From contig JAJYWA010000003.1 of the NCBI GenBank assembly GCA_021791755.1, positions 6,719-70,718 of the forward strand: a stretch of DNA of 64,000 nucleotides. The letters are read 5' to 3'. Position 1 is the first letter of the stretch. Every line of letters starts with the position of its first letter. This document shows positions 1 through 64,000 of the stretch, in pieces. This DNA is from Actinomycetes bacterium (GTDB lineage Bacteria > Actinomycetota > Acidimicrobiia > Acidimicrobiales > JAJZXF01). The notes beneath the pieces are model-generated. The model had not been told where the DNA came from. It did no database searches and saw nothing but the letters and a program-made list of their open reading frames with translations. The translations under genes and the position numbers were made by a program.

Positions 1-1
1 G

Positions 2-535
2 GACCTCCCTGAAGGCGATCTCAAGCACGCCGTCGAGCTGGTCGAGCTCGCCAAGTCCGTCGGCGATCTCTGCGTCGCCGTAGCAGCGCACCCAGAGGGT
101 CATCCGCTCTCGGCGGACATCGCGGAAGATCGGGTGCACCTCGCAGAGAAGCTGCAGGTAGCCGACTTCGCCATCACGCAGTTCTTCTTTCGTGTGGAGG
201 CCTACCTCGAGCTGGTCGAGTCGCTGGAGAAGCTGGGCGTCTCGAAGCCGGTGCTTCCTGGCATCATGCCGATCACCAACGTGCGCACGGTGTCGCGCAT
301 GGCCGAGCTGTCAGGGACCGAGGTTCCACGGGAGATTGCAGGACGCGTCGAGGCAGTAGCCGACATTCCTGGCGAGGTGTCCCGCATCGGCGTCGAGGTC
401 GCTACGCAGCTTGGCGAGCGGCTGCTTGCCGAAGGAGCTCCCGGCCTTCACTTCTACACCATGAACTCCGCATCGGCGACTCGCGAGGTCTACTCGAACC
501 TTGGATTGGGCCGGCTGCGGCGCGATGGGGCGTGA
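2..535 (+). CDS. metF: 5,10-methylenetetrahydrofolate reductase, C-terminal part (5' end lies outside the window)
   Basis: The frame is open from the window edge. The translation (ITQFFF, LPGIMPI, GAPGLHFYTMN) matches the MetF C-terminus. Confidence 0.8.
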   Translation, partial: DLPEGDLKHAVELVELAKSVGDLCVAVAAHPEGHPLSADIAEDRVHLAEKLQVADFAITQFFFRVEAYLELVESLEKLGVSKPVLPGIMPITNVRTVSRMAELSGTEVPREIAGRVEAVADIPGEVSRIGVEVATQLGERLLAEGAPGLHFYTMNSASATREVYSNLGLGRLRRDGA

Positions 536-565
536 GCGTCGGGGCGGCGTCCGCCCGACGCAGCA

Positions 566-1393
566 TCAGCCGGTAGGGGCGCGCCGGCGGCCGCGCTTTG
601 CGATGATGAGCCCGTACGAGGTGGTCACGTACTCCTGTACCCTTGTTCGCAGGTGCACGTTCGAGAAGGGTGGCACGTCGACGTGCTGGTCGTCGGTCGT
701 CTCGCCTGGTTTGAAGTCCAGGTCGATCTTGTGGCCGCGCAACCGGAGACGCAGAGCGAGCCTTCTCAGATCTCGCTGGCGGTAGAGGACTGTTCCAGGT
801 TCGTCAACGGTCTCGTCATTGGAGCTGACGTTCAGCTCCGTTGTATGGACGGATACGCCTCCAGGCGCAAGGCAGCGCATCTGGCGCTCGACGAACTGCA
901 GGCCTGACTCGATCGATCCCAGATGCTCGAATGCACACGACGACCATGTGAAGTCGAACCCGCTGAGGTAACGCGGGATATCGTTCATGTCGACAGTCCT
1001 GAGAGAGACGCGCTCTTTGAAGCCGGCAGGATCGCAGAGGCCATACTTGTTCAGGGAGTCGAGGTCGGCGGCGAACTGGCCATCCGACGTCCAGCCGATC
1101 TCGCGTGCTCTGTCCTCTGCCATGTCTGTGGCGAGAACAGTGCAACCAAAGCTCGCGAACACTGCGGCGAGCGGCTCCTGGCCTACGCCGAACCCCAGGC
1201 CGGATCTTCCGGGCTGGAGCATCCCGCGCTCGAAGAGCGCTTGGATGATGAACAGCCACTCCCACATCTTTCGGTGAACCAGCACCGGTACGCCGGTATG
1301 GTCGAAGTCCCACGATGGCCGGATGCGCTCTGCCCAGCGGACGAAGTCATCAGAGGTCAGCACGTCGCGTTTGCACATCTGTGAAGTGAGCAT
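566..1393 (-). CDS. class I SAM-dependent methyltransferase
   Basis: Shows a GLGFGVGQEPL glycine-rich motif-I-like block and a CAFEHL block. The start is placed at the internal ATG (MLTSQM); the longest ORF reaches 1492. Confidence 0.55.
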   Translation of the reverse strand: MLTSQMCKRDVLTSDDFVRWAERIRPSWDFDHTGVPVLVHRKMWEWLFIIQALFERGMLQPGRSGLGFGVGQEPLAAVFASFGCTVLATDMAEDRAREIGWTSDGQFAADLDSLNKYGLCDPAGFKERVSLRTVDMNDIPRYLSGFDFTWSSCAFEHLGSIESGLQFVERQMRCLAPGGVSVHTTELNVSSNDETVDEPGTVLYRQRDLRRLALRLRLRGHKIDLDFKPGETTDDQHVDVPPFSNVHLRTRVQEYVTTSYGLIIAKRGRRRAPTG

Positions 1394-1566
1394 TTCATGC
1401 ACCTGTCGTCGATTGGAGCACACGGGAGCTGTGCCAGATGGCCTGCTCGCAGATGGCCTGCTCGGCTGGTCGTCCAGCGGCGCTGTCCTCACGATAGCCG
1501 CGTGCGAGGCGCTACCGGTACGGCCTAGATATGTCCTTTCTCCGGGTCCACCTGTAGGCTCGGTCC

Positions 1567-2763
1567 ATGCCTCAGAGGATCACTATGAGAGCGGACGGGA
1601 CGCTCGCGACGCCTGACGATCCGATCATCCCGTTCATAGAGGGCGACGGCACCGGGGTCGACATCTGGCCCGCATCGAAGATGGTGTTCGACGCAGCAGC
1701 CGCGAAGCATGGTCGCAAGATCACCTGGCTCGAGGTTCTTGCGGGCGAGAAGGCGTATCGCGAGACAGGCGAGTGGCTGCCGGAGGAGACGGTCCAGGCT
1801 TTCCGGGACCACCTTGTCGGGATCAAAGGTCCTCTCACCACTCCGGTGGGTGGTGGAATACGTTCCTTGAATGTCGCGCTGCGCCAGGTTCTTGACTTAT
1901 ATGTCTGCCTTCGACCCGTCAGGTGGTTCAGCGGCGTTCCATCCCCGGTGCGTCACCCTGAGAAGGTCGACATGGTCATCTTCAGAGAGAACACCGAGGA
2001 CGTCTACGCAGGTTTCGAGGTCGCGGAGGGCACACCAGAGGCGAGGCGGCTCATCCAGCACCTTCACGACGAGCTCGGGTGGAACATCCGCGCAGACTCG
2101 GGCATCGGCGTGAAGCCGGTGTCGGAGACTGGATCGAAGCGCCTGATCCGGGCCGCAATTCGCTACGCCGTCGATCGCGGACGAAAGAGCGTGACGCTCG
2201 TTCACAAGGGGAACATACAGAAGTTCACCGAGGGAGCGTTTCGAGCGTGGGGCTACGAGCTGGTGCGCGACGAATTCAGCGACGTCGCAGTCGGTTGGGA
2301 CGACTGTGACGGCAATCCGGGAGACCGGCTTCTCGTGAAGGATGCTATAGCGGACATCACGCTGCAGCAGGTGCTCACCAGGCCCGAGGAGTTCGACGTG
2401 ATCGCCACTTTGAACTTGAACGGCGACTACCTGTCGGATGCCCTTGCGGCGCAGGTGGGCGGTATCGGCATAGCTCCGGGAGCAAACATCAACTACATGA
2501 CCGGCTGCGGGGTCTTCGAGGCGACCAACGGAACTGCGCCGAAGTACGCCGGACAGGACAAGGTGAACCCGGGTTCCGTCATCCTCTCGGGTGCGCTGAT
2601 GTTCGAGCATATTGGCTGGATGGACGTAGCTGGATCCATAGTTCGTGCACTCGAGGCGACCATCGCCGACAAGGTGGTCACCTATGATTTCGCCCGCCTC
2701 ACCGAAGGCGCGCACGAGGTCCGGTGCTCCGAGCTCGCCGAAGCGATCGTGGAGCGCCTGTAG
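1567..2763 (+). CDS. icd: NADP-dependent isocitrate dehydrogenase (homodimeric prokaryotic type)
   Basis: 398 aa. Contains [29 protein letters not shown] and [11 protein letters not shown] blocks. Confidence 0.93.
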
Positions 2764-2860
2764 AGGGGTGGGGCTGGCGGGGGAGCTGAGGCCAGCGAGC
2801 GGCAATCTCTCGACCATCTCGCTTTGCCCGTGACCATGTAGGGTGAGGTAGCGTCCGAGT

Positions 2861-3865
2861 ATGAGCGACGAATCCGACCAATACGATAAACCAGTACACG
2901 TCACCGTCACGGGCGCGGCCGGCCAGATTGGCTACGCGCTGCTATTCAGGATTGCATCAGGCCAGTTGCTCGGTCCTCGCCAGCGAGTGGTCCTGCGGCT
3001 GCTGGAGATAGAGCCCGCACTGCGAGCATTGGATGGCGTCGTCATGGAGCTTGATGACTGCGCGTTCCCGCTGCTCGCGGATGTCGTGTCGACCTCGGAC
3101 CTGAAGACCGCCTTTGACGGCGCCTCGTGGGCGCTTCTCGTGGGCTCGGTTCCTCGCAAGGCCGGTATGGAGAGGAACGACCTGCTCAGTGTGAACGGCG
3201 GGATCTTCGGCCCCCAGGGAGAGGCCATTGCGGCTAACGCTGCGAGCGACGTGAGGGTTCTGGTGGTTGGGAACCCGTGCAACACTAATTGCCTCATTGC
3301 GCGGACACACGCGCCCGAGGTGCCCGATGATCGGTGGTTCTCGATGATGCGCTTGGACGAGAACAGGACTCGCTCTCTTCTCGCGCGCAAGGCGGGAGCC
3401 CAGGTGGACCAGGTTACGAACGTCGCGATCTGGGGCAATCACTCGTCTACGCAGTTCCCGGACTTTGCTCACGCGAAGATCTCAGGAACGCCTGTGCCGA
3501 GCGTGATCGAGGATCGTGCGTGGCTCGAAGGCGATCTGATCACGACCGTCCAGAAGCGCGGCGCGGCGATCATCGAGGCGAGAGGCGCTTCCTCTGCGGC
3601 CTCGGCTGCAAATGCGGTGATCGACTCGGTCCGCAGCATCATAGAGCCTGTGGCTCCTGGAGATTGGGCGTCCCTTGCAGTACCTAGCAGGGGTGAGTAC
3701 GGCGTGCCGGCCGGGCTGCAATTCGGCTTTCCGGTGCGCTCCGTTGGAAGCGCGTGGGAAGTCGTCGAGGGCTTGACGCATGACGACTTCGCCAAGGCTC
3801 GGATCAGCGCTACAGTAGCCGAGCTGGAAGAAGAGAGGGACGCGGTGCGCCACCTCTTGAGCTGA
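2861..3865 (+). CDS. mdh: malate dehydrogenase
   Basis: 334 aa. Has the [14 protein letters not shown] Rossmann motif, GNPCNTN and IWGNHSSTQ. Confidence 0.93.
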
Positions 3866-3955
3866 GGGTGGACAGCGCTGGCGGCTCCCTCCTGTGTACC
3901 GGTGACGAGTGGTCGGTGGGCCAGTGGCCGGTGGATCACTGCCGGTGGCTGGTGT

Positions 3956-6151
3956 TCAGCGGGTCGCGGCGACGATTGCCATGAGCGCCATGAGCGTAAC
4001 GAGCATGTAGGCCATGTACCATGCCAGCTTGCCCGATTGCAGCCGTCTTGCGTGGCGAGCTGCCTGGAGCCACGTAGCGCGAAGCGGTTGGTACAGGTAG
4101 GTGGCAACCGGGTCGGAGACGGTGCGGGCGTACTCGGTGCGAGTTGGAGCGCCAGTGCCAGGCGTCGTGGTTGCGTCATTGCCAAGCCCAGTGTCATTGC
4201 CAAGCCCAGTGTCATTGCCAAGCCCAGTGCCATTGCCAAGCCCGGTGTCAGCGCCAAGCACAGCAGTGGTTGCGCTGGCGGTATCGGCAGGGATCCTGCG
4301 TACCTCTGTCCGGCTCTGCAGCAGGCTCGCCAAGACGTGCCGGAGTGGGTTGACGTAGGCGAAGGAGGTGTAGCTCGCGGTTCTCGCGGGCTCGCTCGAA
4401 GCCGACGTCCACGGCGGCACCCTCCGTACCCGGAGAAAAGATCCTCGTGAGACGAGAACGGTGAAGACGAACGTAGCCGTGAAGAACGAGCAGAGGATGA
4501 TCCACAGCCACGTCGGAGAGAGAATGGAGAAGTTCGCAAAGACCGGCTGGAGCACCATCGGAGAGCGCAGCGCACCGCGCACGAGGCTGGCGCTCACCAC
4601 AGTGCTGAGGCCGCGGGCGATAAAGCGCACGAGCAGTGGAGCCAGGACCGCGGCTGCGATGCATGACGTTGCCAGCGCGCCAACGCCGAGCCTGCCGACG
4701 ATGCCCTCCACCGTGGGGCTCTCCCCCGTGAGGCCCTGGGCTCCTGCGTAGCGATCTAGTCTCTCCTCCCGGGATCGGCCTCCAGGTGGTCCGCCGAGCA
4801 CGCTGAAGCCGATGAGCCTGGCGAAGCAGAGGGCGGCGAGTCCTGCCGTGAGGGCTGCCATCGCACCTGCTCCGGCAAGCGCGAGGCGCATCGCGAGGTC
4901 ATGCACGCGGAACTGCTGCATCAGGGCTTCGAGCACGAACCACTCGGAGACGAACCCGATGCTCGGCGGGAGGCCGGCTAGTGTCAGCGCCGATGCGGCA
5001 AAGGTAGTCGCACTCCAGGGAATACGCTTCACGAGGCCCGAGATTCCGTCGAGCCGTGTGGTGTGACCGACTGCTTCCGCGTTGCCGGCTGCTATGAAGA
5101 TCCCTGCCTTGGCGAGTGCGTGCGACACGGCTTGCAGTGTCGCTGCAAGAAGCCCGAGGGCTGCGAGCGGTTTGTTGCCGGTTGCTGCGCCGGTGAGCGC
5201 CACGCCATACGAGGTGAATATGATCCCGGCGTTCTCGATGCTCGAGTAGGCGATCGTGCGCAGCAAGTCCGACTGTACAGCGGCGAACGCGATGCCGCCG
5301 AGAGCCGTGGCGCCTCCCGTGAGGAGCACTCCGGCTGCCAGCCACAGTGGCGGGTGCCCGAGGACTCCGAGGGTCCTCCATAGGCCGTAGATGCCGACGT
5401 TCATGCCCACGGCCGCGAGCGCTGCTCGCGCTGGTCCGGGCGCAGACGGATAGGACGCCGGCATCCAGACCGAGAATGGAACGATGCCGATCTTCGCAGC
5501 GAAGCCGACGACGATGAGGATCCACGCCACATCGCGTGCTGGACCCGGCGCTACTGCATGCCATGATGCGATCGCAAAGCTGCCGGAACGTGACGAAAGG
5601 AGCAGGAAGCCGAGTAGGAGCGATGCTCCAGATACCTTGGCTGTCGACAGGGCAAGCCAACCTCGCTCGACGTGGTCTTCGGACGTCCTCTTGTGGACGA
5701 TGAGGACGTAGAACGACACGGAGAGCAGCTCCCACGCGAACAGGAAGGAGAAGGCGTCGCCTGCAAGCACCACGGCGGCCGCCGACGCGGCCAGCAGCGC
5801 GTACCCGGCGCCCAGCCCGCGACCGCTGGCGCCGGCGTTGGAACGTGACCAGGAGACGAAGCACATTGAGACGCAGAGAGCCACCGCCGAGGTGATCACC
5901 AGGAACATCGCAGAAAGGCCGTCGAGCACTAGGAAGGTATGCCCGATGCCGAACAGGCGCCCCAGTGAGAGCCTCTTTGCGCCATGCGCGGCCATGACCA
6001 TTGCGCCCGATGCCAGGAGGCAGCAGTTCGCCAGCGCGGTCAGTATGTACGGTGCGGATCGAGTCCAGCGTGAACGTGGGCCGAGGACCAGGTCTATGGC
6101 CATTGCGGCGCCGAGGCAGGAGAATGCCGCGACGAGCAGCTCTGCGGTCAC
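3956..6151 (-). CDS. NuoL/HyfB-like proton-conducting antiporter-type membrane subunit
   Basis: 731 aa and polytopic, with NuoL/HyfB-like blocks (WELLSVSFY, AKIGIVPFSVWMP, HALAKAGIF). GTG start overlaps the upstream stop as GTGA. The C-terminal region carries a (TGLGND)n insertion. Confidence 0.85.
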   Translation of the reverse strand: MTAELLVAAFSCLGAAMAIDLVLGPRSRWTRSAPYILTALANCCLLASGAMVMAAHGAKRLSLGRLFGIGHTFLVLDGLSAMFLVITSAVALCVSMCFVSWSRSNAGASGRGLGAGYALLAASAAAVVLAGDAFSFLFAWELLSVSFYVLIVHKRTSEDHVERGWLALSTAKVSGASLLLGFLLLSSRSGSFAIASWHAVAPGPARDVAWILIVVGFAAKIGIVPFSVWMPASYPSAPGPARAALAAVGMNVGIYGLWRTLGVLGHPPLWLAAGVLLTGGATALGGIAFAAVQSDLLRTIAYSSIENAGIIFTSYGVALTGAATGNKPLAALGLLAATLQAVSHALAKAGIFIAAGNAEAVGHTTRLDGISGLVKRIPWSATTFAASALTLAGLPPSIGFVSEWFVLEALMQQFRVHDLAMRLALAGAGAMAALTAGLAALCFARLIGFSVLGGPPGGRSREERLDRYAGAQGLTGESPTVEGIVGRLGVGALATSCIAAAVLAPLLVRFIARGLSTVVSASLVRGALRSPMVLQPVFANFSILSPTWLWIILCSFFTATFVFTVLVSRGSFLRVRRVPPWTSASSEPARTASYTSFAYVNPLRHVLASLLQSRTEVRRIPADTASATTAVLGADTGLGNGTGLGNDTGLGNDTGLGNDATTTPGTGAPTRTEYARTVSDPVATYLYQPLRATWLQAARHARRLQSGKLAWYMAYMLVTLMALMAIVAATR
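4175..4264. repeat. 18-bp in-frame tandem repeat x5 (the last two units diverged) in the HyfB-like gene
   Basis: GTCATTGCCAAGCCCAGT occurs at 4175, 4193 and 4211, with variants at 4229 and 4247. It encodes (TGLGND)n. Confidence 0.9.
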
Positions 6152-7275
6152 CCTAGAGCACCGCCGTTGTCGTTCCCACCGCCGTTGTCGTCCCCACCGC
6201 TGTTGTCGTTCTCGTCGTGGTGCGCGTGCTGCCGGCCGGCCTGGCGCCGAGGTCCTTCTTGTTCCGCTCTTGCGGGCTCATGAAGCTGGCCGGCCGAACG
6301 CTCGCCGAGGATGCCGACTGCGAGCAGTATCCCGTGGAGGAGGCTGAACGGGCTCGGAGGCGAGCCAGGCACCCAGACATCGACATCGAACAGGTCGGAC
6401 ACGCCTCCTCCAACACCGGAGCCTTCCCCACCAGCGCCAGCGCCAGCACGGCCACCAGCGCCAGCGCCTGACGACCTTCCGGCCGGTGAGCCGAGCATCC
6501 CGGCCAGCGTGCTTCGGGGACTTCCGGCCGAAGGATCGCCGGGGTTGGCGACGGCCGAGATCATGCCTCCGCTGATTGCGTCGACGCCAGCGGCCATGAC
6601 CACTCTTGGATGCGGCATGGCTTCGAGCGTGCGTGCGAGCGGTTCGCGCATCTGATCGACACACGCGCCGGTAATGAGGAGGAGGTCGGCATGCCGCGGG
6701 CTGGCGGTGAAGAAGATGCCCAAACGAGCGACGTCGTAGATGGGGTTCGTGAGGGCCGCTACCTCCCACTCGTCGCTGCCGTCGGAGCCGGAGTCGACGT
6801 GTCGTACGTGCACCGACCGGCGTAGCGCCTTGGTCCGCCTTCGCAGCTCAGAGGTGATCAGATGCAGGTTCTGGTCATCCTCGGCGACGTTCCCGACGAC
6901 GTTCCCGACGACGATCCGGCGGCGTTCGAGCGAGGCGATCTCGATGGTGGGGTCGAACCTGAAGAGATCGGGCCGGGCCGCCACGCACCTGCCGCATAGG
7001 ATGCAACGTCCCCTGTCCACGGCAACGACATCGTTGTCGACGTGAATCGCGCCGGTAGGGCATGCCGCGGCGGCGTCTCTTACGGGAGCCGCGGCGCTGG
7101 GACCTTGCCCGGGAAGCGGTTGGGGTGGCCAGCCAGGCCCTTCGGGCGCGAGGCTCTGAGCCCCGATGCTTCGAGGCGCGACGCTGGCTCGCCAGTTGCC
7201 ACCGTAGCCGTCAGGCTTGCGTGGGTAGCGGCTGGTGACGATGCCCTTGCTCAGTCCCTTCAGGATCCACGACAT
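6148..7275 (-). CDS. fusion of a HycF/NuoI-like ferredoxin domain with a HycG/NuoB-like small subunit; Fe-S ligands are mostly lost
   Basis: 375 aa from the internal ATG (MSWILKGLSKGIVTSRYP, the HycF/NuoI N-terminus). The NuoB-like core is LTNPIYDVARLGIFFTASPRHADLLLITG ... VDVWVPGSPPSP. Its ATG overlaps the stop of the upstream gene (TAATG). Confidence 0.8.
   Translation of the reverse strand: MSWILKGLSKGIVTSRYPRKPDGYGGNWRASVAPRSIGAQSLAPEGPGWPPQPLPGQGPSAAAPVRDAAAACPTGAIHVDNDVVAVDRGRCILCGRCVAARPDLFRFDPTIEIASLERRRIVVGNVVGNVAEDDQNLHLITSELRRRTKALRRSVHVRHVDSGSDGSDEWEVAALTNPIYDVARLGIFFTASPRHADLLLITGACVDQMREPLARTLEAMPHPRVVMAAGVDAISGGMISAVANPGDPSAGSPRSTLAGMLGSPAGRSSGAGAGGRAGAGAGGEGSGVGGGVSDLFDVDVWVPGSPPSPFSLLHGILLAVGILGERSAGQLHEPARAEQEGPRRQAGRQHAHHDENDNSGGDDNGGGNDNGGALG
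6159..6212. repeat. 18-bp in-frame tandem repeat x3 at the 3' end of the HycF-HycG-like gene
   Basis: CACCGCCGTTGTCGT(T/C)CC occurs at 6159, 6177 and 6195. It encodes the NDNGGG-type tail. Confidence 0.9.
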
Positions 7276-8810
7276 TACAGGGCGGCTCCTGCGATCGATA
7301 GGCCGAAGCTGGCTTCGATGAAGGCAAAGTCGGTGAGGATGTCCCCCTGGAAGGCTCGAGGCAGCAGGGCGAGGTTGTGGAAGGACGCGGGCCGTGACAA
7401 AGTGCTCTCCAGCCGGCCGCCTCGCACGCTCACGAGGCTCAGGATCTCCCCATGTGGGCCCTCCGACCAGCCAATGTTCTCGCCATCCCTTACATCGATC
7501 GTCGTGACTCGTGAGCTCTGATCGCGCATGCCGGCAGCGTCGCCAGCCGCGACGAGCTCTGAGATCGCCTTGCATGCCATCTTGAACGAGGCATGAAGCT
7601 CCTCCTGGCGGACCTCCAAGCGCGCGAGAGCATCGCCAGCGCTGCGGGTTGCCGGCGCTTGCGGTTCCAGCTCGGCGTAGGCGGCATAAGGGCGGTCGGT
7701 TCTGGTGTCTTCGACGATGCCTGATGCCCGTGCCAGCGGACCGACTGCACCATGGTCGCGTGCTGTCTTCTCGTCGATGAGCCCGGCGCCGCGCAGGCGA
7801 TCGACGAACGACGGGGTTTGAAGCGCTGCTTCGGTGTCGGACATCACTGCCTTCTCGAGGTCGTGGAGCGCAGCGTGAGCGTCGCCAAGTGTGGATGCGG
7901 CGGGAGCGGCCACGCCGCCGGGCGCCACCACTCCGCGCCCGAAACGACTCCCGCAAAGATCAGCTCTCAATCTCTGGGCGTGCTCCTTGCCGATGCCGAA
8001 GCGGGCGTTCGCCACTGCGAGGCCGGCGGCTTCGGTGAGGCGAACGGCAACGTCGAGGTGGTTGGCAATTCGTTCGAGCTCGGCGTGAAGCACCCTCCAG
8101 AGTGCGGCTCTCCGCGGGATGCTGGCGTCGCAGATCCGCTCGACTGCCTGGCAGAAGGCTATGGCGTGCGCCACCGAAGCCACTCCCTCGATCCTTTCGG
8201 CGAGCAGTGCTCCGGTCTCGATGTCTAGCTGGTCGAAGCGCTCCTCGATCCCGCGGTGCTTCGGGTGGGGCCTGACTTCGAGATGGGGGATCTCCTCGCC
8301 CGGGGTCTCGATCATGTACTCGACCGCCTCGAACACCCCGGAGCGCACCGGACCGTATGGCATGGTGAACATTCCTTCGCCAAGGACATGGCTGGTCGTG
8401 GGGCCGGAGCCTTGTGAGATCAAGGGGCGCAGGTGGGGGTGGCCTACCGGGATGATCCCGTACATATCGTGCATCTTTCGTTCGTACCAGTCGGCAGCAG
8501 GCGCCAAGCGTGTCAGTGAGGGGACGGAGAGCACTTGGCCACCCGCGGCAGACCTGTCGGATGACACCGAGGATGGGACGTAGGACGAGAGGACATGGAT
8601 GCTGCTCGGGCGACCTCGGCCGCACAAGATCGCGTAGATCTTTCCTGCGCGTGAGCCGTCCGGTCCAGGCGAGCGACCCGGGCCGAGGAGGCCGGCGAAG
8701 CGCATTCCCTCGCGTGCTCGAGAGGCAACTCTCTGGGCCAGATCCCAGGCGGGCGCCTCTGAGACGGTGATCGCCGGCTCGGGGACGCCAGTCGTCTGAT
8801 CCGCGTTCAT
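7275..8810 (-). CDS. HycE/NuoC-NuoD-like large subunit without [NiFe] cysteine ligands
   Basis: 511 aa. NuoC-like block WYERKMHDMYGI. NuoD/HycE-like blocks PYGPVRSGVFE, PHPKHRGIE and LCGSRFGRGVVAPGGV. There is no CxxC motif anywhere in the protein. Confidence 0.85.
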   Translation of the reverse strand: MNADQTTGVPEPAITVSEAPAWDLAQRVASRAREGMRFAGLLGPGRSPGPDGSRAGKIYAILCGRGRPSSIHVLSSYVPSSVSSDRSAAGGQVLSVPSLTRLAPAADWYERKMHDMYGIIPVGHPHLRPLISQGSGPTTSHVLGEGMFTMPYGPVRSGVFEAVEYMIETPGEEIPHLEVRPHPKHRGIEERFDQLDIETGALLAERIEGVASVAHAIAFCQAVERICDASIPRRAALWRVLHAELERIANHLDVAVRLTEAAGLAVANARFGIGKEHAQRLRADLCGSRFGRGVVAPGGVAAPAASTLGDAHAALHDLEKAVMSDTEAALQTPSFVDRLRGAGLIDEKTARDHGAVGPLARASGIVEDTRTDRPYAAYAELEPQAPATRSAGDALARLEVRQEELHASFKMACKAISELVAAGDAAGMRDQSSRVTTIDVRDGENIGWSEGPHGEILSLVSVRGGRLESTLSRPASFHNLALLPRAFQGDILTDFAFIEASFGLSIAGAAL

Positions 8811-10303
8811 CGCCGTTTGGCTCCGCTGGCGCTGAGCTCATGCGCCGCTCGATCGATGAGATGCATGAGCTGGGCCGGCACGTGAACACCGAGCACAACC
8901 AAGGCAACGATCCCTGCTGCCATCGGCACGACCATCCAGCCGCTCAGCTCTCCGCGGCCTGGAGAGCCTTCGGGCGCTGGCGCAAGGAGGATGCGGGTGG
9001 TGTGCCAGGACAGCCCGAAGAACGCTATCGTCACCAGCACGACGAGCGCGGCGGCGGCGATCCCGCCTGATGCCGCCATCCCGCCCGAGACGATCAGGAG
9101 CTCGCTGCGGAAGATGCCGAATGGCGGCAATCCTGAGAGGGCCAGCACGGCCAGCAGGAGCATGGCGCCGCTCCAGGGCAGTAGGCGGGCCCCGCCGCGT
9201 ATCACGGTCATGTCCTTTGTGTGGAGCTTCTCTTTCAAGCTGCCCGCGCCGAAGAAGGCGGTGGACTTCGCGGCCGCGTGAGCGAGAACTTGGAGAAGGA
9301 CGCCCGTGATGGCCACCGGGGCTGCGAAGCTCATGCCAATTGCCAGGATCCCCATGTGCTCCACGCTCGAGTAGGCGAGGAGCCGCTTGAGATCACGCTG
9401 CAGCGCAAGGTACAAGGACGCGAGTAGGAGCGACGCAATGCCGAAGGCCAGCAGCACGTCTCTCGGGAACCCAGGGTCCAAGGATCGCGTCGCGACCTGA
9501 TCAAAACGGAGGATCGCATAGAAGCTGACTGCGAGGAGGGAGCCGGAGAGGAGGGCCGAGACGGGGGTGGGCGCTTCGGAGTGGGCATCGGGCAGCCAGG
9601 TGTGAACGGGCGCTAGTCCCATCTTCGTCCCGTACCCGAGAACTGCCAGGACGAACGCCAGCCGTACCATCTCTGGTGGGAGCTTGCGAGCGGCGTCTAC
9701 GAGGGGACCGAAGCCGATGCTGAACCCATGACCTATCCCGACTGCTCCGGCGGCGTAAATGAGCACGGTGGCCAAGAGCGCGAGGCCGAGGCCCATCGAA
9801 GCGATCAGTAGGTACTTCCAGGACGCCTCTGTTGCTCCGTCGGTGTCATCAAGAGCTACGAGCAGCGCGGAGACCACGGTTGTGATCTCGATCGCCACCC
9901 ATACCAGCGCCAGGCCGTTGACGATCGTGGCTATGTCCATTGCCCAGCAGAAAACGTTCAGGCCGAGGAGGAAACGCCGGTTGAACCGGTTGGACGAGCC
10001 TCCGTCGCGATGCGCCAGGTAGCCCACCGAGTACACCGATGTTGCGGCGTAGAGGAAGGTGGTGACGAGGCAGAACACCACCGATATGGAACCCGCCGAC
10101 AGCCATGAGCCCAGTCCCACGGAGCGAGGCCCGCTGGCGAGATGGGCCGTGAGCCAGACTGCCGAGGCGAAGCTGGCTCCCCCGGCAAGGACCGTGGCAG
10201 TTCGCGCTGTTCTCGCCCCGGCCAGCCAGGACAATGCGGTGGCGACAAGCGGCGCGATGGCTATTGTCACAAGGGCCGCTGTTCCCATGGTCACCATAGT
10301 CAA
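8807..10303 (-). CDS. NuoM/NuoN/HyfF-like proton-conducting antiporter-type membrane subunit
   Basis: 498 aa and polytopic. Contains GTKMGLAPVHTWLPDAHSEAPTPVSALLSG and SSVEHMG blocks. Overlaps its neighbours as TTGA and ATGA. Confidence 0.85.
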   Translation of the reverse strand: MTMVTMGTAALVTIAIAPLVATALSWLAGARTARTATVLAGGASFASAVWLTAHLASGPRSVGLGSWLSAGSISVVFCLVTTFLYAATSVYSVGYLAHRDGGSSNRFNRRFLLGLNVFCWAMDIATIVNGLALVWVAIEITTVVSALLVALDDTDGATEASWKYLLIASMGLGLALLATVLIYAAGAVGIGHGFSIGFGPLVDAARKLPPEMVRLAFVLAVLGYGTKMGLAPVHTWLPDAHSEAPTPVSALLSGSLLAVSFYAILRFDQVATRSLDPGFPRDVLLAFGIASLLLASLYLALQRDLKRLLAYSSVEHMGILAIGMSFAAPVAITGVLLQVLAHAAAKSTAFFGAGSLKEKLHTKDMTVIRGGARLLPWSGAMLLLAVLALSGLPPFGIFRSELLIVSGGMAASGGIAAAALVVLVTIAFFGLSWHTTRILLAPAPEGSPGRGELSGWMVVPMAAGIVALVVLGVHVPAQLMHLIDRAAHELSASGAKRR

Positions 10304-10965
10304 CCTCGCAACTTCGTGATCGGCTTGGTTGACAGCGTCCCTCCTCTCTGGTGATGCACTCGCATCAGGAGCCCGAAGGCCACGACGGCGACCAAGAGGT
10401 CGAACAGGAAGGCAATCTCCATGACCACAGGCAGCGCTGTCGCCACCACGAGGCTCGCCACTGAAACGGCGTTCTCCACCGAGAAGAACGCGACCCCCTG
10501 AGTGGCGACGTCCGACCGTAGGATCGCTAGAAGAACGGAGATGAGCAGGCTCGCGATCGCAATGCTCAGCGCCGGGCTCGGCAGGGTTCGCACGGGGAGC
10601 TTCAGCGCGCCGATCGCGAAGAACCCGAACGCAGAAGCGGCGGCAGCGATCAGCAGCATCGACGCGGTTCTCATGCCGGCGCTCGAGGACAGGTCAGTGT
10701 CGAGGCTTGGCGCAAGCCGCCCCATGATCGCCGGGACGAGAACTACCTTCGTGAGGAAGGACACCCCTGCAAGAAGGTATAGGCCGTCGAGGCCGTGGGT
10801 GGCGGCGACCACGACGACGAGCGCCGTCACCGCGATGGATTGGAACCGGTAGAGGCGGACTTGCGAGCGCACGAATGGCGCTCGGAGCATGGCCATTACG
10901 CATAGGAGCACCGTGAGGCTGATCACGTCAGCCGCGCTCTGGAACGCGTTCGGCGCCGCAGTCAT
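10300..10965 (-). CDS. HyfE-like (NuoK-related) small membrane subunit
   Basis: 221 aa from the internal ATG (MTAAPNAF). About 7 TM segments, and the size and hydropathy resemble hydrogenase-4 component E. The longer ORF to 11118 overlaps the upstream gene. Confidence 0.7.
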   Translation of the reverse strand: MTAAPNAFQSAADVISLTVLLCVMAMLRAPFVRSQVRLYRFQSIAVTALVVVVAATHGLDGLYLLAGVSFLTKVVLVPAIMGRLAPSLDTDLSSSAGMRTASMLLIAAAASAFGFFAIGALKLPVRTLPSPALSIAIASLLISVLLAILRSDVATQGVAFFSVENAVSVASLVVATALPVVMEIAFLFDLLVAVVAFGLLMRVHHQRGGTLSTKPITKLRG

Positions 10966-10981
10966 CGGCTTCCCGCCACAG

Positions 10982-11932
10982 TCATCCGCCTCCGAGGTAG
11001 AAGAGCAGCACGGCGAGGAGCGCCAGGACGAACGCCGCGGCAAGGAGCTCGGTGATCTTGAACAGGCGCAGCTTCGAGAACGAGTTGTCGAGGACGCTGA
11101 AGACGGCCCCCACTGCAAGCGTCTTTGCCACTAGCACTGGAACTGCCACAAGAACTGTGCCGAGCTGCAGGCTTCCTCCGAGGCCCCATGGAGCGACGAA
11201 CACGTCGACGAGGATCGTGTAGAGGATCATCTGCTTCATATCCGATCCCCAGGTGAGCAGGGCGAGAGCAGGGCCCGAGTGCTCGAGCGCCTGGGCTTCG
11301 CCGATCATTCCGAGCTCCAGCGTGCCCGAGTGCGTCTCGACCGGGATGCGCGCTGTGTCGGCCAGTACGACGAGGAAGAAGGCGACAGCCGCGAGGATGT
11401 GAGACGGCCTCAGCTCCTGGGATGTCGAGGAGTGTAGCGTTGCGGCCATCGCATAGGGAAGGTCTGTGGCTGTGAGCAAGCCGACTGCGAACACGACGAA
11501 GAGGATCGTCGGCTCGATGAGCGCTGCAAAGGTCATCGAGCGGCTGCTGCCCAGCTGCGCGAAGGGAGCGCGGGTCTCGGCTGCCGCGACCGCGACGGCA
11601 AAGCCGGCTGCGGCGAGGATGAAGCCGCCTCCGAGGATGTCGCCGGTGTAGCCGAGAGGCAGAGGATAGGAGGTCAGGACGGGGATGAGCATGGGCACGG
11701 TGAGGTAAGCGGAGAAGGCGAACATTGGCGCGGCAAGGAAGAACCAGCTGGAGCCTTCTGGAGCGAGTGTCTCTTTGCGAAACAGCTTGAAGAGGTCGTA
11801 ATAGGGCTGGAGGACGCGCGGACCGCGACGACCCTGAAGGACGGCCTCCAATTTTGCTATGACACCGCTGACGAGCGGCGACGCTCCGAGGATCGTCAGC
11901 ACTTGCAGTACTTGCACCTGCCAGGGAACCAT
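10982..11932 (-). CDS. NuoH/HycD-like membrane subunit
   Basis: MVPWQVQVLQVLTILGASPLVSGVIAKLEAVLQGRRGPRVLQPYYDLFKLF aligns from memory with the HycD N-terminus. The start is set at ATG 11932; the ORF is open to 11989. Confidence 0.85.
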   Translation of the reverse strand: MVPWQVQVLQVLTILGASPLVSGVIAKLEAVLQGRRGPRVLQPYYDLFKLFRKETLAPEGSSWFFLAAPMFAFSAYLTVPMLIPVLTSYPLPLGYTGDILGGGFILAAAGFAVAVAAAETRAPFAQLGSSRSMTFAALIEPTILFVVFAVGLLTATDLPYAMAATLHSSTSQELRPSHILAAVAFFLVVLADTARIPVETHSGTLELGMIGEAQALEHSGPALALLTWGSDMKQMILYTILVDVFVAPWGLGGSLQLGTVLVAVPVLVAKTLAVGAVFSVLDNSFSKLRLFKITELLAAAFVLALLAVLLFYLGGG

Positions 11933-12252
11933 TTCTAGGCTTGCGGTCAATTCTCCTCCGGGTCTCCTCCGGGCGGTCGCGTAATCCATTCACGTGTCGC
12001 TCAGAGGCCATCAACCCGAGGAGCTCGGCTGCAGTTCCGCCTGGCAGCGTCGCACCCGATTACCACGCTCCGTTGTGCAATGCCCTCGTACAAGGCCCTC
12101 AGGGTCCTGACGCTCGCAAGGCTCTGACAACTCAGAGGTGTGGCAATGGGTATTCGGGCATCGCACCCGCTGATGCACTACTGCACCTGTCAAGGCGCGC
12201 TGCCCACCGGAGCCTCATCCGGCTTCTCGTTACTATACCAGCTCCGCAGGCC

Positions 12253-12298
12253 GCCGCAGCAAGACGGCAGGGGAGGCCGCAGCAAGACGGCGAGTACA
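12253..12298. repeat. 23-bp tandem repeat x2 in the divergent intergenic region
   Basis: The 16-nt core GCCGCAGCAAGACGGC is perfect at 12253-12268 and 12276-12291. Confidence 0.9.
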
Positions 12299-12493
12299 TG
12301 GCTTGGTCAGCAGGTCGAGCACGCTGGTGGGCGGTTTAGCTCGCCCAGCGTCCGGCTGCTCGTTGGGTACTATAGTGAAGTGAGGTCAGCATTCTCGCCG
12401 GCCTGCGGGGTCGTCATAGCCTATTGGCATGTTGGCTGGCAGATTTGCCGGCCATGATCAGGTAGCCGGACGGCAATTCACTTGGCAGGGAGA

Positions 12494-14134
12494 ATGACGA
12501 CTGCTCTTCGAGTGCTAGGGGGCAGGTATCAGCTGGAGGATCGCCTTGCCCGGGGAGGGATGGGGGAGGTGTGGCGTGGACACGACCTGCTCCATGATCG
12601 CACGGTTGCTCTGAAGCTGGTCGGGCTTGGCAGCCCAGCGGCAGCGGACCGTTTCGTCGCCGAGGCATCGACTCTTGCCAGCCTGACGCATCCAGCCCTT
12701 GTGCGTTTCTTGGATGCAGGCATGGCAGATGGTGAAGCCTATCTGGTCATGGACCTGATCGATGGCCCAAACCTCGCATCCGAGCTTGCCGCAGGCGCTC
12801 CGCTGGATCCCTGTCGCACCGCGAAGATCGGGGCGTCTCTTGCAAGCGCACTCGCTTATGTTCATGAGCACCGTATTGTCCACCGTGATGTCAAGCCGGC
12901 GAACGTGTTGATTGGATCGGATGGCATAGCTCGCCTGGCTGATTTTGGTGTCGCAAGGTTGATGGATGAAGTGGGTCCAACTACGACGGGAATGACCATT
13001 GGGACTGCGGCGTACATGGCGCCTGAGCAGCTCGAGCATCATTCAGTGGGACCTGCAGCCGACGTGTACTCGCTGGGGCTCGTGCTCCTGGAGTGCTTGA
13101 GTGGCCGTAGGGAGTACCAGGGCACGCTCACAGAGGTCGCTGCGCGTCGGCTCTGCCAGGATCCTGTCGTGCCGCAGGAGCTCCCGGTGGGATGGCGCCT
13201 TCTTCTTGGTGCGATGTTGGTGCGCGATCCGCTGAGGCGTCCCACGCCAGCAGAAGTTGCAAGTGTGTTGGCGCCGTTCTCGCAGACGGCCCTAGCTACG
13301 GATCCGTTGCTAGCCGCGTCTACGGTCTTGCTTCCATCTCTGAGCTCATCGTTTACCGCGTCTCCGACCTTGCCCGGTCCTGCCGTGAGCTCGCGGCCGC
13401 CGGTGCAGGTGCCACGTGCTCTTGTGGATCCTGGGGGGACCGCGAGAGGCGCGCGACGCGCTGGTAAGGACCACCATTCCCGCCGTCTGATGTCGTTGAT
13501 GGCGCTGGCCGCGGTTCTTGCGGGCGGGCTGGTGGCCCTTGGCGTATCGCTGGGAACGGTTGGGAACAGCAGAATGCCTCGCAGGGTCACTGGCCGCGTG
13601 TCAACGAAGGCACGGACAGCTCCCAGTGGAAGCACAGTTCAGCCGACTACGGCCTCCACCGCGCCGCCTTCTGCGTCCTCGCCGGTGGCGGCGCTATCGC
13701 CGCATGATGCGGCGCCGGCCGGCCCTGGCGGCAGTGCAGGCAGGTTCCTGATCAACCTCCAGAACGGCCTAGTGGATGGCTCTGTGAGTGCAAGAGAAGC
13801 ATCGTCGCTCATCTCGGCTATTGCCTGCCTGCTCGAAGCGTACGACAGCGGACAGGCATCAAGAGCCGCCAAGTGCCTGAACCAGCTCGATGCCTCGATC
13901 CAGCAAGGTGAGGAACGAGGGTCGCTGTCGGTGGCCCTCGGGAACACGCTGAGCTCCGACCTGCAACCTCTTGTTGCCGATGTCGGGTCCATGGCAAGCC
14001 AACCCGGAGACGTAAGTCTGCAGGGCGCCGGTCCCTCGCACGGCGCCGGGCCACCGAGCCAGAGTGGCCCTGGCACGCCTGTGGGCATCAATCCTCCAGG
14101 AGCACCGCCCGGCAGGGAAAGAAAGGGCGGCTGA
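12494..14134 (+). CDS. Hanks-type Ser/Thr protein kinase with one TM helix and a C-terminal extracytoplasmic domain
   Basis: GGMGEVW...VALK, HRDVKPANVLI, DFG and APE motifs. A TM segment (LMSLMALAAVLAGGLVALGV) is followed by a Pro/Ser-rich region. An alternative TTG start lies at 12482. Confidence 0.9.
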   Translation: MTTALRVLGGRYQLEDRLARGGMGEVWRGHDLLHDRTVALKLVGLGSPAAADRFVAEASTLASLTHPALVRFLDAGMADGEAYLVMDLIDGPNLASELAAGAPLDPCRTAKIGASLASALAYVHEHRIVHRDVKPANVLIGSDGIARLADFGVARLMDEVGPTTTGMTIGTAAYMAPEQLEHHSVGPAADVYSLGLVLLECLSGRREYQGTLTEVAARRLCQDPVVPQELPVGWRLLLGAMLVRDPLRRPTPAEVASVLAPFSQTALATDPLLAASTVLLPSLSSSFTASPTLPGPAVSSRPPVQVPRALVDPGGTARGARRAGKDHHSRRLMSLMALAAVLAGGLVALGVSLGTVGNSRMPRRVTGRVSTKARTAPSGSTVQPTTASTAPPSASSPVAALSPHDAAPAGPGGSAGRFLINLQNGLVDGSVSAREASSLISAIACLLEAYDSGQASRAAKCLNQLDASIQQGEERGSLSVALGNTLSSDLQPLVADVGSMASQPGDVSLQGAGPSHGAGPPSQSGPGTPVGINPPGAPPGRERKGG

Positions 14135-14246
14135 AGATAGGCGGCTGACTGTCGATCCCCGGCGCCTTCTCGACGGTCTCTTGGTGTGCAACGCCTTGGC
14201 CGATCGCGCCCGCCAGCTGGGAGCGGCGACCGTCGATGGCCTGAGG

Positions 14247-15497
14247 TTATGGAGCGAGCGCCTGTACGGGGATGACATGGACACCGTCCTCTCGGACGTA
14301 GCCATAACGCGTCGGGACGACGACCCCGAGGAAGGCTGGTTCGCCGCACTGGCCAGTGTCTATACGAGTTACGAATTTTTTCAGGCTTGCTGCCGCATCC
14401 TCGATATAGGCGGCCCCGAGCTTGACCTCGAGGGCGCCCCAGCGCACCCCCGCTTCGACGATCACGTCGACCTCGCCGATGTTGTCGCGGTAGTGCAGCA
14501 CCCTGGCGTCGTTGTGCTGGGCATAAACGCGCAGGTCGCGTACAACAAGGCTTTTGAAAAGGAAGCCGAAGTAGTTGAGGTCCGCCAGCAGTCGCGCCGG
14601 GGTGGCGCGCAGGGCGCAGGCGGCGAGGCTTGGGTCGCAGTAGTGGCGCTTTGCCGCTGAGCGCAGGCGAGCTCGCGACCTCAACCGAGGCGCCCAGGCT
14701 GGCTGGTCCTCGATGATCATGAGCCGCTCCAGGGCCGCGAGGTAGGAGCGCACCGTGTCATCATCGACTGGCCCTTCCGGTCCGCCAGTGTCTCTGGCGA
14801 TGGTTGCCACAGAAACCTCTGTGGCAACATGCCGGGCCATGGACCGGATGACTGTCCAGACCCTCAGTGGGTCGCGAGAGACGCCGTCGACCCGACGGAT
14901 ATCGATGCGGGCGATAGAGTCTAAGTAACCGCCAAGGACGCGCTGAGCGTAGGTGGCTCTGGCGCCGGCAAGGGCGGGCCATCCGCCCCGGCAAGAGATT
15001 TCGGCTAGATCGGAGATGGTGAGCTCTGGAGCGCTTGTACTCGTTCTTTCGCCCTCCAAGAGCTTGCCGAGAGAGACAGTGCCCGAGGAGTGCCCTGCCT
15101 CGAAGAGAGTCATCGGACGCATCCGGAGCCGGGTGAAGCGGAGTGCGCCGGTATGTCGAGCGGCATCGTCGGCGGGCACGGCCGAGCCGGTCAGGATGAA
15201 CGGACCTTCGTGCGCGTCTATGGCCCGTCGAACGTGGTTCCAGATCTCTGGGACCTGCTGCCACTCGTCAATGAGGCGCGGTTTGCCGCCGGAGAGAACG
15301 AGTGACGGGTCGATCGCCGCGGCAGCTCGCGCATGCTGGTCGACGTCGAGGAGCACCCTGCTCCTGGCGTGGTGACTAGCGGTCTCAGTCTTTCCAACGG
15401 CTTTAGCGCCCTCGATCAGCATGGCCACGTTACCACTGAGCGCCTCGCTCAGCTCGGCGTCAGTCACTCGGGGGATGTAGCTGAACGTTCTTGCCAT
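14247..15497 (-). CDS. AAA-type ATPase with a DUF4143-like C-terminal domain
   Basis: 416 aa. Has a Walker A-like motif (EGAKAVGKTE). The overall layout is typical of the AAA_14/DUF4143 'ATP-binding protein' family (recalled, not searched). Confidence 0.7.
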   Translation of the reverse strand: MARTFSYIPRVTDAELSEALSGNVAMLIEGAKAVGKTETASHHARSRVLLDVDQHARAAAAIDPSLVLSGGKPRLIDEWQQVPEIWNHVRRAIDAHEGPFILTGSAVPADDAARHTGALRFTRLRMRPMTLFEAGHSSGTVSLGKLLEGERTSTSAPELTISDLAEISCRGGWPALAGARATYAQRVLGGYLDSIARIDIRRVDGVSRDPLRVWTVIRSMARHVATEVSVATIARDTGGPEGPVDDDTVRSYLAALERLMIIEDQPAWAPRLRSRARLRSAAKRHYCDPSLAACALRATPARLLADLNYFGFLFKSLVVRDLRVYAQHNDARVLHYRDNIGEVDVIVEAGVRWGALEVKLGAAYIEDAAASLKKFVTRIDTGQCGEPAFLGVVVPTRYGYVREDGVHVIPVQALAP

Positions 15498-15523
15498 GAT
15501 GGCGAGCCTAGTGATCTAATCGG

Positions 15524-15592
15524 TTATTTGCAACGCTAGTGGCCAGCATTCTGCAATATCACTAGCCGGCTATTTGCAATTTTTCTGGCCCG
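15524..15592. repeat. 23-bp periodic repeat x3 in the AT-rich region upstream of the DUF4143 ATPase gene
   Basis: TTATTTGCAA at 15524, CATTCTGCAA at 15547 and CTATTTGCAA at 15570. Confidence 0.8.
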
Positions 15593-15614
15593 GCGCCGAC
15601 TAGAGCGCCGGAAG

Positions 15615-17726
15615 TTAGGGGGCGCCGTGAGAGGTTACATTGACCAGGCTTGCGGCTTTGAATAGCCAAGTTCCCGTCGCACACTGGTTCTGCATGACAT
15701 TGTCTACCAGGTACTGTCCCTGGTAGCTGGTAGATGTCCAGACCCAAAGGGTATCGCCATCGAGGCATTTGAAGGCTGGATCGTTCGTCTGGAAGTTGGT
15801 GAGCTGGCCAGCCGGCTGCGTAGAGCCCGCAGGACCGTTCTGGAGCCTAGATACCTTTGCCAGCGTCACCGTCTGTCCGTTCCACGTGCCTTGATAGAAG
15901 TAAGTGGGCCCCGGTGTGGTCGTGGTCGTCGGAGGGATCGTGGTCGTGGTTGTGGTCGTCGGAGGGATCGTGGTCGTTCGAGGCGGCGCCGGTAGGGTGG
16001 GTGGAGGTCCAGCAGCCCAGTTCTTGAGGGGTGGAGCGTGTCCGAGAAGGGCCGCGGTCATCGCGGGATCGTTACCGTCCATGCCGAGTGCCCAGATGCC
16101 AAGCCCTCGAAGGCTGAAGAAGTTCGCCAGGCTGGCCTTGAGCCCTAGTGAGACGGGATTGTCGAAGAAGATTTCGTGCCACTGCCCCCCCGTTTGGTAC
16201 GCAGTCCAAGGGGTAGAGGTCTGAGGATCCCAGTATGTCGGAAGGTTTGCAGCAGCGATCACTGCGTAGCTGAGCGCAGCCGGTGAACCGGTGGCGGGCG
16301 CCCCGAGGGTGTCGCCGCTGGTTGGCCAGTCATAGCCGTAGAACGGCACACCAAGTATCATCTTACCTGCTGGGACTTTCGAGAGGTAACCCTGGATCGC
16401 AGTGAGGTCACTTGGACTCGTGCCGTCGAGCGGGGCGGTTGGCGACGGCGTCGAGAAGCTGTTCATGTCGTAAGCCATCACGAAGAAGGCATTGACCGCA
16501 GGAGCAAGAGCGGGGATATTGTAGAAGCCACCAGGATCGGTCGCTGCGCTCGCATAGGTGTCCATTGTCAGCTGCCAGTGGGGATCTACGGAGTGGAGAG
16601 CTGCCGATACGGTGTCAACCAAGCGCGTCAATCCCGCCTGATCAGCAGATCCCGTGCCTTCGAAGTCCAAGTTAACGCCATCCATGTTCTTCGACTCGAT
16701 GGCGCCTACGAGCTGTGTGGCAAGGACTTTCGCTGCTGCGGGATTGCTGGTGAGGCTATCTAAGGTCGACTGGCTGAAGCACTTGGCAGTTAGCACTACC
16801 CTTACGGATGACCCGTGGGCCCTCGTGATCAATGTCGCGAGGTACTGGCTCTGGAACCCGGCCCATCCGGTCCCCGTTTGGGAGATCGTGCCGTTCGCGT
16901 TCACGTTCACGCCGAAGTAGGCGATTGTTGTGAGCGCGGCGATGTTGAAGCCGTTCGAGATCGGCAAGGTCCAGTAGGGGGCGAAGCCGAAGATCTCATG
17001 TGGTCGGAGGGGAGCCGACAGCGCCAGGGAAGGCGGGGCAGGTTCTGGCGGCACAGTGGCTGGTGGCAGGTTGAGCTTGAGCTTCCATCCTCCGGTCACC
17101 ATTCCCGAGAGGGTGCTGTTTCCTGCCTCGATAGCGTTCCCGGCGATATTGGTAGCCGTCGCGGGCGCCTTTAGTATGAACACCCGCGCGCTCACGAGCA
17201 GGGTGATCAATGCTACGCCGATTGCCGCTACATGAAGCGGTCTCGACCTCCACCAGCGCCTCCGGTGTGGCCGCGATGCAAGCTCTATCGCGTACAGAGG
17301 GGCGCCGGGGGACACGGGTGCTCGAGGGGTGCTGTTCAGCCGGGTTGCCGAGGTGACGCGCTGGCGGCGGCGCTGGCGGTTGGTCTCCAGGTTCGCGCGC
17401 GTTGCCGCATCTCCAAGTGACAGGCCGAACGACTCGTTGAAGCCAAGCTCGGAGATCGCAGAGGCCAGGACCGGCGCGTCTGGTACGGAGACCAGGATGC
17501 GAATCGTCTGCGAGACCCCGGCGAGCTCGATCGTCTGAGCTGGTGCGCCGTAGGGATCTATGACGACGCTCCCGGCCGATAGCCAGCGGATGTCACGCCA
17601 TGCAAAGAACATGAGGTCGCTGCCCTGAGCCTCGCGCAGGTGGATGCCGCCTTCGTCTGTGTGCAGCTCCAGCCCGGTGATTGCCGGCTGTGGGGGCATG
17701 CTCTCGCTGATCACATGAGCGCTCAT
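15615..17726 (-). CDS. membrane-anchored glycoside hydrolase family 18-like protein with a Thr/Pro linker and a C-terminal domain
   Basis: Catalytic block MDGVNLDFEG (DxxDxDxE). One TM helix (LHVAAIGVALITLLVSARVFIL). TTTIPPTTTTTTTIPPTTTTTP linker. Start uncertain: in-frame ATG at 17909 and TTG at 17987 are also possible. Confidence 0.75.
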   Translation of the reverse strand: MSAHVISESMPPQPAITGLELHTDEGGIHLREAQGSDLMFFAWRDIRWLSAGSVVIDPYGAPAQTIELAGVSQTIRILVSVPDAPVLASAISELGFNESFGLSLGDAATRANLETNRQRRRQRVTSATRLNSTPRAPVSPGAPLYAIELASRPHRRRWWRSRPLHVAAIGVALITLLVSARVFILKAPATATNIAGNAIEAGNSTLSGMVTGGWKLKLNLPPATVPPEPAPPSLALSAPLRPHEIFGFAPYWTLPISNGFNIAALTTIAYFGVNVNANGTISQTGTGWAGFQSQYLATLITRAHGSSVRVVLTAKCFSQSTLDSLTSNPAAAKVLATQLVGAIESKNMDGVNLDFEGTGSADQAGLTRLVDTVSAALHSVDPHWQLTMDTYASAATDPGGFYNIPALAPAVNAFFVMAYDMNSFSTPSPTAPLDGTSPSDLTAIQGYLSKVPAGKMILGVPFYGYDWPTSGDTLGAPATGSPAALSYAVIAAANLPTYWDPQTSTPWTAYQTGGQWHEIFFDNPVSLGLKASLANFFSLRGLGIWALGMDGNDPAMTAALLGHAPPLKNWAAGPPPTLPAPPRTTTIPPTTTTTTTIPPTTTTTPGPTYFYQGTWNGQTVTLAKVSRLQNGPAGSTQPAGQLTNFQTNDPAFKCLDGDTLWVWTSTSYQGQYLVDNVMQNQCATGTWLFKAASLVNVTSHGAP
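15924..15977. repeat. 30-bp in-frame tandem repeat (~1.8 units) in the GH18 Thr/Pro linker
   Basis: GGTCGTCGGAGGGATCGTGGTCGTGGTTGT is repeated from 15954. Confidence 0.85.
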
Positions 17727-18645
17727 GGTGACCTGCCCGTCTCGAGACCTGATCGCAGAGGACGCAGAGGAGTGGTCCAGATCGTGCTGGGTAGCCTGGC
17801 GATGGAGGCCGCGACCGCGCCGGCTATGTTCGGGGCTCACGGCTTGATCCGGCAGGGTAGACACCTCGCGCGTTTGTCGAGGCAGGTCCGGCCGCTGGCC
17901 GAGCGGCATCGGTGGCCAAATCTTGGCGTTCCCGTTCCCGTTCGCCAACTGGACATGCCACAGCTTAACCTGAATGCAGCGCTTCAATCACGGCAGGCAT
18001 CACGGTACGAATCCAATGAGCTCGGCTTCGGAGGAACGACCCGCGTGAACGGTTGTTGTTCGCTCAGCGGTGAGTTTTTGTGCTGGTCGCCAAAGCGGCT
18101 GAAATACGAGAGCCAAGCGGGTGGTCAAGCGAGACACTACAAGGTGGAATCGTGAGCTGGATCTGTTGGGCTGGACCATGGCGTTGATCGCCAGTCTCTT
18201 CCGCTTGCGTTGGTTCTTGTCCGAGTTGTCGGTGGCCATGCGATGGTTGTCGCTTTGGCTCCCCGGCTCTGGGTTGCCATGGGTATCTTTCACTTTCACC
18301 GGGTGGGCAGCTGGCGCTGAGCGGTGCGGCGTGAACGTGCTTTATCGGGTTCAGTTGCTCCCCCGGGAGCGCTCCAGCCAGCATGGACTCTGGGCTCGCG
18401 TGTTGAAGAACGCATGTGGAGACGCTTTGGCGACCCTGGAGAAGTTCTGGGCGGCTGTCGCAGCCGACGTACAGCCTGTCGTCTGCAGGAGGGACGGGTG
18501 GACTTGGAGTGAGGCGATCTGTCACTGTGCCTAGTGGCTGCTCGATTCCCCGATGCGCAATGCCTCGATCGATGTCCGGCGATCGCGCGAGGCTGGCTTC
18601 CATCTGTATTATCACGACGGAGTGGTAGTTCAAAGAGTGATCGCA

Positions 18646-18682
18646 CACGAGGTGCGCTGGCATGTAAGGAGGTTTCCTCGTG
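18646..18682 (+). promoter_or_regulatory. hairpin enclosing a perfect SD and a GTG codon
   Basis: CACGAGG (18646-52) pairs with CCTCGTG (18676-82). Alternatively, GAGG of the SD (18669-72) pairs with CCTC (18676-79). Confidence 0.3.
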
Positions 18683-19033
18683 TACGCTTGGTCCGGAGCG
18701 TGTGCTTCCACGGGGCAAACTCCATGTAGCAGGCGAACATTAAAGCAAGTGTGGCGAAATGTGCGGGCCGCGTGGGAGGTGACGGGGCAAGTCTGCCCCG
18801 CGTCACGGAGCAATCTGATCAACGGGAGAGCGAAACTACAGGGGAAATCCGCGTCGAGGCCGAAGTGGGCATCCGACCATCACTGGGCATCCCCCGGTGA
18901 CCAGTCCGAGCGAGTGGAAGGCATAGCGACAAAGGTGGTTCTTGAAGGAACGCATCGACGAATGTATCTACGCACCCTTGTGGAGAGGTATGAGGGAACA
19001 GGAATGGTGAGAGACATCGGGGACAGCCGTTGA
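18680..19033 (+). CDS. hypothetical 117-aa ORF (doubtful)
   Basis: Perfect AAGGAGG lies 7 nt upstream of the GTG, and the stop overlaps the TTG start of the next gene (TTGA). However, the composition and third-position GC are poor and there is no recognisable domain. Confidence 0.2.
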   Translation: MYAWSGACASTGQTPCSRRTLKQVWRNVRAAWEVTGQVCPASRSNLINGRAKLQGKSASRPKWASDHHWASPGDQSERVEGIATKVVLEGTHRRMYLRTLVERYEGTGMVRDIGDSR

Positions 19034-20124
19034 TATTTGTTGAGGTCTTCAGATTGCTGGTCGTCCTCATCGGGGCGATAGCCGGTCTCCAGATTGGCAA
19101 GGAGATCAGCGCGGCATCTGCGGCCCCTGTGCTCGGCACGACGCTGGGTGCTTTCGTGACCTACGTAGCTGGAGGGGTTATTGGCCGTATGCTTGACCGA
19201 GGCATGGGCGCAGTTACGCGCAGGCTGCGTGACATCCCGCCGGCTGAGGTCTTCGCAGCCTCAGTGACCGGAGCGTTGGGCCTGCTCGTTGGTCTGGTGG
19301 CGGGCCTGCCGTTACTGGGCCTTGTTCGCTCCTCGATCGACTATCCGAGCCTGGCTGCTATTTGCTGGGTGATGGCCGTGCTGGCAGCACGGTTCGGGGC
19401 GAGCAAAGGCGAGCAGTTCGTCGACATGCTCAATCTCTCCAGAAGGCTGTCACGGCACACAGAGATCACGTCCGATGACTCCGCCCTGCTCGACTCATCC
19501 GCCCTTATGGACAAGTACCTACTCATCTTGGGTAATTCCGGGCTGCTGCCGCGTTCTTTGATCGTCCCCCAATTCGTGCTGGACCAGGTGGACACCATTG
19601 CGGCTGGCCCCGATCCTGTCTCGTCCCGGAGGGCGAAGAGAGGCCTCGAGTCACTGGACGCTCTTCGGTCCGCGGGAATCGTGATCCAGATCGCGGACGA
19701 GGAGGTTCCGGAGGTTGACGACCTCAATGAGAAAGTGGCAGCACTGGCGGAACGACTTGGCGCCCGCGCGATCACGTGCTCGGGCGAGGTGGCGTCGATG
19801 GTGGAGGCGCGCGGCGCCAAGGCGCTCGATCTGAGGCGGCTTTCGTCCAATCTATTGCCCGAGCACCTGCCAGGAGAGCACCTGACCGTAGACCTCGTGA
19901 GGCCAGGCCGCCAGGCGAGGCAAGCCATCGGCTATCTTCCCGATGGAGACATGGTCGTTGTCAACGACGCCGAGGAAGCGATCGGTAAAGTCGGCGTCGA
20001 CGTAGTGGTGGCATCCACCAGGCAGACGACCCAGGGTGTGCTGGTCTTTGCCAACCTGCGCTCGTCAGTGCGCAAAGACAGCGGATCTGCCGATCCGCCG
20101 GTGCAGTCGTTCTCGCCCAGCTGA
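19030..20124 (+). CDS. YacL-like membrane-associated PIN + TRAM domain protein
   Basis: N-terminal TM helices. PIN-like block LLDSSALMD...IVPQFVLDQVDTIA...RRAKRGLESL. C-terminal TRAM-like block GEHLTVDLVRPGRQARQAIGYLPDGDMVVV...VVASTRQTTQGVLVFA. Confidence 0.8.
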   Translation: MIFVEVFRLLVVLIGAIAGLQIGKEISAASAAPVLGTTLGAFVTYVAGGVIGRMLDRGMGAVTRRLRDIPPAEVFAASVTGALGLLVGLVAGLPLLGLVRSSIDYPSLAAICWVMAVLAARFGASKGEQFVDMLNLSRRLSRHTEITSDDSALLDSSALMDKYLLILGNSGLLPRSLIVPQFVLDQVDTIAAGPDPVSSRRAKRGLESLDALRSAGIVIQIADEEVPEVDDLNEKVAALAERLGARAITCSGEVASMVEARGAKALDLRRLSSNLLPEHLPGEHLTVDLVRPGRQARQAIGYLPDGDMVVVNDAEEAIGKVGVDVVVASTRQTTQGVLVFANLRSSVRKDSGSADPPVQSFSPS

Positions 20125-20170
20125 GCCAATCTTCGCTGGCATTTCGCGCTGCCCAAAGGGGCAGGTCCCG

Positions 20171-20234
20171 CGATTGTCGCATCGGCCGATTGTCGCATGG
20201 TCCGATTGTTCCTTCGGGCGATTGTCGTACGGTG
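20171..20234. repeat. 16-bp tandem repeat x4, intergenic
   Basis: CGATTGTCGCAT at 20171 and 20187, CGATTGTTCCTT at 20203, and CGATTGTCGTAC at 20219. Confidence 0.9.
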
Positions 20235-20526
20235 ATGGCGACCACACCACATGATCGATTATCGTCGAAGTGCTTTGCCGAGCCCGCGGAGTCGAGGGTC
20301 ACAGGATAGCTTCGGTTGGTCGGCCTGCGCGATCCCTCACGCTTTTCTCATGCTGCTCTCATACTGAGGTGGTCGACTTGTAGCGGCGGTGTACCGAGAT
20401 CCTCGGCGCCGTCTTGCTCGATTCCCGATCCCGTTCCTGGAGGATGCGTATGGCGAACAGCGGCAACGCGCCGTCTTGCTCGATCGCTCGCGTCGATGGC
20501 CGCGATGACGGCCGGCGTGTTGTGTC

Positions 20527-21798
20527 GTGCCTGTTGTCCGGCCAGCCATGTCGCGGTCTTGCCAGGTCTTCTCTGGCCAGTCATGGACCGCACCGGACAC
20601 CGGTACGGTAGTGGCGGCTGCGCTCAGGAGCCTAGTCGCACGCTGGTGCGACATCTTGCGCTCACCGATGCGGGTTGGCTTGCTCGCCTCCGGTGTCGGC
20701 GTCTTGATCGCCACAGCGCGGCTCCTCGTGGCGGCGCATGGCCACGCTGGCGACTTCGTGGTGGCTGGCAGGTACTTTGCCAATCCGAAGCTGGTTCCTC
20801 ATGGCGTGCGGGTGTTCCCGGGAACAGGTTATGACGGGCAGTTCTTCTACCGGATCGCGCTTGATCCGGCTGACTTTGCCCGTAGGGCCTTCGGTGTTCG
20901 GATCGACTCCTCCTACCGCTTCCAGCGCATTGGCTATCCGGTGCTCGGGTGGCTCGGCTCCCTGGGTGGTCACCCGTCAATGGTTCCGTGGTCCCTTATC
21001 GTCGTCAACCTGATAGCGGTCGGCGTGGCGGGATTCGCGGCTGCAGTGCTAGCAAGCCAGGCCGGTAGGCATCCTGCCTGGGGGCTCTTGATGGTTGGTT
21101 TCTTTGGATTTCCCTTTAGCCTGTCGCGCGACACTGCAGAGATCGTCACGGCGGGGTTCACCTTGATAGGGATCGTGGCGTTGCGCGGACGACGGTACGT
21201 GCTTGCCGCCGCCGCTTTGTCGGCAGCGGTGCTCACGCGCGAGACCGTGGTGCTGATTGTCTTTGCGTATGGAATCGTGAGGATTGTGGCCATTGTGCGG
21301 CGAAAGGCATCTCCTGGCGCGCCCGACCTCGCCTGGGTAGTGCCGGGGGTGGCTTTTGTCGGTTGGCAAGCGGTTGTGACTGCTTTCTCGTCCACTCCGG
21401 CAGTGAGCGATCTCTCAGCGAACCTCAGCATCCCGTTCGTGGCGATGGTCCGTGCGGTAAGCCACTGGGTTGCAGCGTTGCCGGCCACGGCCGCCGATCT
21501 TTGGGTGGAGCAGGCGGTCGTGCTGATCTTCGTTGTCATCGTCGCAGCGACAGGGCTGCGCAGGAGCTCGGCCCGCAGTTACGAGCGGTTGGCTTTCGTG
21601 CTACTGGCTGTCCTCAGCGTGTCACTTGCCTACGGGATCTGGGGCGGCCAGGCAGACTTCAGGAGCTTTTCGGAGCTGTACGTCTTCGCAGTGCTGGTTG
21701 CTATCGAGGTACGCCAACGTCGACACCTGTGGGTGATCGCTGCCCCGGTAGCTCTCGCATGGTTGCCGGTGGTGGTCCACCAAGTGGCCTTCATATGA
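20527..21798 (+). CDS. polytopic integral membrane protein of unknown function (possibly a GT-C-like glycosyltransferase)
   Basis: 423 aa with about 10 hydrophobic segments. An alternative ATG start lies at 20668 (MRVGLLASG). Confidence 0.55.
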   Translation: MPVVRPAMSRSCQVFSGQSWTAPDTGTVVAAALRSLVARWCDILRSPMRVGLLASGVGVLIATARLLVAAHGHAGDFVVAGRYFANPKLVPHGVRVFPGTGYDGQFFYRIALDPADFARRAFGVRIDSSYRFQRIGYPVLGWLGSLGGHPSMVPWSLIVVNLIAVGVAGFAAAVLASQAGRHPAWGLLMVGFFGFPFSLSRDTAEIVTAGFTLIGIVALRGRRYVLAAAALSAAVLTRETVVLIVFAYGIVRIVAIVRRKASPGAPDLAWVVPGVAFVGWQAVVTAFSSTPAVSDLSANLSIPFVAMVRAVSHWVAALPATAADLWVEQAVVLIFVVIVAATGLRRSSARSYERLAFVLLAVLSVSLAYGIWGGQADFRSFSELYVFAVLVAIEVRQRRHLWVIAAPVALAWLPVVVHQVAFI

Positions 21799-21962
21799 TG
21801 CAGGGCTCGACAGCTCACTTGTGTGGCTGGCTCCCGTGGCTGGCTCCCGTGGTGCCCATAGGCGATGGCGACTTGCCTCGGGACACCGCATGGATGGCTT
21901 GCTGACGTGTTCTGAGCAAGCGAGACCGTGCTTGGCGAACCAAGCAATTGGGGAGCCCCTGT

Positions 21963-21994
21963 TGGTAGCTGCTGGTCGGGTCCAGCAGCTACCA
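21963..21994. terminator. putative bidirectional intrinsic terminator hairpin between convergent genes
   Basis: A perfect 13-bp stem (TGGTAGCTGCTGG / CCAGCAGCTACCA) with a 6-nt loop. There is no clear U-tract. Confidence 0.45.
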
Positions 21995-22021
21995 GTTGCT
22001 AGTTGCTCCCGAATCTACCGG

Positions 22022-22402
22022 TCAGCTGTCTCCGTGGTCGTCCCCGCGCCCTCGGTGCTTTCTGGGCGGGTAGACGGAGCCAGTCGCGTTGGAGCCGTCC
22101 GTGCATGTCAGGTTCCAGGTTTCCTGGCCCTTGGGCTGCACGAAGGGAAGCGTCCAGAACGCGAGCCCCTGAGCGCTCGTGGTCTTGGTGACACCCGTAG
22201 GGGCACTGCTGCTCGATGTGGGGGCCAGTGTCGCGGTGCACGCCGTGCTCGGGTGCCCATATGCGAGGATCGCGAGCTGTGGAGTGCTTCCCGGAAGGGT
22301 CTGAGTGAGAACGTAGATGCCGGTTCCTGATGTGAACTGGCAGGCGCTCAGCCCGATCCCAGCTACCGCGGTCGCAACTAGTGCGAGGACCTTTGTCTTC
22401 AA
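22022..22402 (-). CDS. small lipoprotein
   Basis: AAGGAGG plus an 8-nt spacer plus a TTG start. Signal peptide with lipobox (AVAGIGLSAC). The longer ORF to 22522 lacks an RBS. Confidence 0.55.
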   Translation of the reverse strand: MKTKVLALVATAVAGIGLSACQFTSGTGIYVLTQTLPGSTPQLAILAYGHPSTACTATLAPTSSSSAPTGVTKTTSAQGLAFWTLPFVQPKGQETWNLTCTDGSNATGSVYPPRKHRGRGDDHGDS

Positions 22403-22615
22403 CTGCTCAGCCTCCTTGGTAATTGCTATCCATGACTGCGGCAAGCCTCTCGTGATATCGAAGTTTCCCGGTCGTCTCGTCTGACGCCGTCTCTTCACGG
22501 GATCACTTGGAGTCGGACGCACCTATTAGTATGTTTCAGCTCCAGTATCGACAATGGCTGGCTGAACCTTGAGGTTGGCTCAGGGTCCGCCGGTTTCCGG
22601 TACCATCGTGCACAG

Positions 22616-24025
22616 ATGCTTCGACCAATCGACCTGCGGGCGTTCAAGAAGGGCAGCGACAATCAGGCGCTGCTCGACATGTTGCCGCGTCCTGACGTCG
22701 TTGCCGACTTGCCAACAGCTGGCGTCCTGGCGATCTTGGATGAGGTCAGAGGTGGCGGGGACGCAGCACTGCGTGCCGCGACATCGAGGTTCGACGGCGT
22801 GCAGCTCGATGACATACAGGTCCCCCCCGCCGAGGTTGCGCTAGCGCGGACCCGGATCGCTGCTCCGCTGCTCGAAGCGCTTGAGGTCGCGCATGGCGCG
22901 ATCACGCATTACCACGAACGTTCGCGTCTAGTTGCGGCACAGGAGCCCTACGAACGGGACGGCGTGAGCGTGGCCGAGATGTGCGTTCCCGTGCAGAGGG
23001 CGGGGCTGTACGCTCCAGGGGGTAGAGCTAGGTACCCTTCGACGGTCCTGATGACTGCTGTTCCGGCGAGGGTCGCCGGGGTGCGCGAGATCATCCTTTG
23101 CGTCCCCCCCACGCAGGATGGCTCCGTAGATGACCTGACACTTGTTGCCGCGGACATCGCGGGGGTCCAAGAGGTGTACAGGGTTGGTGGCGCTCAGGCA
23201 ATAGCAGCCATGGCTTTCGGCACGGAGTCGATTGCTCCCGTAGAGGTGATAGCTGGACCGGGCAACATGTACGTAGCTCAGGCAAAGCGGGCGGTGTCTG
23301 GCGTGGTGGGCGTACCTTCTGCGTTTACCGGCCCATCGGAGGTAGTTGTTGTGGCCGACTCCTCGGCGCCCGTTGAACTGGCCGCGATTGACCTAGTTGT
23401 TCAGGCAGAACATGGCCCCGATGGCTTGGCATGGCTTATCACCTGGTCGAAGGAGCTCCTTGATGGAGTGACTTCCGAGGTGGCGAGGCTTGTGGTCGAG
23501 TCGCCGCGCAGGGATGATCTTGAAGCGACGCTCGGCAAGAACGGGTACGCTGTGCTCGTGAGCGGCCCGGAAGAGGCTATGGAGGTTGCTAATCACATCG
23601 CCCCGGAGCACCTCGAGCTGTGTGTGACTGATCCTGGATCACTCGTACCGCTGGTGAGGAATGCTGGGGCGGTGTTCTTGGGTTTGCTGACACCGGCCAG
23701 CCTGGGTGATTACGTGGCCGGTCCGAGCCATGTTCTCCCGACCAACAGCTCGGCCAGGTTCGCGTCGGCGTTGTCAGTGGAGGACTTCGTCAAGCGGGTG
23801 CACGTCATCTCCGTGAGCGAGCAAGCGCTTGCATTGCTTGCTCCGAGTGTGGCGGCTCTTGCGACCGCGGAGGGTCTCCCGGCGCATGCTGAGTCCGTGG
23901 CTCTTCGATTGACTAGACCCGACGGCGGAGTTGCCAGCGTGAGCCCGGACGCAGGTGTCGGCCCGGACGCAGGTGTCGGCTCTGCGGTGGCGAATGCCCT
24001 TGATGCCCCTACGCAGGCGCAGTGA
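22616..24025 (+). CDS. hisD: histidinol dehydrogenase with a C-terminal low-complexity extension
   Basis: 469 aa with hisD blocks (GPGNMYVAQAKR, VQAEHGPD, LGDYVAGPSHVLPT). First gene of the his cluster. Confidence 0.93.
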   Translation: MLRPIDLRAFKKGSDNQALLDMLPRPDVVADLPTAGVLAILDEVRGGGDAALRAATSRFDGVQLDDIQVPPAEVALARTRIAAPLLEALEVAHGAITHYHERSRLVAAQEPYERDGVSVAEMCVPVQRAGLYAPGGRARYPSTVLMTAVPARVAGVREIILCVPPTQDGSVDDLTLVAADIAGVQEVYRVGGAQAIAAMAFGTESIAPVEVIAGPGNMYVAQAKRAVSGVVGVPSAFTGPSEVVVVADSSAPVELAAIDLVVQAEHGPDGLAWLITWSKELLDGVTSEVARLVVESPRRDDLEATLGKNGYAVLVSGPEEAMEVANHIAPEHLELCVTDPGSLVPLVRNAGAVFLGLLTPASLGDYVAGPSHVLPTNSSARFASALSVEDFVKRVHVISVSEQALALLAPSVAALATAEGLPAHAESVALRLTRPDGGVASVSPDAGVGPDAGVGSAVANALDAPTQAQ

Positions 24026-25230
24026 GCTTCTCTGGTGCGAGCCACTCGCCCATAGCGAAGGCTGCGGGTCCATCTGGGCAGGTGGAACGGACAGGCGCTC
24101 GCGTAATGGACGCTGATCGGGGTTTGCGGCCAGAGGCTCCGGTCCCGGTGCGTGACGATCTCAGGCTGCATGCTGGCTATCACTCGCCACAAGTCGAGGT
24201 GGCGGTGCGGTTGAACACCAATGAATCCCCTTTCCCGCCTCCCGACGGCTGGTTCTTGGAGCTGCAAGAAGCGCTGGCATCGATACAGTTCAATCGTTAT
24301 CCTGACACGCGCGCTTCGCAGTTGCGGTCAGCGCTGGCAGACCACCATGGTCTCTTGCCCGAGCAGGTGTTCTGCGCCAACGGATCCAACGAGGTCATCC
24401 AGTGCCTCCTGCTGGCCTTTGGTGGAGCGGGCCGCTCTATGGTGGTCTTCGAGCCAACCTATGCGCTGCACTCTCACATCGCCCGGGTCACCGGCACCGG
24501 GGTGATCACCGGCGCCCGCGACGATGACCTGTTCGTCGACCTTGCCAGCGCTGAGCGTATCTTTGCCGAGCGCTCGCCAGAGATCGTGTTCTTGTGCTCG
24601 CCAAACAATCCCACAGGTCGCAGCGAGAGGCGTGAGACTGTGGAGTGGGTGTTGGAGAACAGCCGGGGGCTTGTCGTAGTCGACGAGGCTTATGGCCAGT
24701 TCGCCCCCTGGTCCGCCCTGTCGCTCGTTGAGCCGCAATCTTGCGAGGCCAGCGAACCAGATGCTTCGTCGTCAAGCAGGCTGATCGTTGTCCGTACTTT
24801 TTCCAAGACATGGGCCATGGCGGCTGCAAGGCTCGGATACTTGATAGGCCATCCTGGGGTGGTCGCCGCCTGCAGCGACGTGGCGCTCCCGTATCACCTA
24901 GACGCTGTGAAGCAGCTGGCAGGTAGGCTCGCCTTGAGCTGGCGTGCAGAGATGGAAGAACGGGTCTCGATGGTGGAGAGCGAGAGGGATCGCCTGATGT
25001 CGGCGATGGAAGCGCTGGAGGTGAAGGTCTGGCCATCTGACGCCAACTTCATCTTGTTCAAACCGTTGACATGTGGCGCGCATGAGTTGTGGAAGAAGCT
25101 GCTGGAGCGGTCGGTGCTCATCCGCGATCTGAGCGCATGGCCATCGCTGCCGGGCTGCCTGCGGGTCACTGTGGGTACGCCGGACGAGAACTCTGCCTTC
25201 CTTGCTGCGCTTGAAGGCATCATCCGGTGA
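24022..25230 (+). CDS. hisC: histidinol-phosphate aminotransferase
   Basis: RLNTNESPFPPP and FSKTWAMAAARLGY (the PLP lysine block). The GTG start overlaps the hisD stop (GTGA). An alternative ATG lies at 24106. Confidence 0.9.
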   Translation: MSFSGASHSPIAKAAGPSGQVERTGARVMDADRGLRPEAPVPVRDDLRLHAGYHSPQVEVAVRLNTNESPFPPPDGWFLELQEALASIQFNRYPDTRASQLRSALADHHGLLPEQVFCANGSNEVIQCLLLAFGGAGRSMVVFEPTYALHSHIARVTGTGVITGARDDDLFVDLASAERIFAERSPEIVFLCSPNNPTGRSERRETVEWVLENSRGLVVVDEAYGQFAPWSALSLVEPQSCEASEPDASSSSRLIVVRTFSKTWAMAAARLGYLIGHPGVVAACSDVALPYHLDAVKQLAGRLALSWRAEMEERVSMVESERDRLMSAMEALEVKVWPSDANFILFKPLTCGAHELWKKLLERSVLIRDLSAWPSLPGCLRVTVGTPDENSAFLAALEGIIR

Positions 25231-25844
25231 TGATGGTCTCGCAGTCCCCGAGTGCTCGCCGCGCAAGCGTTCAACGCCGCACGAACGAGACGCGCCTGGA
25301 TGCTTCGGTCGATCTGGACGGCAACGGTCGGGCCGATGTCTCCACCGGCCTGCCGTTCTTTGACCACATGCTCTCGGCGCTGTCTCGTCACTCTGGCATC
25401 GATCTCCACCTGATCGCGAGCGGAGATCTGCAGGTCGATGCCCATCACACGGTTGAGGACACGGGTCTCGTGATCGGGCAGGCTATAGCGGAGGCATTGG
25501 CGGACAAATCCGGCATCAGGCGGTTCGCGTCGATCGCTCTACCTCTGGATGAGGCGCTGATCGAAGTTGCGCTGGACATCTCGGGTCGGCCGTACCTCGA
25601 GTACGGCATATCGTTTCCACCCGACTCACTTGCTCTTGGTGATCCAGGCTTTGACCCGCAGCTCGCAGAGGAGTTCTGGAGGGCATTCGCGACCACCGCC
25701 TTGGTGACCTTGCACGTTCGGATGGTGGCGGGCAAGAACACCCATCATGTTCTTGAAGCCTCGTTCAAGGCAGTGGCGCGCTGCCTTGCGGACGCGGTCA
25801 GGATCGAGACACGAGGCGTGCCATCCACGAAGGGGGTGATCTGA
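25227..25844 (+). CDS. hisB: imidazoleglycerol-phosphate dehydratase
   Basis: RRTNETRLD, FFDHML, DAHHTVEDTG and NTHHVLEASFKA blocks. Confidence 0.93.
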   Translation: MMMVSQSPSARRASVQRRTNETRLDASVDLDGNGRADVSTGLPFFDHMLSALSRHSGIDLHLIASGDLQVDAHHTVEDTGLVIGQAIAEALADKSGIRRFASIALPLDEALIEVALDISGRPYLEYGISFPPDSLALGDPGFDPQLAEEFWRAFATTALVTLHVRMVAGKNTHHVLEASFKAVARCLADAVRIETRGVPSTKGVI

Positions 25845-25847
25845 CGC

Positions 25848-26453
25848 ATGATAGCGGTGCTGGACTACGGCATCGGCAACCTGCGATCTGCTGAGAAGGC
25901 GCTCGTTCACCTGGGCGTAGACGCGCGTCTCGTGACCAGTGAGCGACAGGCCAGGGGCGCCACGGGCATCGTGCTGCCTGGCGTGGGCGCATTTGGCGCC
26001 TGCATCAGGGCCTTGCGTTCCTCGGGCTTGGAGCGCGTTGCGATGAACGCGCTTGCAGAAGGCACTCCTTTCCTGGGTGTTTGCGTCGGTCTCCAGATGC
26101 TCTACGAGGCATCTGACGAGGAGCCCGGCGAGAGAGGACTGGGCGTTCTCGAAGGGAGAGTCCGCTCACTGCCCTCCGGCGTGAAGCGACCGCAGATGCA
26201 GTGGAACGTGCTTCTGCGGTCCGAACGCAGCCGCAGCCGCCTCCTCGAAGGGCTTGGCGACGCGTCGTGGGTCTACTTTGTGCACTCTTACGCGCCGGAG
26301 ATGACCGATGATGTCGTTGCCACGTGCGAATACGGTGGTGTCGTGGTTGCCGCGGTCGAGCGGGACAGTCTTTGGGGCACCCAGTTCCATCCCGAGAAGT
26401 CCGGTGCAACTGGGCTCGCAATACTGCGCAACTTTACGCGCCAGTGCGCCTGA
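25848..26453 (+). CDS. hisH: imidazole glycerol phosphate synthase, glutamine amidotransferase subunit
   Basis: MIAVLDYGIGNLRS, LGVCVGLQML and FHPEKS blocks. Confidence 0.93.
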   Translation: MIAVLDYGIGNLRSAEKALVHLGVDARLVTSERQARGATGIVLPGVGAFGACIRALRSSGLERVAMNALAEGTPFLGVCVGLQMLYEASDEEPGERGLGVLEGRVRSLPSGVKRPQMQWNVLLRSERSRSRLLEGLGDASWVYFVHSYAPEMTDDVVATCEYGGVVVAAVERDSLWGTQFHPEKSGATGLAILRNFTRQCA

Positions 26454-26559
26454 AGTCCTACGTCGCCGACGGCCTGCGACCCGCAAGGGGGCTCGTGGCT
26501 TTCGCTATGACCCATGTTCCTCGGACCGCGATAACAGCGAGTCTCCTCGAGACGCTCTG

Positions 26560-27378
26560 ATGGAGATCTTCGCGGCGATCGACATCCGGTCTGGCAGGTC
26601 GGTGAGGCTTGCGCAAGGCGATTTCAGTGCGCAGACAACCTACGGAGATCCTGTTGTGGTTGCCGAGTCGCTTCTCGATGCCGGCGTCAAGTGGCTCCAT
26701 CTGGTTGACCTCGATGCCGCTCGGACTGGTGAGCGAGCCAATCGTGGCATTCTGGGGTCGATAGTCTCCCGCGCGTCTGCACGCGGAGCCAATGTCCAGG
26801 TTGGTGGTGGTGTTCGCTCGTGCTTGGACGCGCTCGACCTGCTTGATCTTGGCGTTTCCCGCGTAGTCATCGGCACCGCGGCGTTCGAGAGACCTGAGAT
26901 CGTCAGTGAGCTGGCACGGGACCACCCCGGGGCGGTGGCGGTGGCGCTCGATCACCGGGCGCGTGCTGGTCGCGTGAGAGCTGTACCATTTAGTGCAGGC
27001 AAGACCAACCAGGAAGCGGCTGATCGGCTCGCCGAGCGTGAGGTGGCGGTCCGGGGATGGGCTGGTTCGTCTGGGGAGTCCCTTGTTGCCGCGCTCGGCC
27101 TTCTTGCTGGCAGCGGAGCAGCGACAGTGGTTGTCACGGACATCTCTCGGGATGGCATGCTCTCTGGTCCGGACATTCAGGGACTTGCAGATGTGCTCGA
27201 CCTGTCTGACCTGGCTGTCGTGGCATCTGGTGGCGTACGTTCGGTTGAGGACGTAGTGGCTCTCGCGTCTTTGGAAGTGAGGGGACGCCGCCTTGCAGGT
27301 GTGATAGTCGGGAAAGCGATCTCTGAAGGATTGCTGGACGTTCGAAAGGCTCTCGAGGCATGCGCGCAGTCAGGGTGA
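26560..27378 (+). CDS. hisA: ProFAR isomerase (HisA/PriA-type)
   Basis: [22 protein letters not shown]...HLVDLDAA...[15 protein letters not shown]. The start is taken at the internal ATG; the ORF track start at 26308 overlaps hisH. Confidence 0.9.
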
Positions 27379-28205
27379 TCCCGTGCCTTGACGTCGACTC
27401 GGGTCGGGTGGTGAAAGGAGTTCAGTTCGGTGACCTGCGCGATGCCGGTGACCCAGTAGAGCTGGCTCACCGTTATGATGCCGAAGGCGCTGATGAGGTG
27501 GTCTTCTTGGACATCACGGCTTCCTCCGAGGGGCGGGCGACAATGGTAGATGTCGTGCGCCGTGCCGCGGAGCAGGTCTTCATACCGCTTACCGTTGGTG
27601 GAGGGGTGCGCACTCTCGACGACGCGATCAAGCTGTTGCGGGCCGGTGCTGACAAGGTCGCTGTCAACACTGCTGCGGTCCAGGATCCGCTGCTTGTCAG
27701 CAGGATTGCAGAAGCTCTTGGGAGCCAGTGCGTCGTGGTGGCCATCGATGCCAGGGTCTCTGTTCCGCGTGGCAACGAGGAGTCGCCTGAGGGCGCCGCT
27801 GCGGTCCGAGGTGTGAACCACGAGCAGGTTCCAGGCGCTCCCCCCGAGCGCTGGGAGGTTTTCACGCACGGTGGCAGGTTTCCGGCCGGCATCGATGCCT
27901 GTGAGTGGGCTCTGAGGTGCCAAGAGCTCGGAGCCGGCGAGCTGCTTGTCACCTCTATGGATCGTGACGGCACGAAAGACGGCTTCGACGTAGCCCTGAC
28001 GCGGGCTATCACGTCGACATGCTCGGTTCCCGTCGTGGCGAGCGGGGGAGCCGGCGAGCTCCAGCACCTTGTCGACGTGGCTCTGTTGGGAGGAGCTGAC
28101 GCAGTTCTGGCTGCCTCGATCTTCCATTACGAAGAGCACTCGATCGCTGAGGCAAAGCGATATCTCGCTAGCCGTGGCGTCTCTGTACGGCCGCCCAATC
28201 CCTAG
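27360..28205 (+). CDS. hisF: imidazole glycerol phosphate synthase, cyclase subunit
   Basis: [31 protein letters not shown] and [12 protein letters not shown] blocks. Confidence 0.93.
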
Positions 28206-28454
28206 TCGGCCAGCGCCGAAAAGAGCGCCGGCCAATCCCGGCTGCCTTGCATTTCCAGTCATCGGCGCCCGCCCCAGCCGAGGTAGCAATGGAAATGTCT
28301 GGGCTGGCGATACCCATGCTGGCGGAGATGGCAACGCCATGGAGCTCGCACGGTAGCACAGCGCAGTGTGGCCCGCGCATTGGCAACGGATCCTTGCCGC
28401 CTGATACGGTCCTGTGCTCAGCGACGACGATCCTGATGTCCTAGCTTCGCGGTT

Positions 28455-28967
28455 GTGGAAGAAGTTGGCAGTGATCGACGGAAGTGGCGCAGCCCCCTGA
28501 GCCGTGAGCGGTTTCCCTCCATTGCTGTCAATGTTCTCTGGTGCGCTGTGATCTCCCTGGGACTTGCTGCAATCTCCGCAGAGGTGAGCGGGCTTCGTAG
28601 GTTCACGTGGGGAGCGCGCTTCGGAGTGTTTGGCTGCGCTTTCGGTGTCCTCGTCCTCGGCGGTCTCTGGAGTCGCCGGAGCTCGGCGCGCCAGCATGCT
28701 GCGTCTGGATCCCCGAGCGAGGCTACGTCACCCGAGCGAGCACCTCGTCGTATCGATCGGTGGGGACTGTCTGCGTGGCTGCTCGTCATCCTCGTTGCCG
28801 TGACCTGGGACGTCCTCGGACTGTTGACGCCCGCCAACCGTCCTCACCTTACGCTGAGCGCACTGGAGCTGGCATACCGGCCCTTTCACGCAGTTGTGTT
28901 TGCATGTTGGCTGGCAATCGGTTGGTTTCTGGCAGCTACACCGCTGAGAAAGAAGCAAGGCGGGTGA
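28455..28967 (+). CDS. hypothetical membrane protein
   Basis: 170 aa with 4 predicted hydrophobic helices. GTG start. No recognised domain. Confidence 0.45.
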   Translation: MEEVGSDRRKWRSPLSRERFPSIAVNVLWCAVISLGLAAISAEVSGLRRFTWGARFGVFGCAFGVLVLGGLWSRRSSARQHAASGSPSEATSPERAPRRIDRWGLSAWLLVILVAVTWDVLGLLTPANRPHLTLSALELAYRPFHAVVFACWLAIGWFLAATPLRKKQGG

Positions 28968-28987
28968 GCGCACTGTCGCTGTGTCGG

Positions 28988-29248
28988 ATGGGTGGAGCCA
29001 GCGTTCTGCACATTTTCCCGATGGTTGGGGTCTTGGTCGGATCCGACAAAGTTGTGGGGTTGGCATTCTGGTCGACGGTGTTTTTTATCTTGGGCGTCTT
29101 CGAGATCGCTGCACGGAGCCATGGGCGCCTCGTCCGACGCTCGCCGAGCATTGTGGACCTGATCAGGCGGTACCTGCGTCAACCTGTTGTGCGATGTGTC
29201 GCGATTGCTGTGTGGTTGTTCGCTGGTTGGCACCTGTTCTCTCATTGA
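28988..29248 (+). CDS. hypothetical small membrane protein
   Basis: 86 aa from an internal ATG (MGGASVLHIF) with 3 hydrophobic segments. Lies 20 nt after the previous gene. Confidence 0.4.
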   Translation: MGGASVLHIFPMVGVLVGSDKVVGLAFWSTVFFILGVFEIAARSHGRLVRRSPSIVDLIRRYLRQPVVRCVAIAVWLFAGWHLFSH

Positions 29249-29299
29249 TCTTCTCATTGATCTCATCGATCTCAAACTTGGGCTCATCTCTGGGCCAGC

Positions 29300-30110
29300 T
29301 CAACCGGTCATCGCTAAAGCTGCATTGCAGACGTCGTGAGCGGTTGACCAGTGGAGGGTGCGGCGGGGCATGGTGTTGAGGCGGCGCACGATCACGCGCC
29401 GATCCTCGGCCACCTCCACGTACCACGCACCATCGACGGCGCAACCAGGCACACGGTACAAGCAGGCCGAGCGACCTGCTCGACCTCGCAGCGCTCTCAC
29501 TCCGGATGAACCCGTAGCCGTAGCCGTAGTCGTAGCCTTTCTTGGTCACGAAAGCGACGGCAGGCTCAGGGCATACCTTGCCGTGCGAGCAGCCGGAGAA
29601 GAGCGAGTAGACGCTCGGCAGGTCAATGTCGGCGAACATCTCTTTGATCGGCCAACTTGCCGTCGGAAGCCTTTCATTCCCACAGACCAACACTTGCCAT
29701 GGCTTTGAGGAGTCCAACCGCGGCGCCTGTAATCCGAGCCCCTTCGCATACTCCGCAACCTGCTTCGTGGTTTCCGTGTAGGTGGGGTGCGCCTCGACAG
29801 GGACACCGTCGGCGATTGCTGTCTTCTCTCCTTGTCGGGCGCTCCTGTAGCGCATCGCAATCATGCGCTCGACACGGTTGACGTGCTCGATGTCTGGCTC
29901 CAGGAGCCACCAAGCCTGACTTGCCACCTCGACAAGGGCACGAGTCACTACGGAGGCAGAGACGGCAGAGCTCCCGTTCTTCGTCATCGCAGCGATGGCC
30001 GTCGCATGATCCAGGGCGACCATGAAGTTCAGTATGGCGAGGGCATTCGCCGAACGCACGGGTTCCTCGCCCCACGCTCCGACGGGGCAGTGCTCGCTCC
30101 GAGCACGCAT
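29300..30110 (-). pseudogene. hypothetical protein, apparently frameshifted
   Basis: The N-terminal ~190 aa read well (ALAILNFMVALDHATAIAAM...AWWLLEP). After the (CGTAGC)4 repeat at 29513-29536, high third-position GC moves to another frame that ends at 29300. The nominal ORF tail runs antisense into gene 28988-29248. Confidence 0.45.
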
Positions 30111-30201
30111 CAGCTCCTCAGCAGCGAGGGAACAGGAGCTGGGTCAACCTGCTCATCCGTGAGGACGTCCTGGATGTCAACAACGTCGTCCAATAGGCGC
30201 T

Positions 30202-30924
30202 CTAGCTTCGACAACTGACGAATGCGCGGATGTGCGCTTTGGCAGTGGCTGCAAATTGCCGAAAGGACAAACTCGACGATGGGAAAGTGACCTTCGTAGG
30301 TGTGCTGTTCGTTGCAAGCGTCAGACAGCAAGCGCTGTACTTGCGTTCAAGCACCAACCGGTCACATAGCACCTCATATCGCTTGGCATACGACGAACCC
30401 TTGAAGATCGGATCAACTGGGAAGTACGGTTCCACGTTGCGAACCGGCGCATGGACCTTTGCGCAGTCCTCTAGGAGGAAGAAGTAGCCGAGGAAAGGCG
30501 CCGGATTCTTACCGAATCGACCTTCCCGGTATGCCGTCCAAATGTCTTCGGCGTTGCCGATGGCTTCTTCCGTTCGGTTGTTGAAGTTGTTGCCAAAGCT
30601 CGGACCGACCTGCGACTTGAATTCCACAGCCACAAGGAGCTGGCCGTCAACGACGACCAGCAAGTCCCACTTCTTTTCCGGTCGGTAATAGCCGGGCAGC
30701 TCGAGCGCCGTGCCGACCCTGACATGGCCGGGCTCGAGTCCGGCATCGACGAGTACGTCTGTGAGGAGAACTTCGAGCGCACCCATCTGCGCTCCTCCCG
30801 TGACCGCACCCCGGGCGCCTGCGTCGATCCGTCCAGAATCGATCTGACGCTGCTGTTGTCGGGCACGAGAGTCCCAGAGCTCCTGGACGGCATCCTGAAA
30901 CCGCTCATCGAGGTTCGCTAGCAC
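30202..30924 (-). CDS. type II restriction endonuclease, XhoI/PaeR7I-like
   Basis: 240 aa. I recognise the block WDLLVVVDGQLLVAVEFKSQVGPSFGNNFNNRTEEAIGNAEDIWTAY as the XhoI/PaeR7I family (from memory, unverified). The GTG start overlaps the methylase stop by 7 nt. Confidence 0.65.
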   Translation of the reverse strand: MLANLDERFQDAVQELWDSRARQQQRQIDSGRIDAGARGAVTGGAQMGALEVLLTDVLVDAGLEPGHVRVGTALELPGYYRPEKKWDLLVVVDGQLLVAVEFKSQVGPSFGNNFNNRTEEAIGNAEDIWTAYREGRFGKNPAPFLGYFFLLEDCAKVHAPVRNVEPYFPVDPIFKGSSYAKRYEVLCDRLVLERKYSACCLTLATNSTPTKVTFPSSSLSFRQFAATAKAHIRAFVSCRS

Positions 30925-32660
30925 TCGAAGGCCCTTCGGGCATCTTCGATGCCGTAAGCGGCGAGCGCTGCCTCCGTAGCCTCGGGGACATTTCGATCAC
31001 GGAATGCATTTCGGAGACGAGCCTGGATGTTGCTGGCTATGGAGTCCGGTTCAGGCACTCGGATGCGTCGAAGGTATTGCGCCTGGAACCGAAGCGTCCC
31101 GCCTCGCATCTTCACGCAGTAGGCTTCGATGAAGAGCTGAGCAACACGGGAGAGCAGAAGGCCACCGAGAACTTCAAGGTCCCAGCGGTCGGACGTCAGG
31201 TAGTAAAGGTTGTGGTGCGGATACGTCTCACCCCGGTCGAGCGTTGGGTTGCTCATAAGCTTCATGTCCGGGAAGTAGAGCTTTGGCTTCCCGGTCAGGC
31301 CGTGGTTCACACGATCAATCGTCCTGTACCAGCCGCGAGCATTGCGCTTGGCGATATTGCGCCGGGTTAGCTCCTCGCGGTGGTCGTCTAAGTAGCGCCG
31401 GAGGAGAGGGTGCGAGTCGAGATCGACGAGCCCCTTGCCGTTCTGCCACGGATCTACGAGGTAGTGGCCCGACCAGCGCAGTTGACCAGTCCTCGTGTCT
31501 GCTGCCATCGCGAGGGGGAGCAGGCGGTCTGGCTCGACGACCGTGCTGTCCGTCGTGATGTACACGCTGTCGTTGCCCGTAGCAACACCGATGCCCACCT
31601 TGGTCCCCGTACGTTCATCTTCGAGCGGGTGGAGCTCGTCCTCCAGACGTTGCAGCACGGCGAGCTGATCGGGCCCGACTGAAGGCCACGGAGTGTGCCC
31701 GCTGAACCAGTGCGGCGCACGGGTTGCGGTGAAGCCTTGGAGCATCACGTCTCGTCCGTCAGCAAGATCGACGAGCGACTTGGCAATCGTGGAACCCGCC
31801 GGAGTCACACCGGAATCAGCTCCCGCATGGGCTACGACGACGTTGTCCTGCTGTGCTCGGCGAATGACGATGACCGCTGGATATGCTGATACTTCGTTCT
31901 CGAACGCCGGAGCGTCGTGCATCTCGATGACGACGTCCATGCTGAAGAGTTGTGCAACCAGGCGGCGCAGCTCTGCTCCGTATGCCGAGCGCATCCAGCG
32001 GTCGGCGCAGATGAACGCGAGCGCACCACCTTCAGCGAGCTGTCGCAGGCCCGCTTCGATGAAGCCGACGTAGATATCGCAGCGACCAACCATCGTCGGA
32101 AAGAGCCGGCGGTAGGCAGCGAACGAACCCTCCGGAAGGTCGTCATAACGGATGTAGGGAGGGTTGCCGATGACGAAGTCAGCCCTGTGGTCCTTCCTGG
32201 AGAGAAGGAGGTAGTCGCCAACGGCGACCCAGCCTTGCGCTATGGAGCGAGCCGTTCTCGCGTCGATTCCCCGATGGCGCAACTCCTGGACGGCGAGGTC
32301 GATGACCATGCGTGCCGACCGCTCATTGAGTTCGTAGGCGCGGAGAGCATGTCGGGCCTCGGAGAGAGAACGATCGTGCCTCTCAAGGGAATCGAGGAGG
32401 CGCCGGATCATCGGAAGCAGGAACGCTCCTTCACCTGCCGATGGCTCAACGGCATGCCGGACTGCAAGGTCGTTTTCTGGGACATATCCCACAAGGTCGA
32501 GGATCAGATCAACGACCCACTCCTTCGTGTAGACGATGCCCTTCGGCTCACCGACGGCGGTTATGCCCTCGATTTCGGGATCAGGCTCGGAGGGCTGAAT
32601 CGCACGACCCACGAGATCGACGTCGATGCCGAGGTCAAGTTGGGTCTGCTGTGCCGTCAT
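30918..32660 (-). CDS. N6-adenine DNA methyltransferase (Eco57I/TaqI-like gamma class)
   Basis: FVIGNPPYIRYDD (the NPPY motif) and an AdoMet block VEPSAGEGAFLL. The start is set at ATG 32660 (MTAQQTQ). The in-frame extension to 32786 lies inside the duplicated JAB-associated segment. Confidence 0.8.
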   Translation of the reverse strand: MTAQQTQLDLGIDVDLVGRAIQPSEPDPEIEGITAVGEPKGIVYTKEWVVDLILDLVGYVPENDLAVRHAVEPSAGEGAFLLPMIRRLLDSLERHDRSLSEARHALRAYELNERSARMVIDLAVQELRHRGIDARTARSIAQGWVAVGDYLLLSRKDHRADFVIGNPPYIRYDDLPEGSFAAYRRLFPTMVGRCDIYVGFIEAGLRQLAEGGALAFICADRWMRSAYGAELRRLVAQLFSMDVVIEMHDAPAFENEVSAYPAVIVIRRAQQDNVVVAHAGADSGVTPAGSTIAKSLVDLADGRDVMLQGFTATRAPHWFSGHTPWPSVGPDQLAVLQRLEDELHPLEDERTGTKVGIGVATGNDSVYITTDSTVVEPDRLLPLAMAADTRTGQLRWSGHYLVDPWQNGKGLVDLDSHPLLRRYLDDHREELTRRNIAKRNARGWYRTIDRVNHGLTGKPKLYFPDMKLMSNPTLDRGETYPHHNLYYLTSDRWDLEVLGGLLLSRVAQLFIEAYCVKMRGGTLRFQAQYLRRIRVPEPDSIASNIQARLRNAFRDRNVPEATEAALAAYGIEDARRAFEC

Positions 32661-32734
32661 GCGGTCGCCTCGCACCCATGGTTGTCGCGTGACCAGGACG
32701 TTCGGGCTCCCTTGAAGAGCAGCGATGGAGTGGT

Positions 32735-33410
32735 CATGGTTCGATGTTACGAGAACGGTGTGACGCTCTACCGGATATCCGCTCAAATCAGGGCCGGTGC
32801 AGGAACACCGACGTGTAGCCGCTCGTGGCGACCGCCACCAGGTGATCCACCAGAGCGAGCCCGTGACGGCCGTACGCAGCGGCTATGGCCCGGAAGGACG
32901 CCCGTTCGGCTTCCGTGGCGCTGAGCGGCCCGTCGCGGCGATAGCGGACGAGGATAGCGCCCGTCGCGCGGCACGCCTGGGCTCCGAGGAGCACCGGATG
33001 GGCGGAGAGCCGGACCAGCCTGAACCCAGCCGACGGCGACGACCACATGCCCGACGAAGCGGTGGCGGTCGTCCATGTAGACGACGAGGACCAGGTCCTC
33101 CCGGCGGGAGCGGACCAGGCCCCTTGCGACCCGTGCAGCCGATGCCGGGTCGTCGATACGCCTGGGCAGATTGGGCCCTGCCTCCGGAACAGCGTCCTAA
33201 TGGGACGCCGTTTGGCAGGAGCGTCCGGTGAGTGCTCGGAAGAAGAAGTGGAGTGAGGTTGTTGGGACCATCGTGGCACCCTCCAGTGAGTGTGGGTTCA
33301 TGGAGGTGACCCACACCCCTGGCCATGGCGGAGCGCCCGAGGGAACATCGTTCTCGAGCACGTCTTGAGGACGCAGCACGTCGCACGCGGCAGTACCAAG
33401 GTGCGGAGCC
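32735..33410. repeat. dispersed direct repeat, copy 1 (JAB-like gene plus a conserved upstream ~130 bp)
   Basis: Shares long near-identical runs with 35073-35460, for example CCGACGAAGCGGTGGCGGTC(G/A)TCCATGTAGA, GGTCACCTCCATGA and TTACGAGAACG(G/C)TGTGAC. Confidence 0.75.
32788..33180 (-). pseudogene. RadC/JAB-like gene, frameshifted and catalytically degenerate (copy 1)
   Basis: One frame reads LVVYMDDRHRFVGHVVVAVG. The next frame reads RLSAHPVLLGAQACRATGAILVRYRRDGPLSATEAE...LVDHLV. The HNHPSG position reads RYRRDG. The frame change is near 33012-33024. Confidence 0.55.
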
Positions 33411-33485
33411 GAAGCCACCAAGCGCAGAGGGCCGACGAGGCCAGCGGATCACCCGCGCCAGGCAAAGTTTGAAAGGCGGACGCGC

Positions 33486-33895
33486 CTATCCGCTGTCCAT
33501 GCGGGCCAAGAAGTCCCCGGGCCTCTCGATAATGATGCCGTGGAAGGAGCCTAGGCTGAGGAGATCCTCGTCGCCTGAAACGATGCAGTCCGCACCTCCC
33601 TTGGCGGCGGCTTCGAGCACGCGGTTATCGCTCTCGTCGCTGACGACTGCGAAAGCATCGGATGGAAACACCACTACGGCGGCGGCTTCAAACAGCTCCG
33701 CGAGCCGCGAGCCGTTCGGGATGGCGTTCGCCAGCTTCGGATAGGCGAGGACGCGCCGTAGCTCAGCAAGTAGCGGCGGGCTCGACACCAGCGTGATCCG
33801 ACCATCGAGCGAGCATCGAGCACCAGAGCGGGCGATCCCTGCCAGCCCATCCCGGACACGATCACATTCGTGTCGAGAACAACCCGCAGCATCAC
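33486..33895 (-). pseudogene. PIN-family toxin (TIGR00305-like) disrupted by an 11-bp duplication
   Basis: The N-terminal frame reads MMLRVVLDTNVIVSG...SPALVLD. The C-terminal frame reads GRITLVSSPPLLAELRRVLAYPKL...DNRVLEAAAKGGADCIVSGDEDLL. Removing 11 nt at 33804-33814 restores ...LVLDGRITLVSS... Confidence 0.7.
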
Positions 33896-34173
33896 GCGAC
33901 GGTCCGAGCCGCCGCGATCGCCTCATCAATGACGGACACATCAAGGCCAGCATTAGCGACGCTCTTGCGCACCTCCGTCAAGCGCTCTCGCAGCTCTGCT
34001 TGAGCGACCTGCCTTCGGGCCTCTGTCAGTCGCTCGTACTCGGCTGGGCTGACGATCACCGCCAGCGCCTCTCCCCGGCGCGTCAGCACGACTGGCTCGT
34101 CGTCGGCTGCCACTTCCTCGGCAATCTGCCCCAGTCTGGCTCGGGCTTTATCGACCCCGATTGTTCGGTCCAT
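33892..34173 (-). CDS. Phd/YefM-type antitoxin (intact)
   Basis: 93 aa (IGVDKARARLGQIAEEVAADDEPVVLTRRGEALAVIVSPAEYERL). The stop overlaps the PIN ATG (ATGA). Confidence 0.75.
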   Translation of the reverse strand: MDRTIGVDKARARLGQIAEEVAADDEPVVLTRRGEALAVIVSPAEYERLTEARRQVAQAELRERLTEVRKSVANAGLDVSVIDEAIAAARTVA

Positions 34174-34994
34174 CGCTGTACTCCTATCGTTCTACCGTAC
34201 TCTTAACAGTACGGAAAACCTAACTGGATGTCAACATGGGTCGTCCCTCCAAGCAATGATCCGAGTTGACGTTTCCTCACGCGACAGTTCGGGCCACGGG
34301 CGCCGACGCCTGACAACCCGCCCACTGACGCGGCGCAGACGAGGAACGCATCCAGTGGGGACCTGAAGGTAACCCGCCCTGAGCGTCATCCCTAGTCCAT
34401 CCCTACAACTGTTCGTTGAATCGATCTGCGGCGAGTCCGGCGAAAACAGCCCACAGCCGCGAAAACCCAGCAAATATGCTGGAGTCCAGGGCTCCGGTGT
34501 GCCACGAACGAAAGGAGAGGCGTGAAGTTATGACGTAGGTAACGCTGCTGTTTTCGATGCTGTGCGAGAGATGAAGGATGGCCCTTCGGAGTCGCCCTGC
34601 GGGGAGAGGCTCCAAACCGCCGTGTGCTGCGTTGGCTGAAGACCGTCGTGGTAAGCGATCACGGAAAAGGCACGCTTGACGTGTCAGGTGGGACTGTCGA
34701 GCGATGGCAGCGCTTGTTCATCGACGAGATTGACACTGTTACCGCTGACCATCGCCCCACCTGGCAGACCCCGGACAAGTACAACCCAGCCCGCCTGTCC
34801 AATAGCGCAGTCGACATCGCCCACACCATCTGAACTGAACACGCTCCCCTGACGACAGTGCCTAGCCTGCTGCGGGAAATTGAGGGCGAAGCCTTTGCCC
34901 GACCTGCGGAACCTAGGTTCGTAGGTAGCCCGGTAGATGTTCGGTGCGATACCGCCCCTCGGGATGCGGTCGAGTTCCTGAGCGATCGTTGGGT

Positions 34995-35291
34995 TCATGT
35001 GTTCTGTTCCTGTTGTGGCCTGACATGGAACACTGCCCACTGTACCGCAGGACCGCCTAAACCTGATCGCTCACTGTTACGAGAACGCTGTGACAGCCTG
35101 CGTGAACTAGGCGATTTGTCACAGGCCGATCTGACAGCGACGATGGCGGAGCCGACGAAGCGGTGGCGGTCATCCATGTAGAGGACGAGCGTGGTGCCCT
35201 CTCGATGATGGCGGAGCAGGTCACCTGCGAGTTGTGCAGCAGCCGCAGGCCCGTCGATCCGACGGGGGAGGTTGAGCTGTGCTTCGGGCAC
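34995..35291 (-). pseudogene. RadC/JAB-like gene remnant (copy 2, truncated)
   Basis: PEAQLNLPRRIDGPAAAAQLAGDLLRHHREGTTLVLYMDDRHRFVGSAIVAV matches copy 1. Homology then stops, so the C-terminal JAB half is missing. Confidence 0.5.
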
Positions 35292-35460
35292 AGCGTCATG
35301 AGCGGCGGGTGAACGTCCGGATGAGGTTGAAGGTTGTCGGGATCATCGTGGAGCTCTCCAGTGATCGTGGGCTCATGGAGGTGACCAACTGCCCCAGGCA
35401 AGGGCGGAGCGCCCGAGGAGGAATGGTCCTACGAGCACGTCTTGAGACCGAAGCCCCACT
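35073..35460. repeat. dispersed direct repeat, copy 2 (internally deleted)
   Basis: Same orientation as copy 1. It lacks about 270 bp, which correspond to the JAB C-terminal half. Confidence 0.75.
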
Positions 35461-35594
35461 GCATGGGGTGGTACGTGTCTAGGAGTGAAGCCCCTCGACT
35501 GATTGGGCGCCCACATGGGCCGATGCACCGCTCATCAGCCGCGTTGACCGATGCCACGAGAAGGCGCCACACTGCGTACACAAAGGAGACACAA

Positions 35595-35851
35595 ATGGCC
35601 AAGGTGAAGAGCGTCGGCGTCCGTGAGTTCCGCAACAACGCCAGCACGTACCTCTCTGGCTCGGAGACGATCGCTGTCAACGGCACGGCAAGGTGATCGG
35701 GTTCTACATCCCCCTCGATCGGGACGAGGACGAGGTCCGGCGTGCTGTCGCCCAACTCGGTGCTGCTGTCGGCCAGGTCCTCGAAGAGACGGGCATGACC
35801 GAAGAGGAGCTGGCACGGGCGTTCGACCTGCGACGGCCCATGCCTGAATGA
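35595..35851 (+). pseudogene. Phd/YefM-like antitoxin with a 1-nt frameshift
   Basis: AAAGGAG RBS. MAKVKSVGVREFRNNASTYLSGSETIAVN hits a stop at 35694. The -1 frame continues RHGKVIGFYIPLDRDEDEV...RPMPE and ends in an ATGA overlap with the next gene. Confidence 0.65.
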
Positions 35852-36296
35852 TCATCGCTGCAGATGCCAGCGTCCTCGTTGGCGAGTTGCTTCGGAACGG
35901 GAGGCGCGATCTCATCTTGCACCCACGGGTGCAGCTCGTGGTGGCCGAGCACCAGTGGAGCGAGGTAGAGCACGACCGAGAGCGGCGCCTCTCAATCATG
36001 GAGTCCCGGGGCCGCATCACTGCCGAGCGCCGGAACCTCCTCGAAGGAGCAGCCCAACACCTCGTCGATGTCCAGGGCATCGAAGTCGTCCCCCGTAGTG
36101 CCTACGAGCAGTTTGAGGAGGCAGCTCGTCGCCGGGTCTCCTACGAGACCCCAACGACTGGGCGCCGGTCGCCCTCGCCATGGCCCTCGACGCAGGCATC
36201 CTCACCGGAGACAATGACTTCCTCGGCTGCGGCTGTCCCACCTGGACGGTCGAGACGCTTCAGGTGGAGCTGGGGGAGCCAGGAGCGAGGGACTGA
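35848..36296 (+). pseudogene. PIN-domain toxin with a frameshift
   Basis: MIIAADASVLVGELLRNG... in frame 1. After about 36127-36140 the PIN C-terminus DPNDWAPVALAMALDAGILTGDNDFLGCGCPTWTVETL reads in another frame and ends at 36296. Confidence 0.65.
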
Positions 36297-36397
36297 CAAC
36301 CCCGGAGACCTTCGGTACCGCTGCCCGTTACGGCCATCCCAAGAAATCTTCTCTTGTTGGGCTCCTGGTGTCGTCCGACAGCTTTCGCCTTCGAGCA

Positions 36398-37387
36398 CTA
36401 CCAGAAGGGCCGCTGCTGGAGCTCGTCGAGACGGAGTGGGACGGACTCCCTGTAGTCTTGGACGCTGACCTTGGCGAGCGGAAGGATGCGCAGTGGTAGA
36501 AGCTTCCCACCAGCGGTGGCTTTGGCGAAGGCCTTCACGCGAGCGGCCCGCCACTTGCGAAGTGGATCCTTCTCGGCGAGTGAGAGCGGATCATCTATCG
36601 TGATGACGATCAACTCGAGCGCCTGGGGTGAAATCCTGTCGCCGGCCGTTACCCGGACGCGGATCTGCTCTACTCGGTCCATCCACGCGGCGCCACGGCT
36701 GCGTTCTCGTCGAATCAACGTGTCGAGGTCGTTCGTCATGTCGAGGGCGACGTAGTCGTGTAGCGCCGGGCGGCGAAGCTTGATCGCCAACCGATCAGAG
36801 AACCCGAGGCAATCCTCCTCTGTGAGAAAGCCCCGGGCTGGGTGCTGGTCGACGAGCAGCGCTTTGCTCACGGGAAGCGAGATCCGGAGATCAGCGGCCC
36901 AATCTCCCATCGGTTGCAGGTTGTTCACGATCACCATATCGATCGTGCGACCATCCCGGACGTCGTTGGCGCGGGATTGTGGGAGGTCCGTGAGGTTGAC
37001 GATTGGAGCGACTTGCACTGTCGGGTGTCGTGCACCCGGCCCAGTGGCCACCACATCGCAGGTCTGCGAGACGATGATCCCAAGCTGCTCGGCGGGGACT
37101 TCGCCCTCTTCGACGTCGAGTGATTCCCGTGCGGTCACCCATCCTCCGTCGGGTTGCGGGTCGAGTCGAGCGCCCGACAGCGGATCCCTACCGTGTTCGC
37201 TGACTCCCCAGAAGGCTCTCAGTCCGCTGACTATGTCACCCTGACGCCACTGGTCGAGGGCAGTGGACACCTCGGGTTGATGCAGCCAATCGAAATCGAA
37301 ATTGTTGCCGACGACGTCGCTCCCTACCAGGGGTTGGGAGGGTGTCCACCCCGACCCAGGCGGCGCCGGTTCCGAACCGGGAGTCAC
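36398..37387 (-). CDS. hypothetical protein, third gene of an unknown three-gene operon
   Basis: 329 aa with good coding statistics. GTG start in a GTGA overlap with the upstream gene. Notable motifs are WRQGDIV and GIIVSQTCDVV. I recognise no family. Confidence 0.7.
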   Translation of the reverse strand: MTPGSEPAPPGSGWTPSQPLVGSDVVGNNFDFDWLHQPEVSTALDQWRQGDIVSGLRAFWGVSEHGRDPLSGARLDPQPDGGWVTARESLDVEEGEVPAEQLGIIVSQTCDVVATGPGARHPTVQVAPIVNLTDLPQSRANDVRDGRTIDMVIVNNLQPMGDWAADLRISLPVSKALLVDQHPARGFLTEEDCLGFSDRLAIKLRRPALHDYVALDMTNDLDTLIRRERSRGAAWMDRVEQIRVRVTAGDRISPQALELIVITIDDPLSLAEKDPLRKWRAARVKAFAKATAGGKLLPLRILPLAKVSVQDYRESVPLRLDELQQRPFW

Positions 37388-38223
37388 TTCTTGCGGCGGC
37401 GGGAAGGGCTGACAGTCTGCGCCGAGGTGGGCTTACGGAACTCGCGGTGATGCGTGGTCAGCTCGGCATCGGATGCGAGACAGTCGCCGCCGACTGAGAG
37501 GAACCGGGCGTAGTCGGGGGCAGCTCGTAGGGGTCGGGGCTGGGCCCTCAGCGACTCCAAGAGGTCATCGAAGCGACCGTCGATGAGCTGGGCTCGACGG
37601 TCAGGGCGGGCGAGCAGCCACTGGCCAGGTGGCGCGTCGAGCAGATCCTCGAGATCTTCGGTGAACTGCGCGAGTGCCCACAGTCGACCTTGGCTAGCGA
37701 CGCGAGGCCGAGGAGCATCTGGCTGGCTCCAGGTGTAGTAAGCGCTCCGGCTCACGTTCGCGGCGTTGCAGATATCCCGCAGGGGAAGGCCGAGGCGCCA
37801 GCTCAAGCTCTTGATGGCTGCAACGACGTCCTCCGCACCGGAAGTCAACCCTGGTGGCTCAGCGCTGAACGGAAGCTCTTCTGAGGCCACTTCGACTGCT
37901 GGAGCAGGAGTTGCCACCACATGCAGCAGCAGAAGGGTGCGATGCATCGCTTCCGCCAGCGGTTCCCCGACGGAGGTCGCGACGACACCACGGCCAACGT
38001 CTGAGATCGACGTGCCGGTCGAGTCCGCGCGGGCGACGACGAACAAGAGCAACGGCGCCATCGGCTCGGCGAGGGCGATATCGAACTGAGTGAGGACTTT
38101 CTGCAGGTCATGGTCGGACACGTTTCGGGCCGGGGTGTGTCGAGACACAAGTTGGTCCTGGAACGAGGCCAGCTCCTCATAGTCGCCGAGCGTCGATCCA
38201 GTCCGCTCCAAGGTCATCGTCAT
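37384..38223 (-). CDS. hypothetical protein with a central helix-turn-helix-like segment
   Basis: 279 aa. LPLRDICNAANVSRSAYYTWSQ looks like an HTH. The following RLWALAQFTEDLEDLL...WLLARP resembles Xre/ParS-type antitoxin C-domains (weak). ATGA overlap with the upstream gene. Confidence 0.65.
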   Translation of the reverse strand: MTMTLERTGSTLGDYEELASFQDQLVSRHTPARNVSDHDLQKVLTQFDIALAEPMAPLLLFVVARADSTGTSISDVGRGVVATSVGEPLAEAMHRTLLLLHVVATPAPAVEVASEELPFSAEPPGLTSGAEDVVAAIKSLSWRLGLPLRDICNAANVSRSAYYTWSQPDAPRPRVASQGRLWALAQFTEDLEDLLDAPPGQWLLARPDRRAQLIDGRFDDLLESLRAQPRPLRAAPDYARFLSVGGDCLASDAELTTHHREFRKPTSAQTVSPSRRRKK

Positions 38224-39107
38224 CGCAGCGCGCCTTCGCTCGCGGTTGTCGCCTCCTCGTCCGTCTGCCCGTCCGACTGCAATTGGTGGCGGTAGTCCTC
38301 GGTGATGACCGACTGGAACAGTGACGCTGCCGTCCGGTTGAGCACCTCGGCTCGGTCAGCGAGCTCAGCCACGTTGAAACTGCTGGGCGTGCTGTCGTAG
38401 CAGTCGATGTCGAGCAGGTAGCTCACCGACCGGGCGCTCCTCTCGTCGATGAATGGTCCGTGACGGAGAATGGCCCCCTGATTGTCGGAGAAGGCGAGGT
38501 CCACTTGCTGCTGGGAGCCTTTCACTAGGTCGCCCAGGTGAGAGTGGCAGATCGGGCCGAGGAATCGCTCGTCGATGCGTCCCTTCCAAGCGGCGACGGC
38601 TGCAGCGGCGGGATCGACGAACCGGTTCACGTAGCGCAGTCCAATACGGATCACGACCCGCGGCGTGGCCAGCTCATCGACGGATTCAAGCACTGCTTCG
38701 AGTGACGGCCGCATCGAGACGCTCCAGCGATGGTAGGTCGCAGTTTGGAGCACTGCCGCCTCCGGAAAGAGCGTCACTTGGATCGTGCCATCAGGATTGG
38801 CAAGCAGCCAACCCTTCGAGACAACGTCGATGGTGGCAGCCACCCCAGGCGTCAGGTTGACTCGCTGGGTCTGACGCGGCTCGAGGTGAGCCAAGTGCAG
38901 ACCGGCGGCTCCGAGGCGCTCGCGCATTTGGAGCCCAGCATCATCGGGCAGGCTAGGAGCGCCGGCGAAACGGACTTCGGCGATGGCGAGCTCCAGCGGC
39001 GCCTGAGCGAGCAGAGTGCGATCGGCCCCAGGCAGGCCGGCCAGCGGCCGGGTCTCCTCGCGTTCCTCCCCCAGCACTTCGTCGTCAGAGCTCATAAAGT
39101 TCGACAT
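38220..39107 (-). CDS. TIGR04255-like hypothetical protein, first gene of the three-gene operon
   Basis: 295 aa. LELAIAEVRF and RIGLRYVNRF blocks are what I recall as hallmarks of the uncharacterised TIGR04255 family (unverified). Confidence 0.6.
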   Translation of the reverse strand: MSNFMSSDDEVLGEEREETRPLAGLPGADRTLLAQAPLELAIAEVRFAGAPSLPDDAGLQMRERLGAAGLHLAHLEPRQTQRVNLTPGVAATIDVVSKGWLLANPDGTIQVTLFPEAAVLQTATYHRWSVSMRPSLEAVLESVDELATPRVVIRIGLRYVNRFVDPAAAAVAAWKGRIDERFLGPICHSHLGDLVKGSQQQVDLAFSDNQGAILRHGPFIDERSARSVSYLLDIDCYDSTPSSFNVAELADRAEVLNRTAASLFQSVITEDYRHQLQSDGQTDEEATTASEGALR

Positions 39108-39114
39108 TAGCTGG

Positions 39115-39129
39115 ACACTGTGACAGTGT
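39115..39129. promoter_or_regulatory. perfect 7-1-7 palindrome immediately upstream of the three-gene operon (candidate operator)
   Basis: ACACTGT G ACAGTGT lies 8-22 nt upstream of the ATG at 39107. No Shine-Dalgarno sequence lies between them. Confidence 0.35.
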
Positions 39130-39397
39130 GCTCATCGGGCCAGAAAGCCGGTGTCTCGTTGGTGCGCTGCTCCGGTGCTGCGACGAGGCTTGTCATCCAG
39201 GTAGAACGTGTCTGGGCCCGCCACTCGGGCAACTGCCCGCCGCTTCGACAGCACGCATCTCGCGCTCAACGCATTGCCAGGGGCACTCTGGGACTCGGAA
39301 TGATCTTGACGATGTCCCTCTAGACGGACCTGTTAGTCCCGGTGGCAAGTGGTGGCTAACGTGAAGGGGGACGGCGACGAGATGAAGGAGGCTTGCG

Positions 39398-40849
39398 ATG
39401 GATGCAGGACCAGGCGTGCTCGACGAGGCGATCGCGGAGCGTGCAAAGTTTTATGTCGGAGGGTCTTGGGTTCCTCCTGGCGGCCAGGAGGTGATCAGCG
39501 TCGCGAACCCTTACACGGAGGCGACGGTTGGTAACGTTCCGGCCGGCAGCTCGGAGGACGTGGAGCGTGCCGTTGCCGCGGCGCGGGCGGCATTCTCTGA
39601 TTGGTCTTCCACGCCGGCCTTGGAGCGTTCGAAGTTGATCGCGCGTCTCGGCGAGGCATTGGGGGCCCGCATGTCGCAAATGTCGGAGCTGATCTCGACG
39701 GAAATGGGAATGCCCATCAACTTGTCGAACATGATCCAGGTTGGTCTTCCAATCGTTACCTTTGACAGCATCGCGAGAATACTCCAGGAGATGCCTTTCG
39801 AGGAGATGGTGGGTAACTCCATCGTAGTAAAGGAGCCCGTTGGTGTTCTTGGGGCTATAACCCCGTGGAACTATCCTCTTCACCAGATAGTGGCAAAGGT
39901 GGCGCCGGCGATGGCGGCGGGCTGCACTGTGGTGCTCAAGCCGAGCGAGGTCGCGCCGTTGAATGCATTCCTCCTCGCTGATCTGATGGAAGAGGTAGGC
40001 GTACCCGATGGGGTTTTCAATCTTGTCTCTGGCACTGGCAGCATCGTAGGCGAGGCGATCGCTGGAAATCCAGGAATTGACATGGTGTCTTTCACGGGTT
40101 CGACTAGGGCGGGCCGTCGAGTCGCGGAGCTTGCATCTCGCAGCGTAAAGCGGGTGGCGCTTGAGCTGGGCGGGAAATCGGCCTGCATCATACTCGACGA
40201 TGCCGACCTTGCTCGCGCTGTCGCCGTTGGCATGTCGATGTGCTTCTTGAACTCCGGTCAGACGTGCATTGCTCTGACCCGGATGCTCGTACCCCGGTCC
40301 AGGCTGTCCGAGGTAGAAGAGATCGCGGCGCAAGAAGTTGCCGACTATACCCTTGGCGATCCCTTCTCCGGATCCACGAGGCTTGGCCCGCTCGTGTCGT
40401 CTGCGCAGCGCGAACGTGTTCGCTCTTACATCGTAAAGGGTATGGATGAGGGCGCTAAGCTGGTTGCCGGCGGGCCCGAGAGCCCAGCCGGTCTCGACAC
40501 CGGGCACTTCGTGAAGCCGACGGTGTTCTCAGAGGTATCTGGTGAGATGACCATCGCACGTGAAGAGATCTTCGGTCCCGTACTTTCCATCATCGCTTTT
40601 GACGATGACGATGACGCGGTTGCTCAGGCCAATGACTCCTCCTACGGGCTTTCAGGAGCCGTGTGGTCGGCTGATCGTGATCGGGCTGAACGCGTGGCGA
40701 GACAGCTGCGAACGGGCCAAGTGGACATCAATGGTGGGAGCTTCAATCCCCAGGCGCCATTTGGTGGGTACAAGCAGTCTGGTTACGGCAGGGAGCTTGG
40801 GCGTTACGGAATCGAGGAGTTTCTTCAAACGAAGGCCCTCCAGTTTTGA
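39398..40849 (+). CDS. NAD(P)-dependent aldehyde dehydrogenase
   Basis: 483 aa. ITPWNYPL, the catalytic-Glu block ELGGKS, the catalytic-Cys block [10 protein letters not shown] and EEIFGPV. GAAGGAGG RBS. Confidence 0.92.
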
Positions 40850-41075
40850 CCAAGGCAGACCAAGGCAGAAAAATGGTGAGGTCTTTGGAGACGCCGCGAC
40901 CGCGTGCGGGATCTGATCTGTGCAACAGTTGATGACTTTCGGGGCGAGCTTCCTGTAGACTGATTGCACGATTGAACATGGGTCGAAGCTCGGTGCCCGA
41001 GCACTGGAGCATGTGCGGGACGCGGTAGGTAGCCGGCGTGCAGTCGTGGTGCGGTGCTGACAAGGAGGACCGGGA

Positions 41076-43211
41076 ATGGTTGATGACGAGCGGCGCGAGG
41101 AAGTCGTCTTGGTGTTTGGCGCAGATGGGCGAGCGCGCCATGTGGTCGGCGAGGACGTGGTGCTTGCTGGGCGCCAAGCGAAAGAGCTTGCTGGCGCCGA
41201 GCTAATGGACCTCGAGGGCCTCGTCGAGCAGGCGTCACGAGGAGGGCGGCCCGGACCGTTGCGGCTCCAGACGAGGGACCGTGCCGATCTGGACCTGACC
41301 GGGTATGTGCTCGACTTGCGAGGCGATCCAGTGGTGGCTGGTGTGCTGGTCTATGCCACCGGTGAACCTGTCGTGCGAGAGGTTGGCGCTCAGGGTGGGG
41401 AGGCAGCACTAGAAGGCGCCTCGGCTGGAGTGTCGCCGGACATCGCAGGTGTGGATCGCAAAGGGCTGGCGAGTGTGAGCACCGGTGTAGACGCGAGCGA
41501 TGCGGTAACGGACGCGGGCGCTCCAGAGCGTTCGCAGCGTATGGTCGACATGGCGAGAGACGCCTACGTAGAGGTGAACGCCGAGGGTGTGATCACGGAC
41601 TGGAACAAGCGCGCCGAAGACATGTTCGGCTGGAAGACGGAAGAGGTAATGGGCAAGTCGCTGCTGCAGGTTCTCGTGAGGCCAGAGCAGCGCCGGGACC
41701 TTTCCCTGCAGTTGAGCGAGCTGGCCGTAGCAGGTGAGGGAGGCTGGTCTGGCTGGCGGCGAGAGATGATGTTCGTTCATCGCGATGGACACAACGTGGT
41801 TGTGTCGGGTTCGCCGTGGGTCATTGGCTCGGGCGCATCGCTCCGGGTTGGAAACTTCCTCCACGACGTTGCCGAGGAAAGGGCGACCCGGCAGGCACTT
41901 GCCCACTCCTACGTGTACGATTCGCTCACCGGGCTCCCGAACAGGACGCTGTTCACTAGGAAGCTGTCAGCCGCCTTGGCGGCCCGCAAGCAGTCGAAGG
42001 CGGGCAAGGTCGCGGTGATGATGCTCGACCTCGACCGCTTCAAGGCCGTCAACGAGAGCTTGGGGCACGGGGCAGGAGATGAGGTTCTCGTGGCCACCGC
42101 CAAGCGCCTTGGCGAGGAGGTAGACCGTGGCGATGTGGTCGCCCGGTTGGGAGGGGATGAGTTCATGATCCTGATCGAGGGGCGTGAAGCGGATCTCCGC
42201 GCGACCCAACTTGCGAATGCGATAGCGCGTGCCATGAGAGAGCCCTTCTCTGTGGCCTCCAGCGAGGTGTTCATCTCGACCAGCATCGGGGTGGCGATCA
42301 CGAAGGGAGACTATGACGACTCCCAGGTCCTGCTGAGCAATGCTGATGCTGCTGTGTACCGTGCGAAGGAGCGCGGCGGCGCCTGCTACCAGGTGTTCGG
42401 CGAGGACATCCGGGTGAGCGTTTTCGGGCGCATGGCGACAGAGGCGTCTTTGCACCGTGCGCTGGAGCGCGATGAGCTCAGAGTCTTCTTTCAGCCGGTC
42501 GTGGATATCAGAGAGATGGGCATCGTGAGCCCCTCGAGCGTGGAGGCGCTGATCCGCTGGGAGCACCCGGAGAAGGGCATGGTGGCTCCCGACAAGTTCA
42601 TACCTGTTGCCGAAGAGACCGGGCTCATCGTGCCTATAGGTGCATGGGTTCTGGAGGAGTCCTGCAAGAGGCTCAAGAATTGGCAGGGCAACGACGTCGG
42701 CCTGCCCGGCGGAGCCATGTCGGTGAACCTATCGGCAAGGCAGCTCGACCAGCCCAACCTCGCAGGGATGGTGGGGGACGTTCTTGCCGGAACGGGTCTC
42801 GCCCCGGAGCACCTGACACTGGAGATCACCGAGACTGCTCTGATGACCAACACAGAAGCGGCCGTGACTGTATTGAACGCGTTGAAGAAGCTGGGTGTGA
42901 TGCTTGCGATCGATGACTTCGGCACCGGGTTCTCCTCCCTTGCTTACCTGCGCGAGCTTCCGCTTGACGTTCTAAAAGTGGACAAGTCTTTCGTGGACGG
43001 GCTCGGCATGAGCAAAGATGACGAGGCCATAGTCGGAGCTGTGATTAATCTGGCTCACACTCTCGACCTCAGGGTAATCGCTGAAGGCGTCGAGACCGAG
43101 GATCAGCTCGAGGTGCTGCGGGACCTCGGCTGCGACTACGCCCAGGGTTTCTTGTTCTCGCGTCCGGTGCCGGAGGCCGACTTGGCGCAGGCGTTGGCGT
43201 TCTCCTCGTGA
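41076..43211 (+). CDS. PAS-GGDEF-EAL signalling protein (c-di-GMP turnover)
   Basis: [10 protein letters not shown] (GGDEF), EALIRWEHP (EAL), [10 protein letters not shown] and KVDKSF. A PAS-like segment lies at [24 protein letters not shown]. Confidence 0.9.
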
Positions 43212-43372
43212 CGCGCCAGCTCCGTGTGAGCCAGCAATCGGATGCTCTTCCAGCACGAGCAGGTGACTCGGGTGCCAGCGTGGATCGTTCCACTCTCTGA
43301 CGGGGCAGGCGTCGTGTGGTGGCTGCCCTTCCACCGAGACCGCTGCCAGTGCTGTCGAGGATCTGTACGGCT

Positions 43373-44353
43373 ATGCTGCCGACCATGCCTGTACCACCGA
43401 CCGCGTCTACGCGTAAGCGACGGCGTCTTGCCGGATCCGTAGGTCTAGTAGCGAGCGCTGTACTTCTCGCATCGTGCTCTTCGTCACCCGCGCCGGTTGG
43501 CCGCCGCGCTCCATCACGGAGCAGCCATGTCTCCAATCATTCAAGAGGCGCTTCATCTTCGCGACACGCCGGGCAGCTCGAATCGATAACGCTTTCTGCG
43601 TCTGGTATGGCAATCATCGATGCGCAGATCGGAGTGCTGGACGGATATTTGGCGAAGGCGCAAGCGAGCCTTGGGAGTGCGCCGGGGAGCGGCTCGTCTT
43701 CCTCGCGAACATCAGCCCAGTCGTTGGGGGTTTCCACCGGTATGTCAACCACAGTTGCTGAGGGGCAGCTTGCGGCTCAAGTTGCGAGGCGCCAGAACGA
43801 GATCTCAACAATGGCGGCCGCTGTGACCTCTTCGACGTCGGTAACCGCGCCAGATCGTGCGCTACTTGACTCGGAGCTGTCGGCGGACGCCTCGGGTCTG
43901 CGTGCTGTTGTCACCAAGGCGCAAGCCGCGACTTCAGCCGGGCCACTGGTGTCACTTGCCCACAGTGTCGTCACATACTACAGAGTGCTGTCGCTCACGG
44001 TCCCGAAGGTCTACATGGTCCTGGCAGCTGACCAGGCTGTGTTCCTAGAGACAGCGCTCGCGCGCATCACTGCCCAGGCCGCGCTGGAGGCCAGCGCGCC
44101 TCAGGCCGTCTCGAGGCTCAGCACCACCGTGCGCCAGCGCGCTAAGGCCGACGCCAGTGCCGCGAGCTCTCGGGTCACCGCGGCGACCACGAGCACGGAG
44201 GGCATCTCGGCGTCGGTGCTTTCATTGATCCCGGCTGGTTTCCCTGGGAACAAGGTGGTCTTGCAGGCCGGCGTGAACGATCTCTCGTCCGTGCTGCACG
44301 ACATCGGTCTTGTTCGCAACGATATCGCTGTTCTTGTCCGGCTTCTCGGCTGA
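43373..44353 (+). CDS. hypothetical lipoprotein, Ala/Ser-rich
   Basis: Signal peptide with lipobox (LVASAVLLASCSS). The start is taken at the internal ATG; the ORF is open from 43316. Confidence 0.5.
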   Translation: MLPTMPVPPTASTRKRRRLAGSVGLVASAVLLASCSSSPAPVGRRAPSRSSHVSNHSRGASSSRHAGQLESITLSASGMAIIDAQIGVLDGYLAKAQASLGSAPGSGSSSSRTSAQSLGVSTGMSTTVAEGQLAAQVARRQNEISTMAAAVTSSTSVTAPDRALLDSELSADASGLRAVVTKAQAATSAGPLVSLAHSVVTYYRVLSLTVPKVYMVLAADQAVFLETALARITAQAALEASAPQAVSRLSTTVRQRAKADASAASSRVTAATTSTEGISASVLSLIPAGFPGNKVVLQAGVNDLSSVLHDIGLVRNDIAVLVRLLG

Positions 44354-44361
44354 GGTGAAGC

Positions 44362-45141
44362 GTGCGCCTCGCGCTCGAGGGAGGATGCTTTCTGGCGGGT
44401 CTGTTTGCAGGCTCGGTGCTCGATGTGCTTGTGCAGCGTGTCCCGCGCAAGGAGCCGTTGGAACGTCCTTGGTTCGTATGTCCGGCATGCGATAGCGTCC
44501 CATCGCTTTTGGCAGCAGTCCCGGTGCTGTGGTGGGCAGCATCACAGGGGCGGTGCCGGAGGTGCCGTCAACGCCTGTCGCTGCGCCGTCTCGGTCTCGA
44601 GGCCGCAGCGGGAGCGGTTTTTGCTCTCTCTGCGATCCGTTTCGGACCAGATCTGGTTCTTCTCGCGTACTGTGTCTTCGCGGCGATGCTGGTGGCTGTC
44701 ACAGCTGTGGACATCGATATGCGGATCGTTCCCTTGCGCTTTGTCTACCCGGTGCTAGCGATGACCATCCTGGTGCTTCCGCTCGCCTCGCTGCTGGATG
44801 GTTCCGTTGCTCCCCTGGAGCGCGCCGCGATTGGCGGCGCGAGCGCTTTTGGTTTCTTCTTTGTGGTCCACTTCATCTATCCAGACGGCCTGGGCTTTGG
44901 CGACGTCCGGCTCTCGCTGCTGCTTGGGGTGTACCTCGGGTGGCTTGGTGAAGCGTACGTCTTCGTCGGCTTGGCGCTCTCGTTCGTTCTTGCGGCCGCA
45001 GTCGGTCTTTGGCTGGTGCTCTTCAGGGGCCGGGGTCGGAGGTCGAGCATTCCGCTGGCTCCTTTCCTGGCAGCCGGCTCATTGATAGCGATCTTCTGGG
45101 GCGCGCCCATTGTGCAGTTCTGGCTGAGAGCATCCGGCTGA
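44362..45141 (+). CDS. type IV prepilin peptidase (A24 family)
   Basis: A CPAC...CRRC zinc-like N-domain, DIDMRIVP and GLGFGDVRLS aspartate blocks, and a polytopic layout. Confidence 0.85.
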   Translation: MRLALEGGCFLAGLFAGSVLDVLVQRVPRKEPLERPWFVCPACDSVPSLLAAVPVLWWAASQGRCRRCRQRLSLRRLGLEAAAGAVFALSAIRFGPDLVLLAYCVFAAMLVAVTAVDIDMRIVPLRFVYPVLAMTILVLPLASLLDGSVAPLERAAIGGASAFGFFFVVHFIYPDGLGFGDVRLSLLLGVYLGWLGEAYVFVGLALSFVLAAAVGLWLVLFRGRGRRSSIPLAPFLAAGSLIAIFWGAPIVQFWLRASG

Positions 45142-45254
45142 TAGGTCCTGGCTGAGAGCATCGGGCCTAGCGATCCCGGAGCACGTGCTCGGCAAGGCAG
45201 CGTGGGCGTGCTGCTGGATCCGCATGCCACCGAGGGCAACTACATTGGAGTTTC

Positions 45255-46478
45255 ATGCTCCGTTTCCTCACGGCGGGAGAGTCTCACGGCATGGCTCTCG
45301 CTGTAATTGTGGAAGGTCTGCCGGCCGGGCTTTCGCTAACTGCAGCGGAGATCGAAGAAGAGCTGGCTAGGCGCAGGCTCGGCTTCGGGCGCGGCCCGAG
45401 GATGCGTTTTGAAGTTGACAAGGTCACTATCCTGGCCGGCATCAGGCACGAAAGGACGCTTGGGTCGCCGCTCGCGGTGGAGATAGCCAACACTGAGTGG
45501 CCGAAGTGGTCCGAGGAGATGTCGCCCGGTCCCGGCTCCGCGTCGAAGCCGCTGACTAAGCCGCGCCCAGGTCACGCGGATCTGGCCGGCATGCAAAAGT
45601 ATGGCTTCAGCGACGCTCGCAACGTGCTGGAGCGAGCCTCTGCTCGTGAGACTGCAGCTCGTGTAGTTGCAGGATGTGCAGCTAAAGCGTTGTTGGCTCG
45701 CCTGGGTATCGGCGTGGTGAGCCATGTGGTCGCGATCGGAGATGAGTCTGCCCCCAGCTCGTCAAGGCCTTTGCCCGATGACCTGTCTGCAGTGGACTCT
45801 TCCCCGGTGCGCTGCCTCGATGTCGCTGCATCGGAGCGGATGGTGGCATGCATCAAGGCCGCAGCTAAGGATGGTGACTCGCTAGGTGGCGTGGCCGAGG
45901 TTCTCGCATACGGGGTTCCGCCCGGGCTGGGCAGTTACGTGCACTGGGATCGGCGACTCGACGCGCTTGTAGCACAGGCGTTGATGAGCATCCAGGCGGT
46001 CAAAGCAGTAGAGATAGGCGACGGTGTGTCCTCGGCGGCGCTCAGGGGATCGGTGGCTCATGACGCTATCGCGTGGGACGCGGCATCTGGCGAGTTCCAC
46101 CGCAGGACGGACCACGCTGGCGGCATCGAAGGGGGCGTGTCGACGGGCGGGCTGATATCTGCTCGCGCGTTCATGAAGCCGCTGGCTACCCTGAACAGGC
46201 CAGTTCTAGAGACCGTGGACACTGAGACGAAGGAGCCGGCGCTGTCGTTCAAGGAGCGGACCGATGTGACAGCGGTGCCGGCGATGGGGGTGGTGGCGGA
46301 GAGCATGCTGGCCCTTGTTCTAGCCTCCGAAGCGCTGCGCAAGTTCGGCGGCGACTCTGTGGTCGAGGTCGTTGCCAATTGTCGCTCGTTCATCGAACGG
46401 CTGAGCGAGCCACTTGCGGGCCCGGTGACGGAGCGGGGTTCGGATCCGGGCGAGCCACCGTCGAGAGCGCAGGCATGA
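45255..46478 (+). CDS. aroC: chorismate synthase
   Basis: MLRFLTAGESHG, RPGHADL, SARETAARV and the remaining blocks. Confidence 0.93.
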   Translation: MLRFLTAGESHGMALAVIVEGLPAGLSLTAAEIEEELARRRLGFGRGPRMRFEVDKVTILAGIRHERTLGSPLAVEIANTEWPKWSEEMSPGPGSASKPLTKPRPGHADLAGMQKYGFSDARNVLERASARETAARVVAGCAAKALLARLGIGVVSHVVAIGDESAPSSSRPLPDDLSAVDSSPVRCLDVAASERMVACIKAAAKDGDSLGGVAEVLAYGVPPGLGSYVHWDRRLDALVAQALMSIQAVKAVEIGDGVSSAALRGSVAHDAIAWDAASGEFHRRTDHAGGIEGGVSTGGLISARAFMKPLATLNRPVLETVDTETKEPALSFKERTDVTAVPAMGVVAESMLALVLASEALRKFGGDSVVEVVANCRSFIERLSEPLAGPVTERGSDPGEPPSRAQA

Positions 46479-47638
46479 TGACCGAGATGGCGACCGGACG
46501 AGATGCTCCCGGAGTGCAACGGCTCACGGTCGAGCTCACTTCCAGCGGGCAGCGAGGCATGTGCTCCTACGATGTGGTCATCGGTAAGAGAACGAGAGCG
46601 AGCTTGGCCCAAGAGATAGCCTGCGTGCTACCTCGTGCTCGGAGGGCTGCTGTCGTGACTCAAGATGGTATAGGTGTGGTCGTAGACAGCGGGCTCCCAC
46701 AGGAGACTTTTCTTGTTCCTCCCGGCGAAGGAGCAAAGAGCTTCTCCACGGTCGAGGATCTCTGCAGAGCATTCGCTGATTTTCATCTGAACCGCGATGA
46801 CGTCGTGGTTGCGGTGGGAGGCGGCGTCGTCACCGACATCGCAGGCTTTGCTGCAGCGTGCTATCACAGAGGTGTTGCCTTGGTGAACGTTCCCACCTCG
46901 CTGCTTGCTCAGGTTGATGCGGCGGTTGGAGGCAAGACAGGTGTAAATCTTCCCGAGGGAAAGAACCTGGCCGGCGCTTTCTGGCAGCCCGCGGTTGTCA
47001 TCGTTGACACCGAGGTTCTCGGATCGTTGCCTGAGAGCGAATGGCTGTCGGGTATGGGCGAGGTGGCGAAGTATTGCTTTCTCGGCGCCGGAGATCTGAG
47101 GGGCGTGGAGGCTACGGAGATGGTAGCGAGATGTCTGGCGGTTAAGATTGCCGTGGTCTCCGCGGATCAATACGAGTCCCGCCTCAGGATGATCCTGAAC
47201 TACGGACATACCTTCGGGCATGCTATCGAGGCGGCCAGCCTCGCGATGCAGGGAGGGGTTCTTGCGGCTGGCCCTGCGGCTCGGCTGCCGGCAGGATCGC
47301 GAGCTCGTGCCGGGGAGCCGCTCAGCCATGGTCAGGCCGTATCGATCGGCTTGGTCTTTGCCGCAAGGCTCGCGAGGAGGATGGACAGGATAGACGATGC
47401 CAGGGTTTGCTACCATGAGCAGCTCGTGTCGGGGCTTGGGCTTCCGACCAGACCGCCGGAGGCGCTGTGCGGCCAGGCGTTGCGCAGGCAGGAGTTGCTC
47501 TCGTTCATGCTCAGGGACAAGAAGTCGCTTGCGGGCCTCACCTTCGTTCTCGATGGACCTTCCGGGGTGGAACCCGTGGAGGGCGTTTCGGAGCAGGACG
47601 TGATGGCCACCATGTCCGAGATCGGTTGGGAATCGTGA
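46475..47638 (+). CDS. aroB: 3-dehydroquinate synthase
   Basis: VAVGGGVVTDIAGFAAA, VPTSLLAQVDAAVGGKTGVN and NYGHTFGHAIE. ATGA overlap with aroC. Confidence 0.9.
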   Translation: MMTEMATGRDAPGVQRLTVELTSSGQRGMCSYDVVIGKRTRASLAQEIACVLPRARRAAVVTQDGIGVVVDSGLPQETFLVPPGEGAKSFSTVEDLCRAFADFHLNRDDVVVAVGGGVVTDIAGFAAACYHRGVALVNVPTSLLAQVDAAVGGKTGVNLPEGKNLAGAFWQPAVVIVDTEVLGSLPESEWLSGMGEVAKYCFLGAGDLRGVEATEMVARCLAVKIAVVSADQYESRLRMILNYGHTFGHAIEAASLAMQGGVLAAGPAARLPAGSRARAGEPLSHGQAVSIGLVFAARLARRMDRIDDARVCYHEQLVSGLGLPTRPPEALCGQALRRQELLSFMLRDKKSLAGLTFVLDGPSGVEPVEGVSEQDVMATMSEIGWES

Positions 47639-47676
47639 TCGCAGGCGTCGCCCCGCGGCAACCCGGTGCTGACGCG

Positions 47677-48834
47677 ATGATCGCGATGGATGTCGCGCCG
47701 CGCCTCGACGCACTGCGCGGCCGGCTAGCCGACATCGGCGCCGACGCATTGATGGTAAGCCATCTGGCAAACATAAGGTACCTGACCGGTTTCAGTGGCT
47801 CCGCGGCTCTCTTGCTTGTGGCAGCTGGCGATGCGCTCCTTGTGACCGATGGCCGGTACGGAACCCAGGCGGATGAGGAGGTAGCCGCTGCCGGGGCAAA
47901 GGTCACGATCGAGGTCGGAGGCCTCGCCGCGCAGAGAGAGGCTGTCAAGGCAAGGGCGGCAGGCATGCGCCGCGTGGCGTTCGAGGCGTCACATCTCACC
48001 TGGTCCAGGTATCGCGCGCTCGCCGACGAGCTCGGTGATGTCGAACTTGTTCCAGCTGAAGGGGCTGTGGAATCTCTCAGGGTCGTCAAGGATGTGGGAG
48101 AGCTGGCACGTATCAGAGCAGCCTGCCAGATCGCTGATCAGGCGCTTGCTGTCGTGGTCGCCAAGCTGGCTGATGCCCTCGGTGAGCAGCGACGACCTGC
48201 TGGAGCCTCTGCGCGTTCCGGCGCGAGCGATAGTGGCTTCGATGCGACCGAGGCAGGCGTAGCGATGGCTCTTGACTTCGAGATGCGCCGCCTGGGCGCT
48301 TCGGGGAGCTCGTTCGACACCATCGTCGCCTCGGGTCTGAACGCGGCGAAACCTCACGCCAAGCCGACTGCAAAGCCCATCGAGCGAGGAGAGCTCGTGG
48401 TGATGGACTTCGGCGCGATGGTTGATGGCTACTGCTCCGACATGACGCGGACCTACAGCTTCGGAGAGCCTCCAGATGCTGCGCAGGTACGGATGTTCGA
48501 GGTTGTCGCAGCCAGCCAGCGGGCGGGGGTCGCGTCGGTGAAGGCTGGCGTCTCCTGTGCCGGCGTCGACGCCGCCTGTCGCAGCGTCATCGACGAGGCC
48601 GGATGGAAGGATGCGTTCAGCCATGGAACAGGCCACGGTGTTGGGCTGGAGGTGCATGAAGCACCCGCGGTCAGCGCTGGTTCATCTGATAATCTCATGA
48701 GTGGCGCCGTGGTCACGGTCGAGCCGGGGGTGTACCTGGCGGGCGCCGGGGGAGTACGGATCGAGGACTCGGTGGTGGTGACCGAGCAAGGTTGCGATGT
48801 CTTGACTGCATCGCCGCGAGAACTAGTTATCTGA
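47677..48834 (+). CDS. pepP: M24-family Xaa-Pro aminopeptidase
   Basis: NIRYLTGFSGS, DFGAMVDGYCSDMTRT, HGTGHGVGLEVHE and VEPGVY. An alternative GTG at 47635 overlaps the aroB stop. Confidence 0.85.
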   Translation: MIAMDVAPRLDALRGRLADIGADALMVSHLANIRYLTGFSGSAALLLVAAGDALLVTDGRYGTQADEEVAAAGAKVTIEVGGLAAQREAVKARAAGMRRVAFEASHLTWSRYRALADELGDVELVPAEGAVESLRVVKDVGELARIRAACQIADQALAVVVAKLADALGEQRRPAGASARSGASDSGFDATEAGVAMALDFEMRRLGASGSSFDTIVASGLNAAKPHAKPTAKPIERGELVVMDFGAMVDGYCSDMTRTYSFGEPPDAAQVRMFEVVAASQRAGVASVKAGVSCAGVDAACRSVIDEAGWKDAFSHGTGHGVGLEVHEAPAVSAGSSDNLMSGAVVTVEPGVYLAGAGGVRIEDSVVVTEQGCDVLTASPRELVI

Positions 48835-48849
48835 GGAGCTGCGAGCCTG

Positions 48850-49410
48850 ATGCCTGTCACGACAAACGACTTACGTAATGGCATGGCCCTCGATCTGCCT
48901 GAGGGGCTTTTCTCGGTGGTCGAGTTCCAGCATGTCAAGCCTGGCAAGGGTGGAGCATTCGTGCGTACGAAGCTCAAGAACCTGAGGACGCAGGCTGTGA
49001 TAGAGCGTACGTTTCGTGCGGACGAGAGAGTCGAGCAGGCGGTTATCGACAAGCGGGAGATGCAGCTTCTCTATCGCGACGGCTCTGATTACGTCTTCAT
49101 GGACGCGTCCTCCTACGAGCAGCTTCAGGTGGTTGCTCAGGTCCTGGGAGATGCCACCAATTACCTAAAGGACGGCGACTCGGTGGTGATGGAGATCTAT
49201 GGCGAGGAGGTGGTCGCGGTCGAGCTGCCTGCCGCAGTGGAGCTCGTGGTCGCTGACACCGAGCCCGGTCTTCAAGGTGACAGGGTATCGGGGGCGCGCA
49301 AGGCAGCAGTGCTCGAGACCGGCTTGTCCGTCTCAGTGCCGCTGTTCGTGAGCACCGGCGACAGGGTGAAGGTGGACACGAGGACCGGAGAGTACCTTAC
49401 CCGCGTCTGA
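48850..49410 (+). CDS. efp: translation elongation factor P
   Basis: 186 aa (NDLRNGMAL, FQHVKPGKGGAFVRTKLKN). Confidence 0.95.
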   Translation: MPVTTNDLRNGMALDLPEGLFSVVEFQHVKPGKGGAFVRTKLKNLRTQAVIERTFRADERVEQAVIDKREMQLLYRDGSDYVFMDASSYEQLQVVAQVLGDATNYLKDGDSVVMEIYGEEVVAVELPAAVELVVADTEPGLQGDRVSGARKAAVLETGLSVSVPLFVSTGDRVKVDTRTGEYLTRV

Positions 49411-49467
49411 GCAGCTGCTCGAAGGCGGCGATGCTCGGATCAACCCAGGTGAGCCCAGGCAGATGAG

Positions 49468-49905
49468 ATGAGAACGGGACGCAGGCGTCTTGCGCGTGAG
49501 CGTGCTCTTGGGATCCTCTATGAGGCCGAGCTCAAGGGGACTACCGCAGCGGTCGTGCTCGCTGATCTACCTGCTGCGCCAGATGAGATCGTGGTCCATC
49601 TAGTGATGGAGGTCGTGAGACGTGCGAGACGGGTTGACGAGCTGATCGAGCGGCACTCCAACGGCTGGGCGCTTGATCGCATGCCTTACGTCGATCGCAA
49701 TCTGCTCAGGCTCGCAGTTGCCGAGATGCTCGATGACGTGCTGGAGGCGCCTGCCGCCGTGATCATCTCAGAAGCCGTCGAGCTTGCCAAGGCTTACTCG
49801 ACTGAGCAGTCCTCGCGGTTTATCAATGGGTTGCTCGCGGGCGTGTTGGATGAGATAGGAAGCGCGGGCGCGAGAGAAAAGGATGAGGATGATGAAGGAT
49901 CATGA
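49468..49905 (+). CDS. nusB: transcription antitermination factor NusB
   Basis: RRLARERALGILYEAE, DRNLLRLAVAEM and SRFINGLL. Confidence 0.9.
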   Translation: MRTGRRRLARERALGILYEAELKGTTAAVVLADLPAAPDEIVVHLVMEVVRRARRVDELIERHSNGWALDRMPYVDRNLLRLAVAEMLDDVLEAPAAVIISEAVELAKAYSTEQSSRFINGLLAGVLDEIGSAGAREKDEDDEGS

Positions 49906-50022
49906 CGATGGTGATGGGCCTTCGCTGCGGCTTTCGAGCGCGGCCACGTGGAACTGGCGTGGTAGGGACGGCTGGTGTGTGATGGCGTCGGGATGGTAAA
50001 GTTCTTTTCGAGACCGTGAAGC

Positions 50023-50038
50023 GGGTCCCGTGAGGCCC
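50023..50038 (+). promoter_or_regulatory. possible PyrR-binding loop in the pyrR leader
   Basis: GGGUCCCGUGAGGCCC resembles the PyrR box UCCAGAGAGG with two mismatches. It lies 12 nt upstream of the GGAGG RBS of pyrR. Confidence 0.25.
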
Positions 50039-50060
50039 ATACGGATGTTCGGAGGCGTGA

Positions 50061-50630
50061 TTGGCAGAGCGTGAGCGGAGACTGGTGCCGCGGGGACGGG
50101 GTGTGTTCGTCCCAAGGGCGGAGGTCATGTCCGCATCGGACGTGCGCCGGGCTCTGGTCCGCATGGCTCATGAGGTAGTAGAGCACAATCGCGGCGTTCC
50201 TGATCTGGTCCTTGTGGGCTTGCAGACGGGTGGCGTCCCACTTGCAGAGCAGATGGTCGTGGTCTTGGAGGAGATGGAGCAGGAGCCGGTCCCTCTAGGT
50301 ACGCTCGATGTCGCTTTCTATCGAGATGATGTCGGCATAAGGCCGGTCGTGCCCCAGGCTCCTACCTCGATGCCGTGCGACCTTGCAGGTAAGGTCGTCG
50401 TCCTCGTTGATGACGTTCTGTTCACCGGTCGTACGGTCAGGGCTGCACTGAACGCGCTTGGTGACTACGGGCGTCCGAGAGCAGTGCAGCTGGCCGTTGT
50501 GGTCGACAGGGGCCACAGGGAGCTGCCGATCCGGCCCGACTTCGTGGGGAAGAACCTTCCAACCAGAAGAGACGAGATGGTGGACGTCAGCGAGGATGGC
50601 GTCACTCTCGGCGATGTCGTGATCAGGTAG
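50061..50630 (+). CDS. pyrR: bifunctional pyrimidine operon regulator / uracil phosphoribosyltransferase
   Basis: LVLVGLQTGGVPLA, VVLVDDVLFTGRTVRAAL and VVDRGHRELPIRPDFVGKN. TTG start preceded by GGAGG. Confidence 0.9.
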   Translation: MAERERRLVPRGRGVFVPRAEVMSASDVRRALVRMAHEVVEHNRGVPDLVLVGLQTGGVPLAEQMVVVLEEMEQEPVPLGTLDVAFYRDDVGIRPVVPQAPTSMPCDLAGKVVVLVDDVLFTGRTVRAALNALGDYGRPRAVQLAVVVDRGHRELPIRPDFVGKNLPTRRDEMVDVSEDGVTLGDVVIR

Positions 50631-50633
50631 CTG

Positions 50634-51764
50634 ATGGTCCCAGCAGCCAGAGGCGGCTCCTCCCCTGCGGCCATGCGACACCTGCTTTCTGTGAACGACC
50701 TCGGCTCCGAGGGGCTCAAGGAGATGATGAGGATCGCAGACTTCTTCGTCGAGATCTCGACACGTCCGATCCCGAAGGTTCCTGCGCTGAGAGGCAAGAC
50801 CGTAGCGTGCGCCTTTTTCGAAGGCTCGACGCGCACCAGGCTGTCCTTCGAAGCGGCAGCGAAGCGTCTTTCGGCAGACATCATGTCTTTCGGCGCCTCC
50901 GGCTCATCGATGAGCAAGGGGGAGTCATTGAAGGACACGGTGACGACCATCGAGTCGCTCGGGGCAGATGTGATCGTGGTGAGGCACGCTTCCGCTGGTG
51001 TGGCCAGCCAGGTAGCCAGCTGGGTGTCGATTCCGGTGGTGAACGCAGGTGACGGCTGGCACGAGCACCCGACCCAAGCTCTTCTTGACTGCTACACGAT
51101 ACGTCAGGCGCTTGGCGCGGAGTCGTTCCAGGGCCTCAAGGTCGTCATGGTGGGAGACCTGATGCACTCGAGGGTCGCACGGTCCAACGTATTGGCGCTA
51201 TCAGCGATGGGTGCGAGGGTCAACCTGGTCGCGCCGCGGACCCTGTGGCCGGTGTCGCTGGATGGATGGCCGGTGGAAGGCATCACCTGCGATCTCGACC
51301 CGCTCCTCGAGAAAGCAGATCTCGTCTACCTCCTCCGGCTTCAGACAGAGCGCGGAGCCGGAAGGCTATTGCCATCGCTGAGAGAGTACGCGGCTATGTA
51401 CCAGCTGACGGCCAGGCGAGCCGCGATGATGCCAAAGGACTCCCTGATCATGCACCCTGGGCCTGTGAACAGGGGAGTGGAGATGTCGTCCGAGGTCGCG
51501 GAGATGCCCGGCGCCCTGGTTGGGAGCCAGGTGGCCAATGGCGTGGTGGTGCGCATGGCGGTCCTGTACCAGCTGCTCGTGGGAGGTGAAGGTGTTGGCG
51601 TGCTCGACCCCACTGCTCCCGATGTTGCACCTGCACCCGCGGCGCTCCGATCAGCAGGTGTGCATCATGGCGCGCCGGGTCCGAGCGACACCTCGAGCGA
51701 CAGCACGCCGAGCACGCGGAGCACGCCGAGGACGCCGAGCACGCGGAGGAGCGCCGGTGCCTGA
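50634..51764 (+). CDS. pyrB: aspartate carbamoyltransferase catalytic subunit with a low-complexity C-terminal tail
   Basis: FFEGSTRTRLSFE, HEHPTQALLD and HPGPVNRGVE. An alternative ATG lies at 50673 (MRHLLSVNDL). Confidence 0.92.
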   Translation: MVPAARGGSSPAAMRHLLSVNDLGSEGLKEMMRIADFFVEISTRPIPKVPALRGKTVACAFFEGSTRTRLSFEAAAKRLSADIMSFGASGSSMSKGESLKDTVTTIESLGADVIVVRHASAGVASQVASWVSIPVVNAGDGWHEHPTQALLDCYTIRQALGAESFQGLKVVMVGDLMHSRVARSNVLALSAMGARVNLVAPRTLWPVSLDGWPVEGITCDLDPLLEKADLVYLLRLQTERGAGRLLPSLREYAAMYQLTARRAAMMPKDSLIMHPGPVNRGVEMSSEVAEMPGALVGSQVANGVVVRMAVLYQLLVGGEGVGVLDPTAPDVAPAPAALRSAGVHHGAPGPSDTSSDSTPSTRSTPRTPSTRRSAGA

Positions 51765-53175
51765 CGTCCTCCTGCGCGGGGGTTGCGTAGTCGACGCAAA
51801 TGGGGATCGCCTCGCTGATGTTCTCGTACGCGGGTCGGAGGTATCAGCTGTCGGCAAGGGCCTGCTCGCTCCGCAGGGGGCTCTCGTGCTGGACGTTGAC
51901 GGCTGCACCGTCTCGCCAGGCCTCGTGGACCTCCATGCCCATCTGCGCGAGCCGGGAGCCGAGGAGTCGGAGTGCGTGGAGACAGGCACCAGGGCGGCGG
52001 CGTTGGGCGGCTACACGGCTGTCGTCGTCATGCCGAACACGGATCCCCCGATCGACTCGGCGTCGATGGTGCGTGAGATGCACGAGCTCCGCAGTAAGTC
52101 TCTCGTGGAGATGGCTGTTGCCGGGGCGATAACCGTCGGCCGCCGTGGCGAGGCGCTTGCGCCGATTGGCGAGATGGCGAGCCTCGGTGTGACGATCTTC
52201 ACCGATGACGGTGCGGGGGTCCAAGACGGAGGGTTGTTGCGCGCGGCGATGGAGTATGCGACCGGCATAGGTGTGACGATCGCCGAGCACTGTGAGGACG
52301 CGTCGCTCGCTGCGGGTGGTGCGATGCACGAGGGCGGCTGGTCGTCGGTCCTTGGCCTGCCGGGCGCTCCAGCGGTGGCTGAAGAGGTCATGGTCGCTCG
52401 CGACCTCGCGCTCGCAAGGGTTGCCGGCGCCAGGCTCCACCTGATGCACCTCTCGACGGCTGGATCGATTGACCTGGTGCGCAGGGCTAGGGCGGACGGC
52501 GTGCAGGCTACCGCCGAGGTCTCTCCTCATCACCTGAGCCTGACCGACGAGGCGCTCGTGTCTTATGACACAAATCTGAAGATGAGCCCGCCGTTGCGAT
52601 CCGGTGGAGACGTCGACGCACTCCGGGCCGGACTCGTAGACGGCGTCGTGGACGCGATCGCGACCGACCATGCTCCGCACCCGGCCGAGTCGAAGGAGGT
52701 GCCCTTCATCGACGCGGCCAACGGGGTGCTCGGCCTCGAGACCGCGCTCGCCCTGGCGCTGACGATGCTGGCCGGCACGGGCGCCGGGAGGCGCGCCGGA
52801 CGACCTCCCGGTCGGAGATCGGGAGCCGGGGCGCCCGCATGTGATGGACCACCCAGCTCAGCGGATCGTCTGACTACTTATCGGGGGGCTGCACCGGCCT
52901 CGAGGGCTCTGTCGATCCGGGAGGTTCTTGCGGTCATGTCGTGGAACCCCGCGCGGATCGCATCCCTTGGAAACACTCAGGGCGGGCCCATCGTTCCAGG
53001 TGCACCGGCCAATATCTGCGTGTTCGACGCATCCTCCTCATGGGTGGTCGATCCCGCTCGCTTCGCAAGCAGGAGTAGGAACACCCCGTTCGGTGGCTGG
53101 GATCTGACGGGGAAGGTGGTGCACACGATCTGTGCTGGCGAGCCGGTCGTGCTCTACGGAGAGGCGCAGCGTTGA
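51757..53175 (+). CDS. pyrC: dihydroorotase
   Basis: VDLHAHLREPG and ATDHAPH. The GTG start overlaps the pyrB 3' end by 8 nt; the longer ORF from 51520 lies out of frame inside pyrB. Confidence 0.88.
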   Translation: MPDVLLRGGCVVDANGDRLADVLVRGSEVSAVGKGLLAPQGALVLDVDGCTVSPGLVDLHAHLREPGAEESECVETGTRAAALGGYTAVVVMPNTDPPIDSASMVREMHELRSKSLVEMAVAGAITVGRRGEALAPIGEMASLGVTIFTDDGAGVQDGGLLRAAMEYATGIGVTIAEHCEDASLAAGGAMHEGGWSSVLGLPGAPAVAEEVMVARDLALARVAGARLHLMHLSTAGSIDLVRRARADGVQATAEVSPHHLSLTDEALVSYDTNLKMSPPLRSGGDVDALRAGLVDGVVDAIATDHAPHPAESKEVPFIDAANGVLGLETALALALTMLAGTGAGRRAGRPPGRRSGAGAPACDGPPSSADRLTTYRGAAPASRALSIREVLAVMSWNPARIASLGNTQGGPIVPGAPANICVFDASSSWVVDPARFASRSRNTPFGGWDLTGKVVHTICAGEPVVLYGEAQR

Positions 53176-54275
53176 GCGGTCTCGCCGGCGGCATCGAGAG
53201 TGCCCCCCGGGCGCTGCTCGTCCTCGCCGATGGCGCCGTTTTCGAGGGCGAGGCTGCCGGCTGGTCGCCTCCTGGCGGCGTGGCCTCGGGCGAGGTGGTC
53301 TTCAATACCGTTATGAGTGGCTACCAGGAGGTGCTGACGGATCCGTCCTATGCGGGCCAGGTCGTTGCGTTCACTTACCCGCATATCGGTAACTATGGGG
53401 CATCGCCAGCAGACGACGAGTCGAGCCGGCCGCGCTGCAGGGGGCTCATCGCCCGTGAGATCGCGGCGCGTCCCAGCAGCTGGCGGTCGACGGAGTCGCT
53501 GAGCTCCTTTCTCGAGCGCCACCGGATCCCGGCGATGACGGGCGTGGACACGAGGCGCCTGGCTCGCCATGTCCGCTCCGAGGGCTCGATGCCCTGCGCG
53601 TTCGGCGCCGCGCCCGAGGATGTGCTCGCCCGCCGCGCGGCAGAGGAGCCGGGCACGCTCGGGGTCGACCTGGTCTCCGAGGTCACGACGCCCAGCCCGT
53701 ACACGTTAGGGGAGGGACCGTTACGTCTGGTGGTCTTCGACTACGGCGTAAAGTCCAGGATGCTCTCGTACCTCGGCCGGATCGCGGAGGTCGAGGTCGT
53801 CCCGGCTGGGACGCCGGCGAGCGACGTCCTGGCCCGGCGTCCCGACGGTGTCTTCCTCTCCAACGGCCCGGGTGACCCTGCCGCCCTCGGCCACCTCGTC
53901 GCCGAGATCAAGGCGCTGATCGGACATATGCCGATGTTCGGCATATGTCTTGGTCACCAGCTCCTCGCCCTCGCTCTCGGTGCTACGACCTATAAGCTCC
54001 CGTTCGGCCACCATGGCGGGAACCATCCCGTGAAGAGGCTGTCGTCTGGCACTGTGGAGATCACGAGCCAGAACCACAACTACGCGGTCGCGGATGACCT
54101 TCCGAGCGGCGTGGAGGTGACTCACCTGAACTTGAATGACGGAGTGGTGGAAGGGATGAGGTGCGAGGAAGCAAGGCTCTTCAGTGTCCAGTACCATCCC
54201 GAAGCCGGCCCCGGGCCCCATGACGCCGAGTACATGTTCGAGGAGCTGAGGTTTGCAATGCAGGCGAGGAGCTGA
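53172..54275 (+). CDS. carA: carbamoyl-phosphate synthase small subunit
   Basis: [19 protein letters not shown] and QYHPEA. Confidence 0.95.
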
Positions 54276-57200
54276 TGCCGAGGCGTGACGACATCTCGTC
54301 GGTGCTCCTCATCGGGTCGGGGCCGATAGTCATCGGCCAGGCATGCGAGTTCGACTACTCGGGCACGCAGGCATGCCGGGCGCTGAAGCAGGAGGGTTAC
54401 CGGGTGGTCCTTGCCAACTCGAACCCGGCGACGATCATGACCGATCCGGATCTCGTGGACCGTACTTACGTAGAGCCCTTGGAGCTCGACGTGTTGGCCG
54501 CGATCATCGAGCGCGAGCGGCCCCAGGCCCTTCTCGCCACGCTCGGCGGCCAGACCGCTTTGAACCTCGCGATCGCGCTATCTGACGCAGGCGTTCTCCA
54601 GCGCTACGGCGTGGAGCTCATCGGAGCCAACGCTGACGCGATCAGAACGGCCGAAGATCGTGATCGTTTCAAGTCGGCCATGATGGAGATAGGCTTGGAG
54701 GCGCCCGCATCGGGCTTTGCCCACTCGGTTGAGGATGCGCTCGAGGTCGCGGAGCGCATCGGCTACCCGCTCATCGTGCGGCCATCTTTCATCCTCGGCG
54801 GCGCCGGTACCGGGATCGCGCACGACCAAGGCTCGTTCATCGCGTTGGTCGAGGTCGGCCTCGACGAGAGCCCGGTCTCCGAGGTCCTCGTAGAGCGCTC
54901 GATCGCGGGCTGGAAGGAGTACGAGCTCGAGGTGATGCGCGATCGCGCGGACAACTGTGTCGTGGTCTGCTCGATCGAGAACCTGGATCCGATGGGTGTG
55001 CACACGGGAGACTCCGTGACGGTGGCGCCCGCGCAGACGCTCTCCGATGTGGAGTACCAACGCATGCGCGACGCAGCATTTGCCTGCATTCGCAGGGTAG
55101 GTGTGGAGACCGGAGGATCGAACATTCAGTTCGCGGTGAACCCGACCGACGGCAGGATGCTCGTGATCGAGATGAACCCGCGGGTATCGAGATCGAGCGC
55201 TCTTGCGTCCAAGGCAACGGGGTTCCCGATAGCGAAGATAGCGGCTCGGCTAGCAGTCGGGTACACCCTTGACGAGCTCTCGAACGACATCACGGGATCC
55301 ACGCCCGCGAGCTTCGAGCCCACGATCGACTACGTGGTCACGAAGATTCCTCGTTGGGCCTTCGAGAAGCTCCCGGGCGTTCCCGATCGCCTGGGGACGA
55401 AGATGCAGTCGGTCGGGGAGGTGATGGCGATCGGCCGCACCTTCCCAGAGTCACTCCAGAAGGCGGTCCGGTCCCTGGAGCAGGGGCGCTGGGGGCTCAA
55501 CTGCGACCCGGCCGAGCGGTTGACGGACTACCTCTCGGACGCAGAGCTGGTGGCGCTTAGCGCGATCGCTACGCCGGAGAGGCTCTTCCACCTCGAGGCG
55601 GCGCTCAGGCGAGGCATCTCGGTCGAGCAGTTGTCCGAGGCGACGGGCGTCGACTGCTGGTTCTTGAGCGAGATAGGACGCTTGGCCCACGAGCGCGGAC
55701 GGCTCGAGGGGAGGACATTGGCCGGATTGGGAGCTGAGGACTTCAGGAGGCTGAAGCGCCTTGGTTTCTCGGATGCCCAGCTGGCCTGGCTGCTCTCGGT
55801 GAGCGAGGAGGCTGTGCGACAGGCAAGGGTGTCGGCGGGGGTGGTCCCGACCTTCAAGACCGTGGACACCTGCGGCGCAGAGTTCGAAGCGCATACCCCC
55901 TACCATTATTCGAGCTACGAGGACGAGACCGAAGTTCAGCCCAGCTCGCGGCCTCGGATCATGATACTTGGAGCGGGTCCCAACCGGATCGGACAAGGCA
56001 TCGAGTTCGACTACTGCTGCGTTCACGCCAGCCTTGCGCTCCGTGACGCTGGCTATAAGACCGTCATGGTCAACTGCAACCCAGAGACCGTCTCCACCGA
56101 CTACGACACGAGCGACAGGCTCTACTTCGAACCGCTGACCTTCGAGGACGTCTTGAACGTCGTCGAAGCCGAGGAGGCGGCCAGCGCTGGCTCGGGGAAC
56201 CTTGCTGGCGTGATCGTCGGCCTGGGCGGCCAGACGCCCTTGAAGCTGGCGGGAAGCCTGGGTGAAGAGCGGGTGCTCGGCACGAGCCCGGAGTCCATCG
56301 ACACAGCAGAGGATCGCCGTCTCTGGGAGGCCTTGTGCAGGGACCTCGGCATTCCTCAGCCGCCCGGGGGCGCCGCAGTCACCGTCCAAGACGCGATCGC
56401 GGTGGCCGACCGCGTTGGGTACCCGGTCCTCGTGCGCCCCAGCTACGTTCTCGGAGGCAGGGCGATGAAGATCGTCTACGATGCCTCGGAGCTCGCCGAG
56501 GCGATGGGGGAGATGTACGATCTCGGCGCTGGACGTGGCTCTCTTGACCGTGAGGGAGGGTTGTCGCAGAGCCGACCCGTGTTGATCGACAGGTTCCTCG
56601 AAGGTGCGATCGAAGTCGACGTGGACGCAGTGCGAGACGCGACCGGAGAGATGGTCGTGGCCGGGATAATGGAGCACGTCGAGGAGGCTGGCGTGCACTC
56701 GGGCGACTCGGCCTGCGTGCTGCCCCCTCCGACCCTCTCGGAGGACGTGATCGCAAGCGTGGAGCGTCATACCCGGGCGATAGCCGATGCGCTCGACGTC
56801 CGCGGCCCGATCAATGTCCAGTACGCGGTGAAGGACGGCGAGGTGATCGTCCTCGAGGCGAACCCGCGGGCCAGCCGCACGCTTCCATTTGTAGCGAAGG
56901 CGATCGGCGTTCCGGTTGCGAAGGTGGCAGCGAGGGTGATGGTCGGAGCGACGCTGGAGGAGCTGCGCCGGGAGGGCTTGCTCAGCGGGACCGCCCGGAG
57001 GCTTTGGGACGTGGGGCACGTCAGCGTGAAAGAGGCAGTCCTCCCGTTCAGCCGCTTTCCGGGGCTGGACAGCCTGCTCGGCCCCGAGATGCGCTCGACG
57101 GGCGAGGTCATGGGTGTCGACGCGACCTCGGGTCTGGCATTTGCCAAGAGCCAGATGGCTGCTGGCAACCGGCTTCCGGATATGGGCGCGGTGTTCCTCT

Positions 57201-57643
57201 CGCTTGCAGATCGGGACAAGCCTGCAGGTCTCGAGATCGCGAGGCACTACGTGAGGCTCGGCTTCACCCTGGCGGCAACGAGCGGCACCATGAGGCACTT
57301 CGTGGACAATGGCCTGCCGGTGGAGATCGTGGTTGCGAAGGTGGGCCAGGCAGATCAAGGGCTCGGCCCTGGCATGGTCGACGCGGTGGAACTGATCGCG
57401 AGCGGCAAGGTTCAGCTTGTTGTCAACACCCCGAGGGGACGGGGACCTCGTGCCGACGGTATGCATATACGCTCGGCGGCGCTCGCGCACCGGGTTCCGT
57501 GCCTCACGACGCTCGCAGCCGCGCGAGCAGGTGCCTACGGGATCGAGGACATGGCGGCGCACCGGCTCTCCGTGCGGAGCCTGCAGGAGCTCCACGCACC
57601 GGCGGCCCTGGCGCCCACGGCGCCTGAAGAGCTACTGGCTTGA
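54275..57643 (+). CDS. carB: carbamoyl-phosphate synthase large subunit
   Basis: 1122 aa with duplicated ATP-grasp halves and an MGS-like C-terminus. Confidence 0.97.
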
Positions 57644-58683
57644 GGGATCGCCACCATCGCCGCATGTACCGGTCCATGTTGCATACCGGCAAAGGCGAGG
57701 GTGTCGCCCACGGCGCCGGAAGAGGAGCTGGCGACGACAAGGGCGCTGAGGGCGGAGCTGGCACAGGAGATGGCGCCGGTCCCGATCTGGCGGTGAGGGT
57801 TGGGTCGATCGCGCTCCAGAACCCGGTTATGACCGCGTCTGGTACGGCGGGGTGCTCAGCGGAGCTGTCGGCGTACATGGACATGTCACGCCTCGGAGCA
57901 GTGGTCGTGAAGTCGCTCGGCCACGAGCCGTGGCCTGGCAACCCCCCGCCACGCCTTCGTCCGGTTGCCGGCGGCATGTTGAACAGCGTTGGTTTGCAGG
58001 GGCCAGGGGTCGAGATGTGGCTTCGCGATCAGCTACCGCGGCTCATGGCTACCGGAGCGATTGTGGTGGCGAGCATCTGGGGAAAGACAATTGACGACTA
58101 CGCGAAAGCGGCCGCGATGCTGCAAGATGCACCGGATCGTGTGATTGCAGTCGAGGTGAATGTCAGCTGCCCGAACCTCGAAGATGCCGAGCAGATGTTC
58201 TCCTGCTCGGCTGAGGCGACAGCTGCGGCGGTCAGGGCGTCGGATGCAGCTCGACGGCCCCGTTGGGTGAAGCTCAGCCCAGCTGCTCCAGATCTGTGCC
58301 GGGTTGCAGCTGCCGCAGTCGAAGCCGGAGCCGAGGCGGTCACGCTTGTCAACACGCTTCCATCCTCGCAGGTACGTGGTGCACGGTATGCAGCCGGCCT
58401 GGGAGGCGCAGGTGGCGGGCTGTCGGGGATGCCGGTTCACCAGATAGCGCAACGGGCAATACGCGAGTGCCGGGCTGCCTTGGGCGACGTCGCGATCGTG
58501 GGCGTGGGAGGCGTGTTCAACGCTGGCGGCGCTTTAGAGCTCCTGACCGCGGGGGCGAACGCCGTTCAGGTAGGTACGGCGACTTTCCTCGATCCGAGGG
58601 CGCCGGTGCGGGTTCTGTGTGAGCTGGAGGACCTGTGCGTTCGCCGCGGCGCCCGGTCGCTGGAGGAGCTGCTGGGAAGATGA
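57640..58683 (+). CDS. pyrD: dihydroorotate dehydrogenase (class 1-type catalytic subunit) with a Gly-rich N-terminal extension
   Basis: [19 protein letters not shown] and VGVGGV. Start uncertain: TTG 57640 overlaps the carB stop, and an ATG lies at 57664. Confidence 0.85.
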
Positions 58684-58723
58684 CAAGAGCGATTGGAGCG
58701 TGATGACAAGAGCGATGGAGTGT
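58679..58723. repeat. 23/22-bp tandem duplication of the pyrD-pyrF junction
   Basis: GATGACAAGAGCGATTGGAGCGT is followed by GATGACAAGAGCGATGGAGTGT. Confidence 0.9.
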
Positions 58724-59434
58724 GACGGCGTCGTGGAAGATGTGGCAGGCGTGCGTGACAAGGCTGTGCTTGCCTTGGACGTCGACGATCTGGTGGCTGC
58801 GATGAGGTTGGCACGGCTGTTGAGACCATACTTTGCCACTGCCAAAGTTGGCCTCGAGCTCTTCAGTGCCTCTGGCCCAGAAGCGATCGAAGCGCTGCTT
58901 GCCGAGGAGTACCGTGTATTCGTCGATCTGAAGCTCTATGACATCCCGACCACAGTTGCACGAGCGGCGAAGGTGGTGGGCAGTCTTGGCGCTTCCTACC
59001 TGACATTGCACCTCCAGGGAGGTGGACCGATGGTCATCGCAGGTGTGGAAGGGTTTGCCGAGGGCGCTCGCAGTGCTGGCGCCACCGCTTACTTCCCCCT
59101 CGGCGTGACGGTGCTGACTAGCCAGCCAAAGGCTCCTCCTGAAGAGATCCAGCGTCTGGCAGCCGTCGCGGTCGAGGGAGGGTGCTGGGGCGTTGTTTGC
59201 GCAGCGACAGACGTGCCATCTGTGCGCGCCGTTGCCCCGGGCCTGACGATCGTTGTTGCCGGAATCCGGCCTCCCTGGGCCGGTTCAGATGACCAGGCGC
59301 GACCGGCGACCCTTGGTGCAGCGCTCGATGCCGGCGCAGACCTGGTCGTGGTCGGAAGGGCCGTTACATCTGCATCAGATCCAGTTGCAGCCGCGAATGC
59401 GATTTTTTGTTCATCCAGCTCAGAGGCCATTTAA
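58703..59434 (+). CDS. pyrF: orotidine 5'-phosphate decarboxylase
   Basis: LALDVDD and FVDLKLYDIPTTV. The start is taken at the ATG inside the second copy of the junction duplication; the frame is open from 58619. Confidence 0.88.
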   Translation: MTRAMECDGVVEDVAGVRDKAVLALDVDDLVAAMRLARLLRPYFATAKVGLELFSASGPEAIEALLAEEYRVFVDLKLYDIPTTVARAAKVVGSLGASYLTLHLQGGGPMVIAGVEGFAEGARSAGATAYFPLGVTVLTSQPKAPPEEIQRLAAVAVEGGCWGVVCAATDVPSVRAVAPGLTIVVAGIRPPWAGSDDQARPATLGAALDAGADLVVVGRAVTSASDPVAAANAIFCSSSSEAI

Positions 59435-59515
59435 GTACGTCGCCTCCCCACCAGAGCACGACGACTGGAAGGAATTGCAAGCACGATCGCTCAGATAGCG
59501 CTATCGTGTCGTGCC

Positions 59516-59836
59516 ATGCCTCTTCCACCAGCACTAACTCAAGACCAACGTAAGGAAGCCCTCGCAAAGGCGGCCAAGGTCCGCCGTGAAAGGGCAGAGA
59601 TCAAGGAGAAGCTGAAGTCGGGTTCGCTCAGCTTCGCCAAACTACTGGACAAGGCGGCGAAGGATGACACCGTAGGGAAGATGAAGGTTCTCTCGGTCCT
59701 CGAGTCGCTTCCTGGCCTAGGGAAGGTGAAGGCCCGTCGCCTCATGGATGCGGCAGGCGTGAGCGAGAGCCGTAGGCTGCAGGGCTTGGGCGCGAAGCAG
59801 CGCGAGGCGCTGCTGGAGGCCACGGCGAAGCACTGA
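59516..59836 (+). CDS. mihF: actinobacterial integration host factor
   Basis: 106 aa (LTQDQRKEALAKAAKVRRERAEIKEKLKSG...LPGLGKVKARRLM). It sits in the canonical position before gmk-rpoZ. Confidence 0.88.
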   Translation: MPLPPALTQDQRKEALAKAAKVRRERAEIKEKLKSGSLSFAKLLDKAAKDDTVGKMKVLSVLESLPGLGKVKARRLMDAAGVSESRRLQGLGAKQREALLEATAKH

Positions 59837-59894
59837 TCTCGGTGAGCGAGATCTCGGCGAATCACTGATCTCGGTGAACTGCTGATCTCGGTGA
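59833..59894. repeat. 15-17-bp tandem repeats x4 starting at the mihF stop codon
   Basis: CTGATCTCGGTGA at 59833, 59865 and 59882, with the variant GAGATCTCGGCGA at 59848. Confidence 0.9.
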
Positions 59895-59960
59895 ACTGCT
59901 GACATTGTCCGATCATCGACCATCCTCCCTGGAGCCTTCTGTACTGGGGGCAGCGCCAGG

Positions 59961-60548
59961 TTGAGCATTCCAAGCCAGATGTTCATAATCTGTGGGCCTG
60001 GCGGAGCCGGGAAGGGCTCGATCGTGTCCCAAGTGGTAGCGAGAGACCCTTCCCTATGGCTCAGCCGTTCGTGGACGACGCGTTCGCCCCGTCCTGGGGA
60101 GCCTCAGGACGCATACTGCTTCGTCACGCGAGAGGAGTTCGCGGCAAAGATCGCGGCTGGCGGCTTCTTGGAGTTTGCAGAGATAGTGGGCGAGCTTTAC
60201 GGCACCCCGGCTCCCGAGGTACCGCCAGGGATTAGCGTGATTCTCGAGATAGACGTCCAAGGGGCTGCACAGGTTCTCGAAAAGCGGCCGGCGCATACGC
60301 ATGTCATCCTGATCCTGCCTCCTTCGCGAGAAGTGCAGGAGCAGCGTCTGAGGAGCCGTGGCGACTCAGATGCGCATATTGCCAGCCGCTTGGAGCTGGC
60401 GGACACTGAGGAAGAAGTTGGCCGGGTGCTTGCTCGCGATGTGGTGGTCAATGACGATCTGGAACGAGCCGTGAACGAGGTTTGCAGTATAATCAACCGG
60501 TACCGCCATGATGTTGGCCCGCCTCTTGTACCTGGGCGGCGGGCATGA
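59961..60548 (+). CDS. gmk: guanylate kinase
   Basis: ICGPGGAGKGS P-loop and SWTTRSPRPGE. An alternative ATG lies at 59979. Confidence 0.9.
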   Translation: MSIPSQMFIICGPGGAGKGSIVSQVVARDPSLWLSRSWTTRSPRPGEPQDAYCFVTREEFAAKIAAGGFLEFAEIVGELYGTPAPEVPPGISVILEIDVQGAAQVLEKRPAHTHVILILPPSREVQEQRLRSRGDSDAHIASRLELADTEEEVGRVLARDVVVNDDLERAVNEVCSIINRYRHDVGPPLVPGRRA

Positions 60549-60707
60549 GCTGGCCAGTGGGCACGAGGGCGCCTGTATGCCTGCGTACCTGGGCACGAGG
60601 GTGCTCGTGTGCGAGGGTGTCTGGGTGGCGTTCGGTCATCAGCCGGCTTGGTGCATGGTATGCAGGTGTCCTAGACCCAGTTCGCGATCAAATTTTGGAG
60701 TAACACG

Positions 60708-61070
60708 ATGACCATCGGCCGCAATTCCATGATGTACCCGCCTCTTGAACAGCTACTCGATCGAACGGGCTCGAAGTTCATGCTTGTTACGCTCGCTGCG
60801 AAAAGAGGCCGGGAGATCAATTCCTACTTCAACCGCCTCGGCGATGGCTTGGGGACGATCGTTCCGCCGCAGGTAGCTTCAGTGGCCCGCAAGTCGCTTT
60901 CTATCGCTTTCGAGGAGATCGCCGAGGGGAAAGCCGTTGCGGTCCCCGCGTCTGAGCAAGGTTCTGGTGGTTCTGGAGAGCCTGGCGATCTCACTTTGGA
61001 CGGCGGCGCTCATGGCGATGGTGGCTCCGAAGCACAGCCTGGACCAGGGGTCGAGGAGGAAGGCGCCTGA
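60708..61070 (+). CDS. rpoZ: DNA-directed RNA polymerase subunit omega
   Basis: SKFMLVTLAAKRGREIN block, with an acidic Gly-rich tail. Confidence 0.88.
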   Translation: MTIGRNSMMYPPLEQLLDRTGSKFMLVTLAAKRGREINSYFNRLGDGLGTIVPPQVASVARKSLSIAFEEIAEGKAVAVPASEQGSGGSGEPGDLTLDGGAHGDGGSEAQPGPGVEEEGA

Positions 61071-61135
61071 TCCAGAGCGGGGTTTCTGCGCCCACGAGCG
61101 GGTTTCAGGCCAGGCCGTTAGCAGGCCGTTGTGTC

Positions 61136-62449
61136 GTGTTGGGTGTCTCCGGCAGCGTAGCCGCCTACAAGGCCATAGAACTGTGCAGGTTGCTGATGTC
61201 CGAGGGAGCTCGGGTGCTCCCGGTGATGACGGAGGCTGCTCGCCGTTTCGTCGGCGAGGCGACCTTCTCAGCGCTTGCCTCAGAGCCTGTTCCCGCGGGC
61301 CTTTGGACCAGCGTCGATCCGAGCCCACATACAAGGCTTGCTCGTGAAGCGGACATGGTGGTGGTAGCGCCGGCGACGGCTCGGCTGCTGGGGGCTCTCG
61401 CTAATGGCATATGCGACGATCTGCTGACGGCTGTCCTCCTCGCGACGCGAGCTCCAGTGATGGTGTGCCCGGCAATGCACACCGAGATGTGGGAGAACGT
61501 CGCGGTGATGGAGAACGCAGCTCGCCTGCGTTCACGGGGAATCGTGGTTCTTGGTCCTACCTCGGGCCCTCTTGCAGGGGGGGACGAGGGTCTTGGCCGC
61601 CTCGTGGAGCCAACAGCGGTTCTGGATGCGGTTAGGGGTATATTGGCGGGCTTGCATGGCGCGGCCTCGGACGGCACGGTGGCGCGGGATGGCACGGTGG
61701 CGCGGGATGGCACAGGCTCGGACGGCCCGGCGACGAGGGATCTCGCAGGTGTTCGGGTGCTGATCAGCGCGGGAGGCACTCGGGAACCGATAGATCCGGT
61801 CCGCTACATATCGAACCGATCGTCAGGCAAGCAGGGGTACGCGCTCGCGCGAGAAGCAACTGTGCGAGGCGCGGACGTGGTGCTCGTCACAGCTGCAGAA
61901 GGTATGGAGCCTCCTGTCGGTTCGGAGGTCGTGGCTGTGGAGACCTCTCGGGAGATGGAGCGCGAGCTCATGGCGCGATGCCAGGACGCGGACGTAGTGG
62001 TGATGGCTGCAGCCGTCGCAGACTTCAGACCTGCGCGCATCCAGGCCCAGAAGATCTCCAAGGCTGACGGGGTACCGGACATGGCTTTGGAAGCGACGCC
62101 CGACATACTCTCTGAGCTGGTCGAGGTTCGCCGCCCTGGCCAGGTCATCGTGGGTTTTGCTGCCGAGACGCATGATGTGGTCCCAAGGGCGAGGATGAAG
62201 ATGGCGGCAAAGAGGGTGGACCTGATGGTCGCGAACGACGTCTCTGTCCCAGGCGCGGGCTTTGGCCACGACACGAACGCGGTGGAGATCATAGCGGCTG
62301 ACGGAGCTTCCACGAGCGTTCCCATGACCACGAAGGCCGCGGTGGCACGGGCGGTGTTCGATAGTGTGGTTGACTGTCTGGCGAAGAGCAGCAAGGAATC
62401 GGCGGCACGCGGCAAGGACCCTGCGAAGAGCAGCAAGGAGGAGTTTTGA
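61136..62449 (+). CDS. coaBC: bifunctional phosphopantothenoylcysteine decarboxylase / phosphopantothenate-cysteine ligase
   Basis: [24 protein letters not shown] and [10 protein letters not shown]. The interdomain linker carries a tandem repeat. Confidence 0.92.
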
Positions 62450-63645
62450 AGAGCCACTATACGTTCACCTCGGAGTCGGTTACCGAGGGGCATCCTGACA
62501 AGATGGCGGACCAGATTTCGGATGCCGTCCTCGACGCCATCCTGGAGAAAGACCCGGACGGTCGGGTCGCATGCGAGACGATGCTTACCACTGGCTTGGT
62601 CGTGGTCGCCGGCGAGGTGACGACCACCACACGCGATATCGAGGTGCCGAAGATCGTGCGTGACACGATCGTAGAGATCGGCTACGACCGAGATGCCTAT
62701 GGGTTCAACGGTCACACCTGCGGGGTGATAGTGAGCCTGGACGAGCAGTCGCCGGATATATCGCGTGGCGTCACGGCGGCATTAGAGGTCAGGGCCGGCT
62801 CTGCAGGAGAGGACCAGCTCAATGCGCAGGGCGCGGGAGACCAGGGGATGATGTTTGGTTACGCCTGTGACGAGACGCCTGATCTCATGCCTATGCCAAT
62901 TTGGTTGGCTCATCGGCTTGCGCAACGGCTCTCGCAGGTCAGGCGCGCAGGTATCTTGCCCTATCTCAGGCCTGACGGCAAGACGCAGGTCAGCGTGGAG
63001 TACGAGAACGACAGGCCCGTGGCTCTGAGGACCGTTGTCATCTCTAGCCAGCATCAACCCGGTGTGGATCTTGACACTCTCTTGTTGCCGGATGTGCGCG
63101 AGCACGTCCTGCATCCGTTGCTCCCCGCCGAGCTCGATTCCTCTTCGCTGGAGTTGCTAGCCAACCCGACTGGCCTGTTCGAGCTGGGAGGGCCCCATGC
63201 CGATACCGGGCTGACCGGGCGAAAGGTGATCGTCGACAGCTATGGTGGCTACGCTCGTCACGGCGGAGGCGCTTTTTCCGGCAAGGACCCGTCAAAGGTG
63301 GACCGGTCCGGATCGTACGCTGCCAGGTGGTTGGCGAAGCACGTAGTGGCATCTGGGGCTGCACGTCGTTGTGAGCTTCAGGTGGCCTATGCGATCGGTG
63401 TTGCCCGGCCAGTCTCCGTTATGGTGGACACCTTCGACACAGAGGTGGTCGATCCTGAGAAGATAGCGAGAGCTCTGGACGAGCTGTTCGATCTGAGGCC
63501 GGCCGCGATCGTTCGTGACCTTGATCTCCGGCGTCCCATCTACAAGCGGACAGCCTCGTACGGGCATTTCGGCCGGGCCGAGAAGGAGATGACCTGGGAG
63601 GCAACACCCAGGGTGGAGGATCTCAAGCAGGCGCTTGGACTGTAG
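62446..63645 (+). CDS. metK: S-adenosylmethionine synthase
   Basis: [25 protein letters not shown] and [16 protein letters not shown]. The TTG start overlaps the coaBC stop. Confidence 0.95.
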
Positions 63646-64000
63646 CGGCCAGATCGCATCTGGATCGGCGTGTCGCTACCCGTACCTGTAGGCACGCGTC
63701 GCCAGAGCGTGGGTCGCTGTTCGGCTCGCTAAGATCATGGGACGTTGCGCAGGTTGCCGTGTAGCGCTCTCTGCCGCGCCCGTTGAGTCATGCGGGCAGT
63801 TCAGTGTGGGGCCCCACGGGATCGGGGAGTCTTGCCACGAATGCAGGAAGCCGTAGCGCTGTGATATCGCCGTCTGCTTGCGTGTTCTTGCGTGGCAGAC
63901 TCTGGCGTGACTGGCGTGACTGGCGTGGGCGTACGTATTCGGCAAACCCGTCCCCTCACTGGTCTCCTCTCGACAACTCCCTCGCGGTAATGACCCCGCT

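Follow-up and report, generated by a model that had tools for sequence, protein, structure and literature searches.

An Ehr-type, complex-I-like operon of Actinomycetota with a predicted single [4Fe-4S] cluster in its peripheral arm

We analysed a 64,000-nucleotide stretch of DNA from an Actinomycetes bacterium (the window) and found that six tightly coupled minus-strand genes at 3956-11989 encode what, judged by its subunits and ligand motifs, holds as an Ehr-type (energy-converting-hydrogenase-related) complex-I-like membrane complex. In the window's clade the peripheral arm appears to be cut down to one [4Fe-4S] cluster, with the outer ferredoxin cluster and the proximal N2-type cluster gone, while the membrane arm keeps the invariant Glu and Lys residues of its antiporter-like and NuoH-like subunits. 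Our tentative reading, with a probability of roughly 45%, is that the complex is a gradient-driven (secondary) cation/proton translocator, Mrp-like, with a reduced peripheral arm.

Subunits and borders of the operon

Families were assigned with Pfam, NCBIfam and phmmer against the PDB. All six ORFs were recovered (Table 1), in the order HycD/NuoH-like, HyfE-like, HyfF/NuoM-like, HycE/NuoCD-like, HycF+HycG (ferredoxin+NuoB) fusion and HyfB/NuoL-like (g1 to g6). ORFs, families and PDB matches thus agree with the six-gene unit and the subunit names proposed in an earlier note on this DNA. The composition is Hyf-like, with predicted equivalents of HyfC-E-F-G-[H+I]-B. The Ehr label, also proposed there, holds because a group-4-hydrogenase/complex-I subunit set is combined with a large subunit without either NiFe motif.

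Best PDB matches by phmmer were HycD for g1 (7z0s_D, 8.6e-34), HycE for g4 (7z0s_E, 1.9e-32), HycG for g5 (7z0s_G, 1.3e-22; MbhJ also matched, 4.7e-21) and HycC for g6 (7z0s_C, 6e-31), and MrpA and MrpD were among the matches of the antiporter-like subunits. For g2 we found neither a Pfam match nor a PDB relative; its NCBIfam match (hydrogenase 4 membrane subunit) scores under the curated cut-off, as does every NCBIfam match of the operon proteins. The AF2 model of g4 (pTM 0.82) gave a Foldseek TM-score of 0.79 against 7z0s_E, and g5 gave a TMt of 0.74 against MbhJ. The HycF-like single-cluster ferredoxin half of g5 spans about residues 1-130 and the HycG/NuoB-like half about 140-330; the HycF match (7z0s_F) covers residues 55-103 and is weak (E=0.011). 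A lineage-specific TGLGND repeat insert lies in g6 at 4175-4263.

Table 1 Features of the operon in window coordinates
Feature	Position	Strand	Basis or remark
g1, HycD/NuoH-like membrane subunit	10982..11989	(-)	longest ORF 335 aa; PF00146, 9e-31
g2, HyfE-like small membrane subunit, 221 aa	10300..10965	(-)	NCBIfam NF008556, 3.7e-22
g3, HyfF/NuoM-like antiporter-like subunit	8807..10303	(-)	498 aa from TTG; PF00361, 5.6e-50; HyfF models, 5e-99
g4, HycE/NuoC+D-like large subunit without NiFe ligands, 511 aa	7275..8810	(-)	PF00329 (Complex1_30kDa) + PF00346 (Complex1_49kDa)
g5, fusion, 375 aa	6148..7275	(-)	single-cluster Fer4 (Fer4_15/Fer4_13) + Oxidored_q6 (PF01058)
g6, HyfB/NuoL-like antiporter-like subunit, 731 aa	3956..6151	(-)	PF00361; HyfB model, 3e-113
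Former NiFe L1 motif of g4, R206-I-E208-G-V-A211-S-V-A-H215	8166..8195	(-)	replaces RxCGxCxxxH
Former NiFe L2 motif, g4 C-terminus, E499-A-S-F-G503-L-S-I506-A-G, no Cys	7287..7316	(-)	replaces DPCxxCxx[HR]
Kept four-Cys [4Fe-4S] site of g5, C72-P73 + C91-x2-C94-x2-C97	6970..7062	(-)	alignment
NuoB-domain segment of g5, D161-S-G-S-D165-G-S-D168-E-W-E171	6763..6795	(-)	replaces CxxC of proximal/N2-type cluster
G230-V-D232-A-I-S-G-G in g5	6565..6588	(-)	replaces GxCxxxGG, third cluster Cys (HycG/MbhJ alignment)
P303-G-S305-P-P in g5	6355..6369	(-)	replaces PGCPP, fourth cluster Cys (HycG/MbhJ/NuoB alignment)
Intergenic region 5' of the operon	11951..12481	(-)	shared with divergent Ser/Thr kinase gene

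The junctions are as first described: a 16-nt gap, then TTGA, ATGA, TAATG and GTGA overlaps. However, gene calls on identical contigs place the start of g3 at ATG 10297 (496 aa); if they are right, the g2/g3 junction is a 2-nt spacer with no overlap. The true start of g1 is probably TTG 11950 (322 aa), preceded by GGAGGAGA; only an 11-bp duplication that the nearest relatives do not have puts the upstream ATG (11989) in frame. Upstream, TGgTATAGT at 12232-12240 is a candidate promoter, with a predicted leader of about 275 nt. This region is 72-79% conserved at the nucleotide level against L086/L087, including both TATAGT boxes and a hairpin at 12207-12222, and gave neither a sigma-70 consensus match nor an Rfam match.

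Ligand positions of the peripheral and membrane arms

At the former L1 motif of the large subunit, which aligns with RvCGiCgfaH of HycE and RmCGiCsfsH of MbhL, the first cysteine is Glu and the second Ala; E208 is present in 120/120 relatives, and A211 and H215 in 118/120 each. The intervening G209 aligns with the complex-I quinone-site Tyr (against 7q5y_B). The former L2 motif has E499, A500, F502, S505, A507 and G508 in 120/120 relatives and S501 and G503 in 119/120. The alignment of g4 with MbhL stops just short of the MbhL DPCxxC. Read from these alignments, the NiFe site is absent from g4, with Glu/Ala at the N-terminal and Gly/Ile at the C-terminal cysteine positions.

The fusion subunit g5 retains one complete cluster site. 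C72 corresponds to the last Cys of ferredoxin motif 1 and C91/C94/C97 to motif 2, with R101 at the position of the fourth motif-2 Cys; all four cysteines occur in 121/121 relatives, and also in 52/52. The first three cysteines of motif 1 are missing, and in 116 of the 121 sequences in the alignment C72 is preceded by no other Cys. We take the surviving cluster to be N6b of NuoI, going by the standard 2x[4Fe-4S] ferredoxin wiring and the T. thermophilus Nqo9 ligands. In the NuoB domain, residues 161-171 align with SGSCNGCDIE of MbhJ and CGGCNGCEIE of HycG. Position 165 is Asp in 121/121 relatives, position 168 Glu in 95/121 and Asp in 23/121, position 232 Asp in 118 and Glu in 2 of the 121, and position 305 Ser in 120/121. 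In place of the four NuoB cluster cysteines there is thus a conserved set of Asp, Glu or Asp, Asp and Ser (D/E/D/S) and not random residues, and the loss of the NuoB-type ligands claimed earlier is confirmed. Aligned to HycE and MbhL (g4) and to HycG and MbhJ (g5), the two subunits show no Cys at any NiFe or NuoB ligand position.

The statement that almost all ligands of this arm are replaced therefore stands for the NiFe and NuoB sites, but not for the complete four-Cys site. Likewise, the description of the redox arm as degenerate is right about the lost cysteines but overlooks that the replacements are themselves conserved: D165, E/D168, D232 and S305, together with E208 of g4, point to a pocket function that has been kept, not to simple degeneration.

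In the membrane arm, the conserved charged residues of g3 are E139 (76/77 relatives), K227 (77/77), K346 (76/77) and E401 (77/77), and those of g6 are E141 (70/71), K220, K348 and E403 (71/71 each). The arm had been called intact, which is correct for the TM5 Glu, TM7 Lys, TM11 Lys and TM12 Glu but not for the TM8 Lys (NuoM K265), whose position is occupied by A258 in g3 and N251 in g6. In g1, E159, D176, E218, H220, E225, E231 and E236 are kept in at least 95% of 64 relatives.

Distribution, selection and known relatives

A survey of related genomes, as the earlier note had suggested, matched 475 genome stretches overall. The order H-E-F-CD-IB-L with the same signature was found in at least 65 of 80 GTDB species loci, all Actinomycetota. 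Within these 80 loci, 77 g5 ORFs do not run off a contig end, and every one of them carries the fusion and is intact. The ligand-poor state is thus clade-wide in Actinomycetota, probably in hundreds of species, and not peculiar to the window. Against the nearest relative, dN/dS is 0.075-0.25 at dS 0.46-0.68 (g1 0.093, g2 0.075, g3 0.144, g4 0.251). Such low values indicate that the operon is not decaying; decay, which the original account had named as a ground for refutation, is contradicted by them and by the intact g5 ORFs. Genes for a universal stress protein (19/65) and CrcB/DUF190 recur beside the operon; no conserved electron-input partner adjoins it in 65 loci.

NiFe cysteines are absent from all compared sister Ehr operons (L090, L092-L095) as well as from the window clade. 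Three Fe-S clusters are counted in L092, two in L090 and L094, and one in L093, L095 and the window clade, and going by these motifs the Ehr operons would form a 3→2→1 reductive series. The four NuoB cysteines are kept in L090, L092 and L094. The window operon is indeed more stripped down than these sisters, as had been claimed, but the whole clade shares this state. E208 was found only in the D/E/D/S clade; four aligned sister operons have A, S, D and S there, and the fifth, L095, has S.

Ehr complexes are described as non-hydrogenases of unknown function (PMC3569383, PMC4378227, PMC6349859, PMC10284858), found in Geobacter sulfurreducens (GSU0739-45), Sulfobacillus, Desulfotomaculum, comammox Nitrospira and Margulisbacteria (PMC7894505, PMC4378227, PMC3569383, PMC6349859, PMC10284858). 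They share with the window a six- to seven-gene cluster of NuoL/HyfB-, NuoH-, HyfE- and NuoM/N-like plus large and small subunits (PMC7894505, PMC4378227, PMC3569383, PMC10284858) and a large subunit without RxCGxCxxxH and DPCxxCxx[HR]. The window clade differs in its small subunit, which carries a fused ferredoxin domain with one cluster and has D/E/D/S for the proximal-cluster Cys that the sampled sisters L090, L092 and L094 keep.

For five of the six subunits, the nearest relatives with a solved structure are in E. coli Hyf/FHL-1 (Hyc; PDB 7Z0S), and the HyfE-, HyfF- and HyfB-type subunits match Hyf NCBIfam models. Unlike Hyf/FHL-1, the window complex has neither NiFe site nor proximal cluster, one HycF cluster instead of two, a fused HycF and HycG, and no HycB/HyfA, FdhF partners or hyp/hycI. 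MBH (6CFW) and MBS/Mbx (6U8Y) of P. furiosus, homologous to g1, g3, g4, g5 and g6 (PDB phmmer), are likewise complex-I-like respiratory machines without NuoEFG, but they have all three [4Fe-4S] clusters and Mrp-type small subunits, compared with one cluster and a single HyfE-like small subunit here. The large subunit of MBS/Mbx sets the precedent of one that has lost its NiFe ligands yet works, as a sulfane reductase. With complex I (NDH-1, Nuo) the window complex shares the folds of NuoB, C, D, H, I and L/M/N and an acidic residue at the R-x-[D/E] position of the 49-kDa subunit. In contrast to complex I, it is without N2, has Gly (G209) for the quinone-site Tyr and R156 at the His position, and comprises six genes against 11-14, with no separate NuoA/J/K and no NuoEFG.

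The M. tuberculosis 'hyc' locus Rv0082-Rv0087 (NuoB-like, NuoL-like, HycD, HycP, HycQ, HycE) also has six genes, which agree with those of the window in subunit type and very nearly in length but stand in circularly permuted order. Rv0082, presumably about 159 aa, would be too short for a ferredoxin domain. M. tuberculosis proteins were absent from the 120 best matches (at least 59% identity) to the Nocardia homologue. Rv0082-Rv0087 is co-regulated with the hypoxia/DosR network via Rv0081 (PMC6901956).

Proposed function and competing explanations

The translocator reading starts from the wire: no through-going redox reaction would take place, because no second cluster would feed electrons into the surviving one or take them from it, and a catalytic metal site is lacking. 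The cofactor content of the complex is read from the sequence, and a metal with ligands other than Cys may be bound. The Mrp antiporter, which works without a redox cofactor and has PF00361 subunits with conserved TM5 Glu, TM7 Lys and TM12 Glu/Lys, is proposed as a functional analogue and not as a family member: it lacks both a peripheral arm and a NuoH-like subunit, and carries MrpB/C/E/F/G. Several observations count against this reading. The TM8 Lys is missing from both g3 and g6; the complex has no small Mrp-specific subunits (MrpB/E/F/G); electrons could still enter at the [4Fe-4S] site, which is strictly conserved; and the invariance of the pocket (R156, E161, E208, H215, D/E/D/S) seems to exceed what a passive cap needs, so that chemistry could occur there.

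The conserved four-Cys site and the invariant pocket would suit a redox-driven ion pump, which we consider unlikely, though it is the strongest competitor. The lone cluster would take electrons straight from a soluble carrier (ferredoxin or another donor) and pass them to a substrate or a non-Cys-ligated metal in the carboxylate pocket (D165, E/D168, D232, S305, E208), and the reaction there would power the antiporter modules as in MBH or FHL. However, the clusters on either side of it in the homologous wire have been lost, the complex has none of the known types of catalytic metal ligand, and no conserved donor or partner gene adjoins the operon in the 65 loci. We also know of no all-oxygen-ligated cubane cluster. 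What keeps the pump in play is the invariance of the four-Cys site and of the pocket residues, the restriction of E208 to the D/E/D/S clade, purifying selection on the large and small subunits, and the rise of Geobacter Ehr subunits with formate as electron donor (PMC7894505).

Quite improbable, in our view, is a non-redox vectorial enzyme, in which acid-base or metal-dependent chemistry in the former hydrogenase pocket (CO2/bicarbonate interconversion, or another hydration or decarboxylation) would be coupled to the ion gradient via the PF00361 subunits, by analogy with DAB (DabAB) and the cyanobacterial NDH-1/CupA CO2-uptake modules. DabAB and CupA are precedents for antiporter-like subunits powering non-redox chemistry, and the carboxylate-rich pocket that replaces the cluster is conserved along with R156, E161, E208 and H215. 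Yet this is pure speculation: we recognised no catalytic motif, whether carbonic-anhydrase-like or of another kind, and no carbon-fixation or bicarbonate-related neighbours were found around the operon loci.

Ranked just after it, and given little credence, is a module that relies on genes elsewhere in the genome for its electron input and docks on their product (formate dehydrogenase, a NuoEFG-like unit or a HycB-like protein) to make a formate-hydrogenlyase-like or complex-I-like enzyme, as in the FDH-Ehr proposal for Margulisbacteria. Such partnerships have been proposed for other Ehr complexes (PMC6349859), and the search for partner genes covered the 64-kb window of the genome, where, in agreement with the earlier note, neither the called nor the long ORFs included a gene for formate dehydrogenase, hyp/hycI or NuoEFG. 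But the outer ferredoxin cluster that would receive the electrons and the N2-type cluster that would deliver them are both missing, and no such partner is syntenic in 65 species.

Public annotations of these proteins ('formate hydrogenlyase subunit 5' or 'Ni,Fe-hydrogenase III large subunit') suggest a true [NiFe]-hydrogenase/FHL or its decaying remnant, but on the sequence evidence we reject both, since dN/dS, intact ORFs, synteny in at least 65 species and invariant replacement residues contradict decay, and a hydrogenase is contradicted by the absence of all four NiFe and all four proximal-cluster cysteines, the lack of hyp/hycI in the window and the sub-threshold NCBIfam scores.

If the complex is indeed a gradient-driven translocator, redox turnover would be absent, and transport by its membrane arm would be driven by an ion gradient, as it is in Mrp antiporters. 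The role of the conserved peripheral arm would then be to cap the NuoH-like channel structurally, and its lone cluster and acidic pocket could sense redox state or cations and so gate transport.

Gene layout and ligand sites of the peripheral arm

Positions 3956-11989 of the window hold six consecutive ORFs, g1 to g6 in the order of transcription, all on the minus strand and overlapping or nearly abutting. The coupled junctions claimed in the earlier note are exact: g1 and g2 are separated by a 16-nt gap, and the following pairs join through TTGA (g2/g3), ATGA (g3/g4), TAATG (g4/g5) and GTGA (g5/g6). We assigned gene identities by Pfam, NCBIfam and PDB searches; the PDB sequence search returned no relative for the HyfE-like g2. 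All NCBIfam scores lie far under the curated cut-offs (HyfB, 379.5 vs 667; HyfF, 332.6 vs 610; HyfE, 79.3 vs 136; NuoD, 149.8 vs 360; NuoB, 74.1 vs 116), and the six proteins are claimed by no curated family. The folds assigned to g4 and g5 are confirmed at the level of AlphaFold prediction, with a Foldseek TM-score of 0.79 to HycE for the g4 model (pTM 0.82) and a match of the NuoB core of the g5 model to MbhJ (TMt 0.74).

Genes of the window operon (g1 to g6) and sister operons on comparison contigs (L-numbers)
Feature	Coordinates	Strand	Best matches or Fe-S clusters
g1, HycD/NuoH-like	10982-11989	-	PF00146 9e-31; HycD 7z0s_D 8.6e-34
g2, HyfE-like	10300-10965	-	NF008556 3.7e-22
g3, HyfF/NuoM-like	8807-10303	-	PF00361; HyfF models 5e-99
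g4, NuoC+NuoD/HycE-like large subunit	7275-8810	-	HycE 7z0s_E 1.9e-32
g5, N-terminal single-cluster ferredoxin + NuoB/HycG fusion	6148-7275	-	HycG 7z0s_G 1.3e-22
g6, HyfB/NuoL-like	3956-6151	-	HyfB model 3e-113; HycC 6e-31
Sister operon L092	1009-3320		three Fe-S clusters
Sister operon L090	785-3102		two Fe-S clusters
Sister operon L094	2202-4549		two Fe-S clusters
Sister operon L093 (DVDS)	212-2488		one Fe-S cluster
Sister operon L095 (DIDD)	4321-6653		one Fe-S cluster

The start of g1 is most likely TTG 11950, behind GGAGGAGA. An 11-bp tandem duplication (two copies of CCCGGAGGAGA) at 11952-11973 doubles a Shine-Dalgarno-like sequence and brings the upstream ATG 11989 into the g1 frame. The TTG is probably the true start because that ATG is in frame only through the duplication, which is missing from the nearest relatives, L086 and L087, where the ATG is out of frame. 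For g3, the start may be ATG 10297 instead of that of the longest ORF.

Alignments of the large subunit g4 to HycE and MbhL place R206-I-E208-G-V-A211-S-V-A-H215 on the N-terminal NiFe motif (RxCGxCxxxH) and E499-A-S-F-G503-L-S-I506-A-G on the C-terminal one (DPCxxCxx[HR]). The four NiFe cysteine positions hold Glu, Ala, Gly and Ile, leaving none of the NiFe cysteine ligands of a group 4 [NiFe]-hydrogenase. By pairwise HMMER alignments only, the Asp of the Aquifex NuoCD2 motif DRmdY aligns with E208 and its quinone-site Tyr with G209, and GPxH, with the beta1-beta2 loop His, reads GPVR, with R156 at the His position. With both the NiFe and the quinone residues replaced, g4 is left without a NiFe site and without the quinone site of complex I. 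The replacements are themselves conserved among relatives of roughly 45-55% identity: E208 is found in 120/120, A211 and H215 in 118/120, and R156 in at least 95% of 81, while the C-terminal E-A-S-F-G-L-S-x-A-G is kept in 119-120 of 120 at all positions except L504 and the variable 506.

In the NuoB half of g5, the cysteines of the proximal/N2 cluster are replaced by D165 and D168 (CxxC), D232 (GxC) and S305 (PGCPP). The four-cysteine proximal [4Fe-4S] site of group 4 [NiFe]-hydrogenases is thereby absent, and absent throughout the clade, here called D/E/D/S: among 121 relatives, position 165 is Asp in all, position 168 is Glu in 95 and Asp in 23, and D232 and S305 are kept in 118 and 120, respectively. 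In the ferredoxin half, motif 1 has lost its first three cysteines and retains the last as C72-P73; motif 2 has C91-x2-C94-x2-C97, with R101 replacing the last cysteine. In 2x[4Fe-4S] ferredoxins, the last cysteine of motif 1 joins the three leading ones of motif 2 in binding one cluster. C72, C91, C94 and C97 would therefore ligate the same cluster, leaving one complete [4Fe-4S] site, and each of the four is present in 121/121 relatives. We take this site to be N6b, the neighbour cluster of N2, in NuoI/Nqo9, going by the T. thermophilus structure. The earlier note had held that the ligands of the soluble arm are almost all replaced; this is right for the NiFe and NuoB-type ligands and wrong for this four-cysteine site.

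The g5 of the window is also long, at 375 aa vs a median of ~270 aa in relatives. The extra length comprises a Gly/Ala/Ser-rich insert in the NuoB domain (residues 241-288, 6412-6555) and an Asn/Gly/Asp-rich C-terminal tail (331-375, 6151-6285), both with pLDDT <50 over most of their length. The L086 protein departs from it at the start of the insert, where the L086 contig also ends. Two tandem repeats lie in frame, one of 18 bp x2.9 in the tail (6159-6211) and one of 12 bp x2.8, VGNV (6885-6917).

Membrane arm, spread and selection

In the antiporter-like g3, the TM5 Glu (E139), TM7 Lys (K227), TM11 Lys and TM12 Glu (E401) are kept in 76-77 of 77 relatives. The same holds for g6 (E141, K220, the TM11 Lys and E403) in 70-71 of 71, and the NuoH-like g1 carries a series of acidic residues conserved among relatives. 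The description of these subunits as intact survives for all four positions and has to be amended at TM8, where the position of NuoM-K265 is A258 in g3 and N251 in g6, the sole departure noted in the antiporter-like subunits. A link between the missing TM8 Lys and the missing N2-type cluster was considered and rejected: in sister operons with intact cysteines, the TM8 residue of the g6-type subunit is K or N, and that of the g3-type is N.

An in-frame tandem repeat of 18 bp x4.9 (TGLGND units, 4175-4263) was found in g6. Three contigs (L001-L003) are otherwise 99-100% identical to the window and have an operon 18 bp shorter, with g6 called at 725 vs 731 aa, which is consistent with copy-number polymorphism of this repeat.

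Relatives are numerous in the protein collection, with at least 2649 clusters at 90% identity for the large subunit and at least 2833 for the fusion protein, under generic names such as ‘formate hydrogenlyase subunit 5’, ‘Ni,Fe-hydrogenase III small subunit/ferredoxin’ and ‘NADH-quinone oxidoreductase subunit C/D’. Among GTDB species representatives, 475 stretches matched; the top 80 all come from Actinomycetota and include Acidimicrobiales, Streptosporangiaceae/Trebonia, Pseudonocardiaceae (Amycolatopsis, Sciscionella), Nocardia and other Mycobacteriales, Actinoallomurus and Actinacidiphila. This survey of related genomes, which the earlier note had proposed, finds the operon again in at least 65 of the 80 species loci, with all six genes on one strand in the order H-E-F-CD-[Fer+B]-L.

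We then compared the genes with those of L086, the nearest relative (75-92% amino-acid identity, dS 0.46-0.68). The dN/dS values are 0.093 for g1, 0.075 for g2, 0.144 for g3, 0.251 for g4 and 0.213 for g5 (partial), and the g5 ORF is intact in all 77 of the 80 species loci in which it is not cut by a contig end. Decay, which the earlier note had named as a way in which its reading could fail, is thus not what the low dN/dS, the intact ORFs and the conserved replacements point to.

Sister operons and place within Ehr

A search with the fusion-protein HMM against 1.84 billion cluster representatives retrieved 335 proteins at E<=1e-30. The ligand table of the best 150 of these includes fusions with the four NuoB cysteines intact and one or two ferredoxin clusters, the D/E/D/S and D/D/D/S types, and scattered intermediates (DVDS, DIDD, DTDN, DSSD). 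The five sister operons in the table have the gene order of the window as far as their contigs extend. Their large subunits are all without NiFe cysteines and share the GPVR motif and a C-terminal E-[AH]-S-[FW]-x-L, and the group with a fused small subunit is therefore Ehr (energy-converting hydrogenase-related) throughout. Judged by predicted ligands, the operon of the window sits at the far end of a reduction from three to two to one cluster, with the sisters as the apparent steps of the loss. Among the sequences compared, Glu at the first NiFe-cysteine position occurs only in the D/E/D/S clade; the five sisters carry A, S, S, D and S.

The Ehr label given earlier is borne out by gene content and motifs. 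The operon encodes large and small, NuoH-like, HyfE-like and NuoL/M/N-like subunits, both NiFe motifs are missing, and g4 is also without the complex I quinone-site residues (G209, R156; pairwise HMMER alignments only). The nearest proteins of solved structure belong to FHL and MBH, and the sister large subunits have lost the NiFe cysteines as well, which bears only indirectly on where g4 would fall among the Ehr clades next to group 4f. Group 4 [NiFe]-hydrogenases (FHL/Hyf, Ech, Mbh) have the NiFe cysteines and a proximal cluster, whereas the operon has neither. Complex I has 11-14 subunits, the N2 ligands and a quinone-site Tyr and His; in contrast, the operon has six genes, with no nuoA/J/K/E/F/G within the window, no N2 ligands, and Gly and Arg in place of the Tyr and His. 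The Mrp antiporter is an mrpA-G set with no peripheral arm, whereas the operon has a NuoH-like subunit and a peripheral arm and shares only the PF00361 subunits. The charged residues of the Mrp fold (TM5 Glu, TM7 Lys, TM12 Glu/Lys) are present in g3 and g6, and the suggested likeness to Mrp is a functional analogy only.

Previous work has described a Sulfobacillus Ehr with six syntenic genes, missing NiFe motifs and unknown function (PMC4378227). Ehr complexes defined by missing NiFe motifs, again of unknown function, are reported from Geobacter (PMC7894505), Desulfotomaculum (PMC3569383), Margulisbacteria (PMC6349859) and comammox Nitrospira, where Ehr is close to group 4f (PMC10284858). Small-subunit cluster loss goes unmentioned in these five papers. 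Literature searches gave nothing relevant on actinobacterial Ehr or hydrogenlyase, and nothing for ‘group 4f’ or Rv0082 combined with hydrogenase; as to a possible link with the Mycobacterium tuberculosis locus Rv0082-87, a homologue search with the Nocardia large subunit had no M. tuberculosis protein in its best 120. Ehr itself is already known; what the analysis adds is a conserved, widespread actinobacterial form with its own signature, in which E208 and the D-[E/D]-D-S set accompany a fused ferredoxin domain predicted to bind one cluster. The operon had been called more stripped down than the usual Ehr. It is so in its NuoB-type ligands, yet this state is conserved and widespread in Actinomycetota and keeps one Fe-S site.

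Neighbourhood, candidate function and significance

The 64-kb window yielded no hyp, hycI, fdh or nuoEFG gene, in line with the earlier note; for the hyp maturation and endopeptidase genes of a hydrogenase, this result covers only the window's part of the genome. To seek a conserved partner, we clustered flanking ORFs within 6 kb across 65 loci. No family occurred in more than 26 of them and none resembled an electron-input module. The only recurring neighbours are a universal stress protein (Usp) gene, directly downstream of the sixth gene in 19/65 loci (e.g. L055:14445-14903), and CrcB fluoride-channel and DUF190 genes near the operon in ~13/65; none is present in the window. The DIDD-type L095 also has a downstream Usp gene (8705-9172). 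Divergent from the operon lies a Ser/Thr protein kinase gene (12482-14134, plus strand), an arrangement also seen in L086, with a protein 81% identical, and absent from the 65 more distant loci. The Usp neighbour, the lack of a syntenic electron-input partner and the divergent kinase faintly hint at a stress-linked, self-contained device.

The 530-bp region between operon and kinase (11951-12481) is 72-79% conserved with L086/L087, including two opposed TATAGT boxes (TGgTATAGT in the operon direction, 12232-12240) and a hairpin (12207-12222), and would imply a conserved operon leader of ~275 nt. The sigma-70 promoter scan gave 0 sites, the terminator scan 5 vs 3.2 expected, and Rfam no match to the leader at the gathering threshold or E<=1. 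A 105-aa ORF (12140-12457, plus strand) called on identical public contigs is probably no gene: it has no Pfam match and an implausible composition and lies inside the conserved leader.

The other genes of the window are those for housekeeping (mdh, icd, pyr, car, aro, efp, nusB, metK, coaBC), one for a PAS-GGDEF-EAL protein, and those of an island at ~18000-36400. This island is rich in unannotated ORFs without Pfam match; it also encodes a restriction/modification protein of Eco57I-like type and proteins with PIN_3 and PIN_2 domains, and is perhaps of mobile or defence origin, inserted between housekeeping genes. The PAS-GGDEF-EAL gene (cyclic-di-GMP turnover; 41076-43211, plus strand) adjoins a type IV prepilin peptidase gene and an aroC-aroB-efp-nusB-pyr cluster.

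The predicted product of the operon is a stand-alone, conserved six-subunit complex with a conserved ion-translocation membrane arm and a peripheral arm whose single cubane site is isolated and whose acidic pocket is conserved. In homologous enzymes, electrons pass the outer HycF/NuoI cluster, then the inner one and the proximal/N2 cluster, before they reach the active site. The first, third and fourth of these stations are missing here, and we therefore infer that a through-going redox reaction is very unlikely. Lacking a chemical energy source, the complex would have a thermodynamically simple role in secondary cation/proton exchange as in Mrp, carried by the two antiporter-like subunits and the NuoH/HyfE channel. 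The peripheral arm would then cap the channel, and the lone cluster, the carboxylate pocket or both could act as a redox or cation sensor gating transport. We assign a probability of about 0.45 to Mrp-like exchange with the peripheral arm as a cap and possibly a sensor.

The main rival, which we consider unlikely, is that pocket and cluster still do redox chemistry with some substrate or a metal ligated by residues other than Cys; it draws on their invariance and has to do without the three missing stations. More doubtful still is the proposal that the Asp-Glu/Asp-Asp-Ser set and the clade-specific Glu at the first NiFe-cysteine position form a new cation/metal-binding or catalytic site. Smaller rivals are non-redox vectorial chemistry of the DAB/CupA kind and a partner encoded elsewhere, for which the remainder of the genome leaves room and the 65 flanking regions offer no candidate. 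Decay or true hydrogenase activity is essentially excluded by the purifying selection and replaced ligands apparent in the sequences.

Ehr complexes are a long-standing gap in bioenergetics: they are widespread and related to complex I and to energy-converting hydrogenases, yet have no known substrate. The branch represented here is large, strongly conserved and actinobacterial; its electron wire is reduced to one isolated cluster, and its membrane machinery and junction pocket are still under purifying selection. It includes cultured Nocardia, Amycolatopsis, Sciscionella, Actinoallomurus and Actinacidiphila, which makes the Ehr question sharper and testable in tractable organisms. Thousands of database proteins from Actinomycetota bear the name ‘formate hydrogenlyase subunit 5’ or the name ‘Ni,Fe-hydrogenase III small subunit’, and these names should not be taken to indicate hydrogen metabolism. 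Were the new pocket site real, the antiporter modules would be driven or gated by something besides an Fe-S electron wire, and the complex would offer a natural ‘redox-free’ coupling site, exposing how the NuoB/NuoD/NuoH junction communicates with the membrane arm. Whether the complex is a redox-free complex-I-type membrane arm (an Mrp-like antiporter with a vestigial or sensor arm) or hosts new pocket chemistry, either answer informs how the peripheral arm is coupled to the antiporters in complex I, as well as the evolutionary series from Mrp through hydrogenases to complex I.

Follow-up and report, generated by a model that had tools for sequence, protein, structure and literature searches.

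A conserved small subunit with one predicted [4Fe-4S] cluster in an actinobacterial Ehr complex

We describe an operon of an uncultured actinobacterium, from mine-drainage and sediment metagenomes, that by its sequence is an Ehr (Ech/energy-converting hydrogenase-related) complex, a kind already known, and whose small subunit has ligands for a single predicted [4Fe-4S] cluster. A large family in actinobacteria has conserved this one-cluster form of the small subunit, and it is neither a lone curiosity nor a case of decay. The most likely explanation, in which we place somewhat better than even confidence, is that the core function of the complex is ion translocation independent of an electron relay in the small subunit, the last cluster serving perhaps as a structural element or a redox sensor. 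The features on which this rests lie within the 64,000-nucleotide stretch of DNA that was analysed (the window) and are collected in Table 1.

The small-subunit gene runs from an ATG at 7275-7273 to a stop at 6150-6148, the ATG sharing TAATG with the TAA stop of the upstream gene, so that the region singled out by the earlier note corresponds to exactly one gene. Its product matches Pfam Oxidored_q6 (3.2e-17) and Fer4 single-cluster models, as well as HycG (1.3e-22) and MbhJ (4.7e-21) in the PDB; 7z0s_G is its top structure in Foldseek, and its AF2 model is moderate (pLDDT 63.7). Independent metagenome contigs carry the gene whole with 0 differences in one run (X1) and whole with 4 differences in another (X3), neither with indels, and in parts with 0 differences in two more (X5 and X7); long independent contigs thus hold the whole intact ORF, low-complexity insert included, in two of the four runs. 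Two segments of this copy are longer than in its homologues. The loop between GG237 and VDV298 has 58 residues against a median of 15, with a 6-bp repeat at 6431-6468 and pLDDT below 50 in the insert, and the C-terminal tail has 53 residues against a median of 9, with an 18-bp tandem repeat of 2.9 copies at 6159-6211. The insert is seen in independent contigs without differences or indels, whole in X1 and X7 and in part in X5.

Such low-complexity inserts and tandem repeats, along with scores under the curated NCBIfam cut-offs for all six proteins and the absence of the small-subunit and operon sequence from the metatranscriptome contigs of the same study, would suit what is left of an operon for formate hydrogenlyase or hydrogenase-4 that has lost its function and is decaying, the loss of cysteines being degenerative. 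We consider this very improbable, as the six ORFs are all intact with overlapping start and stop codons, and every repeat in this copy of the operon is a multiple of 3 bp. Furthermore, relatives occur in at least 510 species genomes, mostly of Acidimicrobiia, and the residues that take the place of the cysteines are conserved rather than random. The gene order NuoH-like, HyfE-like, HyfF-like, large, small and HyfB-like is identical in 80/80 related loci, within contig limits, with the HyfE-like gene detected in 62 of the 80 and in the same place in each.

Table 1. Positions in the window of the operon genes and of the small-subunit features discussed
Feature	Position	Strand	Details
Antiporter-like subunit, HyfB/HycC/NuoL-like	3956..6151	minus	731 aa; operon's last gene; PDB HycC 6.1e-31
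Ehr small subunit (HycF/HyfH/NuoI-like ferredoxin fused to HycG/HyfI/NuoB-like domain)	6148..7275	minus	375 aa
C-terminal tail	6151..6309	minus	residues 323-375; Asn/Asp/Gly repeat absent from homologues
Former proximal (N2-type) cluster site	6361..6783	minus	alignment to HycG, MbhJ, NuoB
D165; D168; D232; S305	6783-6781; 6774-6772; 6582-6580; 6363-6361	minus	in place of four cysteines
Low-complexity Gly/Ala/Ser/Pro insert	6406..6555	minus	residues ~241-290; loop between GG237 and VDV298
Ferredoxin core holding only conserved cysteines	6961..7074	minus	one predicted [4Fe-4S] ligand set
C72; C91; C94; C97	7062-7060; 7005-7003; 6996-6994; 6987-6985	minus	
Large subunit, NuoC-NuoD/HycE-like, without NiFe or quinone ligands	7275..8810	minus	511 aa; Pfam Complex1_49kDa, Complex1_30kDa
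Antiporter-like subunit, HyfF/NuoM-N/MbhH-like	8807..10303	minus	498 aa; Pfam Proton_antipo_M 5.6e-50
HyfE-like small membrane subunit	10300..10965	minus	~221 aa from ATG 10965; NCBIfam
NuoH/HyfC/HycD-like membrane subunit	10982..11989	minus	335 aa; Pfam NADHdh 9.1e-31

The earlier note had read the gene product as a HycF-HycG fusion that keeps the last cysteine of the first ferredoxin motif and the first three of the second, with Arg for the fourth, and the alignments bear out each part of this reading. A family profile of the N-terminal domain has E. coli HycF (7z0s_F) as its best match (E 6.5e-8), followed by TYKY/NuoI chains, and its alignment to HycF begins at residue 3 and covers the NuoI/HycF-specific N-terminal TxxYP segment, which makes the domain a true HycF/NuoI homologue. 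The small subunit contains five cysteines, namely C72 (AAAACPTGAI), C91, C94 and C97 (CILCGRCVAARP), and C205, the last of which is replaced by Gly in 117 of 120 homologues. Motif 1 of HycF, CIGCAACVNACP, aligns in the profile to ...ELAELCP, where the last Cys alone remains as C72, and motif 2, CIFCGRCEEVCP, aligns to CILCGRCVAARP, where the position of Cys4 is R101. In 2x[4Fe-4S] ferredoxins the CP cysteine of motif 1 joins Cys1-3 of motif 2, and by this cross-ligation rule the four survivors amount to one complete ligand set, as had been claimed, which we predict to be occupied by a [4Fe-4S] cluster. By the T. thermophilus structure, this set would be that of the NuoI cluster next to N2 (N6b). 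Across 80 species loci the only columns with five or more Cys are 72, 91, 94 and 97, each in 80/80, and the same four are invariant in 120/120 database homologues, a pattern far removed from chance. A complete CxxCxxCxxxCP motif 2, the relic of a lost second cluster, is still present in five homologues, and relatives with two clusters retain exactly these four cysteines along with the NuoB cluster, which lends the N6b correspondence indirect support. That hundreds of species have the four cysteines without variation shows that the predicted cluster matters, and a sensor or structural role would fit this as well as electron entry for an unknown reaction.

The NuoB-like domain, which was claimed to have lost every cluster cysteine, has indeed none of the NuoB N2 cysteines at 165-168, 232 or 305 in the NuoB/PSST alignments that cover this region. 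In HMMER alignments with HycG and MbhJ (7z0s_G, 6cfw_J), D165 and D168 (VDSGSDGSDEWE) fall on the CxxC ligands (HycG VDCGGCNGCEIE, MbhJ VNSGSCNGCDIE), D232 (GVDAISGG) on the Cys of YGACGNSGG and S305 (PGSPP) on the Cys of PGCPP, so that the substituted positions, as in the HycF alignment, are the canonical ligand positions. The substitutes are themselves conserved in the 80 species loci, with Asp at 165 in 80/80, Glu (59) or Asp (18) at 168 in 77/80, Asp (73) or Glu (7) at 232 in 80/80, and Ser at 305 in 76/80 with Ala in the other four; the picture in the 120 database homologues is no different. In every NuoB/HycG structure these four positions come together at one point, where there would here be three carboxylates and one hydroxyl, and the D-[ED]-D-S combination is found again in about 45 of 150 diverse representatives of clusters, ferredoxin-less forms included. 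On grounds of sequence alone, these residues could be read as a new site for a metal or cation (Ca2+, Mg2+, Mn2+, Fe2+ or Na+) that has replaced N2 and acts as a coupling site or a new catalytic centre. This we regard as distinctly unlikely, since the carboxylates might just as well form pairs with conserved arginines (R156 in the large subunit, for example), and in some relatives one of the positions is taken by Val, Thr or Ala.

The assertion that nothing downstream could accept electrons also stands when the large subunit is considered. It matches HycE (1.9e-32), and alignments to HycE, MbhL and NuoD show that the NiFe cysteines are absent and both CxxC pairs gone: RxCGxC reads RIEGVA (RIEGVASVAH), the C-terminus reads IEASFGLSIAG (...IEASFGLSIAGAAL), and the four NiFe-ligand positions are occupied by E208, A211, S501 and L504. 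This absence is conserved in 74 large-subunit homologues, among which E208 occurs in 74/74, S501 in 73/73, and 114 positions are near-invariant, with a single residue accounting for 95% or more of the 74. The NuoD quinone-headgroup ligands are Tyr87 and His38 (T. thermophilus numbering). Against P. denitrificans NuoD, DRLDYVA aligns to ERIEGVA and GPQHPAAHGV to GPVRSGVFEA, placing Gly at the quinone Tyr and Phe at the quinone His. A large subunit that lacks both the NiFe cysteines and the complex I quinone Tyr and His identifies the locus as an Ehr complex.

The source annotation, 'Ni,Fe-hydrogenase III small subunit/ferredoxin', would make the gene a genuine small subunit of a group 4 [NiFe]-hydrogenase or formate hydrogenlyase. 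The closest solved structures are those of HycG, HycF, HycE and HycC of E. coli FHL, and JGI applies that name to many homologues, but the protein has only half of the cysteines of HycF and none of those for the proximal cluster, the NiFe cysteines are missing as well, and we give this reading hardly any credence. A group 4 [NiFe]-hydrogenase identity is refuted at the sequence level by the absence of the NiFe site, the proximal cluster and two complete HycF motifs. The N2 cysteines and the NuoD quinone ligands expected of respiratory complex I are absent too.

E. coli formate hydrogenlyase (Hyc, 7Z0S) or hydrogenase 4 (Hyf) provides the top sequence match for every subunit, and the module architecture is the same overall, but this locus lacks the NiFe site, the proximal cluster and any input module of the HycB or FdhF kind, it has one predicted ferredoxin cluster in place of two, with HycF and HycG fused, and all its scores fall under the NCBIfam equivalog cut-offs (HyfB-like, 379 bits against 667; HyfF-like, 332 bits; HyfE-like 'hydrogenase 4 membrane subunit', 3.7e-22 and 79 bits against 136). 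The window operon encodes no electron-input module of the HycB, FdhF or NuoEFG type, nor did one recur among the conserved neighbours of related loci in a crude flank survey. The folds are likewise homologous to the complex I Q-module (NuoB, NuoCD, NuoI, NuoH) and antiporter-like subunits, and the NuoC and NuoD parts form one protein, as they do in E. coli, whereas the N2 ligands are gone, the eight Cys of NuoI are four, the quinone Tyr/His are Gly/Phe and an N-module is lacking. Among the charged residues of complex I, the TM5 Glu, TM7 Lys and TM12 Glu are kept, and with the TM11 His/Lys they are invariant in both antiporter-like subunits (E141, K220, H344, K348 and E403 in 72 HyfB-like homologues; E139, K227, H342, K346 and E401 in 67 HyfF-like homologues). 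The TM8 Lys of complex I is missing from both, its position being Ala in the HyfF-like and an invariant Asn in the HyfB-like subunit, so that the lateral proton path would differ from the one in complex I, a point against the explanation we prefer. The NuoH-like family, for its part, has numerous invariant Glu, Asp and Arg. MrpD/MbhH-like subunits of the Mrp antiporters and of Pyrococcus MBH/MBS (6CFW, 6U8Y) are also among the top matches, and Mrp is an example of such membrane machinery operating without a redox module. Unlike this locus, Mrp has no peripheral arm, and MBH and MBS retain three clusters; the locus in turn has no separate MrpB, E, F or G genes.

The Ehr complex was reportedly named by Coppi in 2005 for GSU0739-45 of Geobacter sulfurreducens. 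It is by now an established kind (PMC6349859, PMC7894505) whose concept, as far as the citing papers relate, was generalised by Marreiros et al. 2013 (cited in PMC6349859, PMC4758237). Ehr has been reported from Sulfobacillus, Nitrospira, Margulisbacteria and the Rv0082-87 locus of M. tuberculosis, and was still described as of unknown function in 2025 (PMC12342949). The composition of our operon agrees with that of Ehr in Geobacter and other phyla (PMC7894505, PMC4378227, PMC6349859), both having NuoL-like, NuoH-like, HyfE-like, second antiporter-like, large and small subunits and a large subunit without either NiFe CxxC motif (PMC7894505, PMC4378227, PMC10284858, PMC12342949, PMC6728331). 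Here the large subunit contains no N-terminal RxCGxCxxxH and no C-terminal DPCxxCxxH/R, and the large and small subunits are encoded with NuoH-like, HyfE-like and two antiporter-like genes. What distinguishes the actinobacterial clade from other Ehr is the fusion of the small subunit to a HycF-like ferredoxin, with exactly one predicted cluster and with D, E/D, D and S in place of the N2-type cysteines.

Among operons of this type, in each of which the large subunit is NiFe-less, the small subunits are predicted to have 3, 2, 1 or 0 clusters: three in two loci (L087, L086), two in another (L081), one in the family of the gene studied here, and none in two (L083, L084) in which the ferredoxin core is deleted, the zero-cluster protein of L084 being present on 11 contigs. 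We found no description of the one-cluster Fe-S inventory or of this 3-2-1-0 series in the accessible literature, although an earlier one may exist elsewhere. The retention of two- or three-cluster chains beside NiFe-less large subunits indicates that some Ehr probably carry electrons, and it lends weight to a redox-driven enzyme here, in which the single cluster would take electrons from a soluble ferredoxin or similar donor and reduce a nearby unknown acceptor, for example at the interface of the ferredoxin domain and the large subunit, thereby powering ion translocation. The absolute invariance of the four ligand cysteines is as expected of a working redox centre, and the large subunit keeps invariant charges round the former active site (R156, E161, E168, E208 and E499). 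We nevertheless find such an enzyme unlikely. In structures of complex I and group 4 hydrogenases the NuoI/HycF clusters reach the active site solely via the NuoB cluster, which is missing here, and the large subunit offers no NiFe, Tyr or His ligands. Sister operons have zero clusters, and no partner oxidoreductase is found in the window operon or recurs in the crude survey of related flanks.

A complex whose core task is ion translocation remains the explanation we prefer. The canonical wire leads from the ferredoxin clusters to the proximal cluster and on to the active site; as the proximal cluster and the large-subunit site are both missing, it is severed on both sides of the surviving cluster, and because this cluster-poor state is kept in hundreds of actinobacterial species the complex is probably no longer an electron wire. 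Moreover, the preserved charges of the membrane arm, the range of clusters from three to none and the exchange of N2 cysteines for carboxylates speak against electron transfer to a catalytic site as the conserved function. The conserved membrane arm would translocate H+ or Na+ as its core job, with no need for electrons to pass through the small subunit. Instead of a relay, the last cluster may be a structural part of the peripheral arm or its redox/O2 sensor, and the former N2 site would be occupied by an acidic pocket, either with a network of salt bridges or with a cation bound in it.

These observations carry a warning for annotation, as sources apply the labels hydrogenase III small subunit, ferredoxin or NuoB to such proteins, and genome surveys could miscount them as evidence of H2 metabolism or complex I. 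They also leave a shorter list of hypotheses, namely transport of ions, a role in sensing or gating, and a new metal site, and point to C72, C91, C94, C97, D165, D168 and D232, together with S305 and large-subunit E208, as the residues of interest in complexes that occur across many phyla, with examples in Nitrospira, in Geobacter and at the Rv0082-87 locus of M. tuberculosis. Tentatively, and as one possibility, we suggest that the clade represents a complex-I-type ion machine without electron-transfer chemistry in its peripheral arm, in which the N2 site would have become a conserved carboxylate pocket, cation-binding or charge-mimicking, and the cluster would be a redox/O2 sensor gating the membrane arm. 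If this is true, the 3-2-1-0 series within one operon type would represent a stepwise change from a redox pump to a regulated, redox-independent transporter.

The small subunit is the product of exactly one minus-strand ORF, whose ATG (7275-7273) overlaps by one base the TAA that ends the upstream gene (TAATG) and whose own stop codon occupies 6150-6148. The 375-aa protein contains five cysteines, C72, C91, C94, C97 and C205. Pfam places an Oxidored_q6 (NuoB-type) match at residues 168-317 (3.2e-17) and finds ferredoxin models of the single-cluster kind near residues 84-110, and the top solved-structure match is HycG of the E. coli formate hydrogenlyase (7z0s_G, 1.3e-22), with MbhJ of the Pyrococcus membrane-bound hydrogenase also found (6cfw_J, 4.7e-21). 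VDSGSDGSDEWE aligns under VDCGGCNGCEIE of HycG and VNSGSCNGCDIE of MbhJ, GVDAISGG under YGACGNSGG, and PGSPP under PGCPP, and therefore the four proximal-cluster cysteine positions read D165, D168, D232 and S305; every NuoB-type cysteine is replaced, as the earlier note had claimed. Profile A2, made from the family's N-terminal domains (20 sequences), finds HycF first (7z0s_F, 6.5e-8) and NuoI/TYKY chains next, in an alignment that begins at residue 3 and takes in the HycF/NuoI-specific 'T..YP' segment. Motif 1 of HycF (CIGCAACVNACP) falls over a stretch that keeps its last cysteine only (C72-P73), and motif 2 (CIFCGRCEEVCP) over CILCGRCVAARP, with C91, C94 and C97 matching its first three cysteines. 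In ferredoxins, Cys1-3 of motif 2 and Cys4 of motif 1 bind one cluster, and by this rule the four survivors would form one full ligand set. Aligning the protein with the HycF/NuoI and HycG families thus puts the substitutions on canonical ligand positions, and the description in the earlier note is correct in every detail, with its interpretation supported at the level of sequence. An AF2 model of the fusion (pLDDT 63.7 overall, 80-90 in both cores, with the insert and tail under 50) matches the HycG and NuoB folds. The insert and tail are missing from homologues; four in-frame tandem repeats, three of them in this gene, yield low-complexity peptide stretches.

The one-cluster state is a property of the family. 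Among the best 120 of 2833 homologues at E<=1e-5 (46-56% identical, mostly Acidimicrobiales and Actinomycetota MAGs), C72, C91, C94 and C97 are each present in 120/120, position 165 is Asp in 120/120, position 168 is Glu in 95 and Asp in 22, position 232 is Asp in 117/120, and position 305 is Ser in 119/120; position 205, Cys in the window copy, is Gly in 117/120. Two family motifs taken from the alignment, run against a single genome for each GTDB species, found a relative in at least 510 species genomes, while peptide patterns built from idiosyncratic stretches of the window protein alone found none. The 80 loci retained include Acidimicrobiaceae, Pseudonocardiaceae, Nocardioidaceae, Acidothermus, Galbitalea and the cultured Streptantibioticus parmotrematis Ptm05 (locus L059); in these, only columns 72, 91, 94 and 97 contain five or more cysteines, each in 80/80, and the D, E/D, D, S set is likewise conserved. 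Motif 2 still reads CxxCxxCxxxCP in a few homologues, a relic of the lost second cluster that confirms descent from a two-cluster ferredoxin. Of four metagenome runs, which come from two studies, of mine drainage and of sediment, two carry the window sequence without indels on long independent contigs (0 differences in X1, 4 in X3), and X5 and X7 cover parts of it with 0 differences. Independent contigs also cover the repeat stretches with no differences or indels. On the strength of conservation and these contigs, a pseudogene or assembly artefact was rejected as the origin of the pattern; pseudogenisation of the operon is very improbable. In these runs the window sequence occurs at a depth of about 5-10x. 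The nearest genome is a MAG labelled 'Actinomycetes bacterium' (80% aa identity in the NuoH-like subunit, 56% in the small subunit).

The operon consists of six genes that run in one direction, with ends that overlap or lie close together; the small-subunit gene is the fifth of them, and the gene order is identical in 80/80 related loci as far as the contigs reach. All six proteins score below the curated NCBIfam cut-offs and are therefore Hyf/Hyc/Nuo-like proteins, not equivalogs. The large subunit can be aligned to HycE, MbhL and NuoD, and at 114 of its positions one residue is shared by at least 95% of homologues. Its RxCGxC position reads RIEGVA, its C-terminal DPCxxC region reads IEASFGLSIAG, and the quinone-ligand positions of complex I are changed from Tyr to Gly and from His to Phe. 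Since Ehr is defined as a group-4-like cluster whose large subunit is NiFe-less, the window locus is by its predicted products an Ehr complex; a real hydrogenase, which the HycG and HycE likeness might bring to mind, is the least probable reading of all. The alignments show the canonical electron wire to be interrupted, with no second ferredoxin cluster predicted upstream and no proximal cluster, NiFe site or quinone site downstream, in keeping with the earlier claim that an electron acceptor is lacking. Residues E208 (74/74) and S501 (73/73) of the large subunit are conserved in the family; covariation of the acidic small-subunit pocket with E208 was not upheld, the cluster-free D-E-D-S relative L083 having Ala and L084 Glu at this position. 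In the antiporter-like subunits the TM5 Glu, TM7 Lys, TM11 His/Lys and TM12 Glu are invariant in 67 (HyfF-like) and 72 (HyfB-like) homologues, and many acidic residues of the NuoH-like subunit are invariant; for these reasons the ion-translocating part looks functional. It would not be identical to complex I, the TM8 Lys position being Ala in 53/67 HyfF-like homologues (residue 258) and Asn in 72/72 HyfB-like homologues (residue 251).

Coordinates of operon genes, repeats and related features, in the window unless a related locus (L) is named
Feature	Position	Strand	Remark
NuoH/HyfC-like subunit	10982-11989	-	
HyfE-like subunit	10300-10965	-	
HyfF/NuoM-N-like subunit	8807-10303	-	
Large subunit, NuoC-NuoD/HycE-like	7275-8810	-	
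Small subunit	6148-7275	-	
HyfB/HycC/NuoL-like subunit	3956-6151	-	
Tandem repeat, 18 bp x2.9	6159-6211		small subunit, NDNGG tail
Tandem repeat, 6 bp x6.3	6431-6468		small subunit, GAGAGG insert
Tandem repeat, 12 bp x2.8	6885-6917		small subunit, VVGNVVGNV linker
Tandem repeat, 18 bp x4.9	4175-4263		HyfB-like gene, TGLGND x5
RF01999, group II intron domains D1-D4	34573-34689	+	97.5 bits, E 9.5e-19
Operons whose fused small subunits predict 3 or 2 clusters	L087 5509-7801; L086 4376-6581; L081 785-3102		NiFe-less large subunits
Small subunits with no predicted cluster	L083 7722-8294; L084 8001-8666		HycF-type N-terminal segment and acidic NuoB pocket retained
Usp genes	L083 10324-10758; L005, L023, L027, L031, L034, L042, L053 about 12900-13400		directly after HyfB-like gene

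By eye, the operon appears to have isocitrate and malate dehydrogenase genes (1567-2763 and 2861-3865) on one side and a Ser/Thr protein kinase-like gene (12482-14134) on the other, all on the plus strand; none of them is found among the neighbour clusters that recur in related loci. Scans for promoters and terminators found no signal above shuffles, and no part of the operon turned up in three metatranscriptome runs from the same study, which is uninformative at about 10x DNA depth. ARAGORN found no tRNA genes in the 64-kb window, and the Rfam match elsewhere in it suggests a mobile group II intron.

When 1.8 billion cluster representatives were searched with a profile, 335 proteins passed E<=1e-30; in the best 150 of these, all four NuoB-type cysteines are retained by 68, and the D-[ED]-D-S type is seen in about 45. 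Genomic contexts, sampled from this set, show one operon type hosting all cluster states, with every inspected large subunit NiFe-less. Three clusters are predicted where both ferredoxin motifs and the NuoB cysteines are present (P0183/L087, P0170/L086), two where the single ferredoxin set of the window type accompanies the NuoB cysteines (P0138/L081), one in the window family, and zero where the ferredoxin core is deleted, leaving the W..RGL..G..T.RYP N-terminal segment and D-E/V-D-S in the NuoB domain (P0142/L083; P0154/L084, present on 11 contigs). Because two-cluster forms keep both that set and the NuoB cysteines, the surviving set, which we take to be the N6b-equivalent of the T. thermophilus structure, is suggested to be the partner of the NuoB cluster.

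We propose a model in which the conserved function of the operon is most likely ion translocation without electron transfer through the small subunit, as this operon type is retained whether three, two, one or no clusters are predicted. In this model the one remaining, invariant cluster would serve as a structural element or as a redox or O2 sensor, and the former N2 pocket, filled by conserved carboxylates, may form a salt-bridge network or a cation site. That D, E/D, D and S constitute a new metal site is rather unlikely, and such a site would be compatible with electron-independent translocation. Alternatively, the single cluster may be the entry point of electrons for some other redox reaction; some Ehr complexes may indeed carry electrons to a non-NiFe acceptor, since three- and two-cluster operons exist with NiFe-less large subunits. 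Such an entry role for the single cluster we regard as possible but on the whole doubtful: the window operon has no gene for an input module, and a crude survey of 80 loci, by GC3-based ORF calling and clustering, found no electron-donor module recurring nearby. The neighbours in this survey are sporadic: Usp in about 10 loci, then genes that read by sequence as DegV-like, CrcB-like and MutS-like. In all, Usp comes directly after the HyfB-like gene in about 11 related loci. It is absent from the window, where mdh lies on the opposite strand. The Usp adjacency brings to mind the DosR-regulated Rv0081-88 locus of M. tuberculosis and may faintly hint at a link to stress or hypoxia.

Ehr has been reported from Geobacter, Sulfobacillus, Nitrospira, Margulisbacteria and M. 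tuberculosis (Rv0082-87), always as 'function unknown' (PMC7894505, PMC4378227, PMC10284858, PMC12342949, PMC6349859, PMC6728331). No published description of the Fe-S ligand pattern was found in the literature searched, which excludes the founding Ehr papers (Marreiros 2013, Coppi 2005). The conserved one-cluster state and the series from three clusters through two and one to zero provide a useful and testable lead on the role of Ehr.

Follow-up and report, generated by a model that had tools for sequence, protein, structure and literature searches.

An EhrL-type large subunit without [NiFe] ligands in a six-gene, Hyf-like operon of Actinomycetota with a candidate fluoride riboswitch

The six-gene operon

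Six genes for a Hyf-like membrane complex lie on the minus strand of the window (the whole 64-kb stretch of DNA that was analysed), whose source organism was recovered from metagenomes of mine drainage and sediment. They encode a NuoH/HycD-like membrane subunit (10982..11989), a HyfE-like membrane subunit (10300..10965), a HyfF/NuoM-N-like antiporter-type membrane subunit (8807..10297), a large subunit of 511 aa (7275..8810), a small subunit of 375 aa (6148..7275) and, as the final gene of the operon, a HyfB/NuoL-like antiporter-type membrane subunit (3956..6151). The NuoH/HycD-like subunit was assigned by a weak NuoH match and by PF00146 as recorded for an identical gene, and the HyfE-like subunit by NCBIfam PRK11492 (E=3.7e-22) and the gene call. 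The HyfF- and HyfB-like subunits matched the NCBIfam models for hydrogenase 4 subunit F (332 bits) and subunit B (379 bits); the scores of all NCBIfam Hyf/Hyc models on the operon, these two included, were under the models' own cutoffs. Because the ATG at 11989 falls inside the leader, the true start of the NuoH/HycD-like gene may be the ATG at 11932. The start codon of the small-subunit gene overlaps the stop codon of the large-subunit gene (ATGA).

Alignment of the HyfF-like subunit to NuoM and MbhH showed that E139, K227, K306, H342, K346 and E401 are kept, at a conservation of at least 95%, and the antiporter signature was found in this subunit (TM5 Glu, TM7 and TM8 Lys, TM11 His/Lys, TM12 Glu). 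Conserved residues of the NuoL-like subunit are E141, K220, H344, K348, E403 and E408; the expected TM8 position of this subunit showed no conserved Lys, the remaining channel set being similar to that of the HyfF-like subunit. The Lys, Glu and His residues of the predicted channels are conserved in both antiporter-like subunits, and many acidic residues are conserved in the NuoH-like subunit.

The family is present in 440 GTDB species genomes, and the gene order D-P-Q-E-S-B was found in every locus long enough to display it (80 loci). Usp, CrcB, DUF190, enolase and MutS_V are recurrent neighbours in these loci; crcB, usp and DUF190 genes were not found within the 64-kb window, whose genes include his, aro, pyr, coaBC and metK. 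Genes for formate dehydrogenase (FdhF) or HycB-type subunits were neither present in the window operon nor recurrent beside the operon in the 80 loci, and the loci examined showed no recurrent donor module of the FdhF or NuoEFG kind close to the operon. Among the Pfam-scanned ORFs of the window, to which the scan was confined, there were no hyp maturation or endopeptidase genes. Estimation of dN/dS across orthologues, a check suggested with the original prediction, was done on close pairs (dS 0.12-0.36) and gave the large, small and NuoH-like subunits omega values of 0.15-0.23, 0.19-0.40 and 0.05-0.27, respectively; values from distant pairs (median ~0.35), inflated by saturated dS or GC3 bias, were set aside. 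Selection on all six genes is purifying, and their order is fixed.

Cofactor sites of the large and small subunits

The large-subunit ORF (7275-8810) consists of 511 codons and a stop codon on the minus strand. It had been described in the original prediction, at these coordinates and with no mention of the strand, as a HycE/NuoCD-like protein of 511 residues, and this description is borne out by the translation, the Pfam domains and the PDB alignments. The protein joins a NuoC-like part to a NuoD/HycE-like part, with the domains Complex1_30kDa (PF00329) and Complex1_49kDa (PF00346), and its top PDB matches by phmmer were HycE (7z0s_E, E=1.9e-32) and MbhL (6cfw_L). A structure model, likewise proposed earlier as a check, was made with AF2 (pTM 0.84), and its top Foldseek match was the HycE chain 7z0s_E (TM 0.78), followed by fused NuoCD chains. 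The large subunit keeps the hydrogenase/complex-I fold, as had been anticipated from a NuoC-like scaffold block, WYERKMHDMYGI, and a NuoD-like one, LCGSRFGRG..PGGV, both of which are present in the translation.

The former RxCGxCxxxH site is occupied by residues 205-215 (ERIEGVASVAH; 8166..8198, minus strand). In HMMER alignments to the solved structures, 'RvCGiCgfAH' of E. coli HycE and 'RmCGiCsfsH' of P. furiosus MbhL fall on 'RiEGvAsvAH', with E208 in place of the first Cys and A211 in place of the second. The former DPCxxC site corresponds to residues 498-508 (IEASFGLSIAG; 7287..7319, minus strand), in which S505 and G508 replace the third and fourth Cys in a register obtained by continuation past the aligned part: the MbhL alignment ends at query residue 501 ('...ieas' vs '...vaias'), and FGLSIAG was set without gaps against the C-terminal motif of MbhL, which we take to read D-P-C-x-x-C. 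The C-terminal string had been read correctly before, but it is not followed immediately by the stop codon; three residues (AAL) intervene, and the protein ends in FGLSIAGAAL with no C-terminal extension for a maturation protease. In residues 153-161 (GPVRSGVFE; 8328..8354, minus strand), alignments to HycE, MbhL and NuoCD place R156 at the GPxH histidine and E161 at the conserved hydrogenase glutamate, which is still present. Comparison with Aquifex NuoCD (7q5y_B) places F160 at the quinone His of NuoD (loop 'GPlHPgtHG') and G209 at the quinone Tyr ('RmDY'). The NCBIfam NuoD model NF004739 scored 149.8 bits against a cutoff of 360, and TIGR01962 scored 125.6 against a cutoff of 459; the earlier statement that the protein has no NuoD-type quinone site agrees with the two replaced ligands and with the NuoD score.

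A census of 200 distinct relatives gave, at the four [NiFe] positions, E in 200/200, A in 193/200, S in 193/200 and G in 200/200. R156 and E161 were each found in 200/200, the scaffold residues E161, HRGxE and R473 are kept in 195-200, and a CxxC occurs anywhere in the large subunit in only three. As judged from these counts, the four Cys replacements are a property of the family and not chance. The five Cys residues of the window protein are at positions 63, 220, 227, 286 and 413, and a search across all 511 residues found no CxxC, as predicted. The original prediction had named as its refutation a register with Cys at the Ni-Fe positions; such a shift was examined and rejected, the nearest candidates, C220 and C227, being 12 and 19 residues off and unaligned with the ligands in every PDB alignment. 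Because Cys is found at none of the four ligand positions, in the HycE/MbhL register or across the census, a [NiFe] site cannot form, in line with what had been claimed. By the alignments, the large subunit cannot bind Ni-Fe and is without the quinone ligands of NuoD.

The small subunit (6148..7275, minus strand) is a fusion of a HycF/NuoI-like ferredoxin domain and a HycG/NuoB-like domain, as indicated by the gene call, by Pfam (Oxidored_q6 and Fer4) and by PDB matches to HycG (7z0s_G, E=1.3e-22), MbhJ (6cfw_J) and HycF (7z0s_F). Ferredoxin alignments and the census show that one ferredoxin-type [4Fe-4S] ligand set survives, C72(P) + C91xxC94xxC97 (6985..7062, minus strand), in which C72 is the last Cys of ferredoxin motif 1 and C91, C94 and C97 are the first three of motif 2, and that the ligands of the partner ferredoxin cluster are lost. 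The four Cys are present wherever the column is covered (78-80 of 80 locus rows, the remainder being gaps). At the proximal (N2-type) cluster, the CxxC of HycG/MbhJ is replaced by D165 and D168 in GSDGSDEWE (6763..6789), which are D in 78/78 and E/D in 78/78 of the small-subunit census; the third Cys is replaced by D232 in GVDAISGG (6565..6588; D/E in 78/78), and the fourth, that of PGCPP, by S305 in PGSPP (6355..6369; Ser in 74/78), all on the minus strand. The census numbering runs +1 relative to the protein residues given here. Alignment indicates that this NuoB-like partner lacks the proximal [4Fe-4S] ligands and has conserved Asp, Asp/Glu, Asp/Glu and Ser instead. The cluster-stripped state of the neighbouring subunit had been overlooked in the original prediction.

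The leader and its candidate aptamer

Control of "formate hydrogen lyase" genes by fluoride riboswitches has been recognised since 2010-2012. Such genes have been listed behind crcB-motif RNAs since 2010 (PMC2864571), and a 2024 review treats the riboswitch-linked genes as formate hydrogenlyase (FHL) and explains them by a shift to fermentation, Na+/H+ antiporters being the second commonest riboswitch-linked class (PMC11139923). In the same review, HF entry is described as favoured at low pH, the cytoplasm as acidified by fluoride stress and fluoride as bound by the riboswitch in the form of a Mg2+ complex (PMC11139923).

Matches to RF01734, the Rfam model of the fluoride riboswitch (crcB motif), at or above the gathering score were found directly upstream of the first operon gene in three related loci (L072, L067 and L013). 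With our own models R1 and R2, an aptamer was found before the operon in 60/60 loci having upstream sequence (58 clear, two weaker); the operon of the relatives is directly preceded by a predicted fluoride riboswitch, a regulon membership that had escaped notice earlier. In the relatives' riboswitch CCUCUACC is complementary to GGUAGAGG, a complementarity that fits an ON switch acting by SD sequestration.

RF01734 gave no match in the window, either at the gathering score or at E<=10. The two best window-wide matches of model R2 delimit a candidate split aptamer (12000..12222, minus strand), with a 5' half, CCGGAUGAGGCUCCGG (12168-12222; 21.2 bits, E=4.6e-5), and a 3' half, ...GAACUGC...GGGUUGAUGGCCUCUGAG (12000-12059; 9.1 bits, E=0.28), separated by an insertion of ~110-160 nt whose boundaries are uncertain. 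The same split design is present in loci L082 and L083. Acidimicrobiales-type loci and the window have an aptamer variant in which an additional hairpin stands between P1 and P2 and which scores below the Rfam threshold (27.3 bits in locus L076); in the window this hairpin is enlarged by the insertion, and the candidate aptamer is invisible to Rfam. The MFE fold of the window leader closes the insertion, and GAGGC pairs with GCCUC. A -10-like box (TATAGT, 12232..12237, minus strand), so called from its resemblance to the consensus only, lies 10 nt upstream of the aptamer and is conserved in L082. Fluoride control of the window copy is a candidate assignment, since Rfam was negative and the halves were found by our own variant model alone. 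A 103-aa opposite-strand ORF over the leader (2354-2665 of locus L084, about 12146-12457 of the window) has no Pfam match, is uncalled in L082 and is probably spurious. A match to flpD RNA in L076 (E=0.011) was set aside as a chance overlap with the aptamer.

Relation to known complexes and possible function

Relatives of hydrogenases without an Ni-Fe site, known as Ehr (energy-converting or Ech-hydrogenase-related) complexes, have been recognised for about 20 years. EhrA/C/L/S of Geobacter sulfurreducens (GSU0739-45) and the Ehr class described by Marreiros et al. in 2013 are examples. Ehr complexes have a large subunit without the CxxC [NiFe] motifs and are of unknown function (PMC7894505, PMC10284858, PMC6349859), it is widely suspected that they link charge translocation to a redox reaction in the cytoplasm (PMC6349859), and the 'hyc' genes Rv0082-Rv0087 of M. 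tuberculosis are also regarded as EHR (PMC6728331). The present large subunit, likewise without these motifs, is an EhrL-type NuoC-NuoD/HycE fusion in a six-subunit Hyf-like membrane complex of Actinomycetota, and the operon has the NuoL-, NuoH-, HyfE- and NuoM/N-like membrane subunits and the large and small subunits of Ehr; this named class had been missed in the original prediction. The operon differs from Ehr in its small subunit, in which all four proximal Cys have given way to Asp/Glu/Ser and a HycF-like domain with a single cluster is fused on, and in its tie to fluoride riboswitches. A paralogous actinobacterial cluster in locus L007 has a Cys-less large subunit and keeps the NuoB-type Cys, and there are therefore at least two grades of cofactor loss.

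E. coli FHL/hydrogenase-4 (7z0s) is the best match of the large subunit in both sequence and fold and the best match of the small subunit; HycE has the same NuoC-like N-terminal fusion, and the types of membrane subunit match those of Hyf (HyfB-I). The present complex differs in being without the [NiFe] Cys, the proximal cluster and the C-terminal protease extension, in keeping one of the two clusters of HycF and in having no FdhF or HycB partner near the operon. It shares its fold and the lack of an Ni-Fe site with the Q-module of complex I (NuoCD/Nqo4 and NuoB/Nqo6), and E208 sits at the Asp of 'RxDY' in NuoD, whereas the quinone His and Tyr, the N2 cluster and the NuoEFG module of complex I are all absent. 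Two antiporter-like subunits with the conserved Glu/Lys/His set are shared with Mrp antiporters and with the Mrp-like modules of Mbh and Mbs; Mrp has no NuoH-, NuoD- or NuoB-like subunits, in contrast to the present complex, which keeps a full hydrophilic cap and one Fe-S site.

Most likely the complex is no hydrogenase but a translocator of ions that fluoride stress induces; it would likewise be neither a formate hydrogenlyase nor a quinone reductase. It would be switched on by a rise in cytoplasmic fluoride and would move protons and/or Na+ across the membrane, restoring pH and ion balance under HF/F- stress. In this proposal it would resemble a Mrp-type antiporter under a remodelled, largely cofactor-free hydrophilic module more than a redox pump; the former metal pocket, lined by carboxylates, may be an ion- or proton-binding or gating site, and the lone [4Fe-4S] cluster may be structural or regulatory. 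Overall, an EhrL-type subunit of a cofactor-stripped Hyf-like complex that acts as a fluoride-induced, Mrp-like ion mover is the best explanation, and we hold it with moderate confidence. More tentatively, the translocator may be redox-independent and derived from a complex-I/hydrogenase machine in which conserved carboxylate and Ser residues took the place of both the [NiFe] site and the [4Fe-4S] cluster next to it, forming a pocket in which protons or a hard cation (perhaps as an Mg-F species) are bound and by which the antiporter-like arm is driven or gated. Against a pure antiporter, the invariant [4Fe-4S] ligand set argues for lasting electron transfer or redox sensing.

The four invariant ferredoxin Cys also fit a redox-driven ion pump with new chemistry, in which reduced ferredoxin or another donor would pass electrons through the surviving [4Fe-4S] cluster to an acceptor (menaquinone or a small molecule) in the remodelled pocket, with H+ or Na+ translocation as in Mbh, Mbs and complex I. 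Such a pump would suit the charged residues conserved in the NuoH-like and both antiporter-like subunits, the near-complete retention of the hydrogenase scaffold (E161, HRGxE and R473) and the redox-coupled charge translocation generally suspected for Ehr (PMC6349859). It is nevertheless unlikely: the N2-type relay cluster beside the pocket has no ligands, both NuoD quinone ligands are missing and no FdhF or NuoEFG donor module recurs near the operon. By the geometry of complex I, moreover, a single cluster would lie more than 20 Å from the pocket, a poor electron path. A fluoride-specific device, in which D165, D168, D232 and S305 of the small subunit and E208 of the large subunit hold an F--binding hard cation such as Mg2+, and the cap is a sensor or entry site gating or feeding the membrane arm for F-/HF extrusion or F--activated proton extrusion, seems less probable still. 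Its appeal lies in the universal link of the operon to fluoride aptamers in relatives, in the non-random replacement of each lost proximal Cys, always by a residue with an acidic or hydroxyl side chain (conserved in 74-78 of 78 sequences), in the invariance of E208 and in the binding of fluoride by the riboswitch as a Mg2+ complex (PMC11139923). The device is, however, purely inferential, and a second fluoride exporter would be unneeded because CrcB exporters are encoded beside many such operons. We know of no precedent for an F- site in a hydrogenase or complex-I fold.

In public annotations, relatives go by 'formate hydrogenlyase subunit 5' or 'Ni,Fe-hydrogenase III large subunit', and reviews count the riboswitch-linked genes among FHL (PMC11139923). 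A genuine hydrogenase or FHL with an alternative ligand set is nonetheless, like a decaying or non-functional hydrogenase remnant, very improbable: the ligand positions are without Cys, with near-invariant substitutions across 200 sequences, no hyp or maturation-protease genes lie within the 64-kb window and formate dehydrogenase is not recurrent nearby. Loss of the sites is not decay, because the replacements are near-invariant, dN/dS in close pairs is 0.15-0.23 and the six-gene order is kept throughout Actinomycetota; on the same evidence a pseudogene was ruled out, and purifying selection acts on all six genes.

The complex descends from nickel-iron hydrogenases whose metal sites it no longer has; the "formate hydrogen lyase" label of its operon is probably wrong, and it is more likely to be a stress machine that handles ions. 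The data indicate that Ehr and the riboswitch-linked "formate hydrogen lyase" are one and the same, at least in Actinomycetota; no link between the two was found in the accessible literature. Ehr would thereby have a testable physiological trigger in fluoride, and for the fluoride field one of the most frequent cargo operons would be correctly identified. If the complex is a redox-independent, fluoride-induced translocator, then, in Actinomycetota at least, the regulon's 'formate hydrogen lyase' class would be something other than FHL altogether, and a first physiological role would be known for Ehr complexes. The complex would be a natural experiment in complex-I-type coupling machinery without redox chemistry.

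Cofactor sites of the hydrophilic arm

The large subunit, a HycE/NuoCD-like protein of 511 residues encoded by the fourth gene of a six-gene operon (positions 7275–8810, minus strand), was translated, and every string quoted for it in the original prediction was recovered; contrary to what had been stated, the stop codon does not directly follow IEASFGLSIAG, three residues intervening. It contains no CxxC, as claimed, and only five cysteines (residues 63, 220, 227, 286 and 413). Pfam searches returned a partial Complex1_30kDa (NuoC) match, Complex1_49kDa (NuoD) and a sub-threshold NiFeSe_Hases match, and the top NCBIfam model was NuoD at 149.8 bits, far under its cutoff of 360.

The register of the motifs was set by HMMER alignment of the large subunit to solved structures. 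At the N-terminal site, 'eRiEGvAsvAH' was placed opposite 'dRvCGiCgfAH' of HycE and 'eRmCGiCsfsH' of MbhL, so that the first and second cysteine ligands correspond to E208 and A211. The MbhL alignment reaches residue 501 ('...ieas'), and the FGLSIAG that comes next is taken, by ungapped continuation and assuming MbhL to read D-P-C-x-x-C there, to occupy the place of the C-terminal motif, which puts S505 and G508 at the third and fourth ligand positions. None of the four [NiFe] cysteine ligands is therefore present, as first reported. Alignment to Aquifex NuoCD placed 'GPlHPgtHG' on 'GPvRSgvFE' and 'RmDY' on 'RiEG', so both NuoD quinone ligands are also absent (F160 and G209), in agreement with the earlier judgement that this is not a quinone-site sequence. 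An AlphaFold2 model built from 24 family sequences (pLDDT 78, pTM 0.84) found HycE of the E. coli formate hydrogenlyase (FHL) structure as its top structural match (TM 0.78), with fused NuoCD chains next. The observation of a ligand-free site was thus confirmed, and its interpretation as a retained scaffold fold that cannot hold a Ni-Fe center was supported.

The small subunit (gene 5, 6148–7275, minus strand) consists of a HycF/NuoI-like ferredoxin domain fused to a HycG/NuoB-like domain. By alignment to HycG and MbhJ, D165 and D168 stand in place of the proximal-cluster CxxC and D232 in place of the third cysteine, and PGCPP reads PGSPP (S305); across 78 locus sequences these positions hold D in 78/78, E/D in 78/78, D/E in 78/78 and S in 74/78. 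Of the ferredoxin-motif cysteines only four are left, C72 (the last of motif 1, followed by Pro) and C91xxC94xxC97 (the first three in motif 2), and all four are present wherever the sequences cover those columns. They form the ligand set for one cubane, the ligands of the second cluster having been lost. Because of these losses in both subunits, the hydrophilic arm would hold at most one [4Fe-4S] cluster, and no Ni-Fe site, N2-type relay or quinone ligands. At 375 residues the protein is ~100 residues longer than its relatives (~260), the extra length (window 6148–6560, residues ~240–375) comprising a Gly/Ala/Ser-rich insertion before PGSPP and an Asp/Asn/Gly-rich C-terminal tail. Its gene carries in-frame tandem repeats of an 18-nt unit (x2.9, 6159–6211) and a 12-nt unit (x2.8, 6885–6917).

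Conservation, operon structure and membrane arm

Relatives of the large subunit were searched among 5.8 billion proteins, yielding 2649 matches; ERxEGxASVAH and FIEASFGLSxAG were present in all of the best 120 (46–73% identity). When one genome was scanned for each GTDB species, 440 genomes encoded a relative, and the best 80 were all from Actinomycetota, including Acidimicrobiales, Nocardia and other Mycobacteriales, Amycolatopsis, Sciscionella, Actinophytocola, Streptosporangiaceae/Trebonia, Actinoallomurus, Actinacidiphila and Acidothermus. In 200 distinct sequences the lost-ligand positions hold E (200/200), A (193/200), S (193/200) and G (200/200), and R156 and E161 are each found in 200/200. 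C286, within LCGSRFGRG (window 7932–7958), is specific to the family (193/200 relatives), HycE having Thr there. As the original prediction had proposed, dN/dS was estimated across orthologues; omega for the large subunit was 0.15–0.23 in close pairs (Nei-Gojobori, dS 0.12–0.36) and comparably low for the remaining five operon genes. Since the replacements are near-invariant and omega is low, decay is excluded, and the replacement residues at the former ligand sites are, on this sequence evidence, themselves under selection.

The membrane arm is encoded on the minus strand by a NuoH/HycD-like gene (gene 1, 10982–11989), a HyfE-like gene (gene 2, 10300–10965), a HyfF/NuoM-N-like gene (gene 3, 8807–10297) and a HyfB/NuoL-like gene (gene 6, 3956–6151), and the six-gene order was identical in each related locus of sufficient length. 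In the HyfF-like subunit, the TM5 Glu (E139), TM7 Lys (K227), TM8 Lys (K306), TM11 His/Lys (H342, K346) and TM12 Glu (E401) are all present; these channel residues align to those of NuoM and MbhH, with conservation of at least 95%. The NuoL-like subunit retains E141, K220, H344, K348, E403 and E408, with no conserved Lys at the expected TM8 position, and many acidic residues are kept in the NuoH-like subunit. An in-frame tandem repeat in the NuoL-like gene (window 4175–4263, 18-nt unit x4.9) encodes GLGNDT repeats. The NuoL-like protein is 731 residues long from the window ORF and 725 on other contigs of the same organism, which may reflect repeat copy number or start-codon choice.

The remaining window is housekeeping in content (icd, mdh, his, aro, pyr, coaBC, metK), and neither crcB, usp or DUF190 genes nor hyp genes were found in its 64 kb. 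An XhoI-family restriction endonuclease gene adjoining an Eco57I/N6-type DNA methylase gene (30202–32786, minus strand) is likely a restriction-modification pair inserted amid the housekeeping genes. A group II intron domain (RF01999, 34573–34689, plus strand, 97.5 bits, E=9.5e-19) sits within a region lacking ORFs of 200 residues or more, and a PAS-GGDEF-EAL signalling protein gene followed by a prepilin peptidase (A24) gene (41076–43211, plus strand) is unrelated to the large-subunit finding. The organism was found in mine-drainage and sediment metagenomes; metatranscriptomes of the same study yielded nothing usable.

Fluoride riboswitches upstream of related operons and a candidate in the window

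The Rfam fluoride riboswitch model RF01734 scored at or above its gathering threshold immediately upstream of gene 1, on the same strand, in Actinacidiphila alni (locus L072), a Streptosporangiaceae MAG (L067) and Amycolatopsis echigonensis (L013), and was also found ahead of usp and crcB genes. R1, a covariance model derived from these hits, gave strong matches upstream of gene 1 in 34 of the 60 loci with at least 150 nt of upstream sequence. The loci left were mostly Acidimicrobiales with a variant aptamer, in which an additional hairpin of 12 to ~50 nt separates P1 (CCGG-AUGAGGCU-CCGG) from P2, with GAACCGCC..GGCUGAUGGCCUCUACG coming after the hairpin. The variant lies ~50–110 nt upstream of gene 1 (loci L001, L003, L007, L010–L012, L018, L022, L024–L027, L037, L038, L044, L048, L050, L052, L053, L059, L069, L076 and L077). 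Against RF01734 it stays below the gathering threshold (27.3 bits, E=9e-6 in L076) and would thus escape routine annotation; a second model (R2) detects it at 46–81 bits. With R1 and R2 combined, a clear aptamer was found in 58/60 loci and a weaker one in 2/60. Inspection by eye shows co-variation of the pseudoknot partners (GGAGC/GCUCC, GAGGC/GCCUC, GAAGC/GCUUC) and complementarity between the 3' tail CCUCUACC and the Shine-Dalgarno region GGUAGAGG downstream of it; the latter would fit a translational ON switch. Extra NuoH-like copies in L071 (13482) and L080 (16002), ~43% identical, likewise lie behind aptamers.

No aptamer was detected in the window's own leader by Rfam or R1. The two top R2 matches in the 64 kb both fall in this leader, on the operon strand and in the correct order: a candidate 5' half (12168–12222, minus strand, 21.2 bits, E=4.6e-5) and a candidate 3' half (12000–12059, minus strand, 9.1 bits, E=0.28) ending ~70 nt ahead of the likely start codon. 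The extra hairpin appears to have been enlarged by a ~110–160-nt insertion, which closes as its own domain in the MFE fold, where the 5' GAGGC pairs with the 3' GCCUC. The split arrangement recurs in a sister lineage (L082/L083, large subunit 73% identical), with both aptamer halves and a TATAGT box conserved relative to the window and indels in the insertion. Somewhat more likely than not, the expanded candidate aptamer still senses fluoride.

Flanking ORFs were clustered across the 80 loci. In 23 loci the NuoL-like gene is immediately followed, on the same strand, by a universal stress protein gene (median gap 4 nt), and genes for the CrcB fluoride channel, DUF190, enolase, a MutS-domain-V ATPase, a dynamin-like GTPase and MFS proteins recur within a few kb of the operon; formate dehydrogenase was not recurrent among these ORFs. 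Neighbors of the usp, CrcB, DUF190, enolase, MutS_V and dynamin-like GTPase types are typical fluoride-riboswitch cargo. The universal stress protein gene of L010 has its own fluoride aptamer (12336–12389).

Relation to Ehr complexes and proposed role

A class of group-4-like complexes with no Ni-Fe cysteines in the large subunit already bears the name Ehr; EhrA/C/L/S of Geobacter have been described (PMC7894505), the class was generalised by Marreiros et al. 2013, as that work is cited in PMC4758237, PMC6349859 and PMC10284858, and the M. tuberculosis 'hyc' genes Rv0081-87 are counted as EHR (PMC6728331). At its core, the finding thus describes something already known. The related locus L007 carries a second, paralogous Ehr-like cluster (13279–16869, minus strand) whose large subunit is also Cys-less at the C-terminal site (IEASFWLTVAG), but whose NuoB-like subunit retains all four cluster cysteines (GSCAAC..GAC..PGCPP). 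The window's family additionally lacks these NuoB-type cysteines and thus represents a further-reduced grade. What the analysis adds is an Ehr grade without the proximal cluster, its universal link to fluoride riboswitches, and the variant aptamer class.

Its sequences rule the complex out as a [NiFe] hydrogenase, as an FHL and as a NuoD-type quinone reductase. In the accessible literature the riboswitch-linked genes are taken as a real formate hydrogen lyase (PMC2864571, PMC8004769, PMC11139923), a label that the sequences contradict for the riboswitch-linked operon of Actinomycetota. The complex is functional, since it is under selection; its ion-channel residues are intact, and its relatives are wired to a fluoride sensor. 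Fluoride, which enters as HF, lowers the cytoplasmic pH and dissipates the proton-motive force, and among riboswitch cargo Na+/H+ antiporters rank second in frequency (PMC11139923). Given two Mrp-type subunits, the near-absence of redox cofactors, fluoride acidification and the antiporter cargo, the complex is most simply read as a fluoride-induced proton/cation translocator. Among rival readings, the invariance of the surviving cluster would suit a redox pump, and the replacement of every cluster ligand by Asp, Glu or Ser would suit a fluoride-binding cap. If the complex is a translocator, the former metal pocket, lined with carboxylates, would serve in ion binding or gating, with a structural or regulatory part left to the lone cluster. 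No function has so far been assigned to Ehr complexes (PMC6349859, PMC10284858); the reduced grade, the riboswitch link and the variant aptamer turn this 'function unknown' into a directly testable hypothesis.
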